From contig CM074804.1 in NCBI GenBank assembly GCA_037447605.1, forward strand, positions 3,821,909 through 3,885,908: a stretch of DNA of 64,000 bases, in the 5' to 3' direction. Below, one piece after another: positions 1 through 64,000 of this stretch. Below the pieces are notes generated by a model. It did no database searches and had not been told where the DNA came from. It saw only the letters and a list, made by a program, of their open reading frames with translations. Position 1 is the stretch's first letter. Every line of letters begins with the position of its first letter. A program made the translations under genes and the position numbers. This DNA is from Zygnema circumcarinatum SAG 698-1b. Its lineage: Eukaryota; Plantae; Zygnematophyceae.

Positions 1-3000
1 AATGCATCGGTCAACGTACGAGAATCTCCTTCTTGCTCTGCACCCGCACTGGCTCCCGCTTCTCGTTCAGTTCAAACCGCAGCTCCGCACTGCTCAACTG
101 CAGGCCTCCGCTCTCCTCCCTTCTCTCTCGCAACTCCTGCTCATTAGAGCCACCCCCCTTCCATGCATTTCAGTCAGATGAGTCAGATTTTGAGGGCAGG
201 GGTGGCAGCCTGCAGCAAAGGGCAAAGGCTAAGTACATACCACAGTGACATAACATTATAGCGCGCAGCAAAAAAAATCTTTCTACTTTATGAACCGTCC
301 TGCTTAAGCAGCATTTGAGAACCATGATAGGAGACCACTGTACCTCAACTATATCACAGTCACGAGGTATAAACTTATATTCACCTGTCTTCCTAGGACA
401 GAGTAGATAAGGATCTTTCTTCAACACCAATCCCTATCTGCAAAAGTTAGTAACTTTGGAGTAATAATCGAACAATGGGCGACCGTGAGCATTAGGGGGA
501 TAGCGATACCTGGGCAAATGCAGCGAGCACAGTCAAATTGTTTTTTACAAACAGCACTTCAGAATCACCTCCCGGCAGCTGCCATTCAGCGGGCAGTTTC
601 TGGTTGTCCAGAATCATTTGAGCTTGCTCATAGACCATCTGCAAAACAGCTAGCGAACAGGGAGTGCAAACGTACCGGACTGTGAATGAGAGGATTTCAG
701 TATGCCACTTTTTGCTGAGCTCATCTGCTAAAAGGACGAGGTGCTAAAAAGTACTAACAGCTTGCCATCACAGACCACATATGCTGACCAATCTTCAGAA
801 TCTAGGATCATTCTGCGAGGTTTCAGTTTCAAAGCCTGTCTACATTCTGATCACAGCACTGCTCTACGCGTTTTCCCAAGCGACAACAGCTCTATATGTG
901 TACAAGCAATAAAGCGACGAGTGACATCTGCACGTTCCCCTGCACCTGGCCAGAGGAGCAGTATGAAAGCTGTGCCCCTATCCCCCTGTGCTCTCTCTAT
1001 GCACCTGATAGCGCGAGAGGATGACCGTGCGGCCGAAGCAGGTCGAAGCGACGCGGAAGCTTCGTTCCGGGTCCACCGTCCAGAGCACGCTGACCGCGAG
1101 GCGCTCTTCGCCGCCGCGCAGAGAACAGAGGTCCTCGCTGCACGGCCCGCCGGACCATTCAGGGGGGGGGGGCAGCTCACTACGGGAGAGAGGAAAGTAT
1201 TTGAGGAGTATTTGAGGTCACATGTGCAGCTTTTTTGGACATGATGATGCATGATGACTTGGCATCATCATCACCTGAGAAGTTCTGGAAGCATGTTCAG
1301 GCGTCGATCCACGAGGTACACAGTTGTGGATCTAGACCGAGCCTCCAAGTCCAGCAGACTGTCGGCCTTTACAAAGTACGATACGTCTGCTATGTGCACG
1401 CCCACCTGACTCAACCCACGCCGCATTTCAGACAAATAACAAAACAAGAAAAGCAACTTTCCATTCTAAACGTGCATCCGTAGGCCGTAAATCCTCCATC
1501 GTAGCAAACGTTGGAGAAGAAGGTAAGCACCTCTATCAGGCCGTTTGGAAGAAAGTGCAGGGAAAGGGCATCGTCCACATCTTTGCTGCCTGGAGGATCA
1601 ATACTGCAAGCCCATCCCAAAGCAAGTCGCAAATCAGTCCAAAAAAGTTGTTAAAGGTCAATTGTCCTTTGGGATGCCTTGCGGCATTGCCTCACTCTCT
1701 GTGAAATTCCATATCCCCACTTAATTGAAAGGCTGCTGTTGGACAACCTGCACGTAAAAAGAAGTTTGCGTAGATCACGGCGTGCTCGCAGTTCTTCCTG
1801 CGGAATTCTCCATGGGGCCTCCGTGGGAAGCTCATTCAGAGCTCTGCCCCCAAACAACAACCCATGTTCAAACCAGCTCTCAAGAATGTCCGTTGATTTT
1901 CAAAACTGGCCAAAGAACAGAGTCCGAAATTGCAGAAGTACGCTTCAAAAAACTCCCGTCTGTTTGTTTGTTTCCCTTTCAGTAAATTCCTCAACTGCTC
2001 CAACTGCCAAATAGCGGGTCCCATATTATACTCGCCGCCTTGTGCAGATCTCAACCGGCACAGTGCATGCAATCCTTGCAACCCTCTCACCCGGCGGTGA
2101 ACGGCGAGTCGATGATCCCATTTTCCACCAGTACGGCGCTGCACTCCGCGCCAAGATCCCCCATGGGGCCCAGAACGCGCACCACGTGGCCATGCGGCAC
2201 TGCGGAGGCGCGCTCCCAGCCGTCGATGCGCAGGACAAAGCGCTGGCCGAATAGGCGCGCGCCTTGGCGCGTGCGAACGCGGACCTGGGCGCTCGGGGAG
2301 GCTCCGTCAGCAACGCACAGGAAGCATTGGCAGCTCAAACAGGTTTCTGTAACAATGTTCAGCTGTAAGCGCGAGGCTACTCAGAATCTGGAAGGCTAAA
2401 CTTGAAGTGACTGCAACTAGGTCATTTGCTACTGCAAAGTTCCCTGTCAGGGTCCGAACTGAGGCAAAGAACGCAAGCATTTCAGCAATGTTTGGGGATA
2501 AGACTGCAAAGAAAGTTGAGGGCCATGAACAAACGGGTCTGTCAATGGCACTGCCTACCATCCCAGATAGATGTGTAGATAATGTATCTCTAAATCGATA
2601 AACACCTGCAGAGGTATTGTTTCGGCTTTACCAAGGGGATGCAACGGTCCATTGGGATGCACAGCAACGCCTCCTGCCTGCAAGAGCAATTGTACCACCA
2701 TGCGGGAAACAACACAAATTAGATCGATTGTGCAGGATGACGCCTGTTCAGACGATTCTCTTTCGGAATTCACAGCATCAGGCATTTTTCTAGAGAGACT
2801 GTCCTCTCTCCTCCGGAACTGCTTCTGGAGGCCACCGCCTTACCGGAGCGATTCTCGTTCTGACAATCTCTGTTCATCGTCCTCCCGCAAACACGCTACA
2901 TAATCTCTCTGTGCTCGCTGTATCACTCTCACTATCTCCCCTGTTGGAACCTTTTGTTCGTGCAGATTTTGATCAGCCTTTAGGAAGTCTTCCTCAGCAT

Positions 3001-6000
3001 CAGCCTCTTCCCACAGGTCCCACGCATCATCCGAGGGAGCTCCCCCAGCGGCGCTGCTCTCCTCCCCCGCCACCTCTCCCTCCGCTCTATTGCCTCTATC
3101 TTTATTTGCTCCCCTCGCCCTCCACTGCGCGGGGGGAAGCACCCGCACCGCTACCACATCTCCCGCAATCGCACGGTTTTGAAGAGTTCGATCGGGTACA
3201 AAGACTTCGCCAAGAGCTGCCTCGCCATGGTTGCTGGAAACACCAGGAAAAAAGGGAGTCATATACGCCATACATTCGTTGGAGACCGTGCTTACCGGTT
3301 CATCCTGGAGAGGAAATACCTCGTTTTTTTAAAACAAATGTGACCTTCCTTTGACATGAGAGTAATGCCAACCCCCGTCTAGCTGCAAAGCTAACCACCA
3401 AGATAGTTGCAAACAGTTTCCTCCATTGTCTTTAAAAAAAAATAATAATATGTGAGGCTTTCTGTAGAAACAAGAAAAGGCTGCCTTTCCTTCAACCTTC
3501 GAGAGAACATACCTCCAACGGACAAACCCTTCCAAGGGAGAGTGGGAAGAGACATGAAATATACCGATTTGAAGAGCGCCCTCTCTCACTCCCTCATCCA
3601 CAGCATGGCCTGCGAGAGTCCAACAAAAAAGGCTCCGCATCAGCAGAGCTGCATCTCCCAAAAACGCGAGCACGTACACACGGAAGATAGCTTCAGTCCG
3701 CCTTTCCAGAAGGTTAAAACATACTCGTCCATACATTTCAAAATTCAAACGAATCGGGACTTCAAAGATAGAAGATCTTCCTCTCGAATCAGCAGACATA
3801 TTGATTTTCCTAGAGCCTTAGATGCTTATCCGTGATATGTCAAATGCAGGAGACGAACCTGGAAGGTGCTCCTTGTACAGCCCTCCGCTTTTGCGTACTT
3901 CTGCAGGAGCCAAAGCTTCCTCAGCAGCGGCAGCCTCCTGAGCTTGAATCTGCCAGCCCAAGTAAAGCGTCTGTAACTGCTTGAGACGCAATAAATCAGG
4001 TCAAAGGAAACGTGCCATTCTTCCCTGCATTTTCACCGCGACATTCAGACATCACAAGAAGAAGGCAGTTGGGATACAAGGAGCAGCAGTGTCAAGAGGA
4101 AAATCAGAAGAGAAGAACGATTGCCTGACTGCAGGAAGTCCACTTCTTGTACGATTCTAAGTTATCAAACTACAATTTCGATCGTAGGAGAAGCTTCTGC
4201 AGATTGCAACCGTACATCTAGCAGGCCTCACAAGAATATAGCACAGAAGCCACATAATGAAGCGGGCAGACTCCGGTACAAGTGGACTGAATTTTGGCCG
4301 AGTGGCCCCCACCAGCGAGTCATGGAGCTCCATCACGCTGCGGTCCTCGCCCCAATATCGTTGAAAGTATTGGGAACTGCCCATCAACTGCGAAGCCATG
4401 CGACCAGTAACAATACATGAACCCCATCTGAAACCTATACACGAGTTGCGATATTTCTTAAGCTGAAACGGAATGGTTTGTACCCAAAGTCTGCCATGAA
4501 ACCTCCACAGTACCAACAAATTACCTTCACTCCGGTAGGCAAACAGTCCTGTGATTGGGTTGGTTCCAAGTTAAGCGCAGCCATAGGCTCGAGAAGGCCA
4601 TTTAGCTCTCCCTCAATGGACGTCTTAGGCGGCTCATATTCATATTCATTAGACACGATAACAATCTCCGCCTTCCCATTCAAATGTCTTGCAAACCATT
4701 CAGCAGCAACCTGTAGTTCTGCCACAAAGCCCTCCAAAACAGCATAGTCAGAGTTACCAACGTGAGAAGAACAGCCTATAGCTCCAAAAGCAACTGCAGC
4801 CAGTGAGTCATATGAATAAGGCCAACATGTTTAGACAATTGACAGTTCGGAAAGTTCGCCTTGCTATCAATTACGAACATTCATCGGGCCTGATGAGTTA
4901 GCAAGCACCTACTCTGTTGCCTGTAAAACAACTTTCCCTTATCACCACTTGCTGCTACGCCCTTATTCTTTGTAAAAGATTTAGTAAAGCCCTTCAGGTG
5001 CTCTCGTTGCATTCGCCAAATGCCGGCATGGTGTTGGTCGTCAAAGAAGAGATTTTGCCTTCGAGGGTCACTATACAAAGCCCTGCAAGGAAGTAGGGTA
5101 ATGAAGTGTCTCAGGAAGTCACGAAAAATAAAACAAGCAAAGAACTGAGTCGTCGTTCGTGGTACTTTTAAGCACTCCGACGATATGTCAGGACAGAGAA
5201 TTAGGGGTCAACGTCCAACTCCAGAGACCAGTGATTTGAAATGCCTAGCGGCAAAGGGAGAGCAGGCCACAACCTTTCATCATTAGCTCATTGACATGCG
5301 CTTGACACGGATGGACTATGGGAGTTCTACGTTTTTTTAATTTTTTTGTGGGGTAAACTCCATTAATGATTCAAACACCAGCTATCTACTCATTCATGCC
5401 AGTGCTTTTCCATTTGCTTTAAGCTTCAGCAAAGTTATCAACAGGCTAGGCCTTACCTGAGCCTGCTGTAGGTACGCTGGTTGCCTCTTTCATGAACCTA
5501 ACCACAGCAAATCCTGCAATGGTGAGAGGAATAAACTTCTTTCCTACATTTCTTCGACTCCCGATCACCAGCCAGATTCATCAAAGAGACACAGGTCAAA
5601 AGGAGGAGGGGACTGTTGCAGCTCAAATGACTAACAGCTTCATTTGCGATATTGACAAGGCCTACATCACTCTTTATCTCTCCCACCCTATCTACCTAGA
5701 ATCCCCTCTCCCCCATCCTCACTCTCTATCCCTTCCCGTACTCCATGCCCCCCTCACCCCCTGCCCCTCGTCTCGCATGCCCACTTTCTCCCCTCAACTC
5801 CCAATCAACCTGTCCCTCCTCGCCCCCTCGCCCCTTCCATTCTCCCTTTTTCCTCCCGTCGCCTTTCCTTTTCATCCCCCTCCCTCCCACCCCCCTTACC
5901 CCTGTCCCTCCCACCTCCCCCAACACCCGCCGCCTCCTCTCTTCCTTCCCTCCTTGGTTTCAACTCCCCTTCCCAATTTCCCCCCCTCTCAGCCCTCCCC

Positions 6001-6814
6001 CCTTTCCCTGTCCCCCTGCTCCCTCCTCCCTCCTCCTTCACCCTCCACCCTCCCGCTGGCTTTACAAATGGCCATAGCAGCATGGAACACGGTAGGAACA
6101 AAGTTGAGCAATACTTACATCTTGCACAACTGATGCCAGGTAAATGACGCCTATCAATTGGGGAAGCTCCAGAAGTTCCAAATAGTCCAAAATGGCTTTC
6201 GCATCGGGAATCTACATACATAACAGGAGGAGAAGTTCCAATTGTCGAATGTTTTCTTGACAATGACAGAAGCAAGGGTAAACAGTCTCATGGACAAATT
6301 GTCGATCAAACAGATAAAATCTGCTTGACTTTTGGAGCTGACCACTCCAGTGTAGCTTTGGGAGGCCTACACCCCGCGATGTTCTAAAGGGGAAATGGAC
6401 TAAAACCGCAAGCCCTCTCTCCTCATAGTTCTCATGCTCATACGGAAAGAGAAGGAAAGCAAAAAGGGCAATATAAAAACAGGAAGGGAATGAACAGGGA
6501 GCGGAGAAAAGAAAGTAGAAGCACAAACTAGAAAGGGAATTCCACTCGAAGAAATAAAAATACGTGGGCAAAGGACGGACCGAGAAAAAGGGAAGAAAAA
6601 AAGGGAGAGAATCAAAGGCGAAATCAAGCAGCGGTACAACCTCAAATGCCAGCTGCATTACCAGGTAATGGGATGTTGCCGGAAGTCGAGGTCTCTCTTG
6701 AGAGCATATGTCGCAGATTGCAGAGCTGCAACCTAAGTCATCCCTCAGGTAATGTTCATGGACGAGAGCGACAATGCTTCCAGTTCTCTTCCTCGTTTTG
6801 GCTTCCCTTGTAGC
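1..6814 (-). CDS. DIS3L: DIS3/RRP44-family exosome-associated exoribonuclease (CR3-PIN-CSD-RNB), DIS3L1-like; about 17 exons seen; 3' end continues beyond position 1; true start codon probably in an upstream exon within about 6860-7200 (not resolved)
   Basis: Spliced translation gives CR3 [20 protein letters not shown]; PIN start SHYL|[25 protein letters not shown]; [18 protein letters not shown]...[17 protein letters not shown]; [27 protein letters not shown]; RNB catalytic TC|[26 protein letters not shown]...[17 protein letters not shown]|SEDLCSL...[11 protein letters not shown]|MVYEQAQ. Exons are bounded by GT-AG. Confidence 0.93.
5690..6055. repeat. Low-complexity C/T-rich tract (G/A-rich on the sense strand) inside a DIS3L intron
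   Basis: Direct reading: about 360 bp almost entirely of C and T runs on the + strand. Confidence 0.85.
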
Positions 6815-8067
6815 CTGTGCGAACAGTAATGCGGCAATGAAGCAAGTGCACATCAACTATATTATTAGTCGCAGAAAACCCTGATTAGAAAGGCAACAAA
6901 TTCCCTGCATTTCCGTGCAAGCCTTGTTTCGGTCCCGACCCAAGGAGGAGAGGCACCGCTCGAAGATAATCACACACCTCTTGATCATTGCAAGAGCACC
7001 AAAACTCGGCTTCGTAAAAAGGACATCGTCGTGACTACTAAACACCTCCCTTCCCTGGGCTGCATGGGGGGCACGCTTGAGCAGACTCTTGCCCGGTTTT
7101 GCACAATAGTCTTTCTTTTGCTTCTGATAGCACAAATCGCAATTCAAATCACTCAAACGCTTGTCTATGCAGCTGGCATCAGCTGAAATTGTCAAAAAAT
7201 GGCTGATTCGTCATTAAGTCACGTTTCAAAATGACAACTGTTACTTTTCAGCTATGTTTTGTGCAATTTTTAATTGTTGATGTGAGGGGCTCTTCAAGAT
7301 GAACTCATGCCCAATAGAATGCGATGTAAATCTTAAAGAGTTTAACCCGTGCTATATACACTCTCTAAAGAGCAATTTCAGAGGAATTCTTTTGTCAACA
7401 CCTTCAATGAAGTTCCTTGTGAAGCAATTCCTCTGTCTGGACTTTATCTGATTTATGAGTTTGTTTGTCCGAGAGAAAGTGCAAAGTACAGAGTGTAGAA
7501 CGTTCCATTGTCCGATGATATGTTCAATTTTTCTGATGTGAAAGCACAAGACGTTTTTATAGTTCAAATATGATATCATATTCTAAAACGTCACGAAATA
7601 TTAGCTTAATTTTTCGCAAACACTATTTTGCAATGCTCAAACTTTGGCAAATATTGATATTGGAGATGTTCCGGTGGAAGGCCTCCGCGTCAATGCTGAA
7701 CAAAAGACTATCTTCAAGCGATTAAACAACATTAACAGCATTATCCTGAACTTATGCGATACGCTTTGCTTCTGAAGCTTATTTTTTCGAATGGAAATCC
7801 TTGGAACGCACATATTTGCCAACAATTCCTGCCATGTCGAAGAAAATGCCACCCAGCTCCTCCCTCACAGAGACGAGAAGTAGCCGCGCTTCTCCCTTGC
7901 AGAACGATGCTCCACAGAGAGGATAGATAGGAAGCAGTTGAGCTCCGAGTGCTAACGATGAATAGAAGGCATCTTAAGCGAAACAGAGAAGTACTGTTGA
8001 CGGAGCGTCAAGGACAGCGATGAAGTGAAAAGCGAAGGGCAAGCCTGCCGGGGAGGCCTTATTCAGC

Positions 8068-11000
8068 ATGGGAAATGGCCGGGAAAGTCTGCTTTTGGAG
8101 AAGCATCGTGAGTATATCAAGGGGTTAGACAAGGTGAGATGCAGTGCTGCGTTGCAGCAGGTGTCTGTTTGTATCGATGTATTGCCAGATGAGTTGTTTG
8201 GTTGAAAATTCTGTGTAGTTACTCGTCTTGAAACTACGAGGAAAGATTGACCGATTTCATGGCGTAAAGGTTAAGTTCAAATTTTCTTGAAAAGGTAGTG
8301 AATGCCCTAATATCGGTCATCTCTTCGATTTATGCCGATGTGATACAATTGACTACAATAGATAATCAACCTTGCTACTAATTGACAAGCACAGCAATTT
8401 GAATATGCCCGTTAGAGGTCAATCGCCTGAAGCATTCAATCAACCTCAAGTAAAAGCATAGATGCTGCTTTCTTGCTACTAAGCTGGGAGTACATGATAT
8501 GCAAGAAATGTATAAGGAAAGACACAGCTGATAGAATGAACAAGCATGCAGGAAGATTGAGACGATCTGTATCTCTTAGGTTGTAGACTATTTTCAATCG
8601 TTTGCAACTGGTAGTTGACAAATCGAAACCTAGAAACACAACGTAATCTGGTCTGCCGTATGCGATTGTTTCCGCAACCACCTCGATTCTAAGATTCACA
8701 TGAAACGAATATTTAGTTGGCAGTGCTGCGCCTTTGTAAATGAAACTAATATGGAAACTGGATTGTGGAAAAATTGTAAGCGTAAAAGCTGGTTGAATGG
8801 CTTAGCTGGCCGGGGTTGTCCGAAGAGATGCTTGAATGCAAGTTTTGCTTTGAACATTTCTGTTTACGATGGGAGATAGCTAGCAGCTGCCTGTGAAAAC
8901 AGAACATTTTTCAGGGGCTGGCTGCATTGTTTGAACCTGATGCAGAAAACAGAAGTGGTGGAATATGTGATGACGGAACATCTCAGAATGAGTGGTGCCT
9001 ATTGGGGATTAACGGCCATGGCTCTCATGGACAGCCTGGAAGAAATGGAGGAAAGTCGAGTGATTGACTGGGTACTGCGTTGCAGACATTCAAATGGTGC
9101 GATTCCGATTTACGAAAATTAGTCTACAGTTGGACTTCTTGTGGGATGCACGTAACATCTTGGCTTGAGTGTAAAGGGTTTCGTAAGTCTCGGTACACCT
9201 GCAAGTGATAAAGCCGGAAGTGCGGATTGTGATGTGTAAACTGGTTCGAGTTTCAGCATTGGTTAATCCGGTCATGGCAATTTTTTTGTGGGGTTGTTTA
9301 ACTCTGGAGCATCTCTGAAGCTGCCAAACGGCCGTAAACGAAGTAACTGAGAGCGGACATGCCTTGGCAGGTGGTTTCAGTGGGAACATAAATCATGACC
9401 CCCATATCTTGTATACACTAAGTGCAGTCCAGATTTTGGCTTTATTTGACAAGTTGCATCTTATAGACTCGGACGAGATCGCATCATGTATCCTATTCAA
9501 ACCCCACAAGTTTAGCACCATCCGCACTGAGCCATTGAGTCACGTTTTTGAGTGTGACTGCACGTTGTGGTACTGTTAATTGGCATGGAAACTGTCTCTG
9601 TTGGCACTGCTAGAATCGTTTTTTGTTTTTTTCAAGTCAGGGTTATTTCTATTCCATGAACCTGCTAGTGTACTTTCCAGCCCTTGTTTAACATTATGAT
9701 GAACTAGCCCTTCAAAATGAAGCTTTCGCCACTGATCACAAAGCTTCAGTCGCATTTTGTTCTAACTTTTTCCTTGCAATTTTATCTCCTCTCTATGACA
9801 TATGCAGAATGCAATGGGATTCGGCCGTGATCTTTTTGGTTGTTTCATTCAGAACGCAGCATTCCTTAACTTGTTACTGACAGATATAGCTTCTCTCCAG
9901 CAGGATGACGGGTCCTTTGCGGGCGACGAATGGGGTGAGATCGACACAAGGTGTGTTTGTCGTCATTGCTTGCAGTTCTGTCAGCTTTGAACCCTCTCCC
10001 CAAAGTCGATGTATGATATGAGGAGGATTGTTCAGCGAGTGAATTATTGGACTTCTAGACCGGAAAGGGCAGTTTGCATCAGGATGCTGCTGACCAGTTC
10101 AGCGGTTAGACTGCTCAACCTCTGGAATCGTGTATTTGTGAGCCGTTTTGCTGGCGGATGTCATGCAGGGAGCTTTCTAGCCCATTTCATTTTTATGTTG
10201 ACCTTTGCCGAAATATTGTAAAATCCTGTGCACAGGTTCTCCTATTGTGCAATCTCGTGCCTGGCTCTAATTGATAGACTCGACCGCATCAACTTGAAGC
10301 GGGCCACAGACTTCATTGCAAGCTGCAAGAATTTCGATGGCGGTTTTGGGTCAGTCCCAGGAGGTGAATCACATGCAGGGCAAAGTATGTTTTTTTCTCC
10401 TTTTCAAACTCCTTCCCCTTCTGTCTTTCTCTCTCCGTCCCTTCCGTTTCCCCATCTTGTTCTTCCACTCCCCTTTCTAATTTCCTGCTTCCTGTTCGTG
10501 CTTGTATTTGTGTGTTCCTTCGCCACTGGCTCTTGTGTCAGGTTTCTGTTTGATGGTCATCGCAGTTACGTTCAATCTTTATCCACTGCTTTGTAAGGTT
10601 AATGCGGCCAGAAGATGTAGATGTGGATTGCAGTGTCTTGACTGCGGCTATATTTAGTGGGCTTATACTGCAAATGCAGAATGGAAGCTCACTCTAGCTG
10701 TGTTCAGAGAGCAGAACTAAGTGCGCCCATTACAGCATTCGACGGAGCCTGTACGGGTTCACCTCTATGTCACGTCTGTGTCGGAGGGTGCGCACATGTT
10801 GTTGCAATGCTATGTATTGGAGTGGACTATCAGGTGGTTTATCTCTCGTATTACATGTCCTTTGGAGCAGAGAAAGTTGTTGCCCGGAGTCCATGACATT
10901 TATGTTCTGTCCATAAGAGTTGCTCGCGAACGAACCTTGTAATGCGCTGAGTTTCAGCATTTATTGAGGAGAAGGCCAGACTGCTTTAGTTGCTTCAGTT

Positions 11001-12459
11001 CTTTCAAAGGTAGTACTGGAATAGTTTCGTTCTGTGCTCCTGCATGAACCAACTCACTTCTAACCTTTAAGAAACGAATGGACAAGTCCATACTTCTGTC
11101 TGTATTCTCAACCACCCTGTATGCGTTGCTTGGATTGCTTTCTGTGTCTGGGAACAAGCCAGTCTTCTGCTGCGTGGGAGCGCTGGCCATAGCCGGAGCC
11201 CTTCACCACGTGGACCACGACTTGTTGGGTTGGTGGCTGGCGGAGCGCCAAGTCCCTGATGGAGGACTGAACGGACGGCCGGAGAAAAAGCCCGATGTGA
11301 GCTCTGTTCTGCATTGGAATCAGCTTGGGCACTTTCTGCAGTGAGACCAGTGAAGAGCTGAAGTGAGCACTATCCTGTTTGAGACCTGCGAGAATCTTGA
11401 TGGAAGCACTTTCAAGCATCTGCTGCCAGCTGCGCATTTTTCTGTACATATCACTTTCCGGCATCGCATCTGCTCTGTTCTGGCCCTTTCGGCTTGGACT
11501 TCTGTGGGAGGTTTCTCCGCATAGTGGTAGTCCGGGTTGAGGACCAGATAGCAGGAAGACACTGTCATTCTCTCTTAAGCCCAGCTGGCAGTCCTTCAGT
11601 TATTAATCAATCTCATTTTAGTGGCATGTTTTCATGTTTTACAAATTGAATGGCTGAGTCGGGTTAATCATCCTGGTGCTTGTATCACCAGCATGGTCTA
11701 TTTAAGCTCTGGTTGGTCAAGCTTGTTTTTATGAAATAACTAGAATATGCAGCCCTCAAGTATCTGGGGCATGCAAACCTGATGCTGAAAGCTCACCTTG
11801 TGTTTGCAGGTTTGCTACTCGTGGTGGGTGCTTTCTTGTCTCTCTATATTGGATCGATTACATTGGATAGACAACACTCGCCTGCAGCACTTTATCTTGG
11901 ACTGCCAGGTGTGCGGCCCCACTTGTGCCTCGTCTCCACTTTTCCTCCCTTGTTTTGAGCTCTCTTATGCAAGATGCTACCTTGTTTGCTCGAGAGTAGA
12001 CCTTGTATACAAGGCATGCAGAGCAACCGTATGCGCCAATTCTCACGGAAGCCTTGTGGCGGATGGCAGGATGAAGAACGTGGAGGGATTTCGGACAGGC
12101 CAGATGACATGGTGGACGTCTTCCACACCTTCTTTGGAATAGCAGGCGAGCTTCGTGATCGCCAAACTCTCTAATCAGATGCTTCCCCAATAACGCAATG
12201 CGAGAAAAAATTTCATCCATAATGCAGCACATCGATTGACACCATACGTAACTCGTCAACAGTTTTAGCTTTCCGACAAGCGCTACAGCACTCCCCTTTA
12301 TTGTTGCTGCACTGCTGGTCTGACCCTGCCTCTGCTGCCACAGGTCTCGCTCTATTGGGCCACCCGGCGCTCAAGCCAGTGGACCCCGCCTTCGCTCTCC
12401 CTGTGCACGTTATCAATCGCATCTTTCGGCAGAGGGCTGCGGCGTCAGACAAGAGCTAA
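8068..12459 (+). CDS. RABGGTB: Rab geranylgeranyltransferase (GGTase-II) beta subunit, 9 exons
   Basis: [22 protein letters not shown]|[25 protein letters not shown]...|[23 protein letters not shown]...|[23 protein letters not shown]|FSYCAISCL...[15 protein letters not shown]|FCCVGALAI...[22 protein letters not shown]|VCYSWWVLS...|[25 protein letters not shown]|[21 protein letters not shown]...*. These are prenyltransferase repeats. Confidence 0.97.
9488..9883 (+). other. Probable U12-type (minor spliceosome) GT-AG intron in RABGGTB
   Basis: Donor GTATCCTAT at 9488; branch point TTCCTTAAC at 9862-9870, 13 nt before the AG at 9882-9883; splicing restores S-Y-I-A-S-L-Q. Confidence 0.75.
12146..12343 (+). 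other. GC-AG intron (last intron of RABGGTB)
   Basis: Exon ends GGA ATA GCA G|GCGAGC; acceptor CACAG|GT CTC GCT; splicing gives the conserved FGIAGLALL. Confidence 0.75.
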
Positions 12460-13604
12460 GCCAGCCAATAGCTTTGAGTGGTTCGTTTGTATTTTTAGGT
12501 CACGTGAAAGCAATACACATCACATGGTACTGAAGGACGGTGCATCTTGCCAGCACTTACGTGTCCAATCTCTTTGAAAAGTTGCGTCATTTCCGTCTAC
12601 CTCAATTTAATACCTACAGTACTAGCTCTTGTTGGTTTATTGTTATTGCTTTTTTCAGTTTCTGAATGGACGATTTTAGTCTTTGTCTTCGTTTTGGTTT
12701 GTTCACTTTGTGAATGGATAATTCCCTGCAGTAAAGCGCTGCGTTGTACTTCCTCATTCAGCTCTTCCTAAAAGTCTCACAACCTGCCATAGGCCACAGC
12801 ACTGCACCATGCGACTGCACATGAAAGAGCAGACACGGTTGCCCCCACAAGCGCCATGTGGCTGGCTCGCATTGCCCTCCGCTCCGCTTGCTACCAACTG
12901 CTTCTACCCATAGCCAATGCTCAGGGAAGTTCCGTGGGAGAAGGGGCATCGAGCACACTTTCGGTCTCGCATTACTTTTGAAGTCCATAAAGAATGTGGG
13001 GGGGAATGCGTGAAAGGAGTGAAGGAGGGAGCCACACTTTGCACAGAGCCATCGTCATAAAGTCTTTTCAGCCTCCCAAGCAGTTTGATGGCTACTGATC
13101 TTTTTGAAATTCCACGGTTCATTTTGGACAGCCTACTAAGGCGTTCAAACCACATCAGGGTCATCATGGTTTGCACATCGAGATCCGGATTTGAAGGGCA
13201 CACGCACGAAGGCTGTGAAGCATCACCCTTCACTAGAGGCACAACACGAGCTACTGGATGTAGTATACATAGGAAAGAGATCCTGAACTTATTCTTCCGC
13301 TTGTACAAAGGCGCTACTTTCACTCCCCTAACAAACAAGCCGGCCTGAAGCTTCTCGTAAGACTCGATCGGCTCTCACTCGGCGCATCGCTTGACAGGCA
13401 CAGATCCTATGCCAGATCTCCATTTGAGCTTTTGGCAAAAACCACCTTGCCCGAGGTACGTGCTGCTTGCCACCCCTTAAATCACAAGTAAAGCATACAA
13501 AAAAAGCTGAGTAGAGGCTCCTGGGACTTACCTATAAACACCAACTGACTGCCTATTTGACCCGCTTTGGGTTCTTGCATCGTTGCATCCCTTCAGCTAC
13601 TGCT

Positions 13605-15719
13605 TTACTCCGACTTCTCGTCAGGTTGCAGAGAGCCGATCCCCAGCATGGCTCCCATTTGAACCCCCACTCCATTCTCTCCACCACTTGATAGCGGATG
13701 GAATGCTGAGGGGTGGAAAGGCTGCCCAAGACCATAGTGACCATCTATGCCGCCTGTTGGCATGGAGGGCGCAAACCCCCTGTTCGCAGCGTCTCCCTGA
13801 GTCCTCCCCTGCGCTGCCAGGGAGGGGCTAGATGCTCCACCTTGTCCTGAAGTCGCGTGCTGAGAAGGGCTCCGGTTTTCGCTTTGAGCTTTCATCTGCC
13901 CGCTGCCTTCAGATTGCCCATCACTGTCTCCGTCCTGGCTGCCATCTTTAGGTTTCGTGTTTAAGAAACGACCCCCGCAGCCTCGTGCTCTACGAAGTGC
14001 GTGTTGATGTCGTGACTCGTGTAAATACGGCTGGGCATGACGAAGAAATAAAAAGAGCATTGAGGAGAAGTGTATCTGCCTCTAAAGTACTGTTACTGTA
14101 GCAACCAATACAATCGGCTCACTGATAAAGAAAGACGACAGAAATTGTGCACTACTAATCGACAACTTTATTCACTGATAAATCACCATAAGGTCCTCCT
14201 TGGACTTTTCCATACACAGACACAGGATGTGTGAATATCAGAGTAGCAGAAGTTGATGATAGATTCAAAAGGAGATTATAACTTGCTTTCCCTTGAAAAA
14301 AAATTGGATGGAGAAAACTTCAGAGGGAACACAGTGCTGCATCGGCAATATGTCGTCAATCAAGTGCGGGTGATTTAAAAGCCAAGAATGCTGCCACACA
14401 AACACTTCGTGAATACTTTATAAAACAGGCAATCGACCAACAGATGAGGTCATAACTGACACAACATTGCGGCGTGCAGGCTCACCTTCCTGCTCTTGAT
14501 CAATCGATTTTCTGACTCTGCTTTGGCCCGAGATTGCCGCCGTCGAAGAATCCCGTGATACTGCTTAGCATTGACATATACCGGCTCCTCCTCCATTATT
14601 TCTGTAGGAAGTGGCATGCGAGCTTGCTGCACCCCAACAAGATGAGGAGGCATCTGCAGTTCCAACAATAGTGTACCAAGAGCAGAGTTTGAAATGAGTC
14701 TGGAATCCATGAGATAACTGCTACTGCTACTGCTCTCATTCGTCAACTTCCACAGGTGGATGACCGCGAGTTGCAAGGCTGTCACAATGTCGCAGACAAC
14801 CCCAACTCGTTCAGAAAAAGGACCAAGATAGGAATCAAACAAAATCTTTCAATGAGGACTCACCAAAGCTTGTGTTCCATATGCCATGGCGAAGTTGCCA
14901 TAATAGGAGTCATAGGGATAGGCCGCCCTCTGCAGAAAGTATTGACCCGCAAGGAGAGTGCTGAACTTAGCTACAGTTAACTTTGCCAACATGCACTTTT
15001 CCATATTCGGCCAAGCACATCACTAGCTTCAATAGGACACGGATAGTTGTGGCTTTACATTGCTCTATCTGCACCAGTGCAAGGAACCCTAAAAGGAGGA
15101 GAAAATCACTCGCATACCAGGGCTGAATTTAATTCCAATTGCGTCCGCGGTAGAATGTATTCTGCACCCATGGTCATGCCCGGTGCAGGAGCAACTTGCT
15201 GGTGCTGATGGTCTTCCTGAACTCCAGTTGTCTCATAGCCTGCGAAGTTAACAAATATCCCTTGACTTCAGCTGGAACAGCTAATCAGTCTAACCCAACT
15301 TTCAACTTTTGTTCCAATACCTCTATTCAGAGCCAAAGATGCAAAGTCCCCCTGAATGCTGAGCATGGCTATCAAAATGCGCGCTCAGGCTCAACGAATG
15401 ATGCAAATAACTCGAGCAGCGTAGGTGTCATTAAGAACCCCGGGGAGCCAGCTCTGCCCAGCATTCAGATGAGACTCTAACAGGAAATTCCTCCGCGCAC
15501 TCCGAGAGACATGAGATTAGGGTGGGACATGGCACATTGAAACCCTGACTACTGAGTTAGGGCACAACATGAGCATGAGCAAGGATCTCCATCCAAGTGG
15601 ATGAACGCTTCACTCATAACCCCACACACAAACCCTAAAGAAAATATAACCGTTTCTGACGGAAAAATTCATGTGTTCTACGCTAACAGTGGCAACAGCG
15701 GACCTGATTGTGTCGCCAT
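13605..15719 (-). CDS. NF-YA: Nuclear transcription factor Y subunit A (CCAAT-binding factor B/HAP2 family), 5 coding exons; long 5' leader extending to about 16750
   Basis: MATQSG|YETTG...[15 protein letters not shown]|[22 protein letters not shown]|[56 protein letters not shown]|[26 protein letters not shown]: canonical NF-YA A1/A2 helices. Confidence 0.96.
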
Positions 15720-15849
15720 GGAAACAGCGCAGCTGCTCTCCCCTCGCAATCTTGGAATGCCGTCCGCGATAGTCTGAGCAGCGCCAGCGGGATGTAGCGT
15801 CTACAGGAGGCCGAGTTCAAGGTAGTCCCTCGACACTATCGAAATTAGG

Positions 15850-16330
15850 GTTACAGTAAGCGGAACGGAAGGGGTAGGAAAGAGGAGAAAAGGAATGGAG
15901 AACGTCAGACTGAGGAGTCGAGAAAAAGACCGGAGAAAGATAGGAGAGGGGGGGAGAGGAGAAAGGGGAAGTGGAAAGGAAGTGAAGGGAAAACAAGGAA
16001 AGGGAAGGGAAGTGACGGGAAGGGAAGGGAAAAGGAGGAGAGGGGAGGAAGGACAAGGACGGAAACGGAGAGAAAGTTGAGGGAAGGGGCCGGCGGAGGT
16101 TAGGGGATGGCAAAGGGCGGAGGTGTGATGGGGAGTGGGGAGGGGGGGGGGGAGGGGGGCGTGCGTTGGTAAGAAGAAAGAGAAGGGGCTGGAAAAAGAA
16201 AGAGGAGCGGCTAACAGTGAATGGAGAGTATATGAAGAAAAGAGTAGAAAGAGTGTAGGCGAAGGCAGGGAAGGAATGGACGGAAGAGAAATCGAGGGAA
16301 GCAATGGGCCGACAAGGAAGCGCGCAGCGG
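15850..16330. repeat. G/A-rich low-complexity tract (C/T-rich on the NF-YA sense strand) in the NF-YA leader
   Basis: Direct reading; further (GGGA)n and (GGCA)n microsatellites at 16465-16560 and 16655-16693. Confidence 0.8.
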
Positions 16331-17589
16331 GCAGACAGCAGCCCGGGAGCGAACAAAGAACGAGACTAGCGGAGGAGGCGGCGGGATGAAAAGCCGACGA
16401 GTCGTCGCGGGAGGCCAAGTGAAGCGCGCGGACCCCGCTGCCAGACGGTCAAAACGCGCGGCGGGACAGGCAGGCAGGCAGGCATACAATAAAAGAAGGA
16501 AGCGCGAGGCAGGGCAGCGCCTATTGCCTGCCTGCCTGCCACCTGCTGCCTGCTGCCTGCTGCCTGCGAAGGGAGGAGGGCGCGGGAGGGAGGAGAGGGG
16601 AAGGAAGGGGAGGGGCAACGCAGCGCAGCGCCCTGGGGGGGTGCGGTCTCGGGGGGGAGGGAGGGAGGGAGGGAGGGAGGGAGGGAGGGAGGGAGCTGCC
16701 TGGCTCGTCTCCGTACGCCCGTACTGTGCCGTACGTAGTGGTACGGTCGATCCCGGGACTTGGAAGCGCAAGCGCGCATTGTGCCCTGGCGCCCTCGCTC
16801 CGACTTTCAAACTCCGAAGTTCAAACTTGAAAGTTTCAAAAAGCTGCGGCCTGGAACCTGGAGGGACGCGCGCACACGCTGCAAAGGGAGGGAGGGAGGG
16901 AGGGAAGGAGGGAGGGAGGGAGGGGGGCGGGGCGCGCGGCCGCACGGGTCGGTCTGAATGTGCAGGGAGGGAACCAAGGCATGTGCGGGACTGCTGGTTT
17001 AATAAAAAGGAGGAAAATGGCATTGAACTCACGATACTCGCGAGTACTGTACTCGGACTGCGGTGGCGTATGGACTGTGGGGATTTGGATGGAGGGTAGC
17101 CGACCGTGGCTCATGTCATGGCTGCACGGTTTAGGGTTAAGGGTTTGGCCATGTTGGGTTTATAGGTTTCAGATGGTTTGAGGGGCTTCTGCTACCTTGG
17201 TGTGTCGTGCCTTCTGTGAGACAATGTTGTTAGACTCGCGGCAATGTTTTTCCATGGTCTTTAAGAACAACACGAGTCAGAATGGTTTGACGCGCCGTAG
17301 TGTTATTTACTCGCAGACCCAACTTTTGCTTTATGTGCAAATGTCGCATACATTCTTAATCGCACCAGCTCTGCGCTTCAGCAACTTTTCATTTACAAGG
17401 GAGGAAGCTGGAGTCTCCTCCAAGATTCCGTTGCTGCTTGCGTGCTGTTTAAGGCTGAACCAACATAAGGGGCCTCTAGGCCAACTTGAATCTCAAGATA
17501 AACAATTCTAAAAAGACAATGTACGCCAGTAACTCAACTAATTAGGATACGCGAACGATTATTGGTAAAATCTGTGAGAGCGCGTGGTT

Positions 17590-20500
17590 TCAAGGAGAGT
17601 CAAGCCCTTCTCTCTCTTCAAGTCTGTGGAGCTCCAGCAAATCCCTCAAAAATCTGAGACACAAATACACCACAGCCGCATACATCAGCAACACAGTGGC
17701 ATGTGAATATGTAAGCAGAAGCTCTGTGACAAGGAGAATAGTGTTCGGCAGCAGTCAAGGACAGCCTTGCGGACAGTAGAAGGCATCCACCTGGAAGAGT
17801 TGAGGATTGCAGTTCCTCCCAGAATGACACGAGTACCGGGATTGCTCGCGTTATGTAACGCGACTGTGCGTGCCTCCTCGTATGTAGTTCCCCCCACCAC
17901 AAATATGACCAAGTCCTGAGGTCTGCAGGACACACACTACAACACTTCGAGTCAAGGCAGCAACAAACTCTCATGCACCGGTGCATGTCAATCAGCTGAA
18001 ACAAAACACAATTCAGAGTACATGAAGGTCGAAACCAGGGAGGGTTAGAGCACGAAAGGCAGCTCAATCGGAGCCACCATTTGAATCTTAATAGCATACT
18101 TATGGGCTGCGAAATGGACAACAATACCCACCAAGAGCATGATGCTAAGCTTATTGAAGGGTCTTGGACAAGCAATAGGGCTGCAAATTAGTATCAGAGT
18201 CACACTGCTAAGACACGATTACATTCATACAAACGAAGCGCAGGGAGGAAACAACGCACCGCCCCTGTTGAAAGTGATTGCCAACAAAGGGGTAGTCGAT
18301 ATCTCGAAGTCTGCCTTTCACCGCCCCTTCAATGGTTTGCAACAGGAGGGGCTGATGTTGCGTGTACACATTCTCTACACCCTGACCTCCCCAACCTGCC
18401 AAGAGATTACAAGTTGAATGCAAGATGGAGACCACTACACCTGCAAACGAATACGTGGATGCAATCAAGCAGATCGTCGTGATAGCTGGACAGGGACAGG
18501 AAATCACCTTTAAACCACGCTTGACATTGCGAGCCACGAGGTTGAAGAGATCCTTATTGCCGAACAAGTCGCCAGTGCGTTTGTCGGCCCCACATTGCCG
18601 GAGTAGCGTATACACAAGCTGCGAGTCATGGAAGCAAACATCTCGGCAGAATATCAGGAAAATGAATGACAAACCCAGAAGTCAGATGTAAAGCTGCTGC
18701 AACATTGCCAGCGGCCAGGGGATCTGACTCGACAGAATGCATGCATTTTTGTTCAGTTGAAGTCCTCGGCCCTACATACAGCAGGCTTATATGTGCTCGG
18801 TTTCGATGCCAGCTTTGTCATCAGCATCTCTAGCTGTCTGGGGTTCTCCTTCTCATATCGCAAAGCGTACAGCATGACAAGGCGCAGTCTGTCCACGTCC
18901 TCCACGCGCTCGTTGTTTAGCTGCGCCATCACTGCCTGTGAAGCACAGGACAACTCATGTGACGCACTGCAAAATGCGCCCATCAGGTCGAAACCGATGT
19001 CCTGCTGCAGTACTGCGATCCACTGCCACAACAACAGCATTTTTCCCAGTAGAATACTTGCAAAGTGCAGGTAAAATGCTGCAGCGCACCTCAAAAGCAG
19101 CTGCTTGGCCAGTGGAGCATGCAAGCTCCTGCTCGGTCTGTGATACCGACATTAGCTGCCGCGCATCCACGCATCTCTGCAACTCCGACATGATTGCCAC
19201 GTGCTTGGAAACATTTCCAGCCTGCTTGCGATATTCTGGGTATGCCTCAAGCACCTGTGCCATATCCTCTGCCCCATTCATCAGGAAGCCAAACACTGTC
19301 AGCAGTCCAGAAATACAAAGTTGTCAGCGACTTCACATATGCTGCTACCTAAAGGAACCGAGCAGTTCCAAGACTTGCAGCGATTTTCAGGGACGGCTAT
19401 AACGCCCATGTCCTGATTCCCAACTTCATTTGTCTAACAAAACCTTAGATTTCAAAAAGGGTGTGGTAGATTGCTGCATTAACGAGACCAATGCTTGCCT
19501 TCTCGCAACAGCTCAAGCCTGGGTCAGCTGAGCAAATGGCTCACCAAGAGATTGCAGTTTCTTGTTCCGTTGATCCTTTTGCTGGAGGTCGTTAACCAGC
19601 TTTGCAATGTTGCTGCCCACGTCTCCAAAATTCTCATACATGTTTGCCTTGAAGTTTTCATCTTGCGATGCTGACATGACAAATTCCTGTAGCACAGCCA
19701 TCCCATACCGCGTCCCCGAAGGTTTAATCCGCAGCCTCGCGTTCAAATCTGACACTAAAGAGTCAGAGGACTAAACTGGACAGGAACTCTTAACGGGATC
19801 CTGCCTTTCATGGATGATAGCCAAAAAATACATGTCGTAGCTCACTACTTCCCAAGAGCAACAACGCTCTCTCTAGCTAAAAGGAACTCAACAAGGCAAA
19901 AACACTCTTATCAGTCACCTGGCTGAAGTTCAACAATTTAACCGTGGGTTTTTAGCGTTCATACCTTCTGGTCTTCCACCACGTGCGAAGCATGCTTTAG
20001 GTTCACGCGGTTGTCCTTAATCTCAATGAGCTCGTGCACCATGGCCTAGCATTGTGAACGATCAGTTAGTACAGACCCAACGCAACAGTATGCTGAGTGA
20101 CAAAGCGGCACAGCCTGGAGACGAAGATGAAAGAGGAGAAGAGGCGACGAACAAAACAGAAACAGGCAGTGAAAACTATACGGAAAGAGTTGCAACTACG
20201 TGTTTGGCTCCTTTTAATCGAGATGTGAGTAACTCAGCTAACTCAGTGAAGACAAATGATTTATAAAGTAGAACAAAGACAGCGACACTCTGGCAGACGC
20301 GCCCATAAGCATGAATAACTTGCACAGCATATATGTACAAGAAAAAATGGCATAACATGCCATAGTATGGAACAGCCTATTACATATCCGTAGGGACAGT
20401 TTATCTCATTCCATTCACGTAGGGTTTATCCCCAACCATTAATGCTTTGGTGAAGGAAAAGGACGCAACTTGTTTGAGTTTTTCTACAACAAAACCTTCA

Positions 20501-23102
20501 TCTACTCGGAGATTGAACATGATTAAGACAAACCTTACCAGTGACCCTTTGCAAAATCCTTGCCATTGTAATCATGCTTTCCGCAATCAGTCTTGACAGC
20601 TCTCCTGCTAGAGCAAGGATCAAGTAAATTGTAGGAGGAGAAAGCCCACACCTGATAAGTCCACTGGTTGAGCAGCGGAGTGACCGGGTCATCCCTTCGA
20701 TCCAGCACCAGGAGAAGAGGTGCAGATTCACTACGTCTGAAGTCAAAAAGTGGCTTTTCCTTCTCATACATAAGCTTCTGCAAAATTGCAATAAAGCAAG
20801 TCACTCCGCAACTTAGGCAGCATAACTGGGGCTTGATTAGCAAAAGCGAGACGGGAAGTTCGCTAGAGCCTGAAGCCTACCCCTGCCTCGTGGGCCACTC
20901 GTCGTGCAGCCTCTGAGCCTTGTTGATATCGTACCACAGGTCGCTTCTTTAACGAAAGAAAAACTGCAGCGATGGCTTCTACACTTCTTTCAAGGATGCG
21001 TTGCACATTCTGCGTATCAAATGAGAATGGGATGTACGATAAATGGTTCCTAGACGCGTTGATTGTGAAGTGGTAGGGGTCCACGGCAAAATAATCACCG
21101 TAATATTCCTGCACCATCAAACGGATATTAATCTGAAAAAAGTTTCATCGTGTACAGGTCTATACTGAGACTACAGAGTGAGACAAACTAGGAGTGAAAC
21201 TGAAACTGCAGCTTCACCTGCACTTGCTTGACAATCTCCCCTTCATCCGCATCAGCAAGGATGTGCAAGAATGTGCTACTGATGATGTTCGAAAAAACTG
21301 CAACCGAACAAAGCCCACACATCTGGTAAGCTGTGCTTCATTCCAAACATCCTTGAGTTACCTGCCAAGGATCCTAGTCTTTCACCAAGACCATCTGCGG
21401 ATTCGTGTATGTACATTTTATGAGACTTTGTAGAGAATATGATCAATAACCTCCCCCTGACACTGTGAAGCAAGCAAGTGGAATCCACAATCCATCAATG
21501 AAACAAATAGTACCAGCTAAGCTAAACGGACAAATTGCTAATTTTAGCGAAACATTAACCCGCTTCTGTTCTTCAATCACATCACCTCTAACCCTAGAAA
21601 GAAAAAGAAAGAAAAAAGAAAGGTGTAGAAAGTTAAAAAGTACGTGTGAATACAATGTGCATCAGGAAGAGGCAGATTAAAGTACCCCCATTCAACTTGC
21701 ACTCAGTAAGTTCAGGTCAGACCGCTTGCTTTCCTCCCATCATGTCTCGATTATTCTAGGTCCTCTCATATATTGTTCTGGCAGGAAGCAATGCGTACAG
21801 TATAAATGGTATGCACCGCTTTCTATTTTAAACAAGCCAACGCTGTTGCCAAGTTACTGTTGCCAAGTTAACTAGAAAATCCGATTGAATTCATCTCAGT
21901 CCCCTCTCCAATCTGTCCAAACACTATGTTCTGGATTTCCAGAGCCTAGAAGTACAATTCGTCAAAGCACCCGTTTCACTAATTGCATCCGCATTTTTTT
22001 TTTAAATGTCCAGCAACTTCTTCTTGCCTCAATTTACGTTATTCCTTGTGAAGTTTCCAGTTCACGTGACCTGATGTAACTTTTTAGATGTAACCGTCAG
22101 CAGATGATTAAAGGAGCTGTTCAAAAGAGAAAAATATCCTGCAATAAATTTTCGTAAGTTGTTATTGCAATAATGCCATGCCACTTTTACGTTTTCTGGT
22201 GCTAAACGCTCTCCCAAATGGTGCATTTTTACTCTGAGTCGGTTAGTAACGTGCGGCGCATGCGGCTTTGCCAAGCTAATTCAGCGTGATCATTACCCGC
22301 AAAGTGTTGAATTGCTGATTCAGTTTTGACGCGCTCTTTCAAAAGACTATGCGTTTTCACATTGCTCAAACGCCCACTGCCTAGTCATAAAACATTTCGC
22401 AGGTGCTCATGCAAATTAGTTGCATGTCCTTGAATGACTGATTATGTTCAAGGTGTCTTTGAAGTAACAGCTGCTAAAAAATAAAATTCATAATCAGCCT
22501 CCGCTGCGGACGTGGCTTTTACGAATCGTGCCGTAAGTTCCTGAGTAAAGCTAAACTAGACAGAATCGCAAAATACTGTACATCCTTGGCTATCTTTCCA
22601 TAGTGGAAAGGGCCTGTGGAATTATTTTAACTGATCACTCATTATTGTATTCAATTCAGCAACCACAAACGCAGAGCAAGATCTGTCATTTTTATCGGCT
22701 GAGCAAATGGGCCATGGTCTTACAAAGATGGTACTCTCCAAATCTCCGCTTGCTCAAGTGCTGCTTCAACATGTTGATGTTCTCGTTGATCGGGCGCAGG
22801 AAGCACACAGCCTTGAGGTGCAGCATCGACTCCTCCGACTTGGCATCGATCTTCTCCACCAGAAACACTTCCTTGTGGAGAATGTCCGACTGGCTGAGAA
22901 TAAGGCTAACTATGCCGAGCTGCCCAAGCCCCTCCCACAGTAAGCACTTCCATCCCTCACGCTTTGCAGAAGCATAGCGTCATCTGCGCAAAGAAGCTGC
23001 GAGCGTCCTCACCGTCTCATTGTCGACTAGGAGCGCCTTGATTCCCGGCACCTCAGTCAGCATGCGCGAAAGATACTCGCGCACTGCACCTGTGAGCGCC
23101 AT
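17590..23102 (-). CDS. VPS45: Sec1/Munc18-family vacuolar protein sorting protein 45, about 13 exons
   Basis: [30 protein letters not shown]|[22 protein letters not shown]...[10 protein letters not shown]...FGEYHLF|FSNII...|[14 protein letters not shown]...[10 protein letters not shown]...|[21 protein letters not shown]|AMVHELI...|[10 protein letters not shown]...|[11 protein letters not shown]...|[13 protein letters not shown]...|[18 protein letters not shown]...[11 protein letters not shown]|RFLRDL*. Confidence 0.97.
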
Positions 23103-23290
23103 GGCGAGGGTAGAAGGAGGTACAGGAATGAGCGAGAGAGGAGGGGAGCGAGAGAGGGGAGCGAGCTCCCCGCGCAGGCAGGCAGGCAGACAGCGCGCGC
23201 TCGCCCTCGCCTCCCCTCGGCCGACCGACCGACCGACAGCGTCACCGCCACAGACGGGGCAACCGCTCCTTTCGCATAGGGGAGGGGAGC

Positions 23291-23352
23291 GCATGGCATG
23301 GCATGGCATGACATGGCATGGCATGGCATGACATGGCGTGGCATGGCATGGC
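23291..23352. repeat. (GCATG)n microsatellite immediately upstream of the VPS45 start region
   Basis: About 12 near-perfect 5-nt units, read directly. Confidence 0.9.
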
Positions 23353-23353
23353 A

Positions 23354-24673
23354 AACTGATAAATCCACGCCTTTTTTGGATCGATACACCCCTTTTTTCG
23401 CCGGGCAAATTTTAAAACGCGAAAAAGGTTTAAAAACGGAAAATGCTTTTTTCACACCTTTTTGGATCGATACAAATCTTTTTCCGTCGGGCAAATTTTA
23501 TTTTACAAAAAAAAGGTCAAAACCCTAAAGAGTGCGTCTGCCCCACCTCCTTGCAAGCAGTTCACAGATCGGACCATTAGACAAACCAGTCGACTGGTTG
23601 GCAACCAGTGGTTGCGGACCGAAACAACCATTCGACTGGTTCGGAACCAGTGATCCAATGGTTGGCAACCATTGAATTTCTGAAATTATGCCTTTTTGCA
23701 AAAATGGGTCGTTTGTGTTTTTTGGTTGGTTGCCAACCGTTGACAACTAGTGTAACAAGCCTGATGCGTACAGATGCGTACGGATTCGTACAGCAGAATC
23801 GTACGGTTGTACGGGGATTTTGTACGGCCGAACCGTAATTGTTTTCTCCGAAACGCCGACGGCATTTTGGTAACTGTAGCGTTCAGTTCGCTACAACTAG
23901 TGATTTAATGGTTGCCAACCATTTGATTTAATGGATATAACCATTCGACTGGTTGCCAACCAGTGCCGCCAGATCGAAACAACCATTCGACTGGTTGCCA
24001 ACCAGTGGTTGCGGACCGAAACAACCAGTCGACTGATTGCCAACCAGTAGACGTCCAACCATTGCCATCCAATGGTTGTCCAATGGTTGCCGATCCACTG
24101 GTCCGAACTGTGAAGCAGTTCGTGTGAGGATCTTTCTAAACTATGGCGGATTCCTCCCCCTCCCCCTCCCTCTTTTGGTGAGTTATTTTGAGTAATTCAT
24201 GCTGGATGGAAATGGAGTAGAGACTTCTGGATGAGTTAGTAATTACATGTTGAGGTTGTCAAATGCACAAGTGTTTTGTTTACTTGGTAAACAATCCAAT
24301 TTATAAGAGTTGAAGAGTTTGCACCGATCTGTAGAGCCGTGGTGTCGCTAAGCCAAGAAGTAGAGTTGTGTGCATGTGATAACATCGCCATTGTAAGTGC
24401 AATGCTTGTCCATTTTACGTCTTTTATGCGAGAAAGGGGCTTTTTTTGGGCTTAAATGAGTTTTTAGGGTTTCGATCCTTTTTTTGTAAAATAAAATCTG
24501 CCCGACCGACTTTTTTTTGTATCGATCCAAAAAAGGTGTGAAAAAAACATTTTTCGTTTCTAAACCCTTTTTTTTTCCTTTTTTTCTCTTTTTTTTCTTT
24601 TGTCTATTATTTAAAATCTGCCCGGCGAACAAAGGGGAGTGTCGATCCAAAAAAAAGGGTGGATTTATCAGTT
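23354..24673. mobile_element. Non-autonomous long-TIR element (foldback/Mutator-like), about 1.3 kb, no coding capacity
   Basis: Left arm 23354-23529 (AACTGATAAATCCAC...GGATCGATACA...GGGCAAATTTTA...AAACCCTAAA) matches the reverse complement of right arm 24463-24673 over about 170 bp, apart from an A/T-run insertion in the right arm. No TSD found. Confidence 0.8.
23563..24112. mobile_element. hAT-type MITE (550 bp) nested in the long-TIR element
   Basis: 14-bp TIRs CACAGATCGGACCA / CACAGTTCGGACCA (13/14 identical); perfect 8-bp TSD AAGCAGTT at 23555-23562 and 24113-24120; many subterminal repeats (AACCATTCGACTGGTT, GGTTGCCAACCA). Confidence 0.85.
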
Positions 24674-25697
24674 GATTCAGTTCCCTAAAAAATACTATGG
24701 GTGATGTCACGACGTGTCACGACGATGAGACAATGGCGTCACATGTCGTCACGTGACATCACGTAAAAACCGGCGAGTGGCTGTCGCAAGATTCGCAACA
24801 CCAACGGTCCCTACGGTCATACTGTACAGTACCGGATTCCGTACATACTCAAACTTGGTTTCAAATGTTTTGGCGAATTTTATCGGTTAAAAATACCGGG
24901 CTTTAAACCAGAATTTAAAAATTGAAAAGTTTAAAGCTTCACAAGTGCGGCCATATCCCGAGGCGTTCGTGTCCGTTTCCCCTCAGGGCGGGCGGCCGCC
25001 GCCACAACAGGCTGGCTGGCGCTGCGCCGGACACGCGGCTCGTACAGGCCGTACAGTATGACCGTACCGACCGTTGCCGCTCTCGGGATCCACTCTACTC
25101 CTGCTGACAGTTTCTTGCTCAATCATATCGGGACACGTGTTTTCTTGTACGGACATTGCCGCGATGCCGAGGTCAATATCCGCCACGTGGTCCTCGGGTT
25201 ACTGGATAACTCCCCGAACCCTCTCTCGGCTGTAGCTTTCAACGAGGTTAATTTTGGCATGTTGCATAGAGAAGGAAGTGGATGCGATGTCGGTGGAGTC
25301 CCCGCAGACCCTTGAATCCTGCAGTTCGTTTGGTAGACCCGCCGATGGGTGGTGGATCTGAGCTCTGAAATATCTGTTCAAGACGGGTTATCTTTTGTCC
25401 CGAGCGGCTCGACCCGTCAGTGTCCCGTCAAGGCGGTACCGCGCGCTCGGTCGCTCGTAAAAACGCTTTTTGATCTCCCACTCAGGGACTGTGGGGGAGG
25501 GCATTAGGGAGGGCGGGGGCCGGGCCGCCGTGGCTGCTCGCAAGCAGAGGTCGTGCCAAAGTTATTCCTCTTCTTATAATAAGCTGCGGGGCTGTTGCCC
25601 CTGCTCGCCGCCATGGCCATGGGAGGGGAATAGGAGGTCTCAGAGGACAGTGTTCTCAGAAATAAGAGGAAAAACAGTGCTTTTGACGGTAGTTGCT

Positions 25698-28600
25698 ATG
25701 GCTCCGCGGCCGCGGGTAGAGGAGCTTGATGGCAGTCTCGAAACCACTGTAAAATCGCGGGGGGGCTTTCCTGGCTCCAATGGTGCTATGAGACTGCTCA
25801 TTCAGTTGAAGCGGGGCTCAGATAACTCGTCATTACAATCGAAGTTAGACAGGCGGCATTTTCTCCGAGGCCCCTTTGGACTTTTCACAATGCCTTGTGG
25901 AGTCCCAGCCGTCGTTGCCGTGATCAGCCTTCTACTTCTAGGACTGCTTGCAAGCAGTCATTCAATGCAAGATTTTCTTGAGTCGCAAGGGCAAGTTCGC
26001 AATGCTACAACACAAGGCGTAAAGGACCATCAAAAGAACAGGATGAGGTCAAGCTTTGGACTCGTTTCAACACCTTTGAATGGTGCATCATCTCGGAATA
26101 GTGCGCTGCTTGAAAAGCTTGAAGGGACGAATGAGCAACCTGTCAGGGACGAGATGCGGCCTTTCCGTTTGGAAGGCGAATCTCGAGGCAAGGACGAAAT
26201 GGACGGCAGTTCGGGGAGGTTTGAAGATGATGAAGTGGACATGAGCGGTAAGGCAGCTGCGACTGGTTCTAAGCTGGATGGAAGTGACAGACCGGATCCT
26301 GGAAGCGTAGATGCAATATCTGATATATTGGAGGCAGAAAACGGGAGTTGGGACAATTTCACACAGAAAGGAGATTTCGGTCGTATGCGTGATGCACTCA
26401 TTGCCGTCGATGGGAAGCTTCGCGTTCAAAATGTCTCACATGGAAAGGAACGAGCAACAAAATTAACAGCTTTTAAGCGAGCGTTGTCAGCCATTGTTGG
26501 AATAAAGTCATCGTCAGACGAGGATGACTTTGGAGTCAAGTGCGACACACCGGCCATAGTTAGCGTGGATCCGCCAGATGCTCAGATTTTAAGGGTATAC
26601 ATGTATGATTTGCCCCTGGACTTCAATTGGGAAATGCTGAGCGCCAAGGGGCGGCCCACCATGGGCGTGTTTGGTCCCGGCTTGTTTGAGACCGACTCGT
26701 TTCCTTCCCACAGTGACAGAAGATGGAAATGGGGCGGATGTCCGGGAAACCATTCAGCACAAGTCCCTGTTTATGCGGGAAATCCCTCTGTGAGTCAAAC
26801 ACCCTTCGACTTTCTGGAGTGCAGTAGTTTGTATCGAAGTCACATTATGTCCTTCGCACACATGTCTTTTCAAGAAATGTCAAAACTTTATCCTCTGCTG
26901 TCCTCGTCAACGCTTGAAAGTGCAAGAAATGCATTTCCTCGAATAGGAACGCGCATCCTCGAATAGAAAGGCACGTCTTTGACGTTTTCCTATGCTGGGA
27001 TACTATGTGTAGTTTGTTAAGGGCACGCCATATTGCATTCGCACTGCAAGTTTATTGAACTTTATTTGTGCTTTAGCGTTCGCTACTTGTTTGCTGCCGA
27101 CGAAAGCATCCTCATTTGCTTTACTTTTGGATAATCTACTTGAAAATTCATTTTGCCCAGTGGTCCGGGTATTGCATATCTGTTGTGCGGGTGAAGTTGA
27201 CTTCATTTGTCTTACGCACTTGATGCAAGACGGAAGAACAAAAAGTGAGCAGTAGACGTCGTCTGGTTTGCCTTTCTCATTTTGTTTTCCTTGCCTCAGC
27301 GTCTGGAATAGCTTCAGGACTTGTTCTTCTACATAGTCTGCATGATAACTATCGTTGGCTATTCGCTGGACTTTTTGGCCATTTCTCCAAAACGGTCTTT
27401 GGCTAACTTGCTCATCTATTCGGCATGTTACAGGCGCAACAGCACAGTGTGGCATATTACATGGTGCTTTCCCTATTGCAAGGCTTGCCTTCTATTCGCC
27501 GAGTGGCCAATCCTGAGGAAGCTCAACTATTCTTTGTGCCCTATTTTTCGTCCATAAGCTACAATAAATATTTGAGAAAAGAAGACAGCCGGGATGTGTA
27601 AGTCTCCGAAATTTCGAGTCTAGTTGAAAGAATGTTCAGTCTGAGCCAGAGAAATGTCGAGCGTCAAGCCGGCATCCTCTGCTGCTGGGGATAGGGACCA
27701 GAGCAAATAGCGATCAGCTATTAGCCGCGTAGAGCCACTTGAACACTCACCTCCTCTGCACATGAGTCAGCTTCTCATACTAATAGAATTCCTAGTCAGA
27801 CATGTCATTGTTACGCATGCCTTTTGGCATGTCTGTCTACATGGACGCTGCAGATGGAGCTTCCTCTTTCAGCATATTCCTGCAAACACACATAAACATA
27901 CTGTTTTTCCTGCTGATGGCTGTTGTGTAGCCTGTCTGCACAGGTTGTTACAGGAACAGCTAGTTGCATGGTTGGAAAAGCAGGAGCCATGGCAGCGGTC
28001 TAAGGGTCGAGACCATGTGATTGTGGCTCACCACCCGAATGCTATGGAACACTGCATGAGCAAGCTGCAAAATGCCGTCTTTGTAGTTTCTGATTTTTCA
28101 AGACCTCGCAGTAAGGTACGTTGACAATATTTTGCTTGTAAATTCGGCGGACGTGAGTTGGTTAGGAGAGAAACTTCTATGCGGCTCATTTTCTCGCCCG
28201 CTGGTTGCAATCTTCACACAGGGACTTCATCTGATGCCCAGCTTGGCTGTCTCTATCACGCTTGTGTTGGTCATTTAATAGAATATTAACAAAAAACAGG
28301 CAAAGAAAGAGAATCTGCATTGTGGTTCACCTCATTTAGTGACAGATGGTGATCTTCAATGTTTCTGGTACACTTGATACATTGCATTTGGCGGATGCTC
28401 AAAATATGCCTACGGTTATTGGAAAGTAAATAAAAATCTCATTCCATTTCTTGAATTAAAAAATCGAATTGGCTTGTGGTCATTGATTTGCAGCAATGAA
28501 TTTTTGGGTGCAGCATGCCGGCTGGCAATCGATATGCCAGCTGGCAGTCAGCTTGTGTTCATGTCCTTCTATTTTATTGAACACAGATCATTTCCTAGTG

Positions 28601-30030
28601 CAAGTCAGACTGCAGAAATAGATGCTCCCGTGCGGGTGTTGATGGAAGAGCGAGTGGTTTGGCCATTGCTTGGCAGGGCTCTTATTACGAAAAGGACGTT
28701 GTAGCACCCTACAAAGCTTTTGTGTCTCCTTTCTGGAAGGATAGCTCCAACAGCACTACTAGCTGGAATGCACGACCAACACTGCTCTTCTTTCAGGGTG
28801 GTTTTAAGCGCAAGAGGGTAAGTTGTAAATCAGCATGGTGAAAATGAAGTTGCCGGTTGTTTGGCTTGTCGAGGGAGTGACCGGTGCTAAGTGTGTTGTG
28901 AACAAGTCTATTCAAGAGCTGATGAGGACCGTCGTTGCCTGTCCCCTATCCATTGCCGATTGCCGTATGCAGGGTGGCTTTATTCGCGAGAAGCTCAAGG
29001 AGGTTCTGAATGGGAAGGAGGGAGTAACGCTTGTGGAAAGCAGACCAAGCCAAAGTTCAATTCAAGGGGCTGCTCTTGGCTTTCAGCAATCTAAATTTTG
29101 CCTCATGCCTGCAGGTAAACAATATTTCTTTGGGTGCTTCTGCCCTTGAATTTTAGAACGAGGGCTTTATTCTAGCATCCATTCTAGCCTTCCCACAGAC
29201 CATAGTTGTTTGGCTTGTATGGGCCGTCAGCTCGCCTTGTACTTCCTGTACTTTGTTTTGGGAAAAATTGGCATTGTTTTGCAGCGTTCCGCAACTCAGG
29301 AGGTAAAGCAGCATAAGCCATGTTTTGGACATACTATTCTGGCGTCAATGTTGAGGTCGTACTGTTCTCCGGGGCTTTCTAGATCACGACCGGCCATCTT
29401 GGTTTCCTCCTTCAATGACCTTCGCCCTGTTTTATTACAAAAATGATACAATAGTGGAGTATTTTCTTAACAACTTGGTGTCTGTTGCTGCAGGTGATAC
29501 CCCGTCATCTTGTCGACTCTTCGATACCATCCTTAGTCACTGTGTCCCAGTGGTGGTGAGTCAGGCGCTGGAGTTGCCGTATGAGGATATCCTGGACTAC
29601 TCCTCATTTGCAATTTTCGTGCCGACATATAAGGCCCTCACGCCTGGCTACTTGCTGAATGTGCTGAGGAACATCACTAGGGAGCAATGGGAAGTTATGC
29701 ACCAGAAATTGCTGAAGGTATGGGCCCTAATAGAACAGCTATATGTATAGGGCTCATATGCGTTCCTCATTCTTGATTTGAGGAAATTGGTGAAAGCATA
29801 TTTATATGGCTGAGCTAAAAACCGTCTTCACTTGTGCGTGGCTGGCGCATGGTTGGATGCAGGTGAAACATTTCTTTCAATATGAGCATCCTGCTGTAGC
29901 GGGTGGTGCTGAAGAGATGATTTGGCAGGCAGTGGCTCGAAAGCTTAAGAAGAACAAACCAGCAGATTATCGAGAGAAGCGGCTCCAGCTTCAAGAACGC
30001 GAGAAAGACCCTTCATCCAATTATTTGTAG
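25698..30030 (+). CDS. Exostosin-family glycosyltransferase (GT47), ARAD/arabinosyltransferase-like type II membrane protein, 7 exons; start codon not certain
   Basis: TM segment VPAVVAVISLLLLGLLAS; LRVYMYDLP; QQHSVAYYMVLSLL...EEAQLFFVPYFSSISYNK; WQRSKGRDHVIVAHHPNAM; KDVVAPYK; RPTLLFFQG; SKFCLMPA|GDTPSSCRLFDTILSHCVPVVVSQALELPYEDILDYSSF; MIWQAVARK. Confidence 0.93.
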
Positions 30031-31122
30031 TATAAGCCAAACGGCTTTCAGATGCATCATACAAGAAGCGCAAACTGAGGCTTCTGTGAAAACAATCGGC
30101 CCTTGATGCTCCCCATCTGAGGCTGAATAATTCCTTCTCACTTTGCTCGGTATGTAGTTCGTCACTGTCTGACCTACTTGAACTACTTCTTTTCACTCTG
30201 TGTTTCATGCGGGCTCCACTCCTTTCTTTAGAAGCATCACCTTGCAGCAGCGGGAACAGGGAAATGGTGGACTCAATAAGAGCAGGTTTGCCAAAGTTGC
30301 TGGCATTATCTGCAGGCAGCAAGTTGCTAGTCTCTGGACCCTTCCATTTGTACTACCCTTCCAACAAGGAGGCAAATAGAGAGGAGGTTTTGTAGTGCTC
30401 CTGTCATGGCAATCATCGAAGTGACGGCTGGTCGTTGAGTCAGGCAGCAGTTTTCTTGCAACCAGGAAGGAGGCTAGGATTCCCCGTGAGGGTGTGACTG
30501 ACACTCGGAGGAGAATCCATAGCTAGTATTCGGTATCCTAACGTCCTATTTTCCGACTTTCATTAAGAGAAGCAGCGGGAACTAGATGAATATTCAGTTT
30601 TACCCGATTCCATGGCGCTTGGGCAGACATATGGCAGTGGATAAGCAGGCAAACTTTCGGGCTTCAAAGTCGCTCACTTTTGGCCTTCGTCACCCTGTCA
30701 ATTCGGGCGCTTTTATTGGCTGCCAGTGGCAGTAACCTGTGTACAGATTTTGTGAAGGCTTTGGAGTGATCCTCTTGCTCCATCCGTGTTTTAATTATGT
30801 TACGGCCAATTGTGTCACGGAGTCTTGACTTGAAACTTTGCACGAATAGGACAAATGTGAGGGTGCACACGGGCGGATTGATCTCCATTAGGTTGTATTG
30901 AACAAACGATTTTCTGGCACACAGGTGCTTACGAGAATCTGTCGTCTATATGTCTCGCAGACGTGTAAGCCGCCTTGCTAATGTATATGCCGGTCGGAGA
31001 GAAGGGTGTAAAAGCAATAATGGTCACGACATCTTGCCGCCTTCTAATCAAAACTAAACAGACGAACCTAGAAGCAGATTTCTGCTCGTATTTGTTTCAC
31101 TCCTCTATAGGTATTTTGTTAT

Positions 31123-31522
31123 CAATTCCTCGTGGCTTCCCATGTTGTCGCGTTCATGTACATGTGATGGCCTCGCCATCGTGAGCCCAATGCCCCCGCC
31201 ATCCATCCATCCATCCATCCATCCATCCATCCCAAAGGCAGAGATCGGACGCGGGGCGCACGGTTGGACGCAGTCGCAGACGGATGCCACGGTGCGGCAC
31301 ATGCTGCGGGCCCGCGCTCTGTCGGTCTGTCTGTCTGGACGGACGGACGGCCGGACGGATATTCCGCGCCATTCCACGGTCCGTCGCCGTGCGATATGCC
31401 GATATGCTATGTTATATGCTGTTATATGCCATGCCATGGGAAGGGATGGGGCATGAATCCCACGATGGTGATGCCATCAAATGTACATGGACAACATCAT
31501 CATGGGGAACCACGAGGAACTG
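31123..31522. mobile_element. About 400-bp inverted-repeat (MITE-like) element
   Basis: Left arm CAATTCCTCGTGGCTTCCCATG...CATGTACATGTGATGGCCTCGCCATCGTG (31123-31200) versus the reverse complement of 31445-31522, CAGTTCCTCGTGGTTCCCCATG...CATGTACATTTGATGGCATCACCATCGTG. No TSD found. Confidence 0.6.
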
Positions 31523-31525
31523 GTC

Positions 31526-31838
31526 GCCATGCCATGCCATGTGATATGCTATTGTATGCCAGGCCATGCCATGCCATGTGATATGCTATAGTATGCCAGG
31601 CCATGCCATGCCATGTGATATGCTATTGTTATGCCAGGCCATGCCATGCCATGTGATATGCTATTGTTACGCCAGGCCATGCCATGCCATATGATATGCT
31701 ATTGTTATGCCAGGCCATGCCATGCCATGTGATATGCTATTGTTATGCCAGGCCATGCCATGCCATGTGATATGCTATTGTTATGCCAGGCCATGCCATG
31801 CCATGTGATATGCTACTGTATGCCATGCCCTGCCATGG
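31526..31838. repeat. Minisatellite, 8 copies of an approximately 37-38-bp unit GCCAGGCCATGCCATGCCATGTGATATGCTATTGTTAT, upstream of the ORP gene
   Basis: The GTGATATGCT core recurs about every 38 bp from about 31541 to about 31805. Confidence 0.92.
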
Positions 31839-32069
31839 GCAGGTCCGTCCGTCCGTCCCGCGCGGCGCGGCGAGGTGGCCTCGTGGCGTGTCGCCGTCGC
31901 TCACGGCCACGCGGCGCGCGGGGAAGGGGACAGACCGACAGACAGACAGTGGGAGAGAGAGAGGGGGAGAGAGACATAGGCGGCCATGCGGGGAGGCGCT
32001 TTCCGGGGCTGCCTCTCGCCGGGGGGGGGAGGGAGCAGGGACGAGGACGAGGACGAGGGGAAGGGCGCC

Positions 32070-35000
32070 ATGGCGGCAGCGGGGCGGAGCGGGCCGCTTG
32101 TTCCGCGCTCCCATCCGCTTGTTCCTGGGACGTCGCCGTCAGGCACTAGCCGACCGCTGTTAGGGAGCTCCGGAAATCTGCTGGTGGATGGGCTGATGGT
32201 GGAGCAGGGGATTGTTATCGGAGTGCTGCAGAAGTGGGTGAATATTGGCAGGGGATGGAAGCCGCGCTGGTTTGTTCTTGAAAAGGTGAGGCTTGAGAAG
32301 CTTGGAAGGGCTCTTCCCAGGATGAAGGATGTTTTGATGCTTCAAGGGGAAGCGGAGCAAGAAAAAAATTGGTTCCTGCTGGAACGTTGCTGATGAGAAG
32401 GACATAAGAGGGAACAGTTATGAATCGTAGTGTATGAAAGCTTGGCTACGCTTTTTGGCAAAGTACACATACGAACAAGGAAATATCCTAGCTTCATTGT
32501 TTCCAGGAAAGCATATATGTTGTCGTGTAATGGTGAAGAGAACAGAATTTCGTGAGGGTCATTGCGGTCCCGTTTTTTTTTTTTTTTTTTTCCCACTGAC
32601 CGATTTTTTGAGAACGTGCATGATTTTCAGGGCGTTATTTCATACTACAAGTTAGAGAATGCGGAACGACATTTTATAGCGAAAGAGCTGCAACGAAGAC
32701 CAGATTCAAAATGTGTAGGCGAGGAAGCTATCCGATTGGCCAACAAGGAAAAGAAGGCGCCCAGCTCCAATGGAGACTCTGACGAAAGAAAGCCTCTTGG
32801 GAAAGTCCACTTGCAGGTATGTAAGGTTGAGCATGCGCATTTCAGTCACAGAGAATGGAGCCTATATGGTCCACTCTCAGAATTTTTTTTTCTCGGGCTT
32901 GAAGAAAGTGGCGTTTTCCTAAAAATAAAATGTTTTCTATTATTACATTTGCTCTTTTTCAAACGACTCTGACTTCTGCGTCCATTTCTTTTTCAGGTGG
33001 CTACACTTAGAGCAAGCGAGTCCGATGATAAAAAATTTTACATCTTCAGTGGGACGAAAACTTTGCACCTGAAGGCGGATTCGAAAGAGGACAGGCAGAT
33101 ATGGTTGGACTCCCTTCAGGTTCTGTAATCTGCCCACCGAATTTTGCATGATTTTTTTCAAACCAAGCCTTGCTTGCGTAGCCTCCTTCTCAGGCTCGGT
33201 TAAAGGGACACAATTGATGGCGTCGGGAAAGAAATACAACTGCAGACAATGTGAAGGCCCTGTGTGACTTGAATTAAAGTGCACATAATCTAGTATTTAA
33301 TCTGCTTTGCCGACTTTCTCAGTGAATGTGAACATAGTTTGCTCCTTTAGTGTACGTTCACCGTGACTGCGCCACAGAAACGTATCCTTACTAGTCTAAC
33401 AAGGTAGGTCATAAAGTAAAGACTGGAGGAGGGCCACAAGGCAACCTTCCCATGACAGGAGGCGATCGAAAAAGGCAGTGCTGGCTCATGTGCGATTTTT
33501 TTTGCATATTTCGAAAATGATTTGGGACTAATGTTTCTTCTCCCGAGACTTTGCAGAGCCTATGATTTCTATACTTTGTCTCAGTTTAATATAGGACGAA
33601 GAACGTTTTCATAGTGTGTGTTTAAAAGGGGTCTTTGTATATGATGCAGTTTTGCATCAGGGCCTAGTTAGGCGGAAATGTTTTCTTTTGCCTGGGCTAC
33701 ATACATATTAAGATTTCCCTTCCTTTACACATGGAAAGGCTCTACTGGTCACAACTTTGTCAGATGCAAAACTCTTATTCTAAACGAAGTTGTTCTCACC
33801 TTCGCTGCTTCCGGAAACCCAGGCTCTTGTTAGTTTTTTGGTGAATGCAAATGAGGGGCTTCACATGAAAGTCTTATGACAAGTCCTTCTCACAAGATTT
33901 AGCAATCAAGTGGGCTGAAAGCTTTATCGTTTTGTTATCGCCACTCCTGTCTAGGCTGGCTGCAACCGTTTCTAACTCCTTGAACTAGTTTATAAAGCGT
34001 TTCCTTTTTCGGCAACGTTTTTTTTCTTGTTGTCGTAGTGATATAGCTTAGGTGCCACACTCTCCAGTATTCCAACCATCTTATTGAATTGCCCACTCTA
34101 AGCATAGGGTACCTCGTTAATAATTAGTAACGTAGTTTCCGCTTCCCTTAACCCTAAAAACCCTAAAAACCCTAAAAACCTCTTTTCACGTCGTATGTCT
34201 ATTCGTTTTCAAGCTAGAGGACAATTAGTAGCCATTCAAAGCTATAGGAATATTTCCATCAAATATGCATTATGTGCGCTCGACTCCAGCTGAGTAGAGC
34301 ATCGTCGCATGTTTGTAGGTACTTAAAAATTACCCTTCTAAACGCCGAAACTCTTGAATTCTTTATGTTTTTCTGTCCTTGCATCCTTTCCTGGTTACCA
34401 ATATCCTCGCTCACGCAGTCCCCTCCATTTTGAGGTGGAATCAACTGAAAGGTTCCACGAGGAAAAGCTCGTGGATTTTGCAGGTCTTGTGAGCCTTTGA
34501 ACGTCTTGTTGTCGGGGCACTTTACAGCGTATCTAGCTGAAGTAGCGTATGTATGGGGTTGCTTTCAAATAAGCTTGCATTGCGCCTACGGCGATCCTTC
34601 AAAATAGAGGAGCAATGAAATCTGTAGTCATGCACGTCGTACCATTAGTATCTAGCCCCCTTTGGGATACAGTTGAAAGCAGGGCCAACCGTGATGTTTT
34701 TGGGTGTTCCGGAGTAGCAGGGGTTTCCCCCGCTTATCTCATGAGGATTGGCTTTTAAAGCAACAGTCCAATGTTATCCTGTTCACCTGCGTGCAATATG
34801 TAGAAGAAACATTTTTCACAGAAGTCCTCATAGTCGGCCGGAAAGTGTGACGTTTTCCGTTTTGCTCGAATTCCTTCCATGCAAGGCTTGCAGACCCTTA
34901 AAGATATTTTCGCTGCTACCCCACACTCCCTTGAAGTTCCACCAGTAGAAGACGTGCGCGCTTCCACTGAGCCCCTGCGCAGGCGGCTGCAGGAGGCAGG

Positions 35001-38000
35001 AGTTTCAGCTGAAGTTATCCAGGAATGTGAGGACATCGTGCAAAATGAGATATGCGGGCCATTGGCAGCTGACCTCAAGGATGAAAGGCAACGGAAACAG
35101 AGACTCTACTCCCGCCTGGAACAGCTTGAAGTAAGCTGGGCTCCTGTGGTGTATGTCCAGCACGTCCTTTTGTGCTGCAAACATAGGACTGGACTGATCT
35201 TTTGCAGCTTGTGTCTTGACGAAGCTGCAGATGGGATAGCAGAAATGCTGAAACTGATTATGGTTGTTAGATTGCAATGTTCATATGCAACTTTGTGCTA
35301 TGGAGGGCTAAAATTGGAGAAAGGAGGAGGATGACATGGCAGGCAGAAAAGGTGGAATTGGAGACGCAAGTGGTACATGAATCTCTTTACGCTCGCGGAG
35401 AACAAGTACACAATGAGAAGCCAACTTCAGGTTTGAATACACGTGTTCTGCTCGGACTATGCTGTTTTCACATAATGGCCAAATGGCATGCAATGGGGCT
35501 GTTGTCAAGGACTCGTGCAAAACAGTAGTGCTAATTCCTGTTGCATAGAGACCTGAACTATTGGAGATTGCTCAGTTCAGTTATTTTGGTGCGTTTAATC
35601 TGTTGCAGACAGAGAATATGCCTACAGTCATGATGGTGAAGATGACATAGAAGAGCATGCAGACGGACGGCAAGGCTTCGATGAGGATGATGAGGATCTT
35701 GAGTTTTTTGAAGCAGCAGAGGACTTTGCTCAGAACGTTAGGAAACGGAGTCCCGATTTAGCTCCCAGGGTTGCTAAGCCGAGCCCTTTAGCAGACAAAG
35801 TGCTTGTGGCAGGGCCACCTCCAGGGGAGCTTCCAATAGAAAAAGTGGGCCACAGTTATCCTGTCGTGCAGCGTAGGTTGCAGTTACCAGAACCGAAGCA
35901 GAAAGAGAAGCCTGTCAGTTTGTGGAGCATCATCAAGGACTGTGTAGGGAAAGACCTTTCACATATTTGCTTGCCAGTTTACTTCAACGAGCCCATATCG
36001 ACCCTCCAGAAATGTTTTGAGGAGATGGAGTATTCTGGCCTTGTCGACCGTGCATACGAGTGGGGCCGGCGAGTGAGTTGCAAACCCTAACATGGTTATT
36101 GGATGTGAGCTGGGGGAGTGCAGGTTGGACTGACGAGTGAAAAAATCTCAGTATGTAATGCGGACTTGACAAAATGAACCGAACTCCGGTTTAATTGGCC
36201 CGCTGAATTTTGCGTGGTTTTCTACCTATGTTTGCAGGGAAATCAATTAATGAGAGCGCTTCATGTGGCAGCCTTCGCAGTTTCAGGCTATGCACCAACT
36301 GCAGGTCGCAGCAATAAGCCATTCAATCCCTTGCTGGGTGAAACATTTGAAGCAGCGTGGGAAGACAAAGGCTGCCGGTTTATTTCTGAGAAGGTGATTC
36401 TCACCTAGTAGGCTTTCCCGGCATCACGGCGTTCCTTGGACAGGCTGACCCAGCTGATGGGCTGTGTTTCATCCAAGCTCAGTTTTGCTGATCCAAGTTA
36501 TGCAGTCCGTATGCACGCTGATATTGGATTGTCTGTGGGTGTGGGGCTGGCTCCATGTCATAGGTAAGCCACCATCCGAACATTGTGGCATGTTATTGCG
36601 AAGGCCAGGGATGGGAATTTTCAGGCGACTGCAATCTAAAAAATACATTTTGGGGACCCTCCATCACTCTTCATCCAACCGGCACCCTTGCTCTTAAATT
36701 TAGTGACGGAGAAGAATTCACCTGGTCGAAGGTAGGCAGCAATGCCCTGGCTGTTGGATTTCAAACATGTTCTCTTATGTTAGTTCTCCGTGGTCATAGA
36801 GCAAACTATTGCTAGCCGGAACTGTAGGTCGGAGTATTATGAGCGTGGTAGATCAAGTACTTGCATGGAAAGCGATAAGAGTTTTGGCTGTGTTTGACAA
36901 TTCTTGGCACAGGTAACGACAGGCATCTATAACATCATTTTGGGGAAGCCGACAATAGATCATTATGGTATGATGAAAATTGAGGGGAATCGGGGAATGT
37001 CTATCGCTATAAACTTCAAGCAGCAGACGCTCATCGACAGGACACCTCACCAGGTCTGAATAACAAGTCCTATTTACTCAGACCTATGGTCATTGGTCGC
37101 CGGCAGACCGTGTCAGAGGTAGGAACACAATGTGTGATTTTAAAATTGAGCATCTGAGAGGATCAAAGGTTAGCGCTAAGAATGAGTGATTGGATCTTCT
37201 TATGTATGTAAGATAAAAAATAAGGGATGAATCAACATTAACCTTTGAGGGATACATTGGATGGACTATTTTCTTCGATTGTCTTTCACTTTGGGATGTA
37301 TCTTTCCAATTTTCACTTCTCGACGCATACAGAATGCAGCAGCAGCTCGCAGCTCTGGTTACTTTCTGAAGCATCTTTTTTATGTTCAGCGACATGAAGT
37401 TAAGTAGTGTTAGGTAGCGGGAGGGAGTATGAGGACTGATGACCTGCATTATTGCATGGATTTCATCCTTTCATTATCCTTAAACCTTCTACCCTTGAAT
37501 TGTTGACAGGTGGTCGGTTTTGTGAAGAATGATAAAACCGGAGAGAAGCTAGCGTCAGTGATCGGAAAATGGGATCAGTCACTTCATTATGTGTTAGGAG
37601 ACCTCTCAAAGAAGCAACAGAAAGGAGACATGTCAAGTTTGCCAAATGCAGAGCTTTTGTGGCAAAAGTCCCCTCCTTCGAAGTGGCCCACCCGCTACAA
37701 TCTCACTGCCTTTGCCATTACTCTTAACGAACTGACTTCAGGATTAAAGGTAGGCGACTGTGTTTGGCTTTCCCTATCTGGTGTTTAACTTGTTATTTCA
37801 AACTCTTTACCTGAAACACATGAAAGCTCCATGCATAACTTCACCTACCTGCTAATATATCGTTTCAGATTATGGTACTAGGTATTTCTGAGGATATTTG
37901 AACGCCGGAGCTTTTATTGGAACTTTCTCTCTGTCTCACCATGCACGTTCATGCGCTCTGGACAGGAATGGCTGCCGCCAACAGATTCTAGGTTGAGACC

Positions 38001-38449
38001 GGACCAACGCGCGTTGGAGAATGGCCTTTATGACTTCGCGAATGAGGAGAAGCTGCGCTTGGAGCAGAAGCAACGACGGGTACTTGGTCCATCCAGAAAA
38101 TTGCCCCCATTGGAAAGGGTGGGGTCGGCATGGCTCCATTCCTTTTTAACTTTTTGTGCCTCAGAGAATTCGGGGGGATACAATCTCTGGCTGGTAAAGT
38201 ATGCCGAAATAGTCTTCTGCCACTCAATTGGTTTGGGGATATGGGTTGTTGCAGGCGAGAAAGGAGCAGGAGGCAGGTTGGCACCCTCGGTGGTTTGCCC
38301 TCCAAGAGGGAGGCGCGGAAGGCTGTTGGCGCTACAAGGGAGGCTACTGGGAGCAGCGGGAGAAGCGCGATTGGTCGGGGGTCCCTGAAATCTACGGACC
38401 CTCTACCGCTCCGGGGGACGAAAAGGATGTCGCGTCGGGCAAACGCTAA
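32070..38449 (+). CDS. Oxysterol-binding protein-related protein, plant ORP1/2 type (PH domain + OSBP ligand-binding domain), about 12 exons
   Basis: PH: [22 protein letters not shown]|GVISYYK...GKVHLQ|[43 protein letters not shown]: [51 protein letters not shown]; [12 protein letters not shown]; SEK|VSHHP; [18 protein letters not shown]; [10 protein letters not shown]; [11 protein letters not shown]. Confidence 0.96.
34152..34178. repeat. Interstitial telomere-like (CCCTAAAAA)3 in the long third intron of ORP
   Basis: Three exact 9-nt units, read directly. Confidence 0.6.
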
Positions 38450-39339
38450 CGTCCTCTGTTTGGGCTACATGGGGACTTTCAGGGGAACAACTCTCAGTTC
38501 TCTCTGCTGCATTTCCTGTGTATAGGTCGGCTACATGCGGGGACTGCTTTGAAACCTTTTTTTGGGGTTCAGTTTTGTGCGGTTCGTGCTTGAGGTTAGA
38601 GGGTACAACCTCGCTTTTGAAAATGCCGTAGTGTACAGATGGTAATGATGCTTTGCAGGGTATAGGCCGCCACATTTTGTATGCTTTGGAAAAGCAACGC
38701 AATGCAATTATGTGCAGTTGCAATCAGTGGTTGTTGCTGGCGTGCACATTCGTGTATGTTGTTGCAGAGGGCAGTAAAGCAGTGGGCGGTTTTTAAGAAT
38801 CTTCAATGGATATGGGCAATTGAACAGGTGAAAAATGAACTCTAATGTTCAGATGCTAAATCGTTTCTGTATCTAACACAGAAAAGCAAATAGTGGAATG
38901 CATTACCTGCTTTATATTCTTTAAACAAGGTCTGGCTGTTGAGAAAGGTATGGATATGCAAAGATGGGGAACCATATATAGTGTACTTGGATGCAATTTC
39001 ATCTAACAAAAAGGCGTCGTGCGTAAGGAGACATCACATTGTGTTAAAAGATACTTGCACTGGCCTCGCCACCAAGTCCGAAAGGGACACAAACAAGACA
39101 CATGAAGAGACGAAAGGCCCACTGGTCGGGTCGGTCCGAAGGCCGGGAGTGCTGCAAGCCCCAACCCGCCCCAGCCAGCCCCCGCCACTCCTGCTGCAGG
39201 TCCCGGCGGGCGCCCCCTCCCGCCCGCGCACAGCGACAGAGACAGAGCGCGCGCACGAAGCGGAAAAAAAATTCGCCGATTTCTTGAAACTGAGGTTGAA
39301 CTGCGTGTAACTGTGAAACTGGGACATGGAACGCGCACT

Positions 39340-39347
39340 TTTCCCGC
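39340..39347 (+). promoter_or_regulatory. E2F-binding site TTTCCCGC upstream of CDC6
   Basis: Exact consensus about 430 bp upstream of the predicted ATG, in the GC-rich promoter. Plant and animal CDC6 promoters are established E2F targets. Confidence 0.65.
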
Positions 39348-39779
39348 CCTCCGCCCAAATCGAAACGGCCGCAAATGTTCCCGCGCTCGCCGCCTCCCTC
39401 CCTCCCTCCCTCAGTCAGGCCATTTACCTCCCTCCCTCCCTCCGCCAGGCCGGGGTGAGCTGGACTCGGACCTCGCTCTGCTGGTACATTTTCTTCTACT
39501 CATTTCACGCTCTTTCCCCCCTTGGTCTTGTCGTCCGTTGCCGTGTTGCTGCGCTAACTCTGCGAGCGGCCAGACAGGGTGTGGGGAAATGTTGATGCTT
39601 GGAAAGGAAACTTGAAGAGTCTTCTTTATAGAATAGGGCGACAGGTCATCGATGCAATCTTCTCCAACAAGGTGACATGATGAAGTCTTGAGCTCCTCGG
39701 CGAGCACCGTTACCAGAGGCTCGCTGCACGTTGGAGGCCAGCACATATAGACATCGCATTATCTGCATTTAGGGATACA

Positions 39780-42700
39780 ATGATGAAGTTAGAAATGCCA
39801 ATCTCATCGAAGGTGATTCCCGTTCCTTTAGTAAACTCCGCCACAAGGAAGAGACAACGGCAGACGGAGAATGATGACGATGTCCAGAACCAAATGATCC
39901 GACCAGCGCCTCTCGGGGAAAGGAATGTGAAACGGCAGCTCTGGAATTCCAGAGGTTTGTGCATTCACCCTATTCTTTCTTTCGGCAGTCCATTTTTTTC
40001 CGCAGAGACCCACCTGGGGAAGAGTCATACAGTAATTCGTGCTGTCCTTTCTCTCTCCACCTCAGAAAATTGAAGTTATCCTGTGTCCAAACCCGCTAAA
40101 ACTCAATGCTTGCCTGTTGAAAGCTTTATTAAATAGGCATAAGGTTTGGAAGGTGGCTTAGCAGGTGGTGATGCTCTGCAGTCGGTGAAGGAGGCACTTC
40201 ATATTTCAGCTGTACCAGAACAGGTCCTTTGTCGAACTGCACAACAAGAGCGTATTGCTGAATTTTGTAAAAGGTGCATAGAGGAAGGGACTTCTGGCAG
40301 CCTCTATGTGTGCGGGTGCCCTGGCACGGGAAAGTCCATCACTATGCGTGGATTAAAGAAGCAGGCGAAAGAATGGCTTAAAGAGGTGCGAAGAAGTCTT
40401 GGACCAAAGATTGCAGTGTGCGCAATTTGTACCTTTACATGTGCAGGGAAACTGCGGTTTTTGTTTGCTGACTTGCTGGCACGTTCGAGTTAGCCCTTCT
40501 GTTTGGACTCTCGTTGCTGCATTCTGATGATCTTAAAATTTTCAATGCAGTCTGGAGGCGTGCTCGATGTGGTGGAAATCAACTGCATGACGCTGAGCGA
40601 TCCACATCAGATATTTCAAAAAGTAAATATTCTTCATTGTACTCAACTATAACTAGTGACGCCAGTCCTCTTATTCCAGAAGGCGTTAATTTCAATAGCT
40701 ACTACGGCAGTCCGCTTATTCCAGAAGGCGTTAATTTCAATAGCTATTTAAACAAAAGCCCTATATTATCTTGAATGCCTGCACCAATTCTCTACCCTGG
40801 TCTTTTTTCCCTTGTATCCTTGTCTCGCTGATCAATCTCGTTCTGCAACTGTTGTGAGATCACGAGGGTATTAACTTGTGGATGGATGGATGGATGGATG
40901 GATCTCCATGGATGTTTGGAAGGTGCTGCCGTTAACGGTGGACCGTTGTTGTCTGCAGATTCTTGACAGCTTAGCTGAGCAGGGACAACAAGCACATACC
41001 ACTACAAAAAACAAGGCCATAGCCTTGCAGGAGCTAAAGAACCTCATGAAGTCTTCAGCAAATGACAAGGAGCAAAAGCATTTAGTGTAAGTGAATGTGA
41101 CTTTCTCTCATAAGGAGTAGAGTTATTCTACTAGCTGTTCTGCGTCTTGGCTTTTTATGTGAAGCGACAGTAGGTCGTAGAAGAGCAGGCGAGCTCTATA
41201 GTAGGGTGAGATATCATTTATCTTTTATTTACGAAGAGCTCTTCAGGAACATCGCTGGCCTTCTGCTACTATTCTGCAACTTGGAATATACTTGCATTAT
41301 GGTGGGTCTTTAATTTGCTGACTCTTTGTTGTGGCAGCCTCATCATCGTGGATGAGATGGATCACTTGATGACAAGGGATTGCTCCGTTCTTTATCAGAT
41401 GTTCCTCCTGCCCACAATTCCAGACTCCCGCTGCATTCTAATTGGTGCGTATAGACAGTCAAATTTTATGCATCCTTTTTTAGCCCATTAGACTGGTGGC
41501 GTTCTTCACCGGTACAAGAGCTAGTTGCAGACATCGATAAAACATTGATCATCGCAAGTCTCACTTGACTACAAGCCGTGTCATATGAGGATGTAAGCCT
41601 CATGCTGTTCTTGCCTGGGAGCTCCTATGTTGCAGGCATTGCAAACGCAATTGACTTGACTGATCGCTTCTTGCCAACCCTTAAAACTCTCAATTGTGAG
41701 TTAACCTGCGTACACCTGCCGATTCTGGTTAAATAGGTGGCGAAAACTGAATGTTTTTCCAGAGTGCTAAGTAAATGTACAGACTTAGGACTTATGGACT
41801 TAGGCCCATAAGGAGAAGGTACAATACAGAATAGTTTATGTACTGAGCAGATAGCTCAGGCACTGTTTCAGGTCTCGTGCTGAGAGTTGAGTGCAATGCA
41901 TCGAGTTGAACCTTCCATCTGGCTCGTCGGATAGGAGGTTACCAGAGGTGCTTGCTCCCATGTATTCCAAACCACTCAATGACTTTAACCCAACTAAAGA
42001 GTGGGTGCATGAGGTGCAGGCAATCCTGAAACTGTTGCCTTCCCCGCGTATAACAAGGAGCAGGTGTTGGCCATCCTTCAACAACGGTTGCAAGTAAGCT
42101 AAAGAGCCCTACAACCCTTGGATCTTATCCAGTGAAGTCTGAACATCCATTCTAAGAGGCAACGATCTGGCGAAGGTGTCAGACTATACGGAACAATCGA
42201 TTTTTTGTTTTGACAGGCTTAACTCCGCCCTTGCCGTTTTCCCTTTGAAATTGATAGCCGTCAGTTACCTCCAAAATTAGTATCGCAGGACTATACAGAC
42301 CACCAACCAATGTACGGCATGTGACAGTCATAAGAACCAATAGCATTGCTGGGTGACACACTGAAGCAATCTTTAAGTAATCATTATGGTTGATTTTTTT
42401 TTTTTTTTTGATTTTTTTTTTGACTTCATTCTTGATGACAGGGATTGGAACACAATGTTTTTGAACCTCGAGCTTTGGAGCTCTGCGCTCGAGTAAGTAT
42501 TTGAAGAAGTACTAGACCCGAAGGTCCAGGAAGGTGAACTGCTGTATTGTTTGGTGCAATGACAAATGATGATTTCACGAGGATTGCCTTTGTATTTACT
42601 ATGAGCAAAAGTTAGTATGTGTTGCCAAATGATTTGACTAATTGACGATCGTGCTGTTGTTGCCTGTTGACAGAAAGTGGCTGCTAGCTCTGGAGATATG

Positions 42701-45018
42701 CGCATTGCTCTTGATGTCTGTAGGTCAGAGCTCAACCCTCTAAGCTTGTCTTGTCAACCACGTGCACCTTCAAAGTAGTGGCTTTGGCGGGGAGGAGAGG
42801 CACTTGTCACCTTCTCCAATTAAAAACCCAGCAACATAAGGAGCTGTCGTGGCTAGTTTTATCTGGTGGTTATCTGCCTTTTTCGGAAACCACAGCTCCT
42901 GCCTCTGCTCACGCTGTTTGTTGTTATTGGGCTGCAGGACTGCGTTAGGAGTTGCAGAATCGGAAAAAGCGGTATCTCCGTTGAAAGAAGACAACTGCTC
43001 TCGAGACATTACACCATGCGGCAACACAGTGTTTGAGCAGCATCCAGGATCTGCCCGACCCCTCCTAGTGAGTGCTAGACAGCTATTGTTTTGGCTTGTC
43101 ATCCTGTCGTCGGTTCCGTCCAGTATAGCAGTGCCTCTTTCACATATTCATCATGGCAAGGCGATGTTTCAATGGATGCCAGTACACCCTTGAACAAAAA
43201 CAGCTGACCTGTCAGAAAGACGACTTGAGAAGCTTGAGAGTGCTTATGCAGTATACACTACAGCTGAAAGCACATGCAAGCGTAGGTGGTGCTCCTTGTA
43301 GATTTTTTTTTTTTTTTAAGCAAGATGCCTCCCGCGTAGGACGTGCACGTTTCCCTGCCCTCTGCACCTGGAGCCACTCAAAATAGAGCTCCGGCAGGTC
43401 CTAAAGCTATTTTCATTAGAATTTGTACGAATTGGTTGAGATCACTTGATGTTGACACAATACTTATGCGGATGATACTTACTGCAGATACGAGTTGACC
43501 ATATGGCTCAAGCATTGTCAGGGAGCTTCAAGTCTCCTGTCATTGAGACGATACGTGCTTTGCCTCAGCACCAGCAGGTGCGCAGACCAAGAATGGCATG
43601 CTATACAGATTTCTTGACGATAAAGCCATCAATTTGGTTGTTTTTCACTATCAAAATAGTAAGGCATTGTAGGTGAGAAGTTGGGGGAGACCGCTGGTCC
43701 TTGAGCTGATAGACACGCTCTATCCATGTGATCAAGTTCATAGGGAGTTCACCTCTCCCAGTTGTTTGTTTGCAGATGGTGCTCTGTTCAGCCGTGCATT
43801 TATTCCGTCAGGGAAAAAAGGACGGTAACCTTGGAAAGGTGAGAAACATATTCCCAGTAAAAGCCATGGCTATGGCCATCGTGCATCTTCCTAGCTAAAC
43901 AATTACTGATATTGAACCTGATCAAACAAAATCTGCTTGTTCAGTGAACGGAAGTAAATAAAACTTGCATTCGGCAGAGGAAGCATTGAATCTAGGAGAG
44001 CAAAAATCTAAGCGGACAAGTTGAAATCTCGTGTTGCTGTGCAGTTGAGTGAAGCTTATTTCAGTCTGTGCAAAAAGGCGGCAATGCGATCATTAACAGC
44101 GGCAGAATTTTCCGGGATGTGCACAGTGCTGGCCGATCAGGTTTGTTCTAACTCACATGAAATGGGGGAAATTGTGTAAAAAAGCTGTCCCGTAGCAATT
44201 CTCAGCGAAACGCAGTCGAGACTGACCGGTGAAGTAGACTTGAGTTGTCACAAAAGCAGCACCTCCAGCTGTGCTTACCAAGTAAATGGTTGGGCTGCCC
44301 ATTGGGTCGGCAGGCTTTAATCGGCATCGGAGGCGGACGGCAGGAGCGGCTCCGACGGGTTACGCTGAAGGTGCCGGAGGAAGATGTGGTGTTCGCCCTT
44401 CAAGTATGTGCCCTACCTCAAATGGCTCTAGCAAATCATAAAGTTGCAATATCAAAAACCAAAAACTGTGGCCATATAGACACTGCAAAAGGGGATGGTC
44501 CCCAACTCTTTGTTTTTCTTCACTTTCATTTCTCCAAGTCCATGGTAATTTCTCACTAAAATCTAATTAGTATACAGTCGAAGGAAATGTTACGAGTGCA
44601 CGCTATTCAGGATCAGCTTGTTATGATGGAAGAAACGCATCTAGAGAACTAAGTAGAGGGTGAGAAATCCTGCTACATTTTCCTGATCATGATCAAAGTG
44701 TAACCAACAAATAAGGTTTCTAAATGGCCTCCATCCATTTTCGCCTTGAAAAAAACTAGAGAGCCATCAACAAGCCTACTAGCCAAGAATTCTCTTCCAG
44801 AAATCCTGCGAACATAGCGCTCCCCGTGCCTTTCCCTTTCAGTGCATCTAGTTTCCAGCAGATGGTGTGATATCCAGCATGATGCTCACACTTTTTCTGT
44901 CTGCTGCAAAGTGCTCCAAGACTCTGACTCTGACGTTGTTCTTTTTCTACAGGGAGTGCGTTTCTTCAAAAACATCCTCCAAGAAGGCGATAAGCTTGCC
45001 CTTGACTGCTCCAAGTGA
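39780..45018 (+). CDS. CDC6: Cell division control protein 6 (replication-licensing AAA+ ATPase), about 15 exons; start codon approximate
   Basis: LWNSR|GGDALQSVKEALHISAVPEQVLCR...GSLYVCGCPGTGKS (Walker A); INCMTL; LIIVDEMDHL (Walker B); IG|IANAIDLTDRFLP; FPAYNKEQVLAILQQRL; ALELCAR|KVAASSGDMRIALDVC; winged-helix IRALPQHQQ|MVLCSAV...EFSGMCTVLADQ; stop TGA at 45016-45018. Confidence 0.97.
40663..40746. repeat. 45-bp tandem duplication in a CDC6 intron
   Basis: CAGTCC(T/G)CTTATTCCAGAAGGCGTTAATTTCAATAGCTA occurs at 40663 and 40708. Confidence 0.85.
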
Positions 45019-46002
45019 GGCGTCAAGGCCTGCTCCGTGCTCAGCCCAACTTCAAATCAGGCCCCTTAGGTTTTAAAGATATTTCTTGGAGCTCCTTCAG
45101 CGGGGCCGACAGCTTCACAGTGAAACCCTCCCCTGAACGGAGAGGGCAGCCACTCGCCCTCCGCAGAGCGCTGGAGCTCCACCCATCCTCCAGAAGCCTT
45201 GTTCCCCTTGTTCCCCTTGTCCCTCCTCATCCGAAGACTTCAAACTCTCAGTCAGCTCATAGGGAACACAGCCTGTCTCCATAGTCTAACGAGACAAAAG
45301 GTCTGCTGTAGACTCTCCAAAGTTTTTGCCCATGTTCTCAGTCTGTAGGATAACATGAGATACCTGTATTCCTTGTGAACTCGGAACTGAATTGAAGCAA
45401 GTTATGTCATGAACTAAATATATTGGGAAAAAAATAAATGGAATATTTCTCCATCTCAACAAACGTGCAATGAGAGAGTGACAGGTAGCTGGGACGTTGC
45501 GGCCTGCAATTACCCGGCATTGTGGGGGAAGGGGAGGAAGTGGGAGAGAGAGAGAGGGGGGAAGAGAAGGATAAGAAGATAAAGGAGCGGAGATATGCTT
45601 GGGTGGGAGAGGGTGAGGGCGAGAGGTAGAAGGCAACCGGATTGGAGGGGGTGAGATGGAGAAGCGAAGCCCGGTCGTTCCATTACCGCAAAATCAAACA
45701 GGTTAAAGAAGAAAGGAATTCCTCATTTCTCGCTTAACTTCAAGGACTTTCTAACTTGTTAAGCAAGAGAGTAAAGCTTTCTGGCTGGTGCAAAGCCATC
45801 TCGGATAACTGCCTTCTGTCTAGTCTGATTGCGCGAAAGTAAAATATCTTTTAAAACCCGATCCTCAAAAGAAAAAGAGAAATTAATTTCTACAGTTTTG
45901 GCTCAATACGAATTTTATACGAACCCAGTTGAGCATCGAACAATCAACTACCAGTCGTGTTCATTTAGATTCCCTTGCATCCGCGGTACAACAATAAAAT
46001 CT

Positions 46003-46691
46003 GGAAAATGATACCCCCCCCCCTTGGGTTATCCCGCCCCTTCTTTTTGAAATCCCGCCCTCCCATTTTGGCTATTCCCCGCCCCCGATATGTATTCTGG
46101 CAGGCTGGCTCCAGCAATGTAGATCTGTACTCTAGACCCTACGTTAGACGCTTAGGTGTAACTAGTTTGGCAGCTTGTAGGCTTTAAATGCGCAGACACT
46201 TTGTCGAGTTTTTCTATATTTAGGAACTTTTTATTCTCTTTTTATTCTCTTTTTATTCTTTTCTTTCGGTGGGTGTGAAGCTCTGTGATGATGTAATGGT
46301 TGGCCTGCTTTCTTCCTTTCTCTTTCTCCCTCTCTCTCCTCTGCTCTCACTCCTCTACTCTCTCTCTCCTCTGCTCTCTTTCTCTCTCCTCTGCTCTCTC
46401 TCTCTCCTCTGCTCTCTGCTCTCTCTCTATCTCCCCTCTGCTCTCTGCTCTCTCTCTATCTCCCCTCTGCTCTCTCTCTCTCTCTCCCCTCTGCTCTGCT
46501 CTCTCTCTCTGCGAATGTGACTTTACGGACGTTGCGCTGATGTATGAAAGGAGAAAACAGGGGGGTGAATATCCAAAATGGGGAAGGGCGGGATATCCAA
46601 AACACAGGGCGGAATAGCCAAACTGGGAGGGCGGGATTTCAAAAAAAATGGGGCGGTATAACCCAAAAGGGGGGACGAAGTATCATTTTCC
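46003..46691. mobile_element. Mutator-like MITE (689 bp) with a CT-rich interior
   Basis: About 85-bp TIRs beginning GGAAAATGATAC...TTGGGTTAT.CCGCCCC...TTTTTGAAATCCCGCCCTCCCA.TTTGGCTATTCC (46003-46086 / 46607-46691); direct repeat TAAAATCT on both flanks (45995-46002, 46692-46699); (CTCT/CTG)n at about 46310-46510. Confidence 0.85.
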
Positions 46692-47728
46692 TAAAATCTT
46701 GGCAGGTCGCGCCATCAAACATTTTCATTGCCCGTCCGTCATGCGGCGGCCACAGTTGTGGCTGCACGCGAAGGGCTTGGGCTGTGCTCGGTCGAGGTCG
46801 AGCGCGGGCGCGGAAGGGGACGGCGGCGGGCGGGGCATGCATGCGCGGCTTGGCTTTGGGCGGGATGATGGCCATCAGCGTGAAGAAGCTTCAACATGGG
46901 ACTTCATGTCGCAGTTGTACCATGTTGATGTTGCATGTGGTGTCACCGGGACTTGTACTGAGGTGTCACCGGGACGTGTACTGACTGTAAAGGGAGGGGA
47001 GGGGGGAGGGGGGAGGGGGGAGGGTAAGCAGACTCAGTGCCCGCTGGCAGTGAATCCCTACGGTAGTGAGTCCCAGTGAGGACTCTGCCACTGAAAAAGG
47101 TGAAAAGTTGAGCAAGGGTTGCTGTATTGACTTTACAAAAAGGCTTAAACGTTTTTTTGTCATATTGTTCAAAAACGATTCCGACCTCTAGTGTTCAATG
47201 TTATACCGTCTTGAATTAGTTTGATAGTTGAAAAATTACAAATACAAAAAAGTAAAAAAATGTTCAATTCCTCGACTAGTTTCGTGTTATAGTAGGGCAT
47301 GTCGAGGCCTAACAAAATCGAACGGAAGGTGTTTCGTCAGCAGTGTCTCGAATAGGAGTTTTTTCACGGAGTACAGTAATCCGTGTAAGTTCATCTGCTG
47401 TAGCAAGAGGTCCCCGTCTCTTGCCCTAACTATCTCTCTCTATAGTGTAGTGCTAGTTTTGAACGAGCTTCAAGAGCTCGCTAATGCCCCTCAGCTCCCC
47501 CCGTCGAACCCTTAAACTAGCGTCAAGGAACTGGGAGCACAACAACCACTGGCGAGGCGCCACGTGGCGTCAAATCCCCGGAGGCCCAGAGATCATCAGA
47601 GGCCCGTCCGTCCGCCAGCCTTGACGAACGCGTACCGTACACGTGCACGGTGCCATATAGACCGTACGATGTGGTACCGCATGATAGGGCACATGGTGCG
47701 CGGAGCACCATGGTGGGCGTAGCAACCG

Positions 47729-48565
47729 CTACATCATCCGCAACCTCTCCTGCAAAGCCAAAGGGACTTCAACGACTACCTCTCGAGGGACCAGGCCCCG
47801 CCGCACAAGTTCTTCAGACTCTATCCGCGGATTCTCCTCCACTGCTAGCTTCAAAGCCCTTGCTATATCAGTGACGTCCTGAATGTCCAAAACCCATTCA
47901 TTCACCCATACCCTAATAAGCTCTGGCGGTATTCCAACCTGAATGCTCCTGTTCGGCAATTTTTCGAGCGATGGAGATCTCTCCGGATCCCATTGCACCT
48001 TGACAGCCCCTCTCTCCTCCTTGCTACTAGATCTCACGCCGGAGGTCGTAAACTCCGCCCGCTCCAGCAGCCCTAGAAAATGGCAGCGCTTCATTCTGAT
48101 AGCCAGAATTCGGGCCTGTCCCGCGTCCTTAAAGGAGTAGCCGGAGCGGTACATCATCCAGCACCAGCTGGGCTTGATCCAAGTCATGCGCTTCAGACTG
48201 AAGGCGGGCGAGGCGTCCAGCCTCTGCCTGGCTACCGCCGCCTCCCCTATCTCCGCCGAGTACGCCTGGTACACCGTCACGCTCTCGCCGTCGCACAGCG
48301 CGCGGACCTGCCACACTCCTCAAACTTAAAATCACGCAGGATGGAGCCTCATGGTGGCAACTCTAAACAAATGGTGCCGTCCGTTCACAAGACACTTCGA
48401 AAGCTAATGATTCAACTGACTCCTGAAAATACAGAAATGCTTCTTCAACCAGGACATGCTTGCCACGTGGCACATAGCAAATTTCTGGCTCATCAAACAT
48501 GCAGCAATGCAGCAGGCTGAGAGCACCTGTCGCCCTGCCTCCCTGCCGGGGCCGAGACCAGCCAT
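47729..48565 (-). CDS. DUF4291 family protein (function unknown); 2 exons: 48565-48527 and 48307-47729
   Basis: MAGLGPGREAGRQ|VRALCDGESVTVYQAYSAEIG...RMTWIKPSWCWMMYRSGYSFKD...QWDPERS...RSIQVGI...EWVLDIQDVT. The VYQAY and RMTW motifs are the hallmark of DUF4291. The splice joins RQ|VRA in frame. Confidence 0.9.
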
Positions 48566-49023
48566 GGCCACAGGGAGGGCCTGTGAGCAGACGCAGGACT
48601 CCCCTCCCTCCCTGGAGGGGACACGGCTCCACGTGGCTCGACCACGAATCACAGCACGTCACGTCACTACATCACCCACGTGGCACGCCGTCATTGCCTC
48701 ATGCTTTTTTTAGGGCTCGATCGGGGGGTGGGGGCACCACGTGGCAGGGCGTGGCGGGCACGCCTGACCGTACGGCGGCCGCTCCCCGTGCCCGGCACGC
48801 CGGGCAGCCCGCGAAAGGAACCGTACGCTCCTCCTCTCGGCCGGGCGCCGCACGACTTTCTATCGGCTGCCCGTGAACCACGGGCAGAACCGACCGACCG
48901 ACCGGAAATGCTGTGCGTGGCGGCCACGCAGCGTCGCCATTGGCCCGCCGGATCGAGCCAGCGGCGGGCGCGAATTGCGAATCGCCACGTGACCCGAGAC
49001 ACGCGGGGAGGCCGCCACGTGGC
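48462..49023. promoter_or_regulatory. Cluster of six ABRE/G-box (CACGTGGC) sites in the DUF4291 intron and the DUF4291/AAC4-like divergent promoter
   Basis: Sites at 48462 (palindromic GCCACGTGGC), 48630, 48677, 48738, 48984 (- strand) and 49014 (palindromic). Confidence 0.6.
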
Positions 49024-49409
49024 AGGACCACCGGCAGCGTGACGCTGGCCGCCATGGCGACCGCAGAGGGCGCATATGCTCCGCTCCGGCCCTCCTCTCC
49101 TCGCGGCGCAATGACTCACGGCGCTGCAGAGCCTCGCTCGCTCTCCCGCTCCCGGGACCGTATAGGCGCTGCGGCACTGTTGCGTGTCGCCGGGCGGAGG
49201 TTGTTAGTCACGGGCATGCGCGCTCGAGGAGGGCTAATAACAATACGTGCTTCTGAAAACGCTGCGCGGTTCTGGAGGGAAGCGAGGTTCCAGCGAGGCA
49301 AAGGAGGGACGGGTATATTCCATTAATTTTTCAAGTGAGGTTTCAACTGATGCGGCTAATAGGTAGCAGGGATAGGAGTAGGACGAGAAGAGGCAAAAGC
49401 AGCGTCTGA

Positions 49410-51250
49410 ATGACGACGAAAAGGAGAAGGGGCCGACACATGACCCTCGAACCTCACTGTGGAGGGCCGAATGTCACTTGGAAGACAGGCACTGGCGTCT
49501 CCTTGGAAAGTGGGCCGCATTTAGGGCAACGGATTCGCCGGCTAGGCAGTTTCTCGACCGATTTTTCAACACTGGGTGCGCATTACTTGAATGAATCGAC
49601 TTCAACGACCGATTTTGAGATGGATTGTGATTCTGGAAGTAGTGAACATTTTCTAAAGACTTCCTGTGAGGCCAAGAACTGCGCACCTGCTTTTCCCCTT
49701 CATTCCGCGCCTGACACACTCATTGATTCCACAAGTCAAGTCGAGCAAGAAGCCTGCACCATGAAATATTTAGAGTGGATGCAGTGTGAAACTAGAAAGC
49801 CTGAAGGGGTTTTCCCTTTTCCTTCACACAGTGAAGACGAGGGGCCAAGCTTAAGGAGTGGCAACGAGATTAGTAGCAAAACGGATTCTTCGCTTAAAAA
49901 AATGCCAGCAGAGCAAGGCGGAGGGAGCCCTTCCTCCGGACCGGAGCTCGCTGCTCAAAATGAAATGACTTTAGGTGAAAAGTCCCTTTCTGGAAGGCTA
50001 CAGCATTCACCACTCTCCATAATGATGAGCAGCGATTTCATTGTTTCGTCTCCCGTGAGAGACAACTTGCTGTTCACTGCGGCCCTGTGCCAGCGGAGGG
50101 CTTTTTCCCCGCCCTGCATGCAGGAGGAGGGCGGGCGGGCGGGTGCAGGGCTGCAGGGCGAGCCGAGGGTGTTCCGCGGACACTTCACGCCGCGCTCCCC
50201 CTTCAACCAGTTCGCTCTCGGCCAGGACGCCGCAAAAGTGGCCACAGAACCAAATGCTGGCGGCGCATCAATAGTTTCTGAGGTATAGGAAATTTCTGTT
50301 GTTTGTTTTTCTGAACTCTGTTCATTGAGTCCTGTGCTCAAGTCGAATGGCGGATATAGTGAGGTCGAGGAGTGGAAGTCAGTCATGTTTTTTAAGTTGT
50401 CAGATTTTTCGCTGGTGCCGCATGGACCTCATTGAGGCATCTCTCACCCGCTTGGGGAGGGAGTTGCAGTCGCTCTCTATGGAGTATTTTGCACGGAAGT
50501 TTGGGGCAGCGAATGTGGTTACTGAAATGGAGGTAAGGAGCGCGGTTCCGGACACAGTGCAGAAAGGATAAGGTCTGCGATCAGGATCAGTGTCTTCGTT
50601 GACTTAAGGATAAGGATGTGAAATATAACTTCACTTTGACTCCTTTTTCAAACTGGTTGGGCTGAAGGGAAGACGACCATATGAGTTGGACGAACCTCAT
50701 TCGTCCATTCCTGGTAACTGGGCCTAAAGTATGGTATTAACTTGTTTTCATTGTTTTTTATTTATTTATGTTCCGCCTGCAGGTTGCTTACGAGAATCCT
50801 AATTGGAAAAAAGTAGACTATGTATGCGACATCTACGGGCGGAGGGTGGGCGTGTCCGTGACCCGGGCCATGTCATACCCCGACCCGCGGCTGTTCTCTG
50901 AGGAGAAGGCGAAGCAGCTGTTGTACAAAAAGTTGTACGGACTTGTAAGTGGGCCCATGTACACTTTAACTTCAGGTAAAGTGATCGGTTATCATGTTTT
51001 TTAACATTGATTCTATGTGGAATGTTGAGCAGGTTGTGGCTCGCTCCGGCGTGTCAGCGCGGCACAGCTTTGTGAAGGCGATTTTGCATGTTTGGTGTGA
51101 GACGGAACGGACGGCCCACCTCATGCAAGCGCAGTATGCAGGTAACGCCGTCCTTCTCTGCTCAAAGGGAAGCAGGTCTTGGTCCACACGAGCCTGGCCA
51201 CACGCCCTTAACACCCCTGCGTCCCCCCCCCCTCTCTCTCTCTCTCCCTC

Positions 51251-51281
<31 letters not shown>

Positions 51282-51607
51282 TTCGCTCTCTCACTCTCTC
51301 TCTTTCTCATTCTCTCTCTTTCTTTCTCTCTCTCTCTCATAACATGCTGGCCGGGACATGGACGGCAACAGCGACGGCAAAGGCATTGGAGGTCGAGGAA
51401 GACGTGATCATGGTCCTCACAGTCGCAGAGGGTTGGCAAGCGCGGCCCATCTTCTATGAAGCGTGTTGCAAGGAGAGGGGTTGTAACCCGGCAAAGGGGG
51501 GGCTGGCCAGGCACCCTTGGTGGTGGCTCATTGCCAAGTCCCCAAAAAAGAGCTCCCAAAAACACATGGCAGAGGCTGCACGGTCCTCTCCCTATCGCTG
51601 TGCATAG
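49410..51607 (+). CDS. AAC-rich mRNA clone AAC4-like conserved protein with a long low-complexity N-terminus, 5 exons; start uncertain
   Basis: EPNAGGASIVSE|SLSMEYFARKFGAANVVTEME|VAYENPNWKKVDYVCDIYGRRVGVSVTRAMSYPD...LLYKKLYGL|VVARSGVSARHSFVKAILHVWC...|EEDVIMVLTV. The PNAGG.S..SE, TEME and GVSVTRA motifs match my recollection of this family. Confidence 0.78.
51225..51340. repeat. (CT)n microsatellite in the last intron of the AAC4-like gene
   Basis: Direct reading. Confidence 0.9.
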
Positions 51608-52212
51608 ACTTCGTGTATCGCCGCTTGTACATATGCAGCAGTTGGAAGTAAATATGCTATAGGAGAGGCTCAGTTTAACGGGTATGTATGCAGTCAAGTT
51701 GATAGGGTGCTGTAGGTAACAGGTACGTATGCTGCAAGGGAGGCCGTAGTTAAGGCGGGTTTGCCAGATACGGTTTCAGTTCACATGTACAGGTGCGCAG
51801 GTAGATAGGAGTTGCTTGTGAGAGTGGCCAAGCTGAGCTCTTTAATATTTGACTAGTTGGAACAGGTAAGCGGTTTGCTGTACAGTACTTTTTTCCAATC
51901 AGGTATGCACATATCACTCGTTCTCGATAATTTTTTACTCTACGACTACTTAAAAGGGATTGACAAGTTGCTGTCCTTTTTATGCCTCATCTTTCCTTGG
52001 CTTTCAACGTTTTTCATTCGACAAAACAAGAATTGGCCGCAATTGACCTCTGTTCAAAACACTACCACGTCTTCGCCACTCTGCAAGACAAGGCCAGAAA
52101 GTCACAAATTCACTGCACACTTCCAGCTTTCAGAAACCTGCACCGACTTCATTCCTCCCAAGTCCTGGAAACACAGTCGCCCACAGCCATTCGATTAAGT
52201 TAACACGTTAAG

Positions 52213-55200
52213 TCACGACACCACTTTCTGAAGAGACGCAAGTTCCAATCTTGGTTGCAAGCTGGTTTCCTCTCCAGCCCTCGCTACCTCACAGCTTACT
52301 GACCCTCTCAAGGCCATGGCTGCAACCGACAAAAACCTTTTCGAGCGCGGGCAGGCAGGCGTCTCATCAAGGACTCTGAACCCTAACCTTTCCAGGGTGC
52401 TTCTAATAGGAAATCCTGAAAAGAAAACGTAACGGCGAGCCCGCCCCCTAAGGTGCTTCAGTATTTCTACAATCACTTCTTCTTCCACCTTCACAAAGCG
52501 ATTGAAGGGTAGATTAGTAACTATGCAGTCACCTACAAAAAGAGTCTTCCGAGCATCCATAAGGTTCAAGCTAACCGTCGCATTTCTAGGTGGAAACTCC
52601 TGCTTGGGCTCCGAGTCTCTCCTCTCCATATCCAAGCCATCCATGCTCGCCTTTGCATCATCTTTTGACACTTCAGTGCTCTCAGTTTCCCACAGATGTG
52701 TCCATGCGTGAAATTTCTCAGAGTCATCGCTTGCTTTGAGCTGAAAAAAAGGACTACTGGACGATTCCTCCTGCCATAGATTTCCAAAGTTGAGATCTCC
52801 AGCGCTGGCATCCAACGGCTGAGAGGGCCTCCTATGGAGAGGGAGAGCATGGCGAGGATTGTGGGGGCCATGGATGGAACAAGCTTCGCCCCAATTCCGC
52901 ACAACCTCGATTCCAAAGTACGAAAAGTTTTGAAACGCAAATTGGAGTATTCCGAGGTGCAGATCTGATCCAAAAGTTTTTACTCCTCTCCTGCATACCC
53001 CCACCACCATTTCCCTCAACGCACATCAGACTGGCTTTGTGTGACCAAAAGTACATGTCCCTTTCCTAAGAACTCGAAAGCATATTCAAACGCTTATATT
53101 TAAACGAAGCATATTCAACGCTTATATCGCCAAGAATGCGCGAGGCAGGAAAGCGTCGAAGAGATTTAGGATCGTGGCAGCCCTTCCTCGAGGGCCTTTC
53201 GCATATGCACACACAAATTAACAAAACCTAAAATAACCATACCAGGCAAAACAAGAAATTGACCTATGCTTGCAGAATACAATGAAATAACAATAGCGTT
53301 ATGCCTGCCTAAACATGCTGTACTCCCACATATAGCTTAAAAACTGCAATGCGCATAGTGCAGTTCTGTTTCAGTTTAGCTATGGAGGCTATGGAGTATA
53401 GCAGTTGATTGAAGAGTGAACCAAAGGCTGTGTTGAACCACACCTGAAAGCCTCAAAAGGAATGGTGCCGGAGCCACAGCATGGGTCCAAAAGAGTGCCA
53501 CCTGGCAGCCCGAACACGTGTAAGGGAGCGGAGATTACTTGATATGTTGGTTAGTCTCCGCATAAAGAAGTTCCCAGCAGATCTGGAAAATGAGTACAAC
53601 GCAGATGTTGGCATGAACATGACCCATCAGCAACAGCAGCCCATACTTCAACCTCTCGCCAATGACTCTTGGCATTATTAGTGATCTAATGTGCAAAAGC
53701 TCCTACTTATTCTCCTTCGCCTCGAACAGCTTTCAAGACAATGGGATGGACTCACGACGAGTGTTTGTGGTGAGAGGTCCACCTGGAAAGGCCGCAATAT
53801 TCACCGCTGCTGCCGCAAGCTCAGCAGGAAGACCACCGCTGCATGGCACAAACAAGAGAGTGTGAGCACTTTCTCTCAAACTGCTTTTCAATCATCCTAA
53901 ATTGCTTTCATTCAAGAGTCATCTGGCTTGGCAGGTCAAAGTACTGAAAGCTGACCAATTCAATAACGAAGCAAACATTCTCTGAACATTCTATTCTGCG
54001 TTTAGCCCCTCACAGCGTAGACACGTGTCCAGGACGCGAAGTTACCTCCATTGGTGGGGCGCATCGCTGAAGGATGCCTCAGGGACACGTGGCGCAAAGA
54101 TCACGGGGCCAAAAAGATATCTGCATTCAAGAAAGTTCTCCACCATCTCGAGCGGCAGTTGGTCACAGCTGCTTTCTCGGCAATTTCAAGAATTTAATGG
54201 TACCAAACTGAGCCACATCGAAAGCGTAAAAGGTGTAGTTGAACAAATGGTTTGTCAATATCTCTTTCAACTCTTTTAACTCCAATTACTTGCGTTAATC
54301 AGTGCGGGGCCCACCAACAGACTTCTCACCCATATCCTGTCTCTAAGACCGAAAAATGTGGACAAGAGTGGGTCCCCTTTTCTCCTGCAGCGGACTTTGA
54401 CCGAAGTGCTGCAGTTAACTTCGCTTTAAGACCTGGACATCCATAAAAAAATGGAATGAGCAACTTCAAGATTGACTTGACTGTCAGAGGGCATAATATG
54501 TCATTTCCTGCATAGGATATTCCAGAATAGCTTCTTTCTATCGGTCCATTCTCTCTCTTTCTTGAAAAGCTTGAAAAAAAAAGGGTTCTTGGAAAATGAT
54601 GACCTTGGAACTCACTACAGTCATGTACTGCATTCGCCTTTCAAATATACAGTCGGCTAAAAGGAATCAGAAATCGACAGATCTCAAGCAAGTCAGGAAA
54701 CAGCAATCATTCAGTACATGAAGTTAATCACTAATCTTATCTTCTTATACTCTTCTGTTTATGGCGAGTTAAGTTTGAGACTGGTAAGCATGAGCACAAC
54801 TCGCCTGTGACGCATTATCACCGTTCACATAAAATTGGCTACAAGCCATTGAGTAGGGCGGGGGCATATACTCAAGCGAGGCAACCGCTCCGGAGCAGGA
54901 GAGAGGCATTCATGTGACACGCGGCAGCCGGAGAGAAGGCCTCCCAACTGCAGACTTTGCACTGCCTCTATGAGCTCCTCCGCTGTTCGTCCCGCAGCTA
55001 AAGGTTCCATCTGAGCCCAACACAAGCATTCCGTAACAGGTTTAACTTCACAAGGTATGTGGTCTACTAGCATCGTTCAAGAGCCCAAAGTATCTCGGAG
55101 GAAACTACAACCTCGGATACTGCATTGTCAACGTCACTCTTCTCAAGAATGACAAACCAGATTTTTTAATGACATTGCCAACCTGTGAAGTGCCTGTCTA

Positions 55201-56415
55201 TCAGTCGGAACTCGAGAAGGTGCGAACTTCACAGGTTTACGCTACATTTCAGAAAATCATAATAGCAATTGGAAATGGAAAATGTACTTCTGGCTTCACA
55301 CAGAAAAACCTTCAGAGGGGCATCAACGTTACGCAGCAGCTGAAGTAGAATACCTAACTCAATCAGGATAATGGTCTCTATGTGCAAATTTTCATGGCAG
55401 AAATTTCATTAAGGAACATGACGAAGTTCATTTTTGAGTTTGGATACAGGTGGCCCGGGCAAACATATCCTTTCTCTGACCTACCTTCAAATTCTCAGCT
55501 GATTAGTCGACTGTTAGACAGCGCATCATGAAACACGACCACGGAATAGCACGCACCACAACGTTCTCTTCATGGCCCTCACATAGTTTCACTATCAGAA
55601 ATAAAACCTAAAGCGCATTTCTCCAGATGAAGATACTACGAGGTCGGATAGCACACAACTGCCTTTACCGCAAAGCGCAGACCAGACATCCAGGAAAGTC
55701 GACGGTGAATTTCTTCTCTCATCCAGCTCTCAGGCATGCCATACAGCGACATCTCCCTGAGCACTTCAAAGCCCATGAATTCAGCTTCAAGTCGGAAAGC
55801 TGGTGCAAAAACGCGATGCCGGCTTGTAACAAGGACACGCCATAGCTGGACTTTAACCACCTTCTCCTGACTTTGGGCAAGAGCTACAGCACATCCATTA
55901 TGCTGTTCTACTTGATCCCACCCTGTTCGTCCTGCATTGTTTGTTCGAAGATTCCCCATAAAAATGGCCAAATTCTCTTTAGTGATGCCCTCTCTCCTTG
56001 CATGCTTCAGCCAGAGAGGAACCTCCTGAGGAAGAAAGAGGGGCGAGGAAGGAAAGCGGCCTCCAAGGCCCGCGCAGCGTATGCGCGATCCAAAACCTGG
56101 CCTCATCTCAAAATGCGAAAGGGAGGATGGCCAAAGCGTCGGATATCGGTCTTTTAAAGCTCGAGTTGAAACAAATGGGGCTTCTTTACTACTGAAGGCA
56201 GAGTGCAAAGTGCGGCGAAGCGAGGAATGCCGGAGGGGAATTTGCCTCCTCCCAGACATAGGGAGGATGCCGGACACATTTTGGGAGCTCGCAATGAGCG
56301 TAGGCAGAAGGAAACGCTGGTCCAAGAGGATGGCCATGGCGCCGCTCTTGCCAGGAGCTACGTTACGTTTAAGCGCGAAGATTAGGTCAAAAGTGGCCTG
56401 CTGTACAGCGGCCAT
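52213..56415 (-). CDS. Class I SAM-dependent RNA amino-methyltransferase, Trm11/UPF0020 (PF01170)-like, with probable organellar transit peptide; about 7 exons; start is either 56415 or 56337
   Basis: ...FSVLETGYG|YLFGPVIF...HQW|SGGLPAELAAAAVNIAAFP...|GTLLDPCCGSGTIPFEAF|RRGVKTFGSDLHLGILQFAFQNFSYFG (motif I and II); ...GDCIVTNLPFNRF (motif IV, NPPY-like). The N-terminus is rich in S/R/L/P. Confidence 0.82.
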
Positions 56416-57475
56416 CACCAGCAGCCATTGAACTCCAGGCCAGGCGGTTGATCTGCATCTGCAAGCTCCGCAAACTCCGACGCTTAAGATACTTATGCAG
56501 CTGTAGGGTATCGTTTTCTGTAGCTCTCTTCCCATCTCCCTTCAGGCTTGAGGCGCGGTGAACCCAAGCCCATTGCGAGAGTGTGTATATGTGTGTGTGT
56601 GTGCGTGCTCTACGGTGCGGTACTGCAGCCTCCCGACTGCAGCCTGCAGCCTGCCACCCCGCTCTGGGCTCCGCGTCCCGTCCTGTCCCGTCCTGTCCCG
56701 TCCCGTCCTGTCCCGTCCCGTCTCAGCAGCAGCAGCTCGCAGCAGCGGCGGGAGGCGAAGCGGAGGTGGAGGCAGCCAGCCGCCTTGCCATGGCCAGCCA
56801 GCCAGCCAGAGTGCCGCACCTGCGTACGGCGGGCCGGGGTCGGCCACGTGGTCGGATATTGTACGGCATTCCAGCCCCCAGTGTACGGCAGGCGTACGGC
56901 AACGGGCAGGGGTACGGCAGTCACTCTCATCACCACTGACTGACTAACGGAGGTGACGGCGCGCCCGCCGGAGGTGCCTGCCGCGCGCCTTCGCGGAAGC
57001 CCGCGGGCGGGCAGGGGCGGGGGCGGACGTGGGCTTGGGGTGGGGGGGAAGGAGGGGCACGGGGGGCACGGGGGGCACGGGGGGCACCGGGGGGGGGGCA
57101 TGCCCCGGGGCACGGAAACCCGGTGACTAGTTACTGTTCGTACCATTCGCAATTTTCGTACCTTTTTCGTACAGTTCATACTTTGCGCACGTCTTTTCGT
57201 ACTGTACTTGGTCCGGTTTTAAACTGTCCGATGCGGTCACGTGACGGGCGCGAGCAGGGGCACGCCTCGGGCCGGCCCGCGCCCCCCCCCCGCCCTGGCA
57301 CCTATAGGGCGGACGCGTCGCCCGGCCTAGTGGCGCCCACGTGGCGCCCTCTCCGCCTCACAGCACGCCGCCCGCCCGGGCCCGGCTGCCCCCCACGTGG
57401 CTTGCCCCCGTCTTGGCTCGGCCCCGCCCGCCGGAGGGTTGGTCTGTGCCTGCGGGGAGAAGCAGCGCGGCAGCC

Positions 57476-60400
57476 ATGGACAGCGCGGGGCAGACAGGCG
57501 CAGGAGCGGAGCAGCCTCTGCTGCCTGTGGGGAGGCAACGCGGCGACATGGCTGCTGCCGGCGGACCAGAGGAGCCTTTTGCCTTCGCGAACCGACTGGC
57601 GCTTCTGCAGCTTGGTCGCGACTCTGCAGGACCCGATGACACGCCTTGCACGGTAGCTGGAATGCTCAGGGACGCCTCTTAGAGTTAGGGTTAGGGTTCG
57701 GTTTAGGAAAACAGCGCTTTTTCATAGAGTTCGATGGAATTGGAATTCAACCGTTTGGCGGAGGCTCTGCTGCCATAGCTCTGTTGGTGGGTGTCGTGAA
57801 TTCTGGGAGAGAATGGTGGGTCATTTCTGGCATGGGCGAGGCGAGGGTTGCAGAGCAGCGCATGGGTGGGAACGTTGGAAGAAAAGACCTTGGCCATGGC
57901 CAGCGCAGGCGATGACAAGCAGAGGGAAGGCGAGACAGCTGCTCTCCTCCTTCAGGAGGGCAATGCTGCGTTTCATGCAGCAAAATATGAGGAGGTGCTT
58001 CTGCATTCTCTTCTCGAAGTTTTCTTGGTGATAGTCTGTAAGAGATGACTAAGATGTGTCGCAGATCGTCGAGGAATTTCCAGTGTGTAAGTCCTTGGTC
58101 ACGGTTCTTCTGGAAGTGTTAGGATCCTTTTCAGAGGTGAGTACTGCTTTGGTGATACGGCTTATTGGAGTCTTGCAGGCCGTTGAAATATACTCACGTG
58201 CCCTAATTGCCCAGTCTCCACATACCTTCGTTTTGCTCAGTAATCGCTGTGCAGCTTTCTGCAGGTACGTAGTCTTCGCCAAGACCTTCACAGTTTGGAT
58301 TTTTTTTGTGTATAACGGCTAATTCATGTTTGGTATGCATCGTCTCACACTGCCTATGGGCCTCGGGTGGTCGCACGAGGTCCCTTGAACAGTCTGAGCA
58401 AGCGGCTACGGGAAATACCTGCAGAGCAATCAGAGAGGAGGGCACTATATGGGCTTGATCCAATGGCTCTCGCGCAGGTGAGTTTGCACTGATGAAAGTG
58501 GTAAGCAGTAAGCCAAAGGTTGAGACTAGAATGCAGGCAGCTAACCTGGTGATGGTTGTATGGGGTCATGGTGGATTCAGCTCGCTCTACGGGATGCGGA
58601 GAAATTGGTGAAGCTCACAAAAGAGTGGCCAAAGGCGCATTTTCGCCGGGGGTGTGCCTTGCAATTGGTGAGAATGATCTATCGCATTTCTGGTATTCTC
58701 TGTTGGAGAAATGGCTAATTTTGAAGCACAACGAGATATTGAAGGTAAGGATGTGGTCTTAAACCAGAGGCCTGGAGGGAGTGCAGCTGGAGCAGTATGA
58801 TTCGGCAAGGGAGGCGTTCTTGGATGGGCTGCAGCTGGACTGGACCAAGTAAGCTAATAATGCATTGTTAGTTCAAGGAGGTTGGTAAGAGAGAGACTCT
58901 CAGCAGTCATAATTCGGAACTTGAAGGCCATGGCTCCGGGTAGCTGAGAAGGGTGCTGGCCCTGACGTTACTGCGATAGGGATTTCTGAATTCCAAGACT
59001 CGCCAAGAATTGGAATTGGGCTGTATGTGACTGTGGCGCAAGGGCCAACTTGTGCAGCAAACTGCTGCAGGAGGCTCTATCTGCTTTGGATGCGGAGTTC
59101 GATCAGGATGGGCGGAAGCTTTTGGCAGGGGCGGGCAGCAGCTCCAAACGCAGAAGGGGTAGTCTGCAGCAGGCCGACGAGTTTGACTGCTCGCTCTGCC
59201 TGAAGCTGCTGTATAGCCCTGTAACTACTCCCTGCGGTGCGCTTTCTACAACTTTCTTGGAGCTGCAACATGTATTGCAGACTGGGAATTGTATGCAGTG
59301 TATTGCAATAATGGTGAGCTGGGTTTTCCAGATTGAATGAACAGAGCGGAGGAAAATGAGAAGTGACAGCTTGATCTGGGTTTTGCATGCAGGTCATAGC
59401 TTCTGCCGTTCTTGTCTTGTGCAAGCGCTCGATCACGGTAAGGAATGCCATAGTTACGGCGCTTGCTCTGCAGTCTGAAGAAAAGGGAAAGGGCCAAGAA
59501 AAGGAGGGTTGGGTTTGTAAGTCTTGGCAGAGGGGGATGTGCTGAGGCGGAAGCAGAGGGGGGGGGGGTGCAGGAAACAAGTGCCCTGTGTGCCGCACTG
59601 TGCTACTTTTGAATGCCAAGAGCTATCCTGTCAGGTGAGCTGCACTGAACCTTGCCATGGCACTCTGTGAAGGTGCACGGAGATTAAAGTACTTTCACCT
59701 CGGGCCAGCAGGGACAGTTAAAAAGGCGTAATCGACAATCTAGCTGGTTCAGTAAACATAAAATATTACAAGTTTGTCAATCAAATTGTATATTGCATTC
59801 AGTGATGTGTTTTTTCCATTCATTGGAGAAAGGCAGCTGAAATTCGGAGCTCTCGTCGAGTCCGAGGGCAGTGTGACTCTGCAGACAATCCTGCAGCGCC
59901 ATTTTCCGGAGGAGTATAGTGAGCGAAAGCAGGAGATGGATGCCGTTGCTCTCGTGGGCAGGGAGGTCAGTACTCCTCGTGCAAGGGTTTATGGACCTTA
60001 GGAAGGTTGGGGCTGTCATTGGCGAACATTTTCAACAGGTCAAGGATAAGGTAGTGTGGGAAATAGTGGGAAAGGGAAAGCGTAGCTGTGATTAATGCTC
60101 GCGGAGCATGTGTATGTACAGGTTCTTCCAATGTTTGTGATGGATGTGGTCCTGCCGGGACAAAAGATGGCGTTGAATATTTTTGAGCCGCGGTATCGCC
60201 TCATGGTGCGGCGCTGCATGGAGGGAGATCACAAGATGGGTATGGTGAGTCACATCAGATAGTGCAGGGGAGGGACATGCTTGTGGACGCAGTTGCATGC
60301 TATACACTTTTTAACCACTCAAAACTCTAAACACTGTCGAAGTCCTAACATGCTTATGCATGGTGGATGTCTGCAGGTTGGCATCGATCGGAGTACCCGC

Positions 60401-62222
60401 ATGCCGGCTGATGTCGCATGCGAGGTGGTGATTCGCGAGTGAGTTACAGGTGCCATGCTGTCCAGGGGCTGCGTCCTGCTGCCTAATACATCCTCTTTCC
60501 CTGTTCTCATCTCTTCTCTTTCTCCTGCTGCTGGTTGGAGCAGGTGTGAGCCCCTTCCAGACGGTCGTTTCTATTTGGAAGTAAATTCACCACTCCAGAA
60601 CGCTCGCATCTGGTGAACGATTGCCATTAGTGAAGAGTTTCAACCGGCCTGTGGAACATGCAGTAATTGGTTGGACTCAGCGGGAGGTTTTTGTGAGGCA
60701 TCCTTTTGTTGAGCAGCTGCCGAAGAGGGCCGTTATCCTCGGCAGTAGTAAGTATAAATATCAATAGTTTCTGCCTGCTTCCAGACAGTTACGATGATTG
60801 GAAATGGAATGGTTGGGCCGCAGGTTGAGGGCCAAAGGCGGTGCCGCATTGTGCGCAGCTGGGAGCAGGATGGGTAGGCCCTGCTTCCCACAGGACTCCT
60901 CTATATTGCAGAAACTGGCATATCTCATCTCCTTGTGTCCTTGCCGTGGCTTACATTAGCAGTGGAAGTTATGGCTGCAGGTATCGTGTGGGGCAGGTGG
61001 AGTGTCTGGCGGACACTCTGCTAGAGCCGGGCTCAGACAGAGCTGCTCAGGTGGGGCAGCATCTCATTTTACATGAGGGAGAGTGTGCACGAGTGTTGAT
61101 GCAGACAAGAGTAAGTGAGTGAGTGTGGGGTGTTCGCTTTCTTTGCAGGCAGAAGCTCTGGCAAAGACAGCTGCAGAGCTTGCACAGACATGGATGACAC
61201 GCCTGCAGGAGGCAGCACGCAGCAGTAAGTGCTTATGTTTTTGAAAACTCTGGAGACATTGGAATTTTAGAAGCCATTGAGGGATCAAAGTTGTGAACTA
61301 CACAAGGAGGAAGAATAAATTTTTATGTTTCCATGAAGAGTGCTGAGAAGAGGAGTGCGTGCAGGTCGGCAAGGGCGGCTTGCGGAAGTGATCCGGCAGT
61401 CAGGAGACATGCCACCGCCGTCTCAAGTGGAACGCCTTAGTTTCTGGGTAAGTTTCATGAAAGCAGACCGGGCCCTTGATCTATACTCTGCATTGAGATG
61501 GCCCTTACCATCTGGGAAAGCATGTGTGGGTGACAGCTAGCAAACCTCTTGCTGGTGGGAGCGGAGGAGAAGCTTAACTTAATGCGTATGACAGACACTA
61601 TTGAGGTATGTGGAGAGGAGAGGGGAAGGGGGGAGGTTTGCGGAGAGGAGGGGAATGGGGGACGAGTATGTGTAAAGGAGAGGGAAAGGAGGGGAGGTAT
61701 GTGGAGAGGAGAGGGAAGGGAGGGAGGGAGATGTGTGGAGAGGAGAGGGAAGGGAGGGAGGGAGATGTGTGGAGAGGAGGGAAGGGGTGGGGGGGGAAGT
61801 ATGTAGAGAGGAGGGGAAAGGGGAGGTGTTTCTTTTTCTGATACTCTTCTTTATTATTTAAAGGAGAGGGTGATGGAGGTATGTGGAGAGGGGGGGAAGG
61901 TGGGGGAAAGTATTTGGAGGTGAGGGGAAGGAGGGGTGGGTGTGTGTGGAGAGGGGAAGGAGAGGGAGGCATGTGGAGAGGAGGCGAGGGCGGGAGAGAG
62001 GTATGTGGAGAGGAGTGGGGGGTTGGTGGGGGAGGTATGTGGAGAGGGGGGAATGGGGGGAGCGGTATGCGGAGGTGCTGGGTAGGGGGCGTCTTTGGCA
62101 CTAGAGGCAGAGCGAGGAAAGGGAGCTGAAAGGTGGGTAGTGCGGCTGTGTGAGTGCAGCGCTTGACTCGGGAGATTGAGTATCTGCGAGCGGACCATTC
62201 GCAGTATTGCCGTTTGCAATAA
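57476..62222 (+). CDS. LONRF: LON peptidase N-terminal domain and RING finger protein (TPR + C3HC4 RING + LON substrate-binding domain), LONRF-like, about 18 exons; alternative start at 57896
   Basis: LQEGNAAFHAAKYEE|AVEIYSRA...LLSNRCAAF (TPR); EFDCSLCLKLLYSPVTTPCG|HSFCRSCL...NKCPVCR (RING); LPMFVMDVVLPGQKMALNIFEPRYRLMVRRCMEGDHKMGM; CEPLPDGRFYLE|VEGQRRCRIVRSWEQDG|YRV (LON-N); ends YCRLQ* at 62222. Confidence 0.95.
61603..62090 (+). repeat. Degenerate tandem repeat (about 30-nt unit starting GAGGTATGTGGAGAGG) filling the last intron of LONRF
   Basis: Exact GAGGTATGTGGAGAGG at 61603 (the real donor), 61694, 61876, 61998 and 62032, plus about 9 degenerate copies. Confidence 0.85.
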
Positions 62223-62985
62223 GCCCCCTGCCTTCCGGGTGCTTGCCAGCAAAAGCGGTCAATGTATTGGTCATTACGGACATTCTCGCGCCAGTTCTGC
62301 CTGAAGCTGTCTCTACGTGGAGGCTTTGGAGGGAGTTTTCCTATTTGACTATAGGAGTAAAGCTGCAAGGTGGTACTTGGTTCCATTCTTTATCCCATCT
62401 CATGCTTCACATCTAGCTGAGGCTGGAGGCACGGTAGGCTTAGACTCAGAGACGGTGGTAGCGATGACGACCGCCTTGAAGGATTCAATTGACTCTACTG
62501 CAAGTGTCAAGTTGATGAAAAGGGGGGGAGAGCGAGGGAGAGGCCCACAGAAGGGAAAGAGGCGGAATGGCTTATGTAGCATTAATGTACGAATACCACG
62601 GCGGTAGCAGGAAGTAGCCTGATTCATTAGAGAGAGATCTGTGTGTATAGACATGTATAGCAGAACCTCACTATTGACAAAATTGGAAATTCCCTTTGTG
62701 GATACGTTGTCTGTTGGTGACTCTGCTGCAACTGCTTTTGTAATGTTTTCCTTTTTTTTTTTTTTTTTGAAGTCGGACTCATTCGCGGGAAAGCATGTGG
62801 TGATGCATGAGTGAAGGCGATTGTAAGACGCCTTAAACGTTGGAGTGGAAGCAAACTCAGGAGTCAAGCGGAAAAAAATGGCATTCCAACACATTCGAAA
62901 TCTTGTCACGCTCGACCTCACTTTCATTTGCTGGCGAGCTCACCATCGCCCTCCGCCACATCGCGCATATGCAGTATGAAAAGAT

Positions 62986-63483
62986 TTAAGGGCGGCGATT
63001 CCTCTTTGAAGAGACCAGAGCGATGTGCCTGCACCGGGTTACGTACACCACCTTTTGCGGTAGCAGTGATCCCCGCCACTGCACCGGTAGTCGTTCCAGA
63101 GCTGCCCCCGCAGGCACCTGCCGGCCCGAAGCATCGCGCAGGGTCAAGCAAGCACCGCCATGGCCGGTAGCAGCGATGGCCCACCACTCCTCGCGGGGGC
63201 GGCACCAGGACGAGCCCTCTACCGCCGTCCGTCGGACAGCGCAGCTGCCCGCACGAATGGCAAATAGCGGATCCTGATTGGCGGCAATTCCCTGCTCGCA
63301 CGGGCCGCAGCAGCGCAGGCAGAAACCGCTTCTTGAGTTTGCCTCTCTGAAGAAAGACCTTCCTCGCTCAGACCTCGCTGCCTCCTCTGAGTCCCCCCCT
63401 CCTGCCGCTATGCGCCCATGCCTCCCTCCCGGCAGCAGCCTGAGTACGGCTCTGCCTCTCTCCTGCTGCCGGACAGAGCCCAT
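62986..63483 (-). CDS. Unassigned 165-aa ORF (MGSVRQQERG...FCLRCCGPC...WWAIAATGHGG...), converging on LONRF
   Basis: Open GC-rich frame starting just downstream of a promoter-like region. No family recognised; it may be spliced or non-coding. Confidence 0.3.
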   Translation of the reverse strand: MGSVRQQERGRAVLRLLPGGRHGRIAAGGGDSEEAARSERGRSFFREANSRSGFCLRCCGPCEQGIAANQDPLFAIRAGSCAVRRTAVEGSSWCRPREEWWAIAATGHGGACLTLRDASGRQVPAGAALERLPVQWRGSLLPQKVVYVTRCRHIALVSSKRNRRP

Positions 63484-63822
63484 GCCATGGCCATGGCGCT
63501 CGCTCACCCACGAACCCTCCTCGAAGCTTCGCCCGACTCTCCTCCGTACGGACCCAACCCTCAGATTTTTTTCGTACACGTTCGTACAACTACAGTGGGG
63601 GGTCCTCGTATTTACCACCCCAAGGAGTGCGTCCTCAATATTTTCGCCCCGATTTTGCCGAAACCACCTTTTTGTACGGTAACTTGTGTTAGCCGTACTA
63701 TTCATACTGTTCGTACTAGCCGTACTATATGTACTAGCCGTTACGGGCTTCCGCAAAACTCACCTAATCTCCCCGCTCGTGCCGCCGTAAGAGGCGCTCG
63801 CCCTTCTCCCCTTCTTCCTGGC

Positions 63823-63992
63823 TTCGATACGATACGACACGGAACGATCGGTACGATACTTTACGATACTAGGCGATACGATACGAAACGCCCCGATATG
63901 GTATTGTCCGTACGAGCTGTACGAGCTGAGGCGAACAACAGAAAGCGGAAAACTACGTCTATGCGTCACGATATGTCACGATACGATACGAT
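63823..63992. repeat. Clustered (ACGAT/CGATA)n short repeats, possibly the subterminal region of a transposon continuing beyond the window
   Basis: More than 10 CGATA/ACGAT units within 170 bp at the right edge. Confidence 0.45.
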
Positions 63993-64000
63993 GCTAAATG

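Follow-up and report, generated by a model that had tools for sequence, protein, structure and literature searches.

The exosome nuclease DIS3L1 has been described as "found only in metazoa" (PMC8097288), and reviews together with a phylogenetic study treat it as an animal innovation. Work on the plant exosome is based on Arabidopsis, which has RRP44A and SOV only (PMC3820695). The window analyzed here is a stretch of 64,000 nucleotides from the streptophyte green alga Zygnema circumcarinatum SAG 698-1b (contig CM074804.1, positions 3,821,909 to 3,885,908), and it very probably contains a transcribed and intact DIS3L1 orthologue, of which it covers the two-thirds at the 5' end.

The gene lies on the minus strand and spans from about position 8066 down past position 1 of the window (Table 1). 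Fourteen exon junctions were set by spliced contigs from runs X1, X2 and X4, which come from three studies, and all 14 introns skipped by these contigs read CT..AC on the plus strand, that is, GT..AG on the minus strand. Four further exons were placed by homology and splice sites, with the DIS3L1 proteins of Riccia, Selaginella and amphioxus serving as tblastn queries for the 3' exons. When joined, the 18 exons inside the window form a single open frame of 749 amino acids in which every intron is GT-AG, and the domain order of this model is CR3, PIN-like, CSD1, CSD2 and the N-terminal half of RNB. The gene continues past position 1, beyond the donor of the last exon, so that the C-terminal half of RNB and the S1 domain lie outside the window. 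A minor alternative joint in run X2 (3233 to 3565) would shorten exon 9 by 52 nt.

The start of the gene, placed at 6814 in the preliminary description, was wrong. An upstream exon with its 3' edge at 7812 carries the start codon (7835-7833); reading back from it in frame, no other ATG occurs before a stop 46 codons upstream. The exon was recognized from loose contig ends at 6814 that map to 7812-7840, the loose end in X2 being 255 letters long. The motifs quoted in that description are nevertheless all real and are located in the open frame of exons joined by transcripts: HYLRDDLGC at aa 29, YLIPDAK at aa 58, VVQDVHERG at aa 87 and IVIVSNE at aa 179, followed by segments of 21, 10 and 11 letters at aa 477, 525 and 556. 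An Rfam search of the window returned no match.

Table 1. Exons of the DIS3L1-type gene inside the window, in order of transcription.
Exon	Content	Positions	Strand	Basis or remark
1	5' UTR and first 8 codons	7812..8066	-	donor GT after 7812; upper end approximate
2	N-terminal basic stretch and CR3 (EHYLRDD, then C-x5-C-x2-C), aa 9-59	6662..6814	-	joints 6211/6662 and 6814/7812
3	start of PIN-like domain; acid site 1 (IPD), site 2 (VVQD)	6119..6211	-	contig joints, alignment, PDB match
4	PIN-like domain	5457..5497	-	joints 5081/5456 and 5495/6117, moved to GT-AG
5	PIN-like domain; lineage-specific insert at NDRND place	4913..5082	-	contig joints, alignment
6	end of PIN-like domain, including site 4 (IVIVSNE); linker follows	4525..4718	-	contig joints, alignment
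7	linker	4313..4387	-	contig joints
8	linker (YKEHLP)	3859..3949	-	contig joints; aligns with DIS3L1 rows
9	start of CSD1	3513..3609	-	contig joints
10	CSD1 and acidic low-complexity insert	2844..3233	-	contig joints; best PDB match DIS3L1
11	CSD1-CSD2 link	2632..2677	-	contig joints
12	CSD2 (OB_Dis3)	2091..2284	-	Pfam PF17849 E 3e-13; PDB
13	CSD2-RNB link (ending ...RRDLR)	1748..1843	-	contig joints
14	RNB active-site motif, 4/4 Asp	1531..1603	-	contig joints, Pfam RNB, alignment
15	RNB	1275..1405	-	upper joint from contigs, lower from GT donor and homology; Pfam RNB E 2e-17
16	RNB	1005..1137	-	tblastn, AG/GT sites, open frame
17	RNB	510..638	-	tblastn, AG/GT sites
18	RNB; GTACGT donor at its end, gene goes on past window edge	20..136	-	tblastn, splice sites

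Family and PDB searches were run exon by exon, and the joined 749-aa model was used only in the local alignment and the trees. On single exons, Pfam reported only OB_Dis3 (E 3e-13) and RNB (exons 14 and 15). The PIN exons had no Pfam match, PIN_4 included; full-length DIS3L1 proteins of plants and animals likewise lack a PIN_4 match, whereas the RRP44A rows have one. In the PDB, human DIS3L1 was the sole match of the PIN exon 3 (9g8n_M, E 0.003), and exon 6, the C-terminal end of the PIN-like domain, gave only chance-level matches on its own. Both cold-shock domains are present. The best match of the CSD1 exon 10 was DIS3L1 (E 2e-4), aligned to its residues 267-356, and the CSD2 exon 12 matched DIS3L1 at E 5e-12, compared with 3e-10 for DIS3 and 0.009 for DIS3L2. 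Furthermore, the CR3 and PIN blocks can be aligned to animal DIS3L1 column for column, and the RNB metal-binding motif D-x5-D-x-D-D is complete at aa 557-566 with all four aspartates aligned, in agreement with the earlier statement that the catalytic motif is intact. Judged by these sequence comparisons, the likeness of the gene to DIS3L1 is well beyond chance.

In a maximum likelihood tree (LG+C20 PMSF, MAFFT alignment, DIS3L2 outgroup), the window protein falls inside the DIS3L1 clade (99/97) with the DIS3L1 proteins of fish, amphioxus and brittle star, and outside a separate DIS3/RRP44A clade (99/96) that holds the plant RRP44A proteins, including those of a zygnematophyte and a liverwort; many rows of this tree are of deviant amino-acid composition, and DIS3L2, which falls outside both clades, is a long branch. 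A quick tree of 79 rows exhibited the same topology, with an SH-aLRT value of 97 for the DIS3L1 clade. The model is 45-49% identical to the DIS3L1-type proteins of land plants, about 37% to animal DIS3L1, 33-34% to DIS3 and 21% to DIS3L2. Because the identity to animal DIS3L1 is barely above that to DIS3, the assignment to DIS3L1 rests on the tree.

This difference of a few points, together with a CR3 block and domain order common to DIS3, would also be expected of a fast-evolving copy of RRP44A/DIS3 that lost its PIN residues independently and resembles animal DIS3L1 by convergence. Such an origin, already disfavoured, is very improbable, as DIS3 and DIS3L1 each form a well-supported clade that excludes the other, with plant RRP44A on the DIS3 side. 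More specifically, constraining plant RRP44A to group with the window protein, or with all of green DIS3L1, made the likelihood about 337 lnL worse and was rejected by the AU test (p-AU 4e-43 and 0.004; IQ-TREE under LG+F+G4 rather than the mixture model, comparing the best trees so far of free and constrained searches stopped at about 90-100 iterations). The DIS3L1 type is also found in a glaucophyte, Amoebozoa, Apusozoa and Heterolobosea, which again argues against this origin. The preliminary assignment to DIS3L1 rather than DIS3/RRP44A thus holds in the tree and the AU test, neither of which placed the protein with plant RRP44A. The accompanying caveat that the CR3 region is DIS3-like does not apply, as the pattern EHYLRDD-x-C-x5-C-x2-C is common to DIS3 and DIS3L1 in the alignment.

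The four acidic sites of the PIN domain were compared on the joined exons, and not all of them are kept. The window protein has D at site 1 without the TNV that follows it in DIS3 (D-TNV), D instead of E at site 2, and E instead of D at site 4, the latter being the VSNE reported earlier. An NDRND-type motif, also reported as missing, is absent at its aligned position; site 3 is lost because a lineage-specific insert in exon 5 replaces the motif. This loss is general to the family, since NDRND is absent in all rows of the DIS3L1 clade, whereas almost every DIS3 row has it. The remaining sites vary: site 2 is E in most green-lineage members and S, H or A in animals, site 4 has been lost in land-plant DIS3L1 (QP, TG or TA), and site 1 has been lost in some (N). 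In yeast, losing any single PIN acid abolishes endonuclease activity. The domain had been called probably PIN-dead; the missing third acid agrees with this, but because the other three positions are still acidic its deadness stays an inference, and with three of four acids the window protein may have residual endonuclease activity.

These residues bear on whether a true DIS3L1 orthologue could have a role in the alga unlike that in animals, for example as a PIN endonuclease acting via three acids, as a nuclear enzyme or independently of the exosome. With the third acid gone in all members and the exosome-docking parts, CR3 and the PIN scaffold, conserved, a role of this kind seems unlikely, though it merits some weight. 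It would be in keeping with the acidic residues at sites 2 and 4, with the C-terminal extensions of 100-200 aa that land-plant members carry and animal ones lack, and with the different context created by plant Exo9, which is itself catalytically active (PMC8894942).

Members of the DIS3L1 clade are found in a glaucophyte, chlorophytes, streptophyte algae, liverworts, a lycophyte and gymnosperms, and the clade also reaches Amoebozoa, an apusozoan and a heterolobosean. The nearest full-length proteins are the 'DIS3-like exonuclease 1' of Riccia, Marchantia and Selaginella, along with proteins of Ginkgo, Cryptomeria and Mesotaenium. Within the green-lineage group (100/100) the order of branching is that of the species tree; the window protein pairs with row P0001 (100/100), and the pair is sister to land-plant DIS3L1 (97/89). 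In word-indexed searches, angiosperms yielded RRP44A proteins but no member of the DIS3L1 clade.

If DIS3L1 is animal-specific, as the papers have it, the algal gene might have been obtained by lateral transfer from an animal or another non-plant eukaryote, or might be contaminant DNA in the assembly. This is scarcely credible given the species-tree order of the green group and the position of the window protein, which is sister to land plants and not nested in animals. In addition, the genes around the locus are rich in introns and of plant type (a prenyltransferase beta subunit that shares its upstream region, NF-YA and a GT47 exostosin), and sequence runs under the same species label carry the DIS3L1-type locus in three studies.

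Because the clade spans many non-flowering plants and protists, the family is ancient, dating to early eukaryotes, and because the green members follow the species tree and the clade extends to Amoebozoa, Apusozoa and Heterolobosea, an ancient origin with later loss is supported by the sequences. Flowering plants and fungi seem to have lost DIS3L1. Of the two histories offered in the preliminary description, ancient origin with loss in flowering plants is consequently the one favoured, and lateral transfer is not supported.

By analogy with the animal enzyme, algal DIS3L1 would be a processive 3'-5' hydrolytic exoribonuclease whose CR3 and degenerate PIN may mainly dock it on the nine-subunit exosome core. 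It would probably act in the cytoplasm alongside SKI7 and the SKI complex, and it would be predicted to be without the endonuclease activity of canonical DIS3/RRP44A; a cytoplasmic exosome function of the algal protein can only be inferred, from its animal counterpart. Many algae, as well as liverworts, lycophytes and gymnosperms, have kept the family. A wider scenario, whose chances are judged to be somewhat short of even, is that non-flowering green plants and algae use a dedicated DIS3L1 on the cytoplasmic exosome, inherited from early eukaryotes, and that after its loss in flowering plants, possibly also in mosses, 3'-5' decay in the cytoplasm came to depend on the phosphorolytic Exo9 core, RRP44A or SOV; the algal PIN, with its three acids, might keep partial activity.

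The algal gene and its relatives show that the split between DIS3 and DIS3L1 is much older than the animals-only view implies, and that DIS3L1 persists in streptophyte algae, liverworts, a lycophyte and gymnosperms. This raises the questions of which hydrolytic enzyme serves the cytoplasmic exosome of plants and what took the place of DIS3L1 in the flowering ones. Marchantia is a genetic model with the DIS3L1 gene, so the matter is testable there. The gene family is ordinary and its plant members have already been named automatically; the finding thus corrects the published picture and offers a lead, but does not amount to a new kind of system.

One of the closest known systems is human and animal DIS3L1 (DIS3L; PDB 9g8m-9g8p), the cytoplasmic exosome nuclease. 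It and the window protein have in common the order CR3, degenerate PIN, CSD1, CSD2 and RNB, an intact RNB Asp motif, a PIN domain with neither NDRND nor a Pfam PIN_4 match, and membership in the same clade. They differ in that identity is only about 37%, in that PIN site 2 is acidic (D) in the window protein and S, H or A in animals, and in the lineage-specific inserts that the window protein has in PIN and CSD1; the function of the green protein is presumed from the animal one. The direct orthologues are the DIS3-like exonuclease 1 proteins of Marchantia polymorpha, Riccia and Selaginella moellendorffii and unnamed proteins of Ginkgo, Cryptomeria, Taxus and Mesotaenium, which show 45-54% identity to the window protein, group with it at 100/98 support and have the RNB Asp motif in common with it. 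Unlike the land-plant orthologues, which have lost PIN site 4 and in some cases site 1, the window protein keeps both. The suggestion that this exosome variant is undescribed stands in part: the Selaginella, Marchantia and Riccia proteins already bear the DIS3-like exonuclease 1 name in RefSeq and UniProt, although by automatic annotation, and a literature search found no paper describing the Marchantia, Riccia, Selaginella, gymnosperm or Mesotaenium proteins.

DIS3/Rrp44, including Arabidopsis RRP44A, has CR3, CSD1, CSD2, RNB and the exosome-docking architecture in common with the window protein; it differs in its full set of PIN acids, including D-TNV and NDRND, in its Pfam PIN_4 match and in forming a clade of its own. 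DIS3L2, which is SOV (RRP44B) in Arabidopsis, is likewise an RNB exoribonuclease with cold-shock domains, but works independently of the exosome in a poly(U)-directed manner, and, in contrast to the window protein, has no CR3 or PIN and lies outside both clades.

The gene at the left edge of the window encodes, on the minus strand, a DIS3L1-type protein, and it is both intact and transcribed. Contigs from four public runs with the same species label were aligned to window 1301-7300, and spliced copies of the gene are present in runs X1, X2 and X4, which belong to three separate studies. A single 2436-nt X1 contig skips 14 introns, all of which read CT..AC on the plus strand and hence GT..AG on the gene strand. 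The 29 letters of this contig that continue past 6814 match 7812-7840 and include an ATG; because an in-frame stop lies 46 codons 5' of this ATG with no other ATG between, the start codon is placed at 7835-7833. The extent of 1-6814 given in the preliminary description had therefore missed the first exon. Four exons below 1405 were predicted by combining AG/GT sites with tblastn alignments of the nearest full-length homologues, rather than from reads, and ambiguous exon joints were moved to canonical splice sites before joining. After this shift all 18 exons have an AG acceptor and a GT donor, and the joined frame runs stop-free for 749 aa. The last window exon (20-136) is closed by a GTACGT donor, and thus the gene extends past the window edge, with roughly two-thirds of its coding sequence inside.

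The locus shows several further features. In X2 a minor alternative joint (3233-3565) trims exon 9 by 52 nt, with a predicted frameshift; the resulting isoform is probably unproductive. One X2 contig (window 2364-2966) carries a joint that is GT..AG on the plus strand, opposite to the gene, which in this single run hints at a spliced antisense transcript over exons 10-12. In the 621-nt intron that separates PIN exons 3 and 4 (window 5500-6100) lies a plus-strand tract with a strong C/T bias (GC skew -0.63); translated in some frames, it gives long Pro/Ser/Leu or Gly/Arg/Glu pseudo-ORFs, and tracts like it occur at ~15800-17000, ~45300-45600 and ~61600-62400. The prenyltransferase beta-subunit gene, on the opposite strand, begins within 900 bp of the first DIS3L1 exon, and the two genes probably have a bidirectional promoter region in common (~8066-8930). 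Green-lineage origin of the contig is supported by three plant-type neighbours (NF-YA, GT47 exostosin and AAA ATPase).

Neighbouring genes in the window
Feature	Position	Strand	Remarks
Prenyltransferase beta-subunit gene	8931-12150	+	Pfam Prenyltrans on two exons
NF-YA (CBFB_NFYA) gene	13605-14842	-	plant-type
GT47 exostosin gene	25470-29750	+	plant-type; long unmatched N-terminal exon
AAA ATPase exon	40146-40493	+	plant-type; ORC1/CDC6-like in appearance
DUF4291 ORF	47729-48316	-	complete domain, 195 aa, intronless; Pfam E 2e-59

Pfam, PDB and HMMER searches were run exon by exon, the joined model being used in local scripts only. The protein is ordered CR3, PIN-like, CSD1, CSD2 and the first half of RNB, and its spliced sequence contains every peptide quoted in the preliminary description. 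Single exons match the Pfam RNB domain (E 2e-17) and, for CSD2, OB_Dis3 (E 3e-13), and in the alignment the RNB catalytic motif ([10 protein letters not shown]) is intact with 4/4 Asp. Among all PDB chains, the PIN-start exon matches human DIS3L1 alone (9g8n_M, E 0.003), DIS3L1 is the best match of the CSD1 exon, and the CSD2 exon ranks DIS3L1 (5e-12) ahead of human DIS3 (3e-10), yeast Rrp44 (2e-7) and DIS3L2 (0.009).

The CSD2 exon, searched exhaustively with HMMER, returned 686 matches, which were ranked by local BLAST with the script-built protein model and named from cluster look-ups and word-indexed searches. The top relative is P0001, a 531-aa transcript fragment (52% identity; 57-62% over aligned columns), followed by three full-length proteins of 1157-1259 aa (40-43%); animal proteins of ~1049 aa reach 31-33%. 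"DIS3-like exonuclease 1" is already the database name in Selaginella moellendorffii (RefSeq XP_024518625) and Marchantia polymorpha, as well as in Riccia sorocarpa, R. fluitans, Pleodorina and Chlorella ohadii. Orthologues without a name occur in Calypogeia, Ginkgo, Cryptomeria, Taxus, Mesotaenium, Mesostigma, Cyanophora and a pedinophyte, and non-plant relatives in Thecamonas, Mastigamoeba, Balamuthia, Willaertia, Ichthyophonus, a choanoflagellate and animals.

A quick tree (LG+G4, 79 rows) and a careful one (LG+C20+F+G4 PMSF, 50 rows, 970 columns) concur when RNase R and DIS3L2 serve as the outgroups, on data in which many rows deviate in composition and the DIS3L2 branch is long. Animal DIS3, fungal Dis3 and plant RRP44A, including Closterium, Marchantia paleacea, Ceratodon, Diphasiastrum and Arachis, form one clade (99/96). 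The window protein lies outside it, as the preliminary description had proposed, in a DIS3L1 clade (99/97) together with the DIS3L1 proteins of fish, amphioxus and brittle star and every one of the plant and non-plant relatives, named or unnamed. Within this clade the green-lineage sequences are one group (100/100) with a streptophyte subgroup (100/98), and P0001 is the partner of the window protein (100/100), the two being sister to the land-plant proteins (97/89). Forcing onto plant RRP44A either the whole green group (p-AU 0.004) or the window pair alone (p-AU 4e-43) costs ~337 log-likelihood units and is rejected, in AU tests under LG+F+G4 from tree searches stopped early. Also inside the DIS3L1 clade are amoebozoan proteins from Balamuthia (P0099, P0252) and Mastigamoeba (P0117), which may be identical to the "amoebozoan RNII-like" proteins that PMC8097288 did not assign, together with a heterolobosean (Willaertia, P0132) and an apusozoan (Thecamonas, P0143) protein.

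The preliminary description had left two origins side by side, an ancient one with loss in flowering plants and lateral transfer. Branching order within the DIS3L1 clade parallels the species tree, which favours the former over the latter and argues for vertical descent, starting from a duplication early in eukaryotes. When the Ginkgo protein was the query, all matches above 45% identity were gymnosperm, liverwort, Selaginella or unnamed transcript sequences; no angiosperm DIS3L1-type protein was found, the sole angiosperm match being RRP44A-type. The family distribution thus points to loss in flowering plants, and the initial observation stands with its interpretation supported.

The gene itself is intact and ordinary for a known family; what makes it interesting is how that family is distributed, which contradicts the published "animal-only" view. 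DIS3L1 has been stated to occur only in metazoa (PMC8097288), the second paralogue has been attributed to animals (PMC8894942), and Arabidopsis has RRP44A and SOV only (PMC3820695). A literature search returned no paper linking DIS3L with Marchantia, papers pairing it with Selaginella were unrelated by their titles and abstracts, and a 2026 preprint on complex duplications handles DIS3 at the orthogroup level only. As far as was searched, the plant family is known from automatic database names and is undescribed in papers.

Homology to human DIS3L1 predicts a processive 3'-5' hydrolytic exoribonuclease that CR3 and PIN would keep docked beneath the Exo9 barrel, most likely in the cytoplasm, where SKI7 and the SKI complex would be its partners. 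CR3 had been taken for a DIS3-like feature, but its motif is common to the DIS3 and DIS3L1 clades and does not discriminate between them. In the PIN domain, almost all DIS3 rows of the alignment carry D-TNV, E, NDRND and a final D at the four acidic sites. The window protein reads IPD-AKA, VVQD and VSNE at sites 1, 2 and 4; at the NDRND position it has a lineage-specific insert before LFYRQQK and, in agreement with the initial reading, no acidic residue. In yeast and human, losing one PIN acid is enough to abolish endonuclease activity, and the PIN domain is therefore likely to be an inactive docking domain. NDRND is missing in every row of the DIS3L1 clade. Animal DIS3L1 lacks site 2 as well, whereas the window protein has D there; land-plant members of the clade have also lost site 4, and some of them site 1, whereas the window protein is acidic at both and retains more acidic PIN residues than any of its land-plant relatives.
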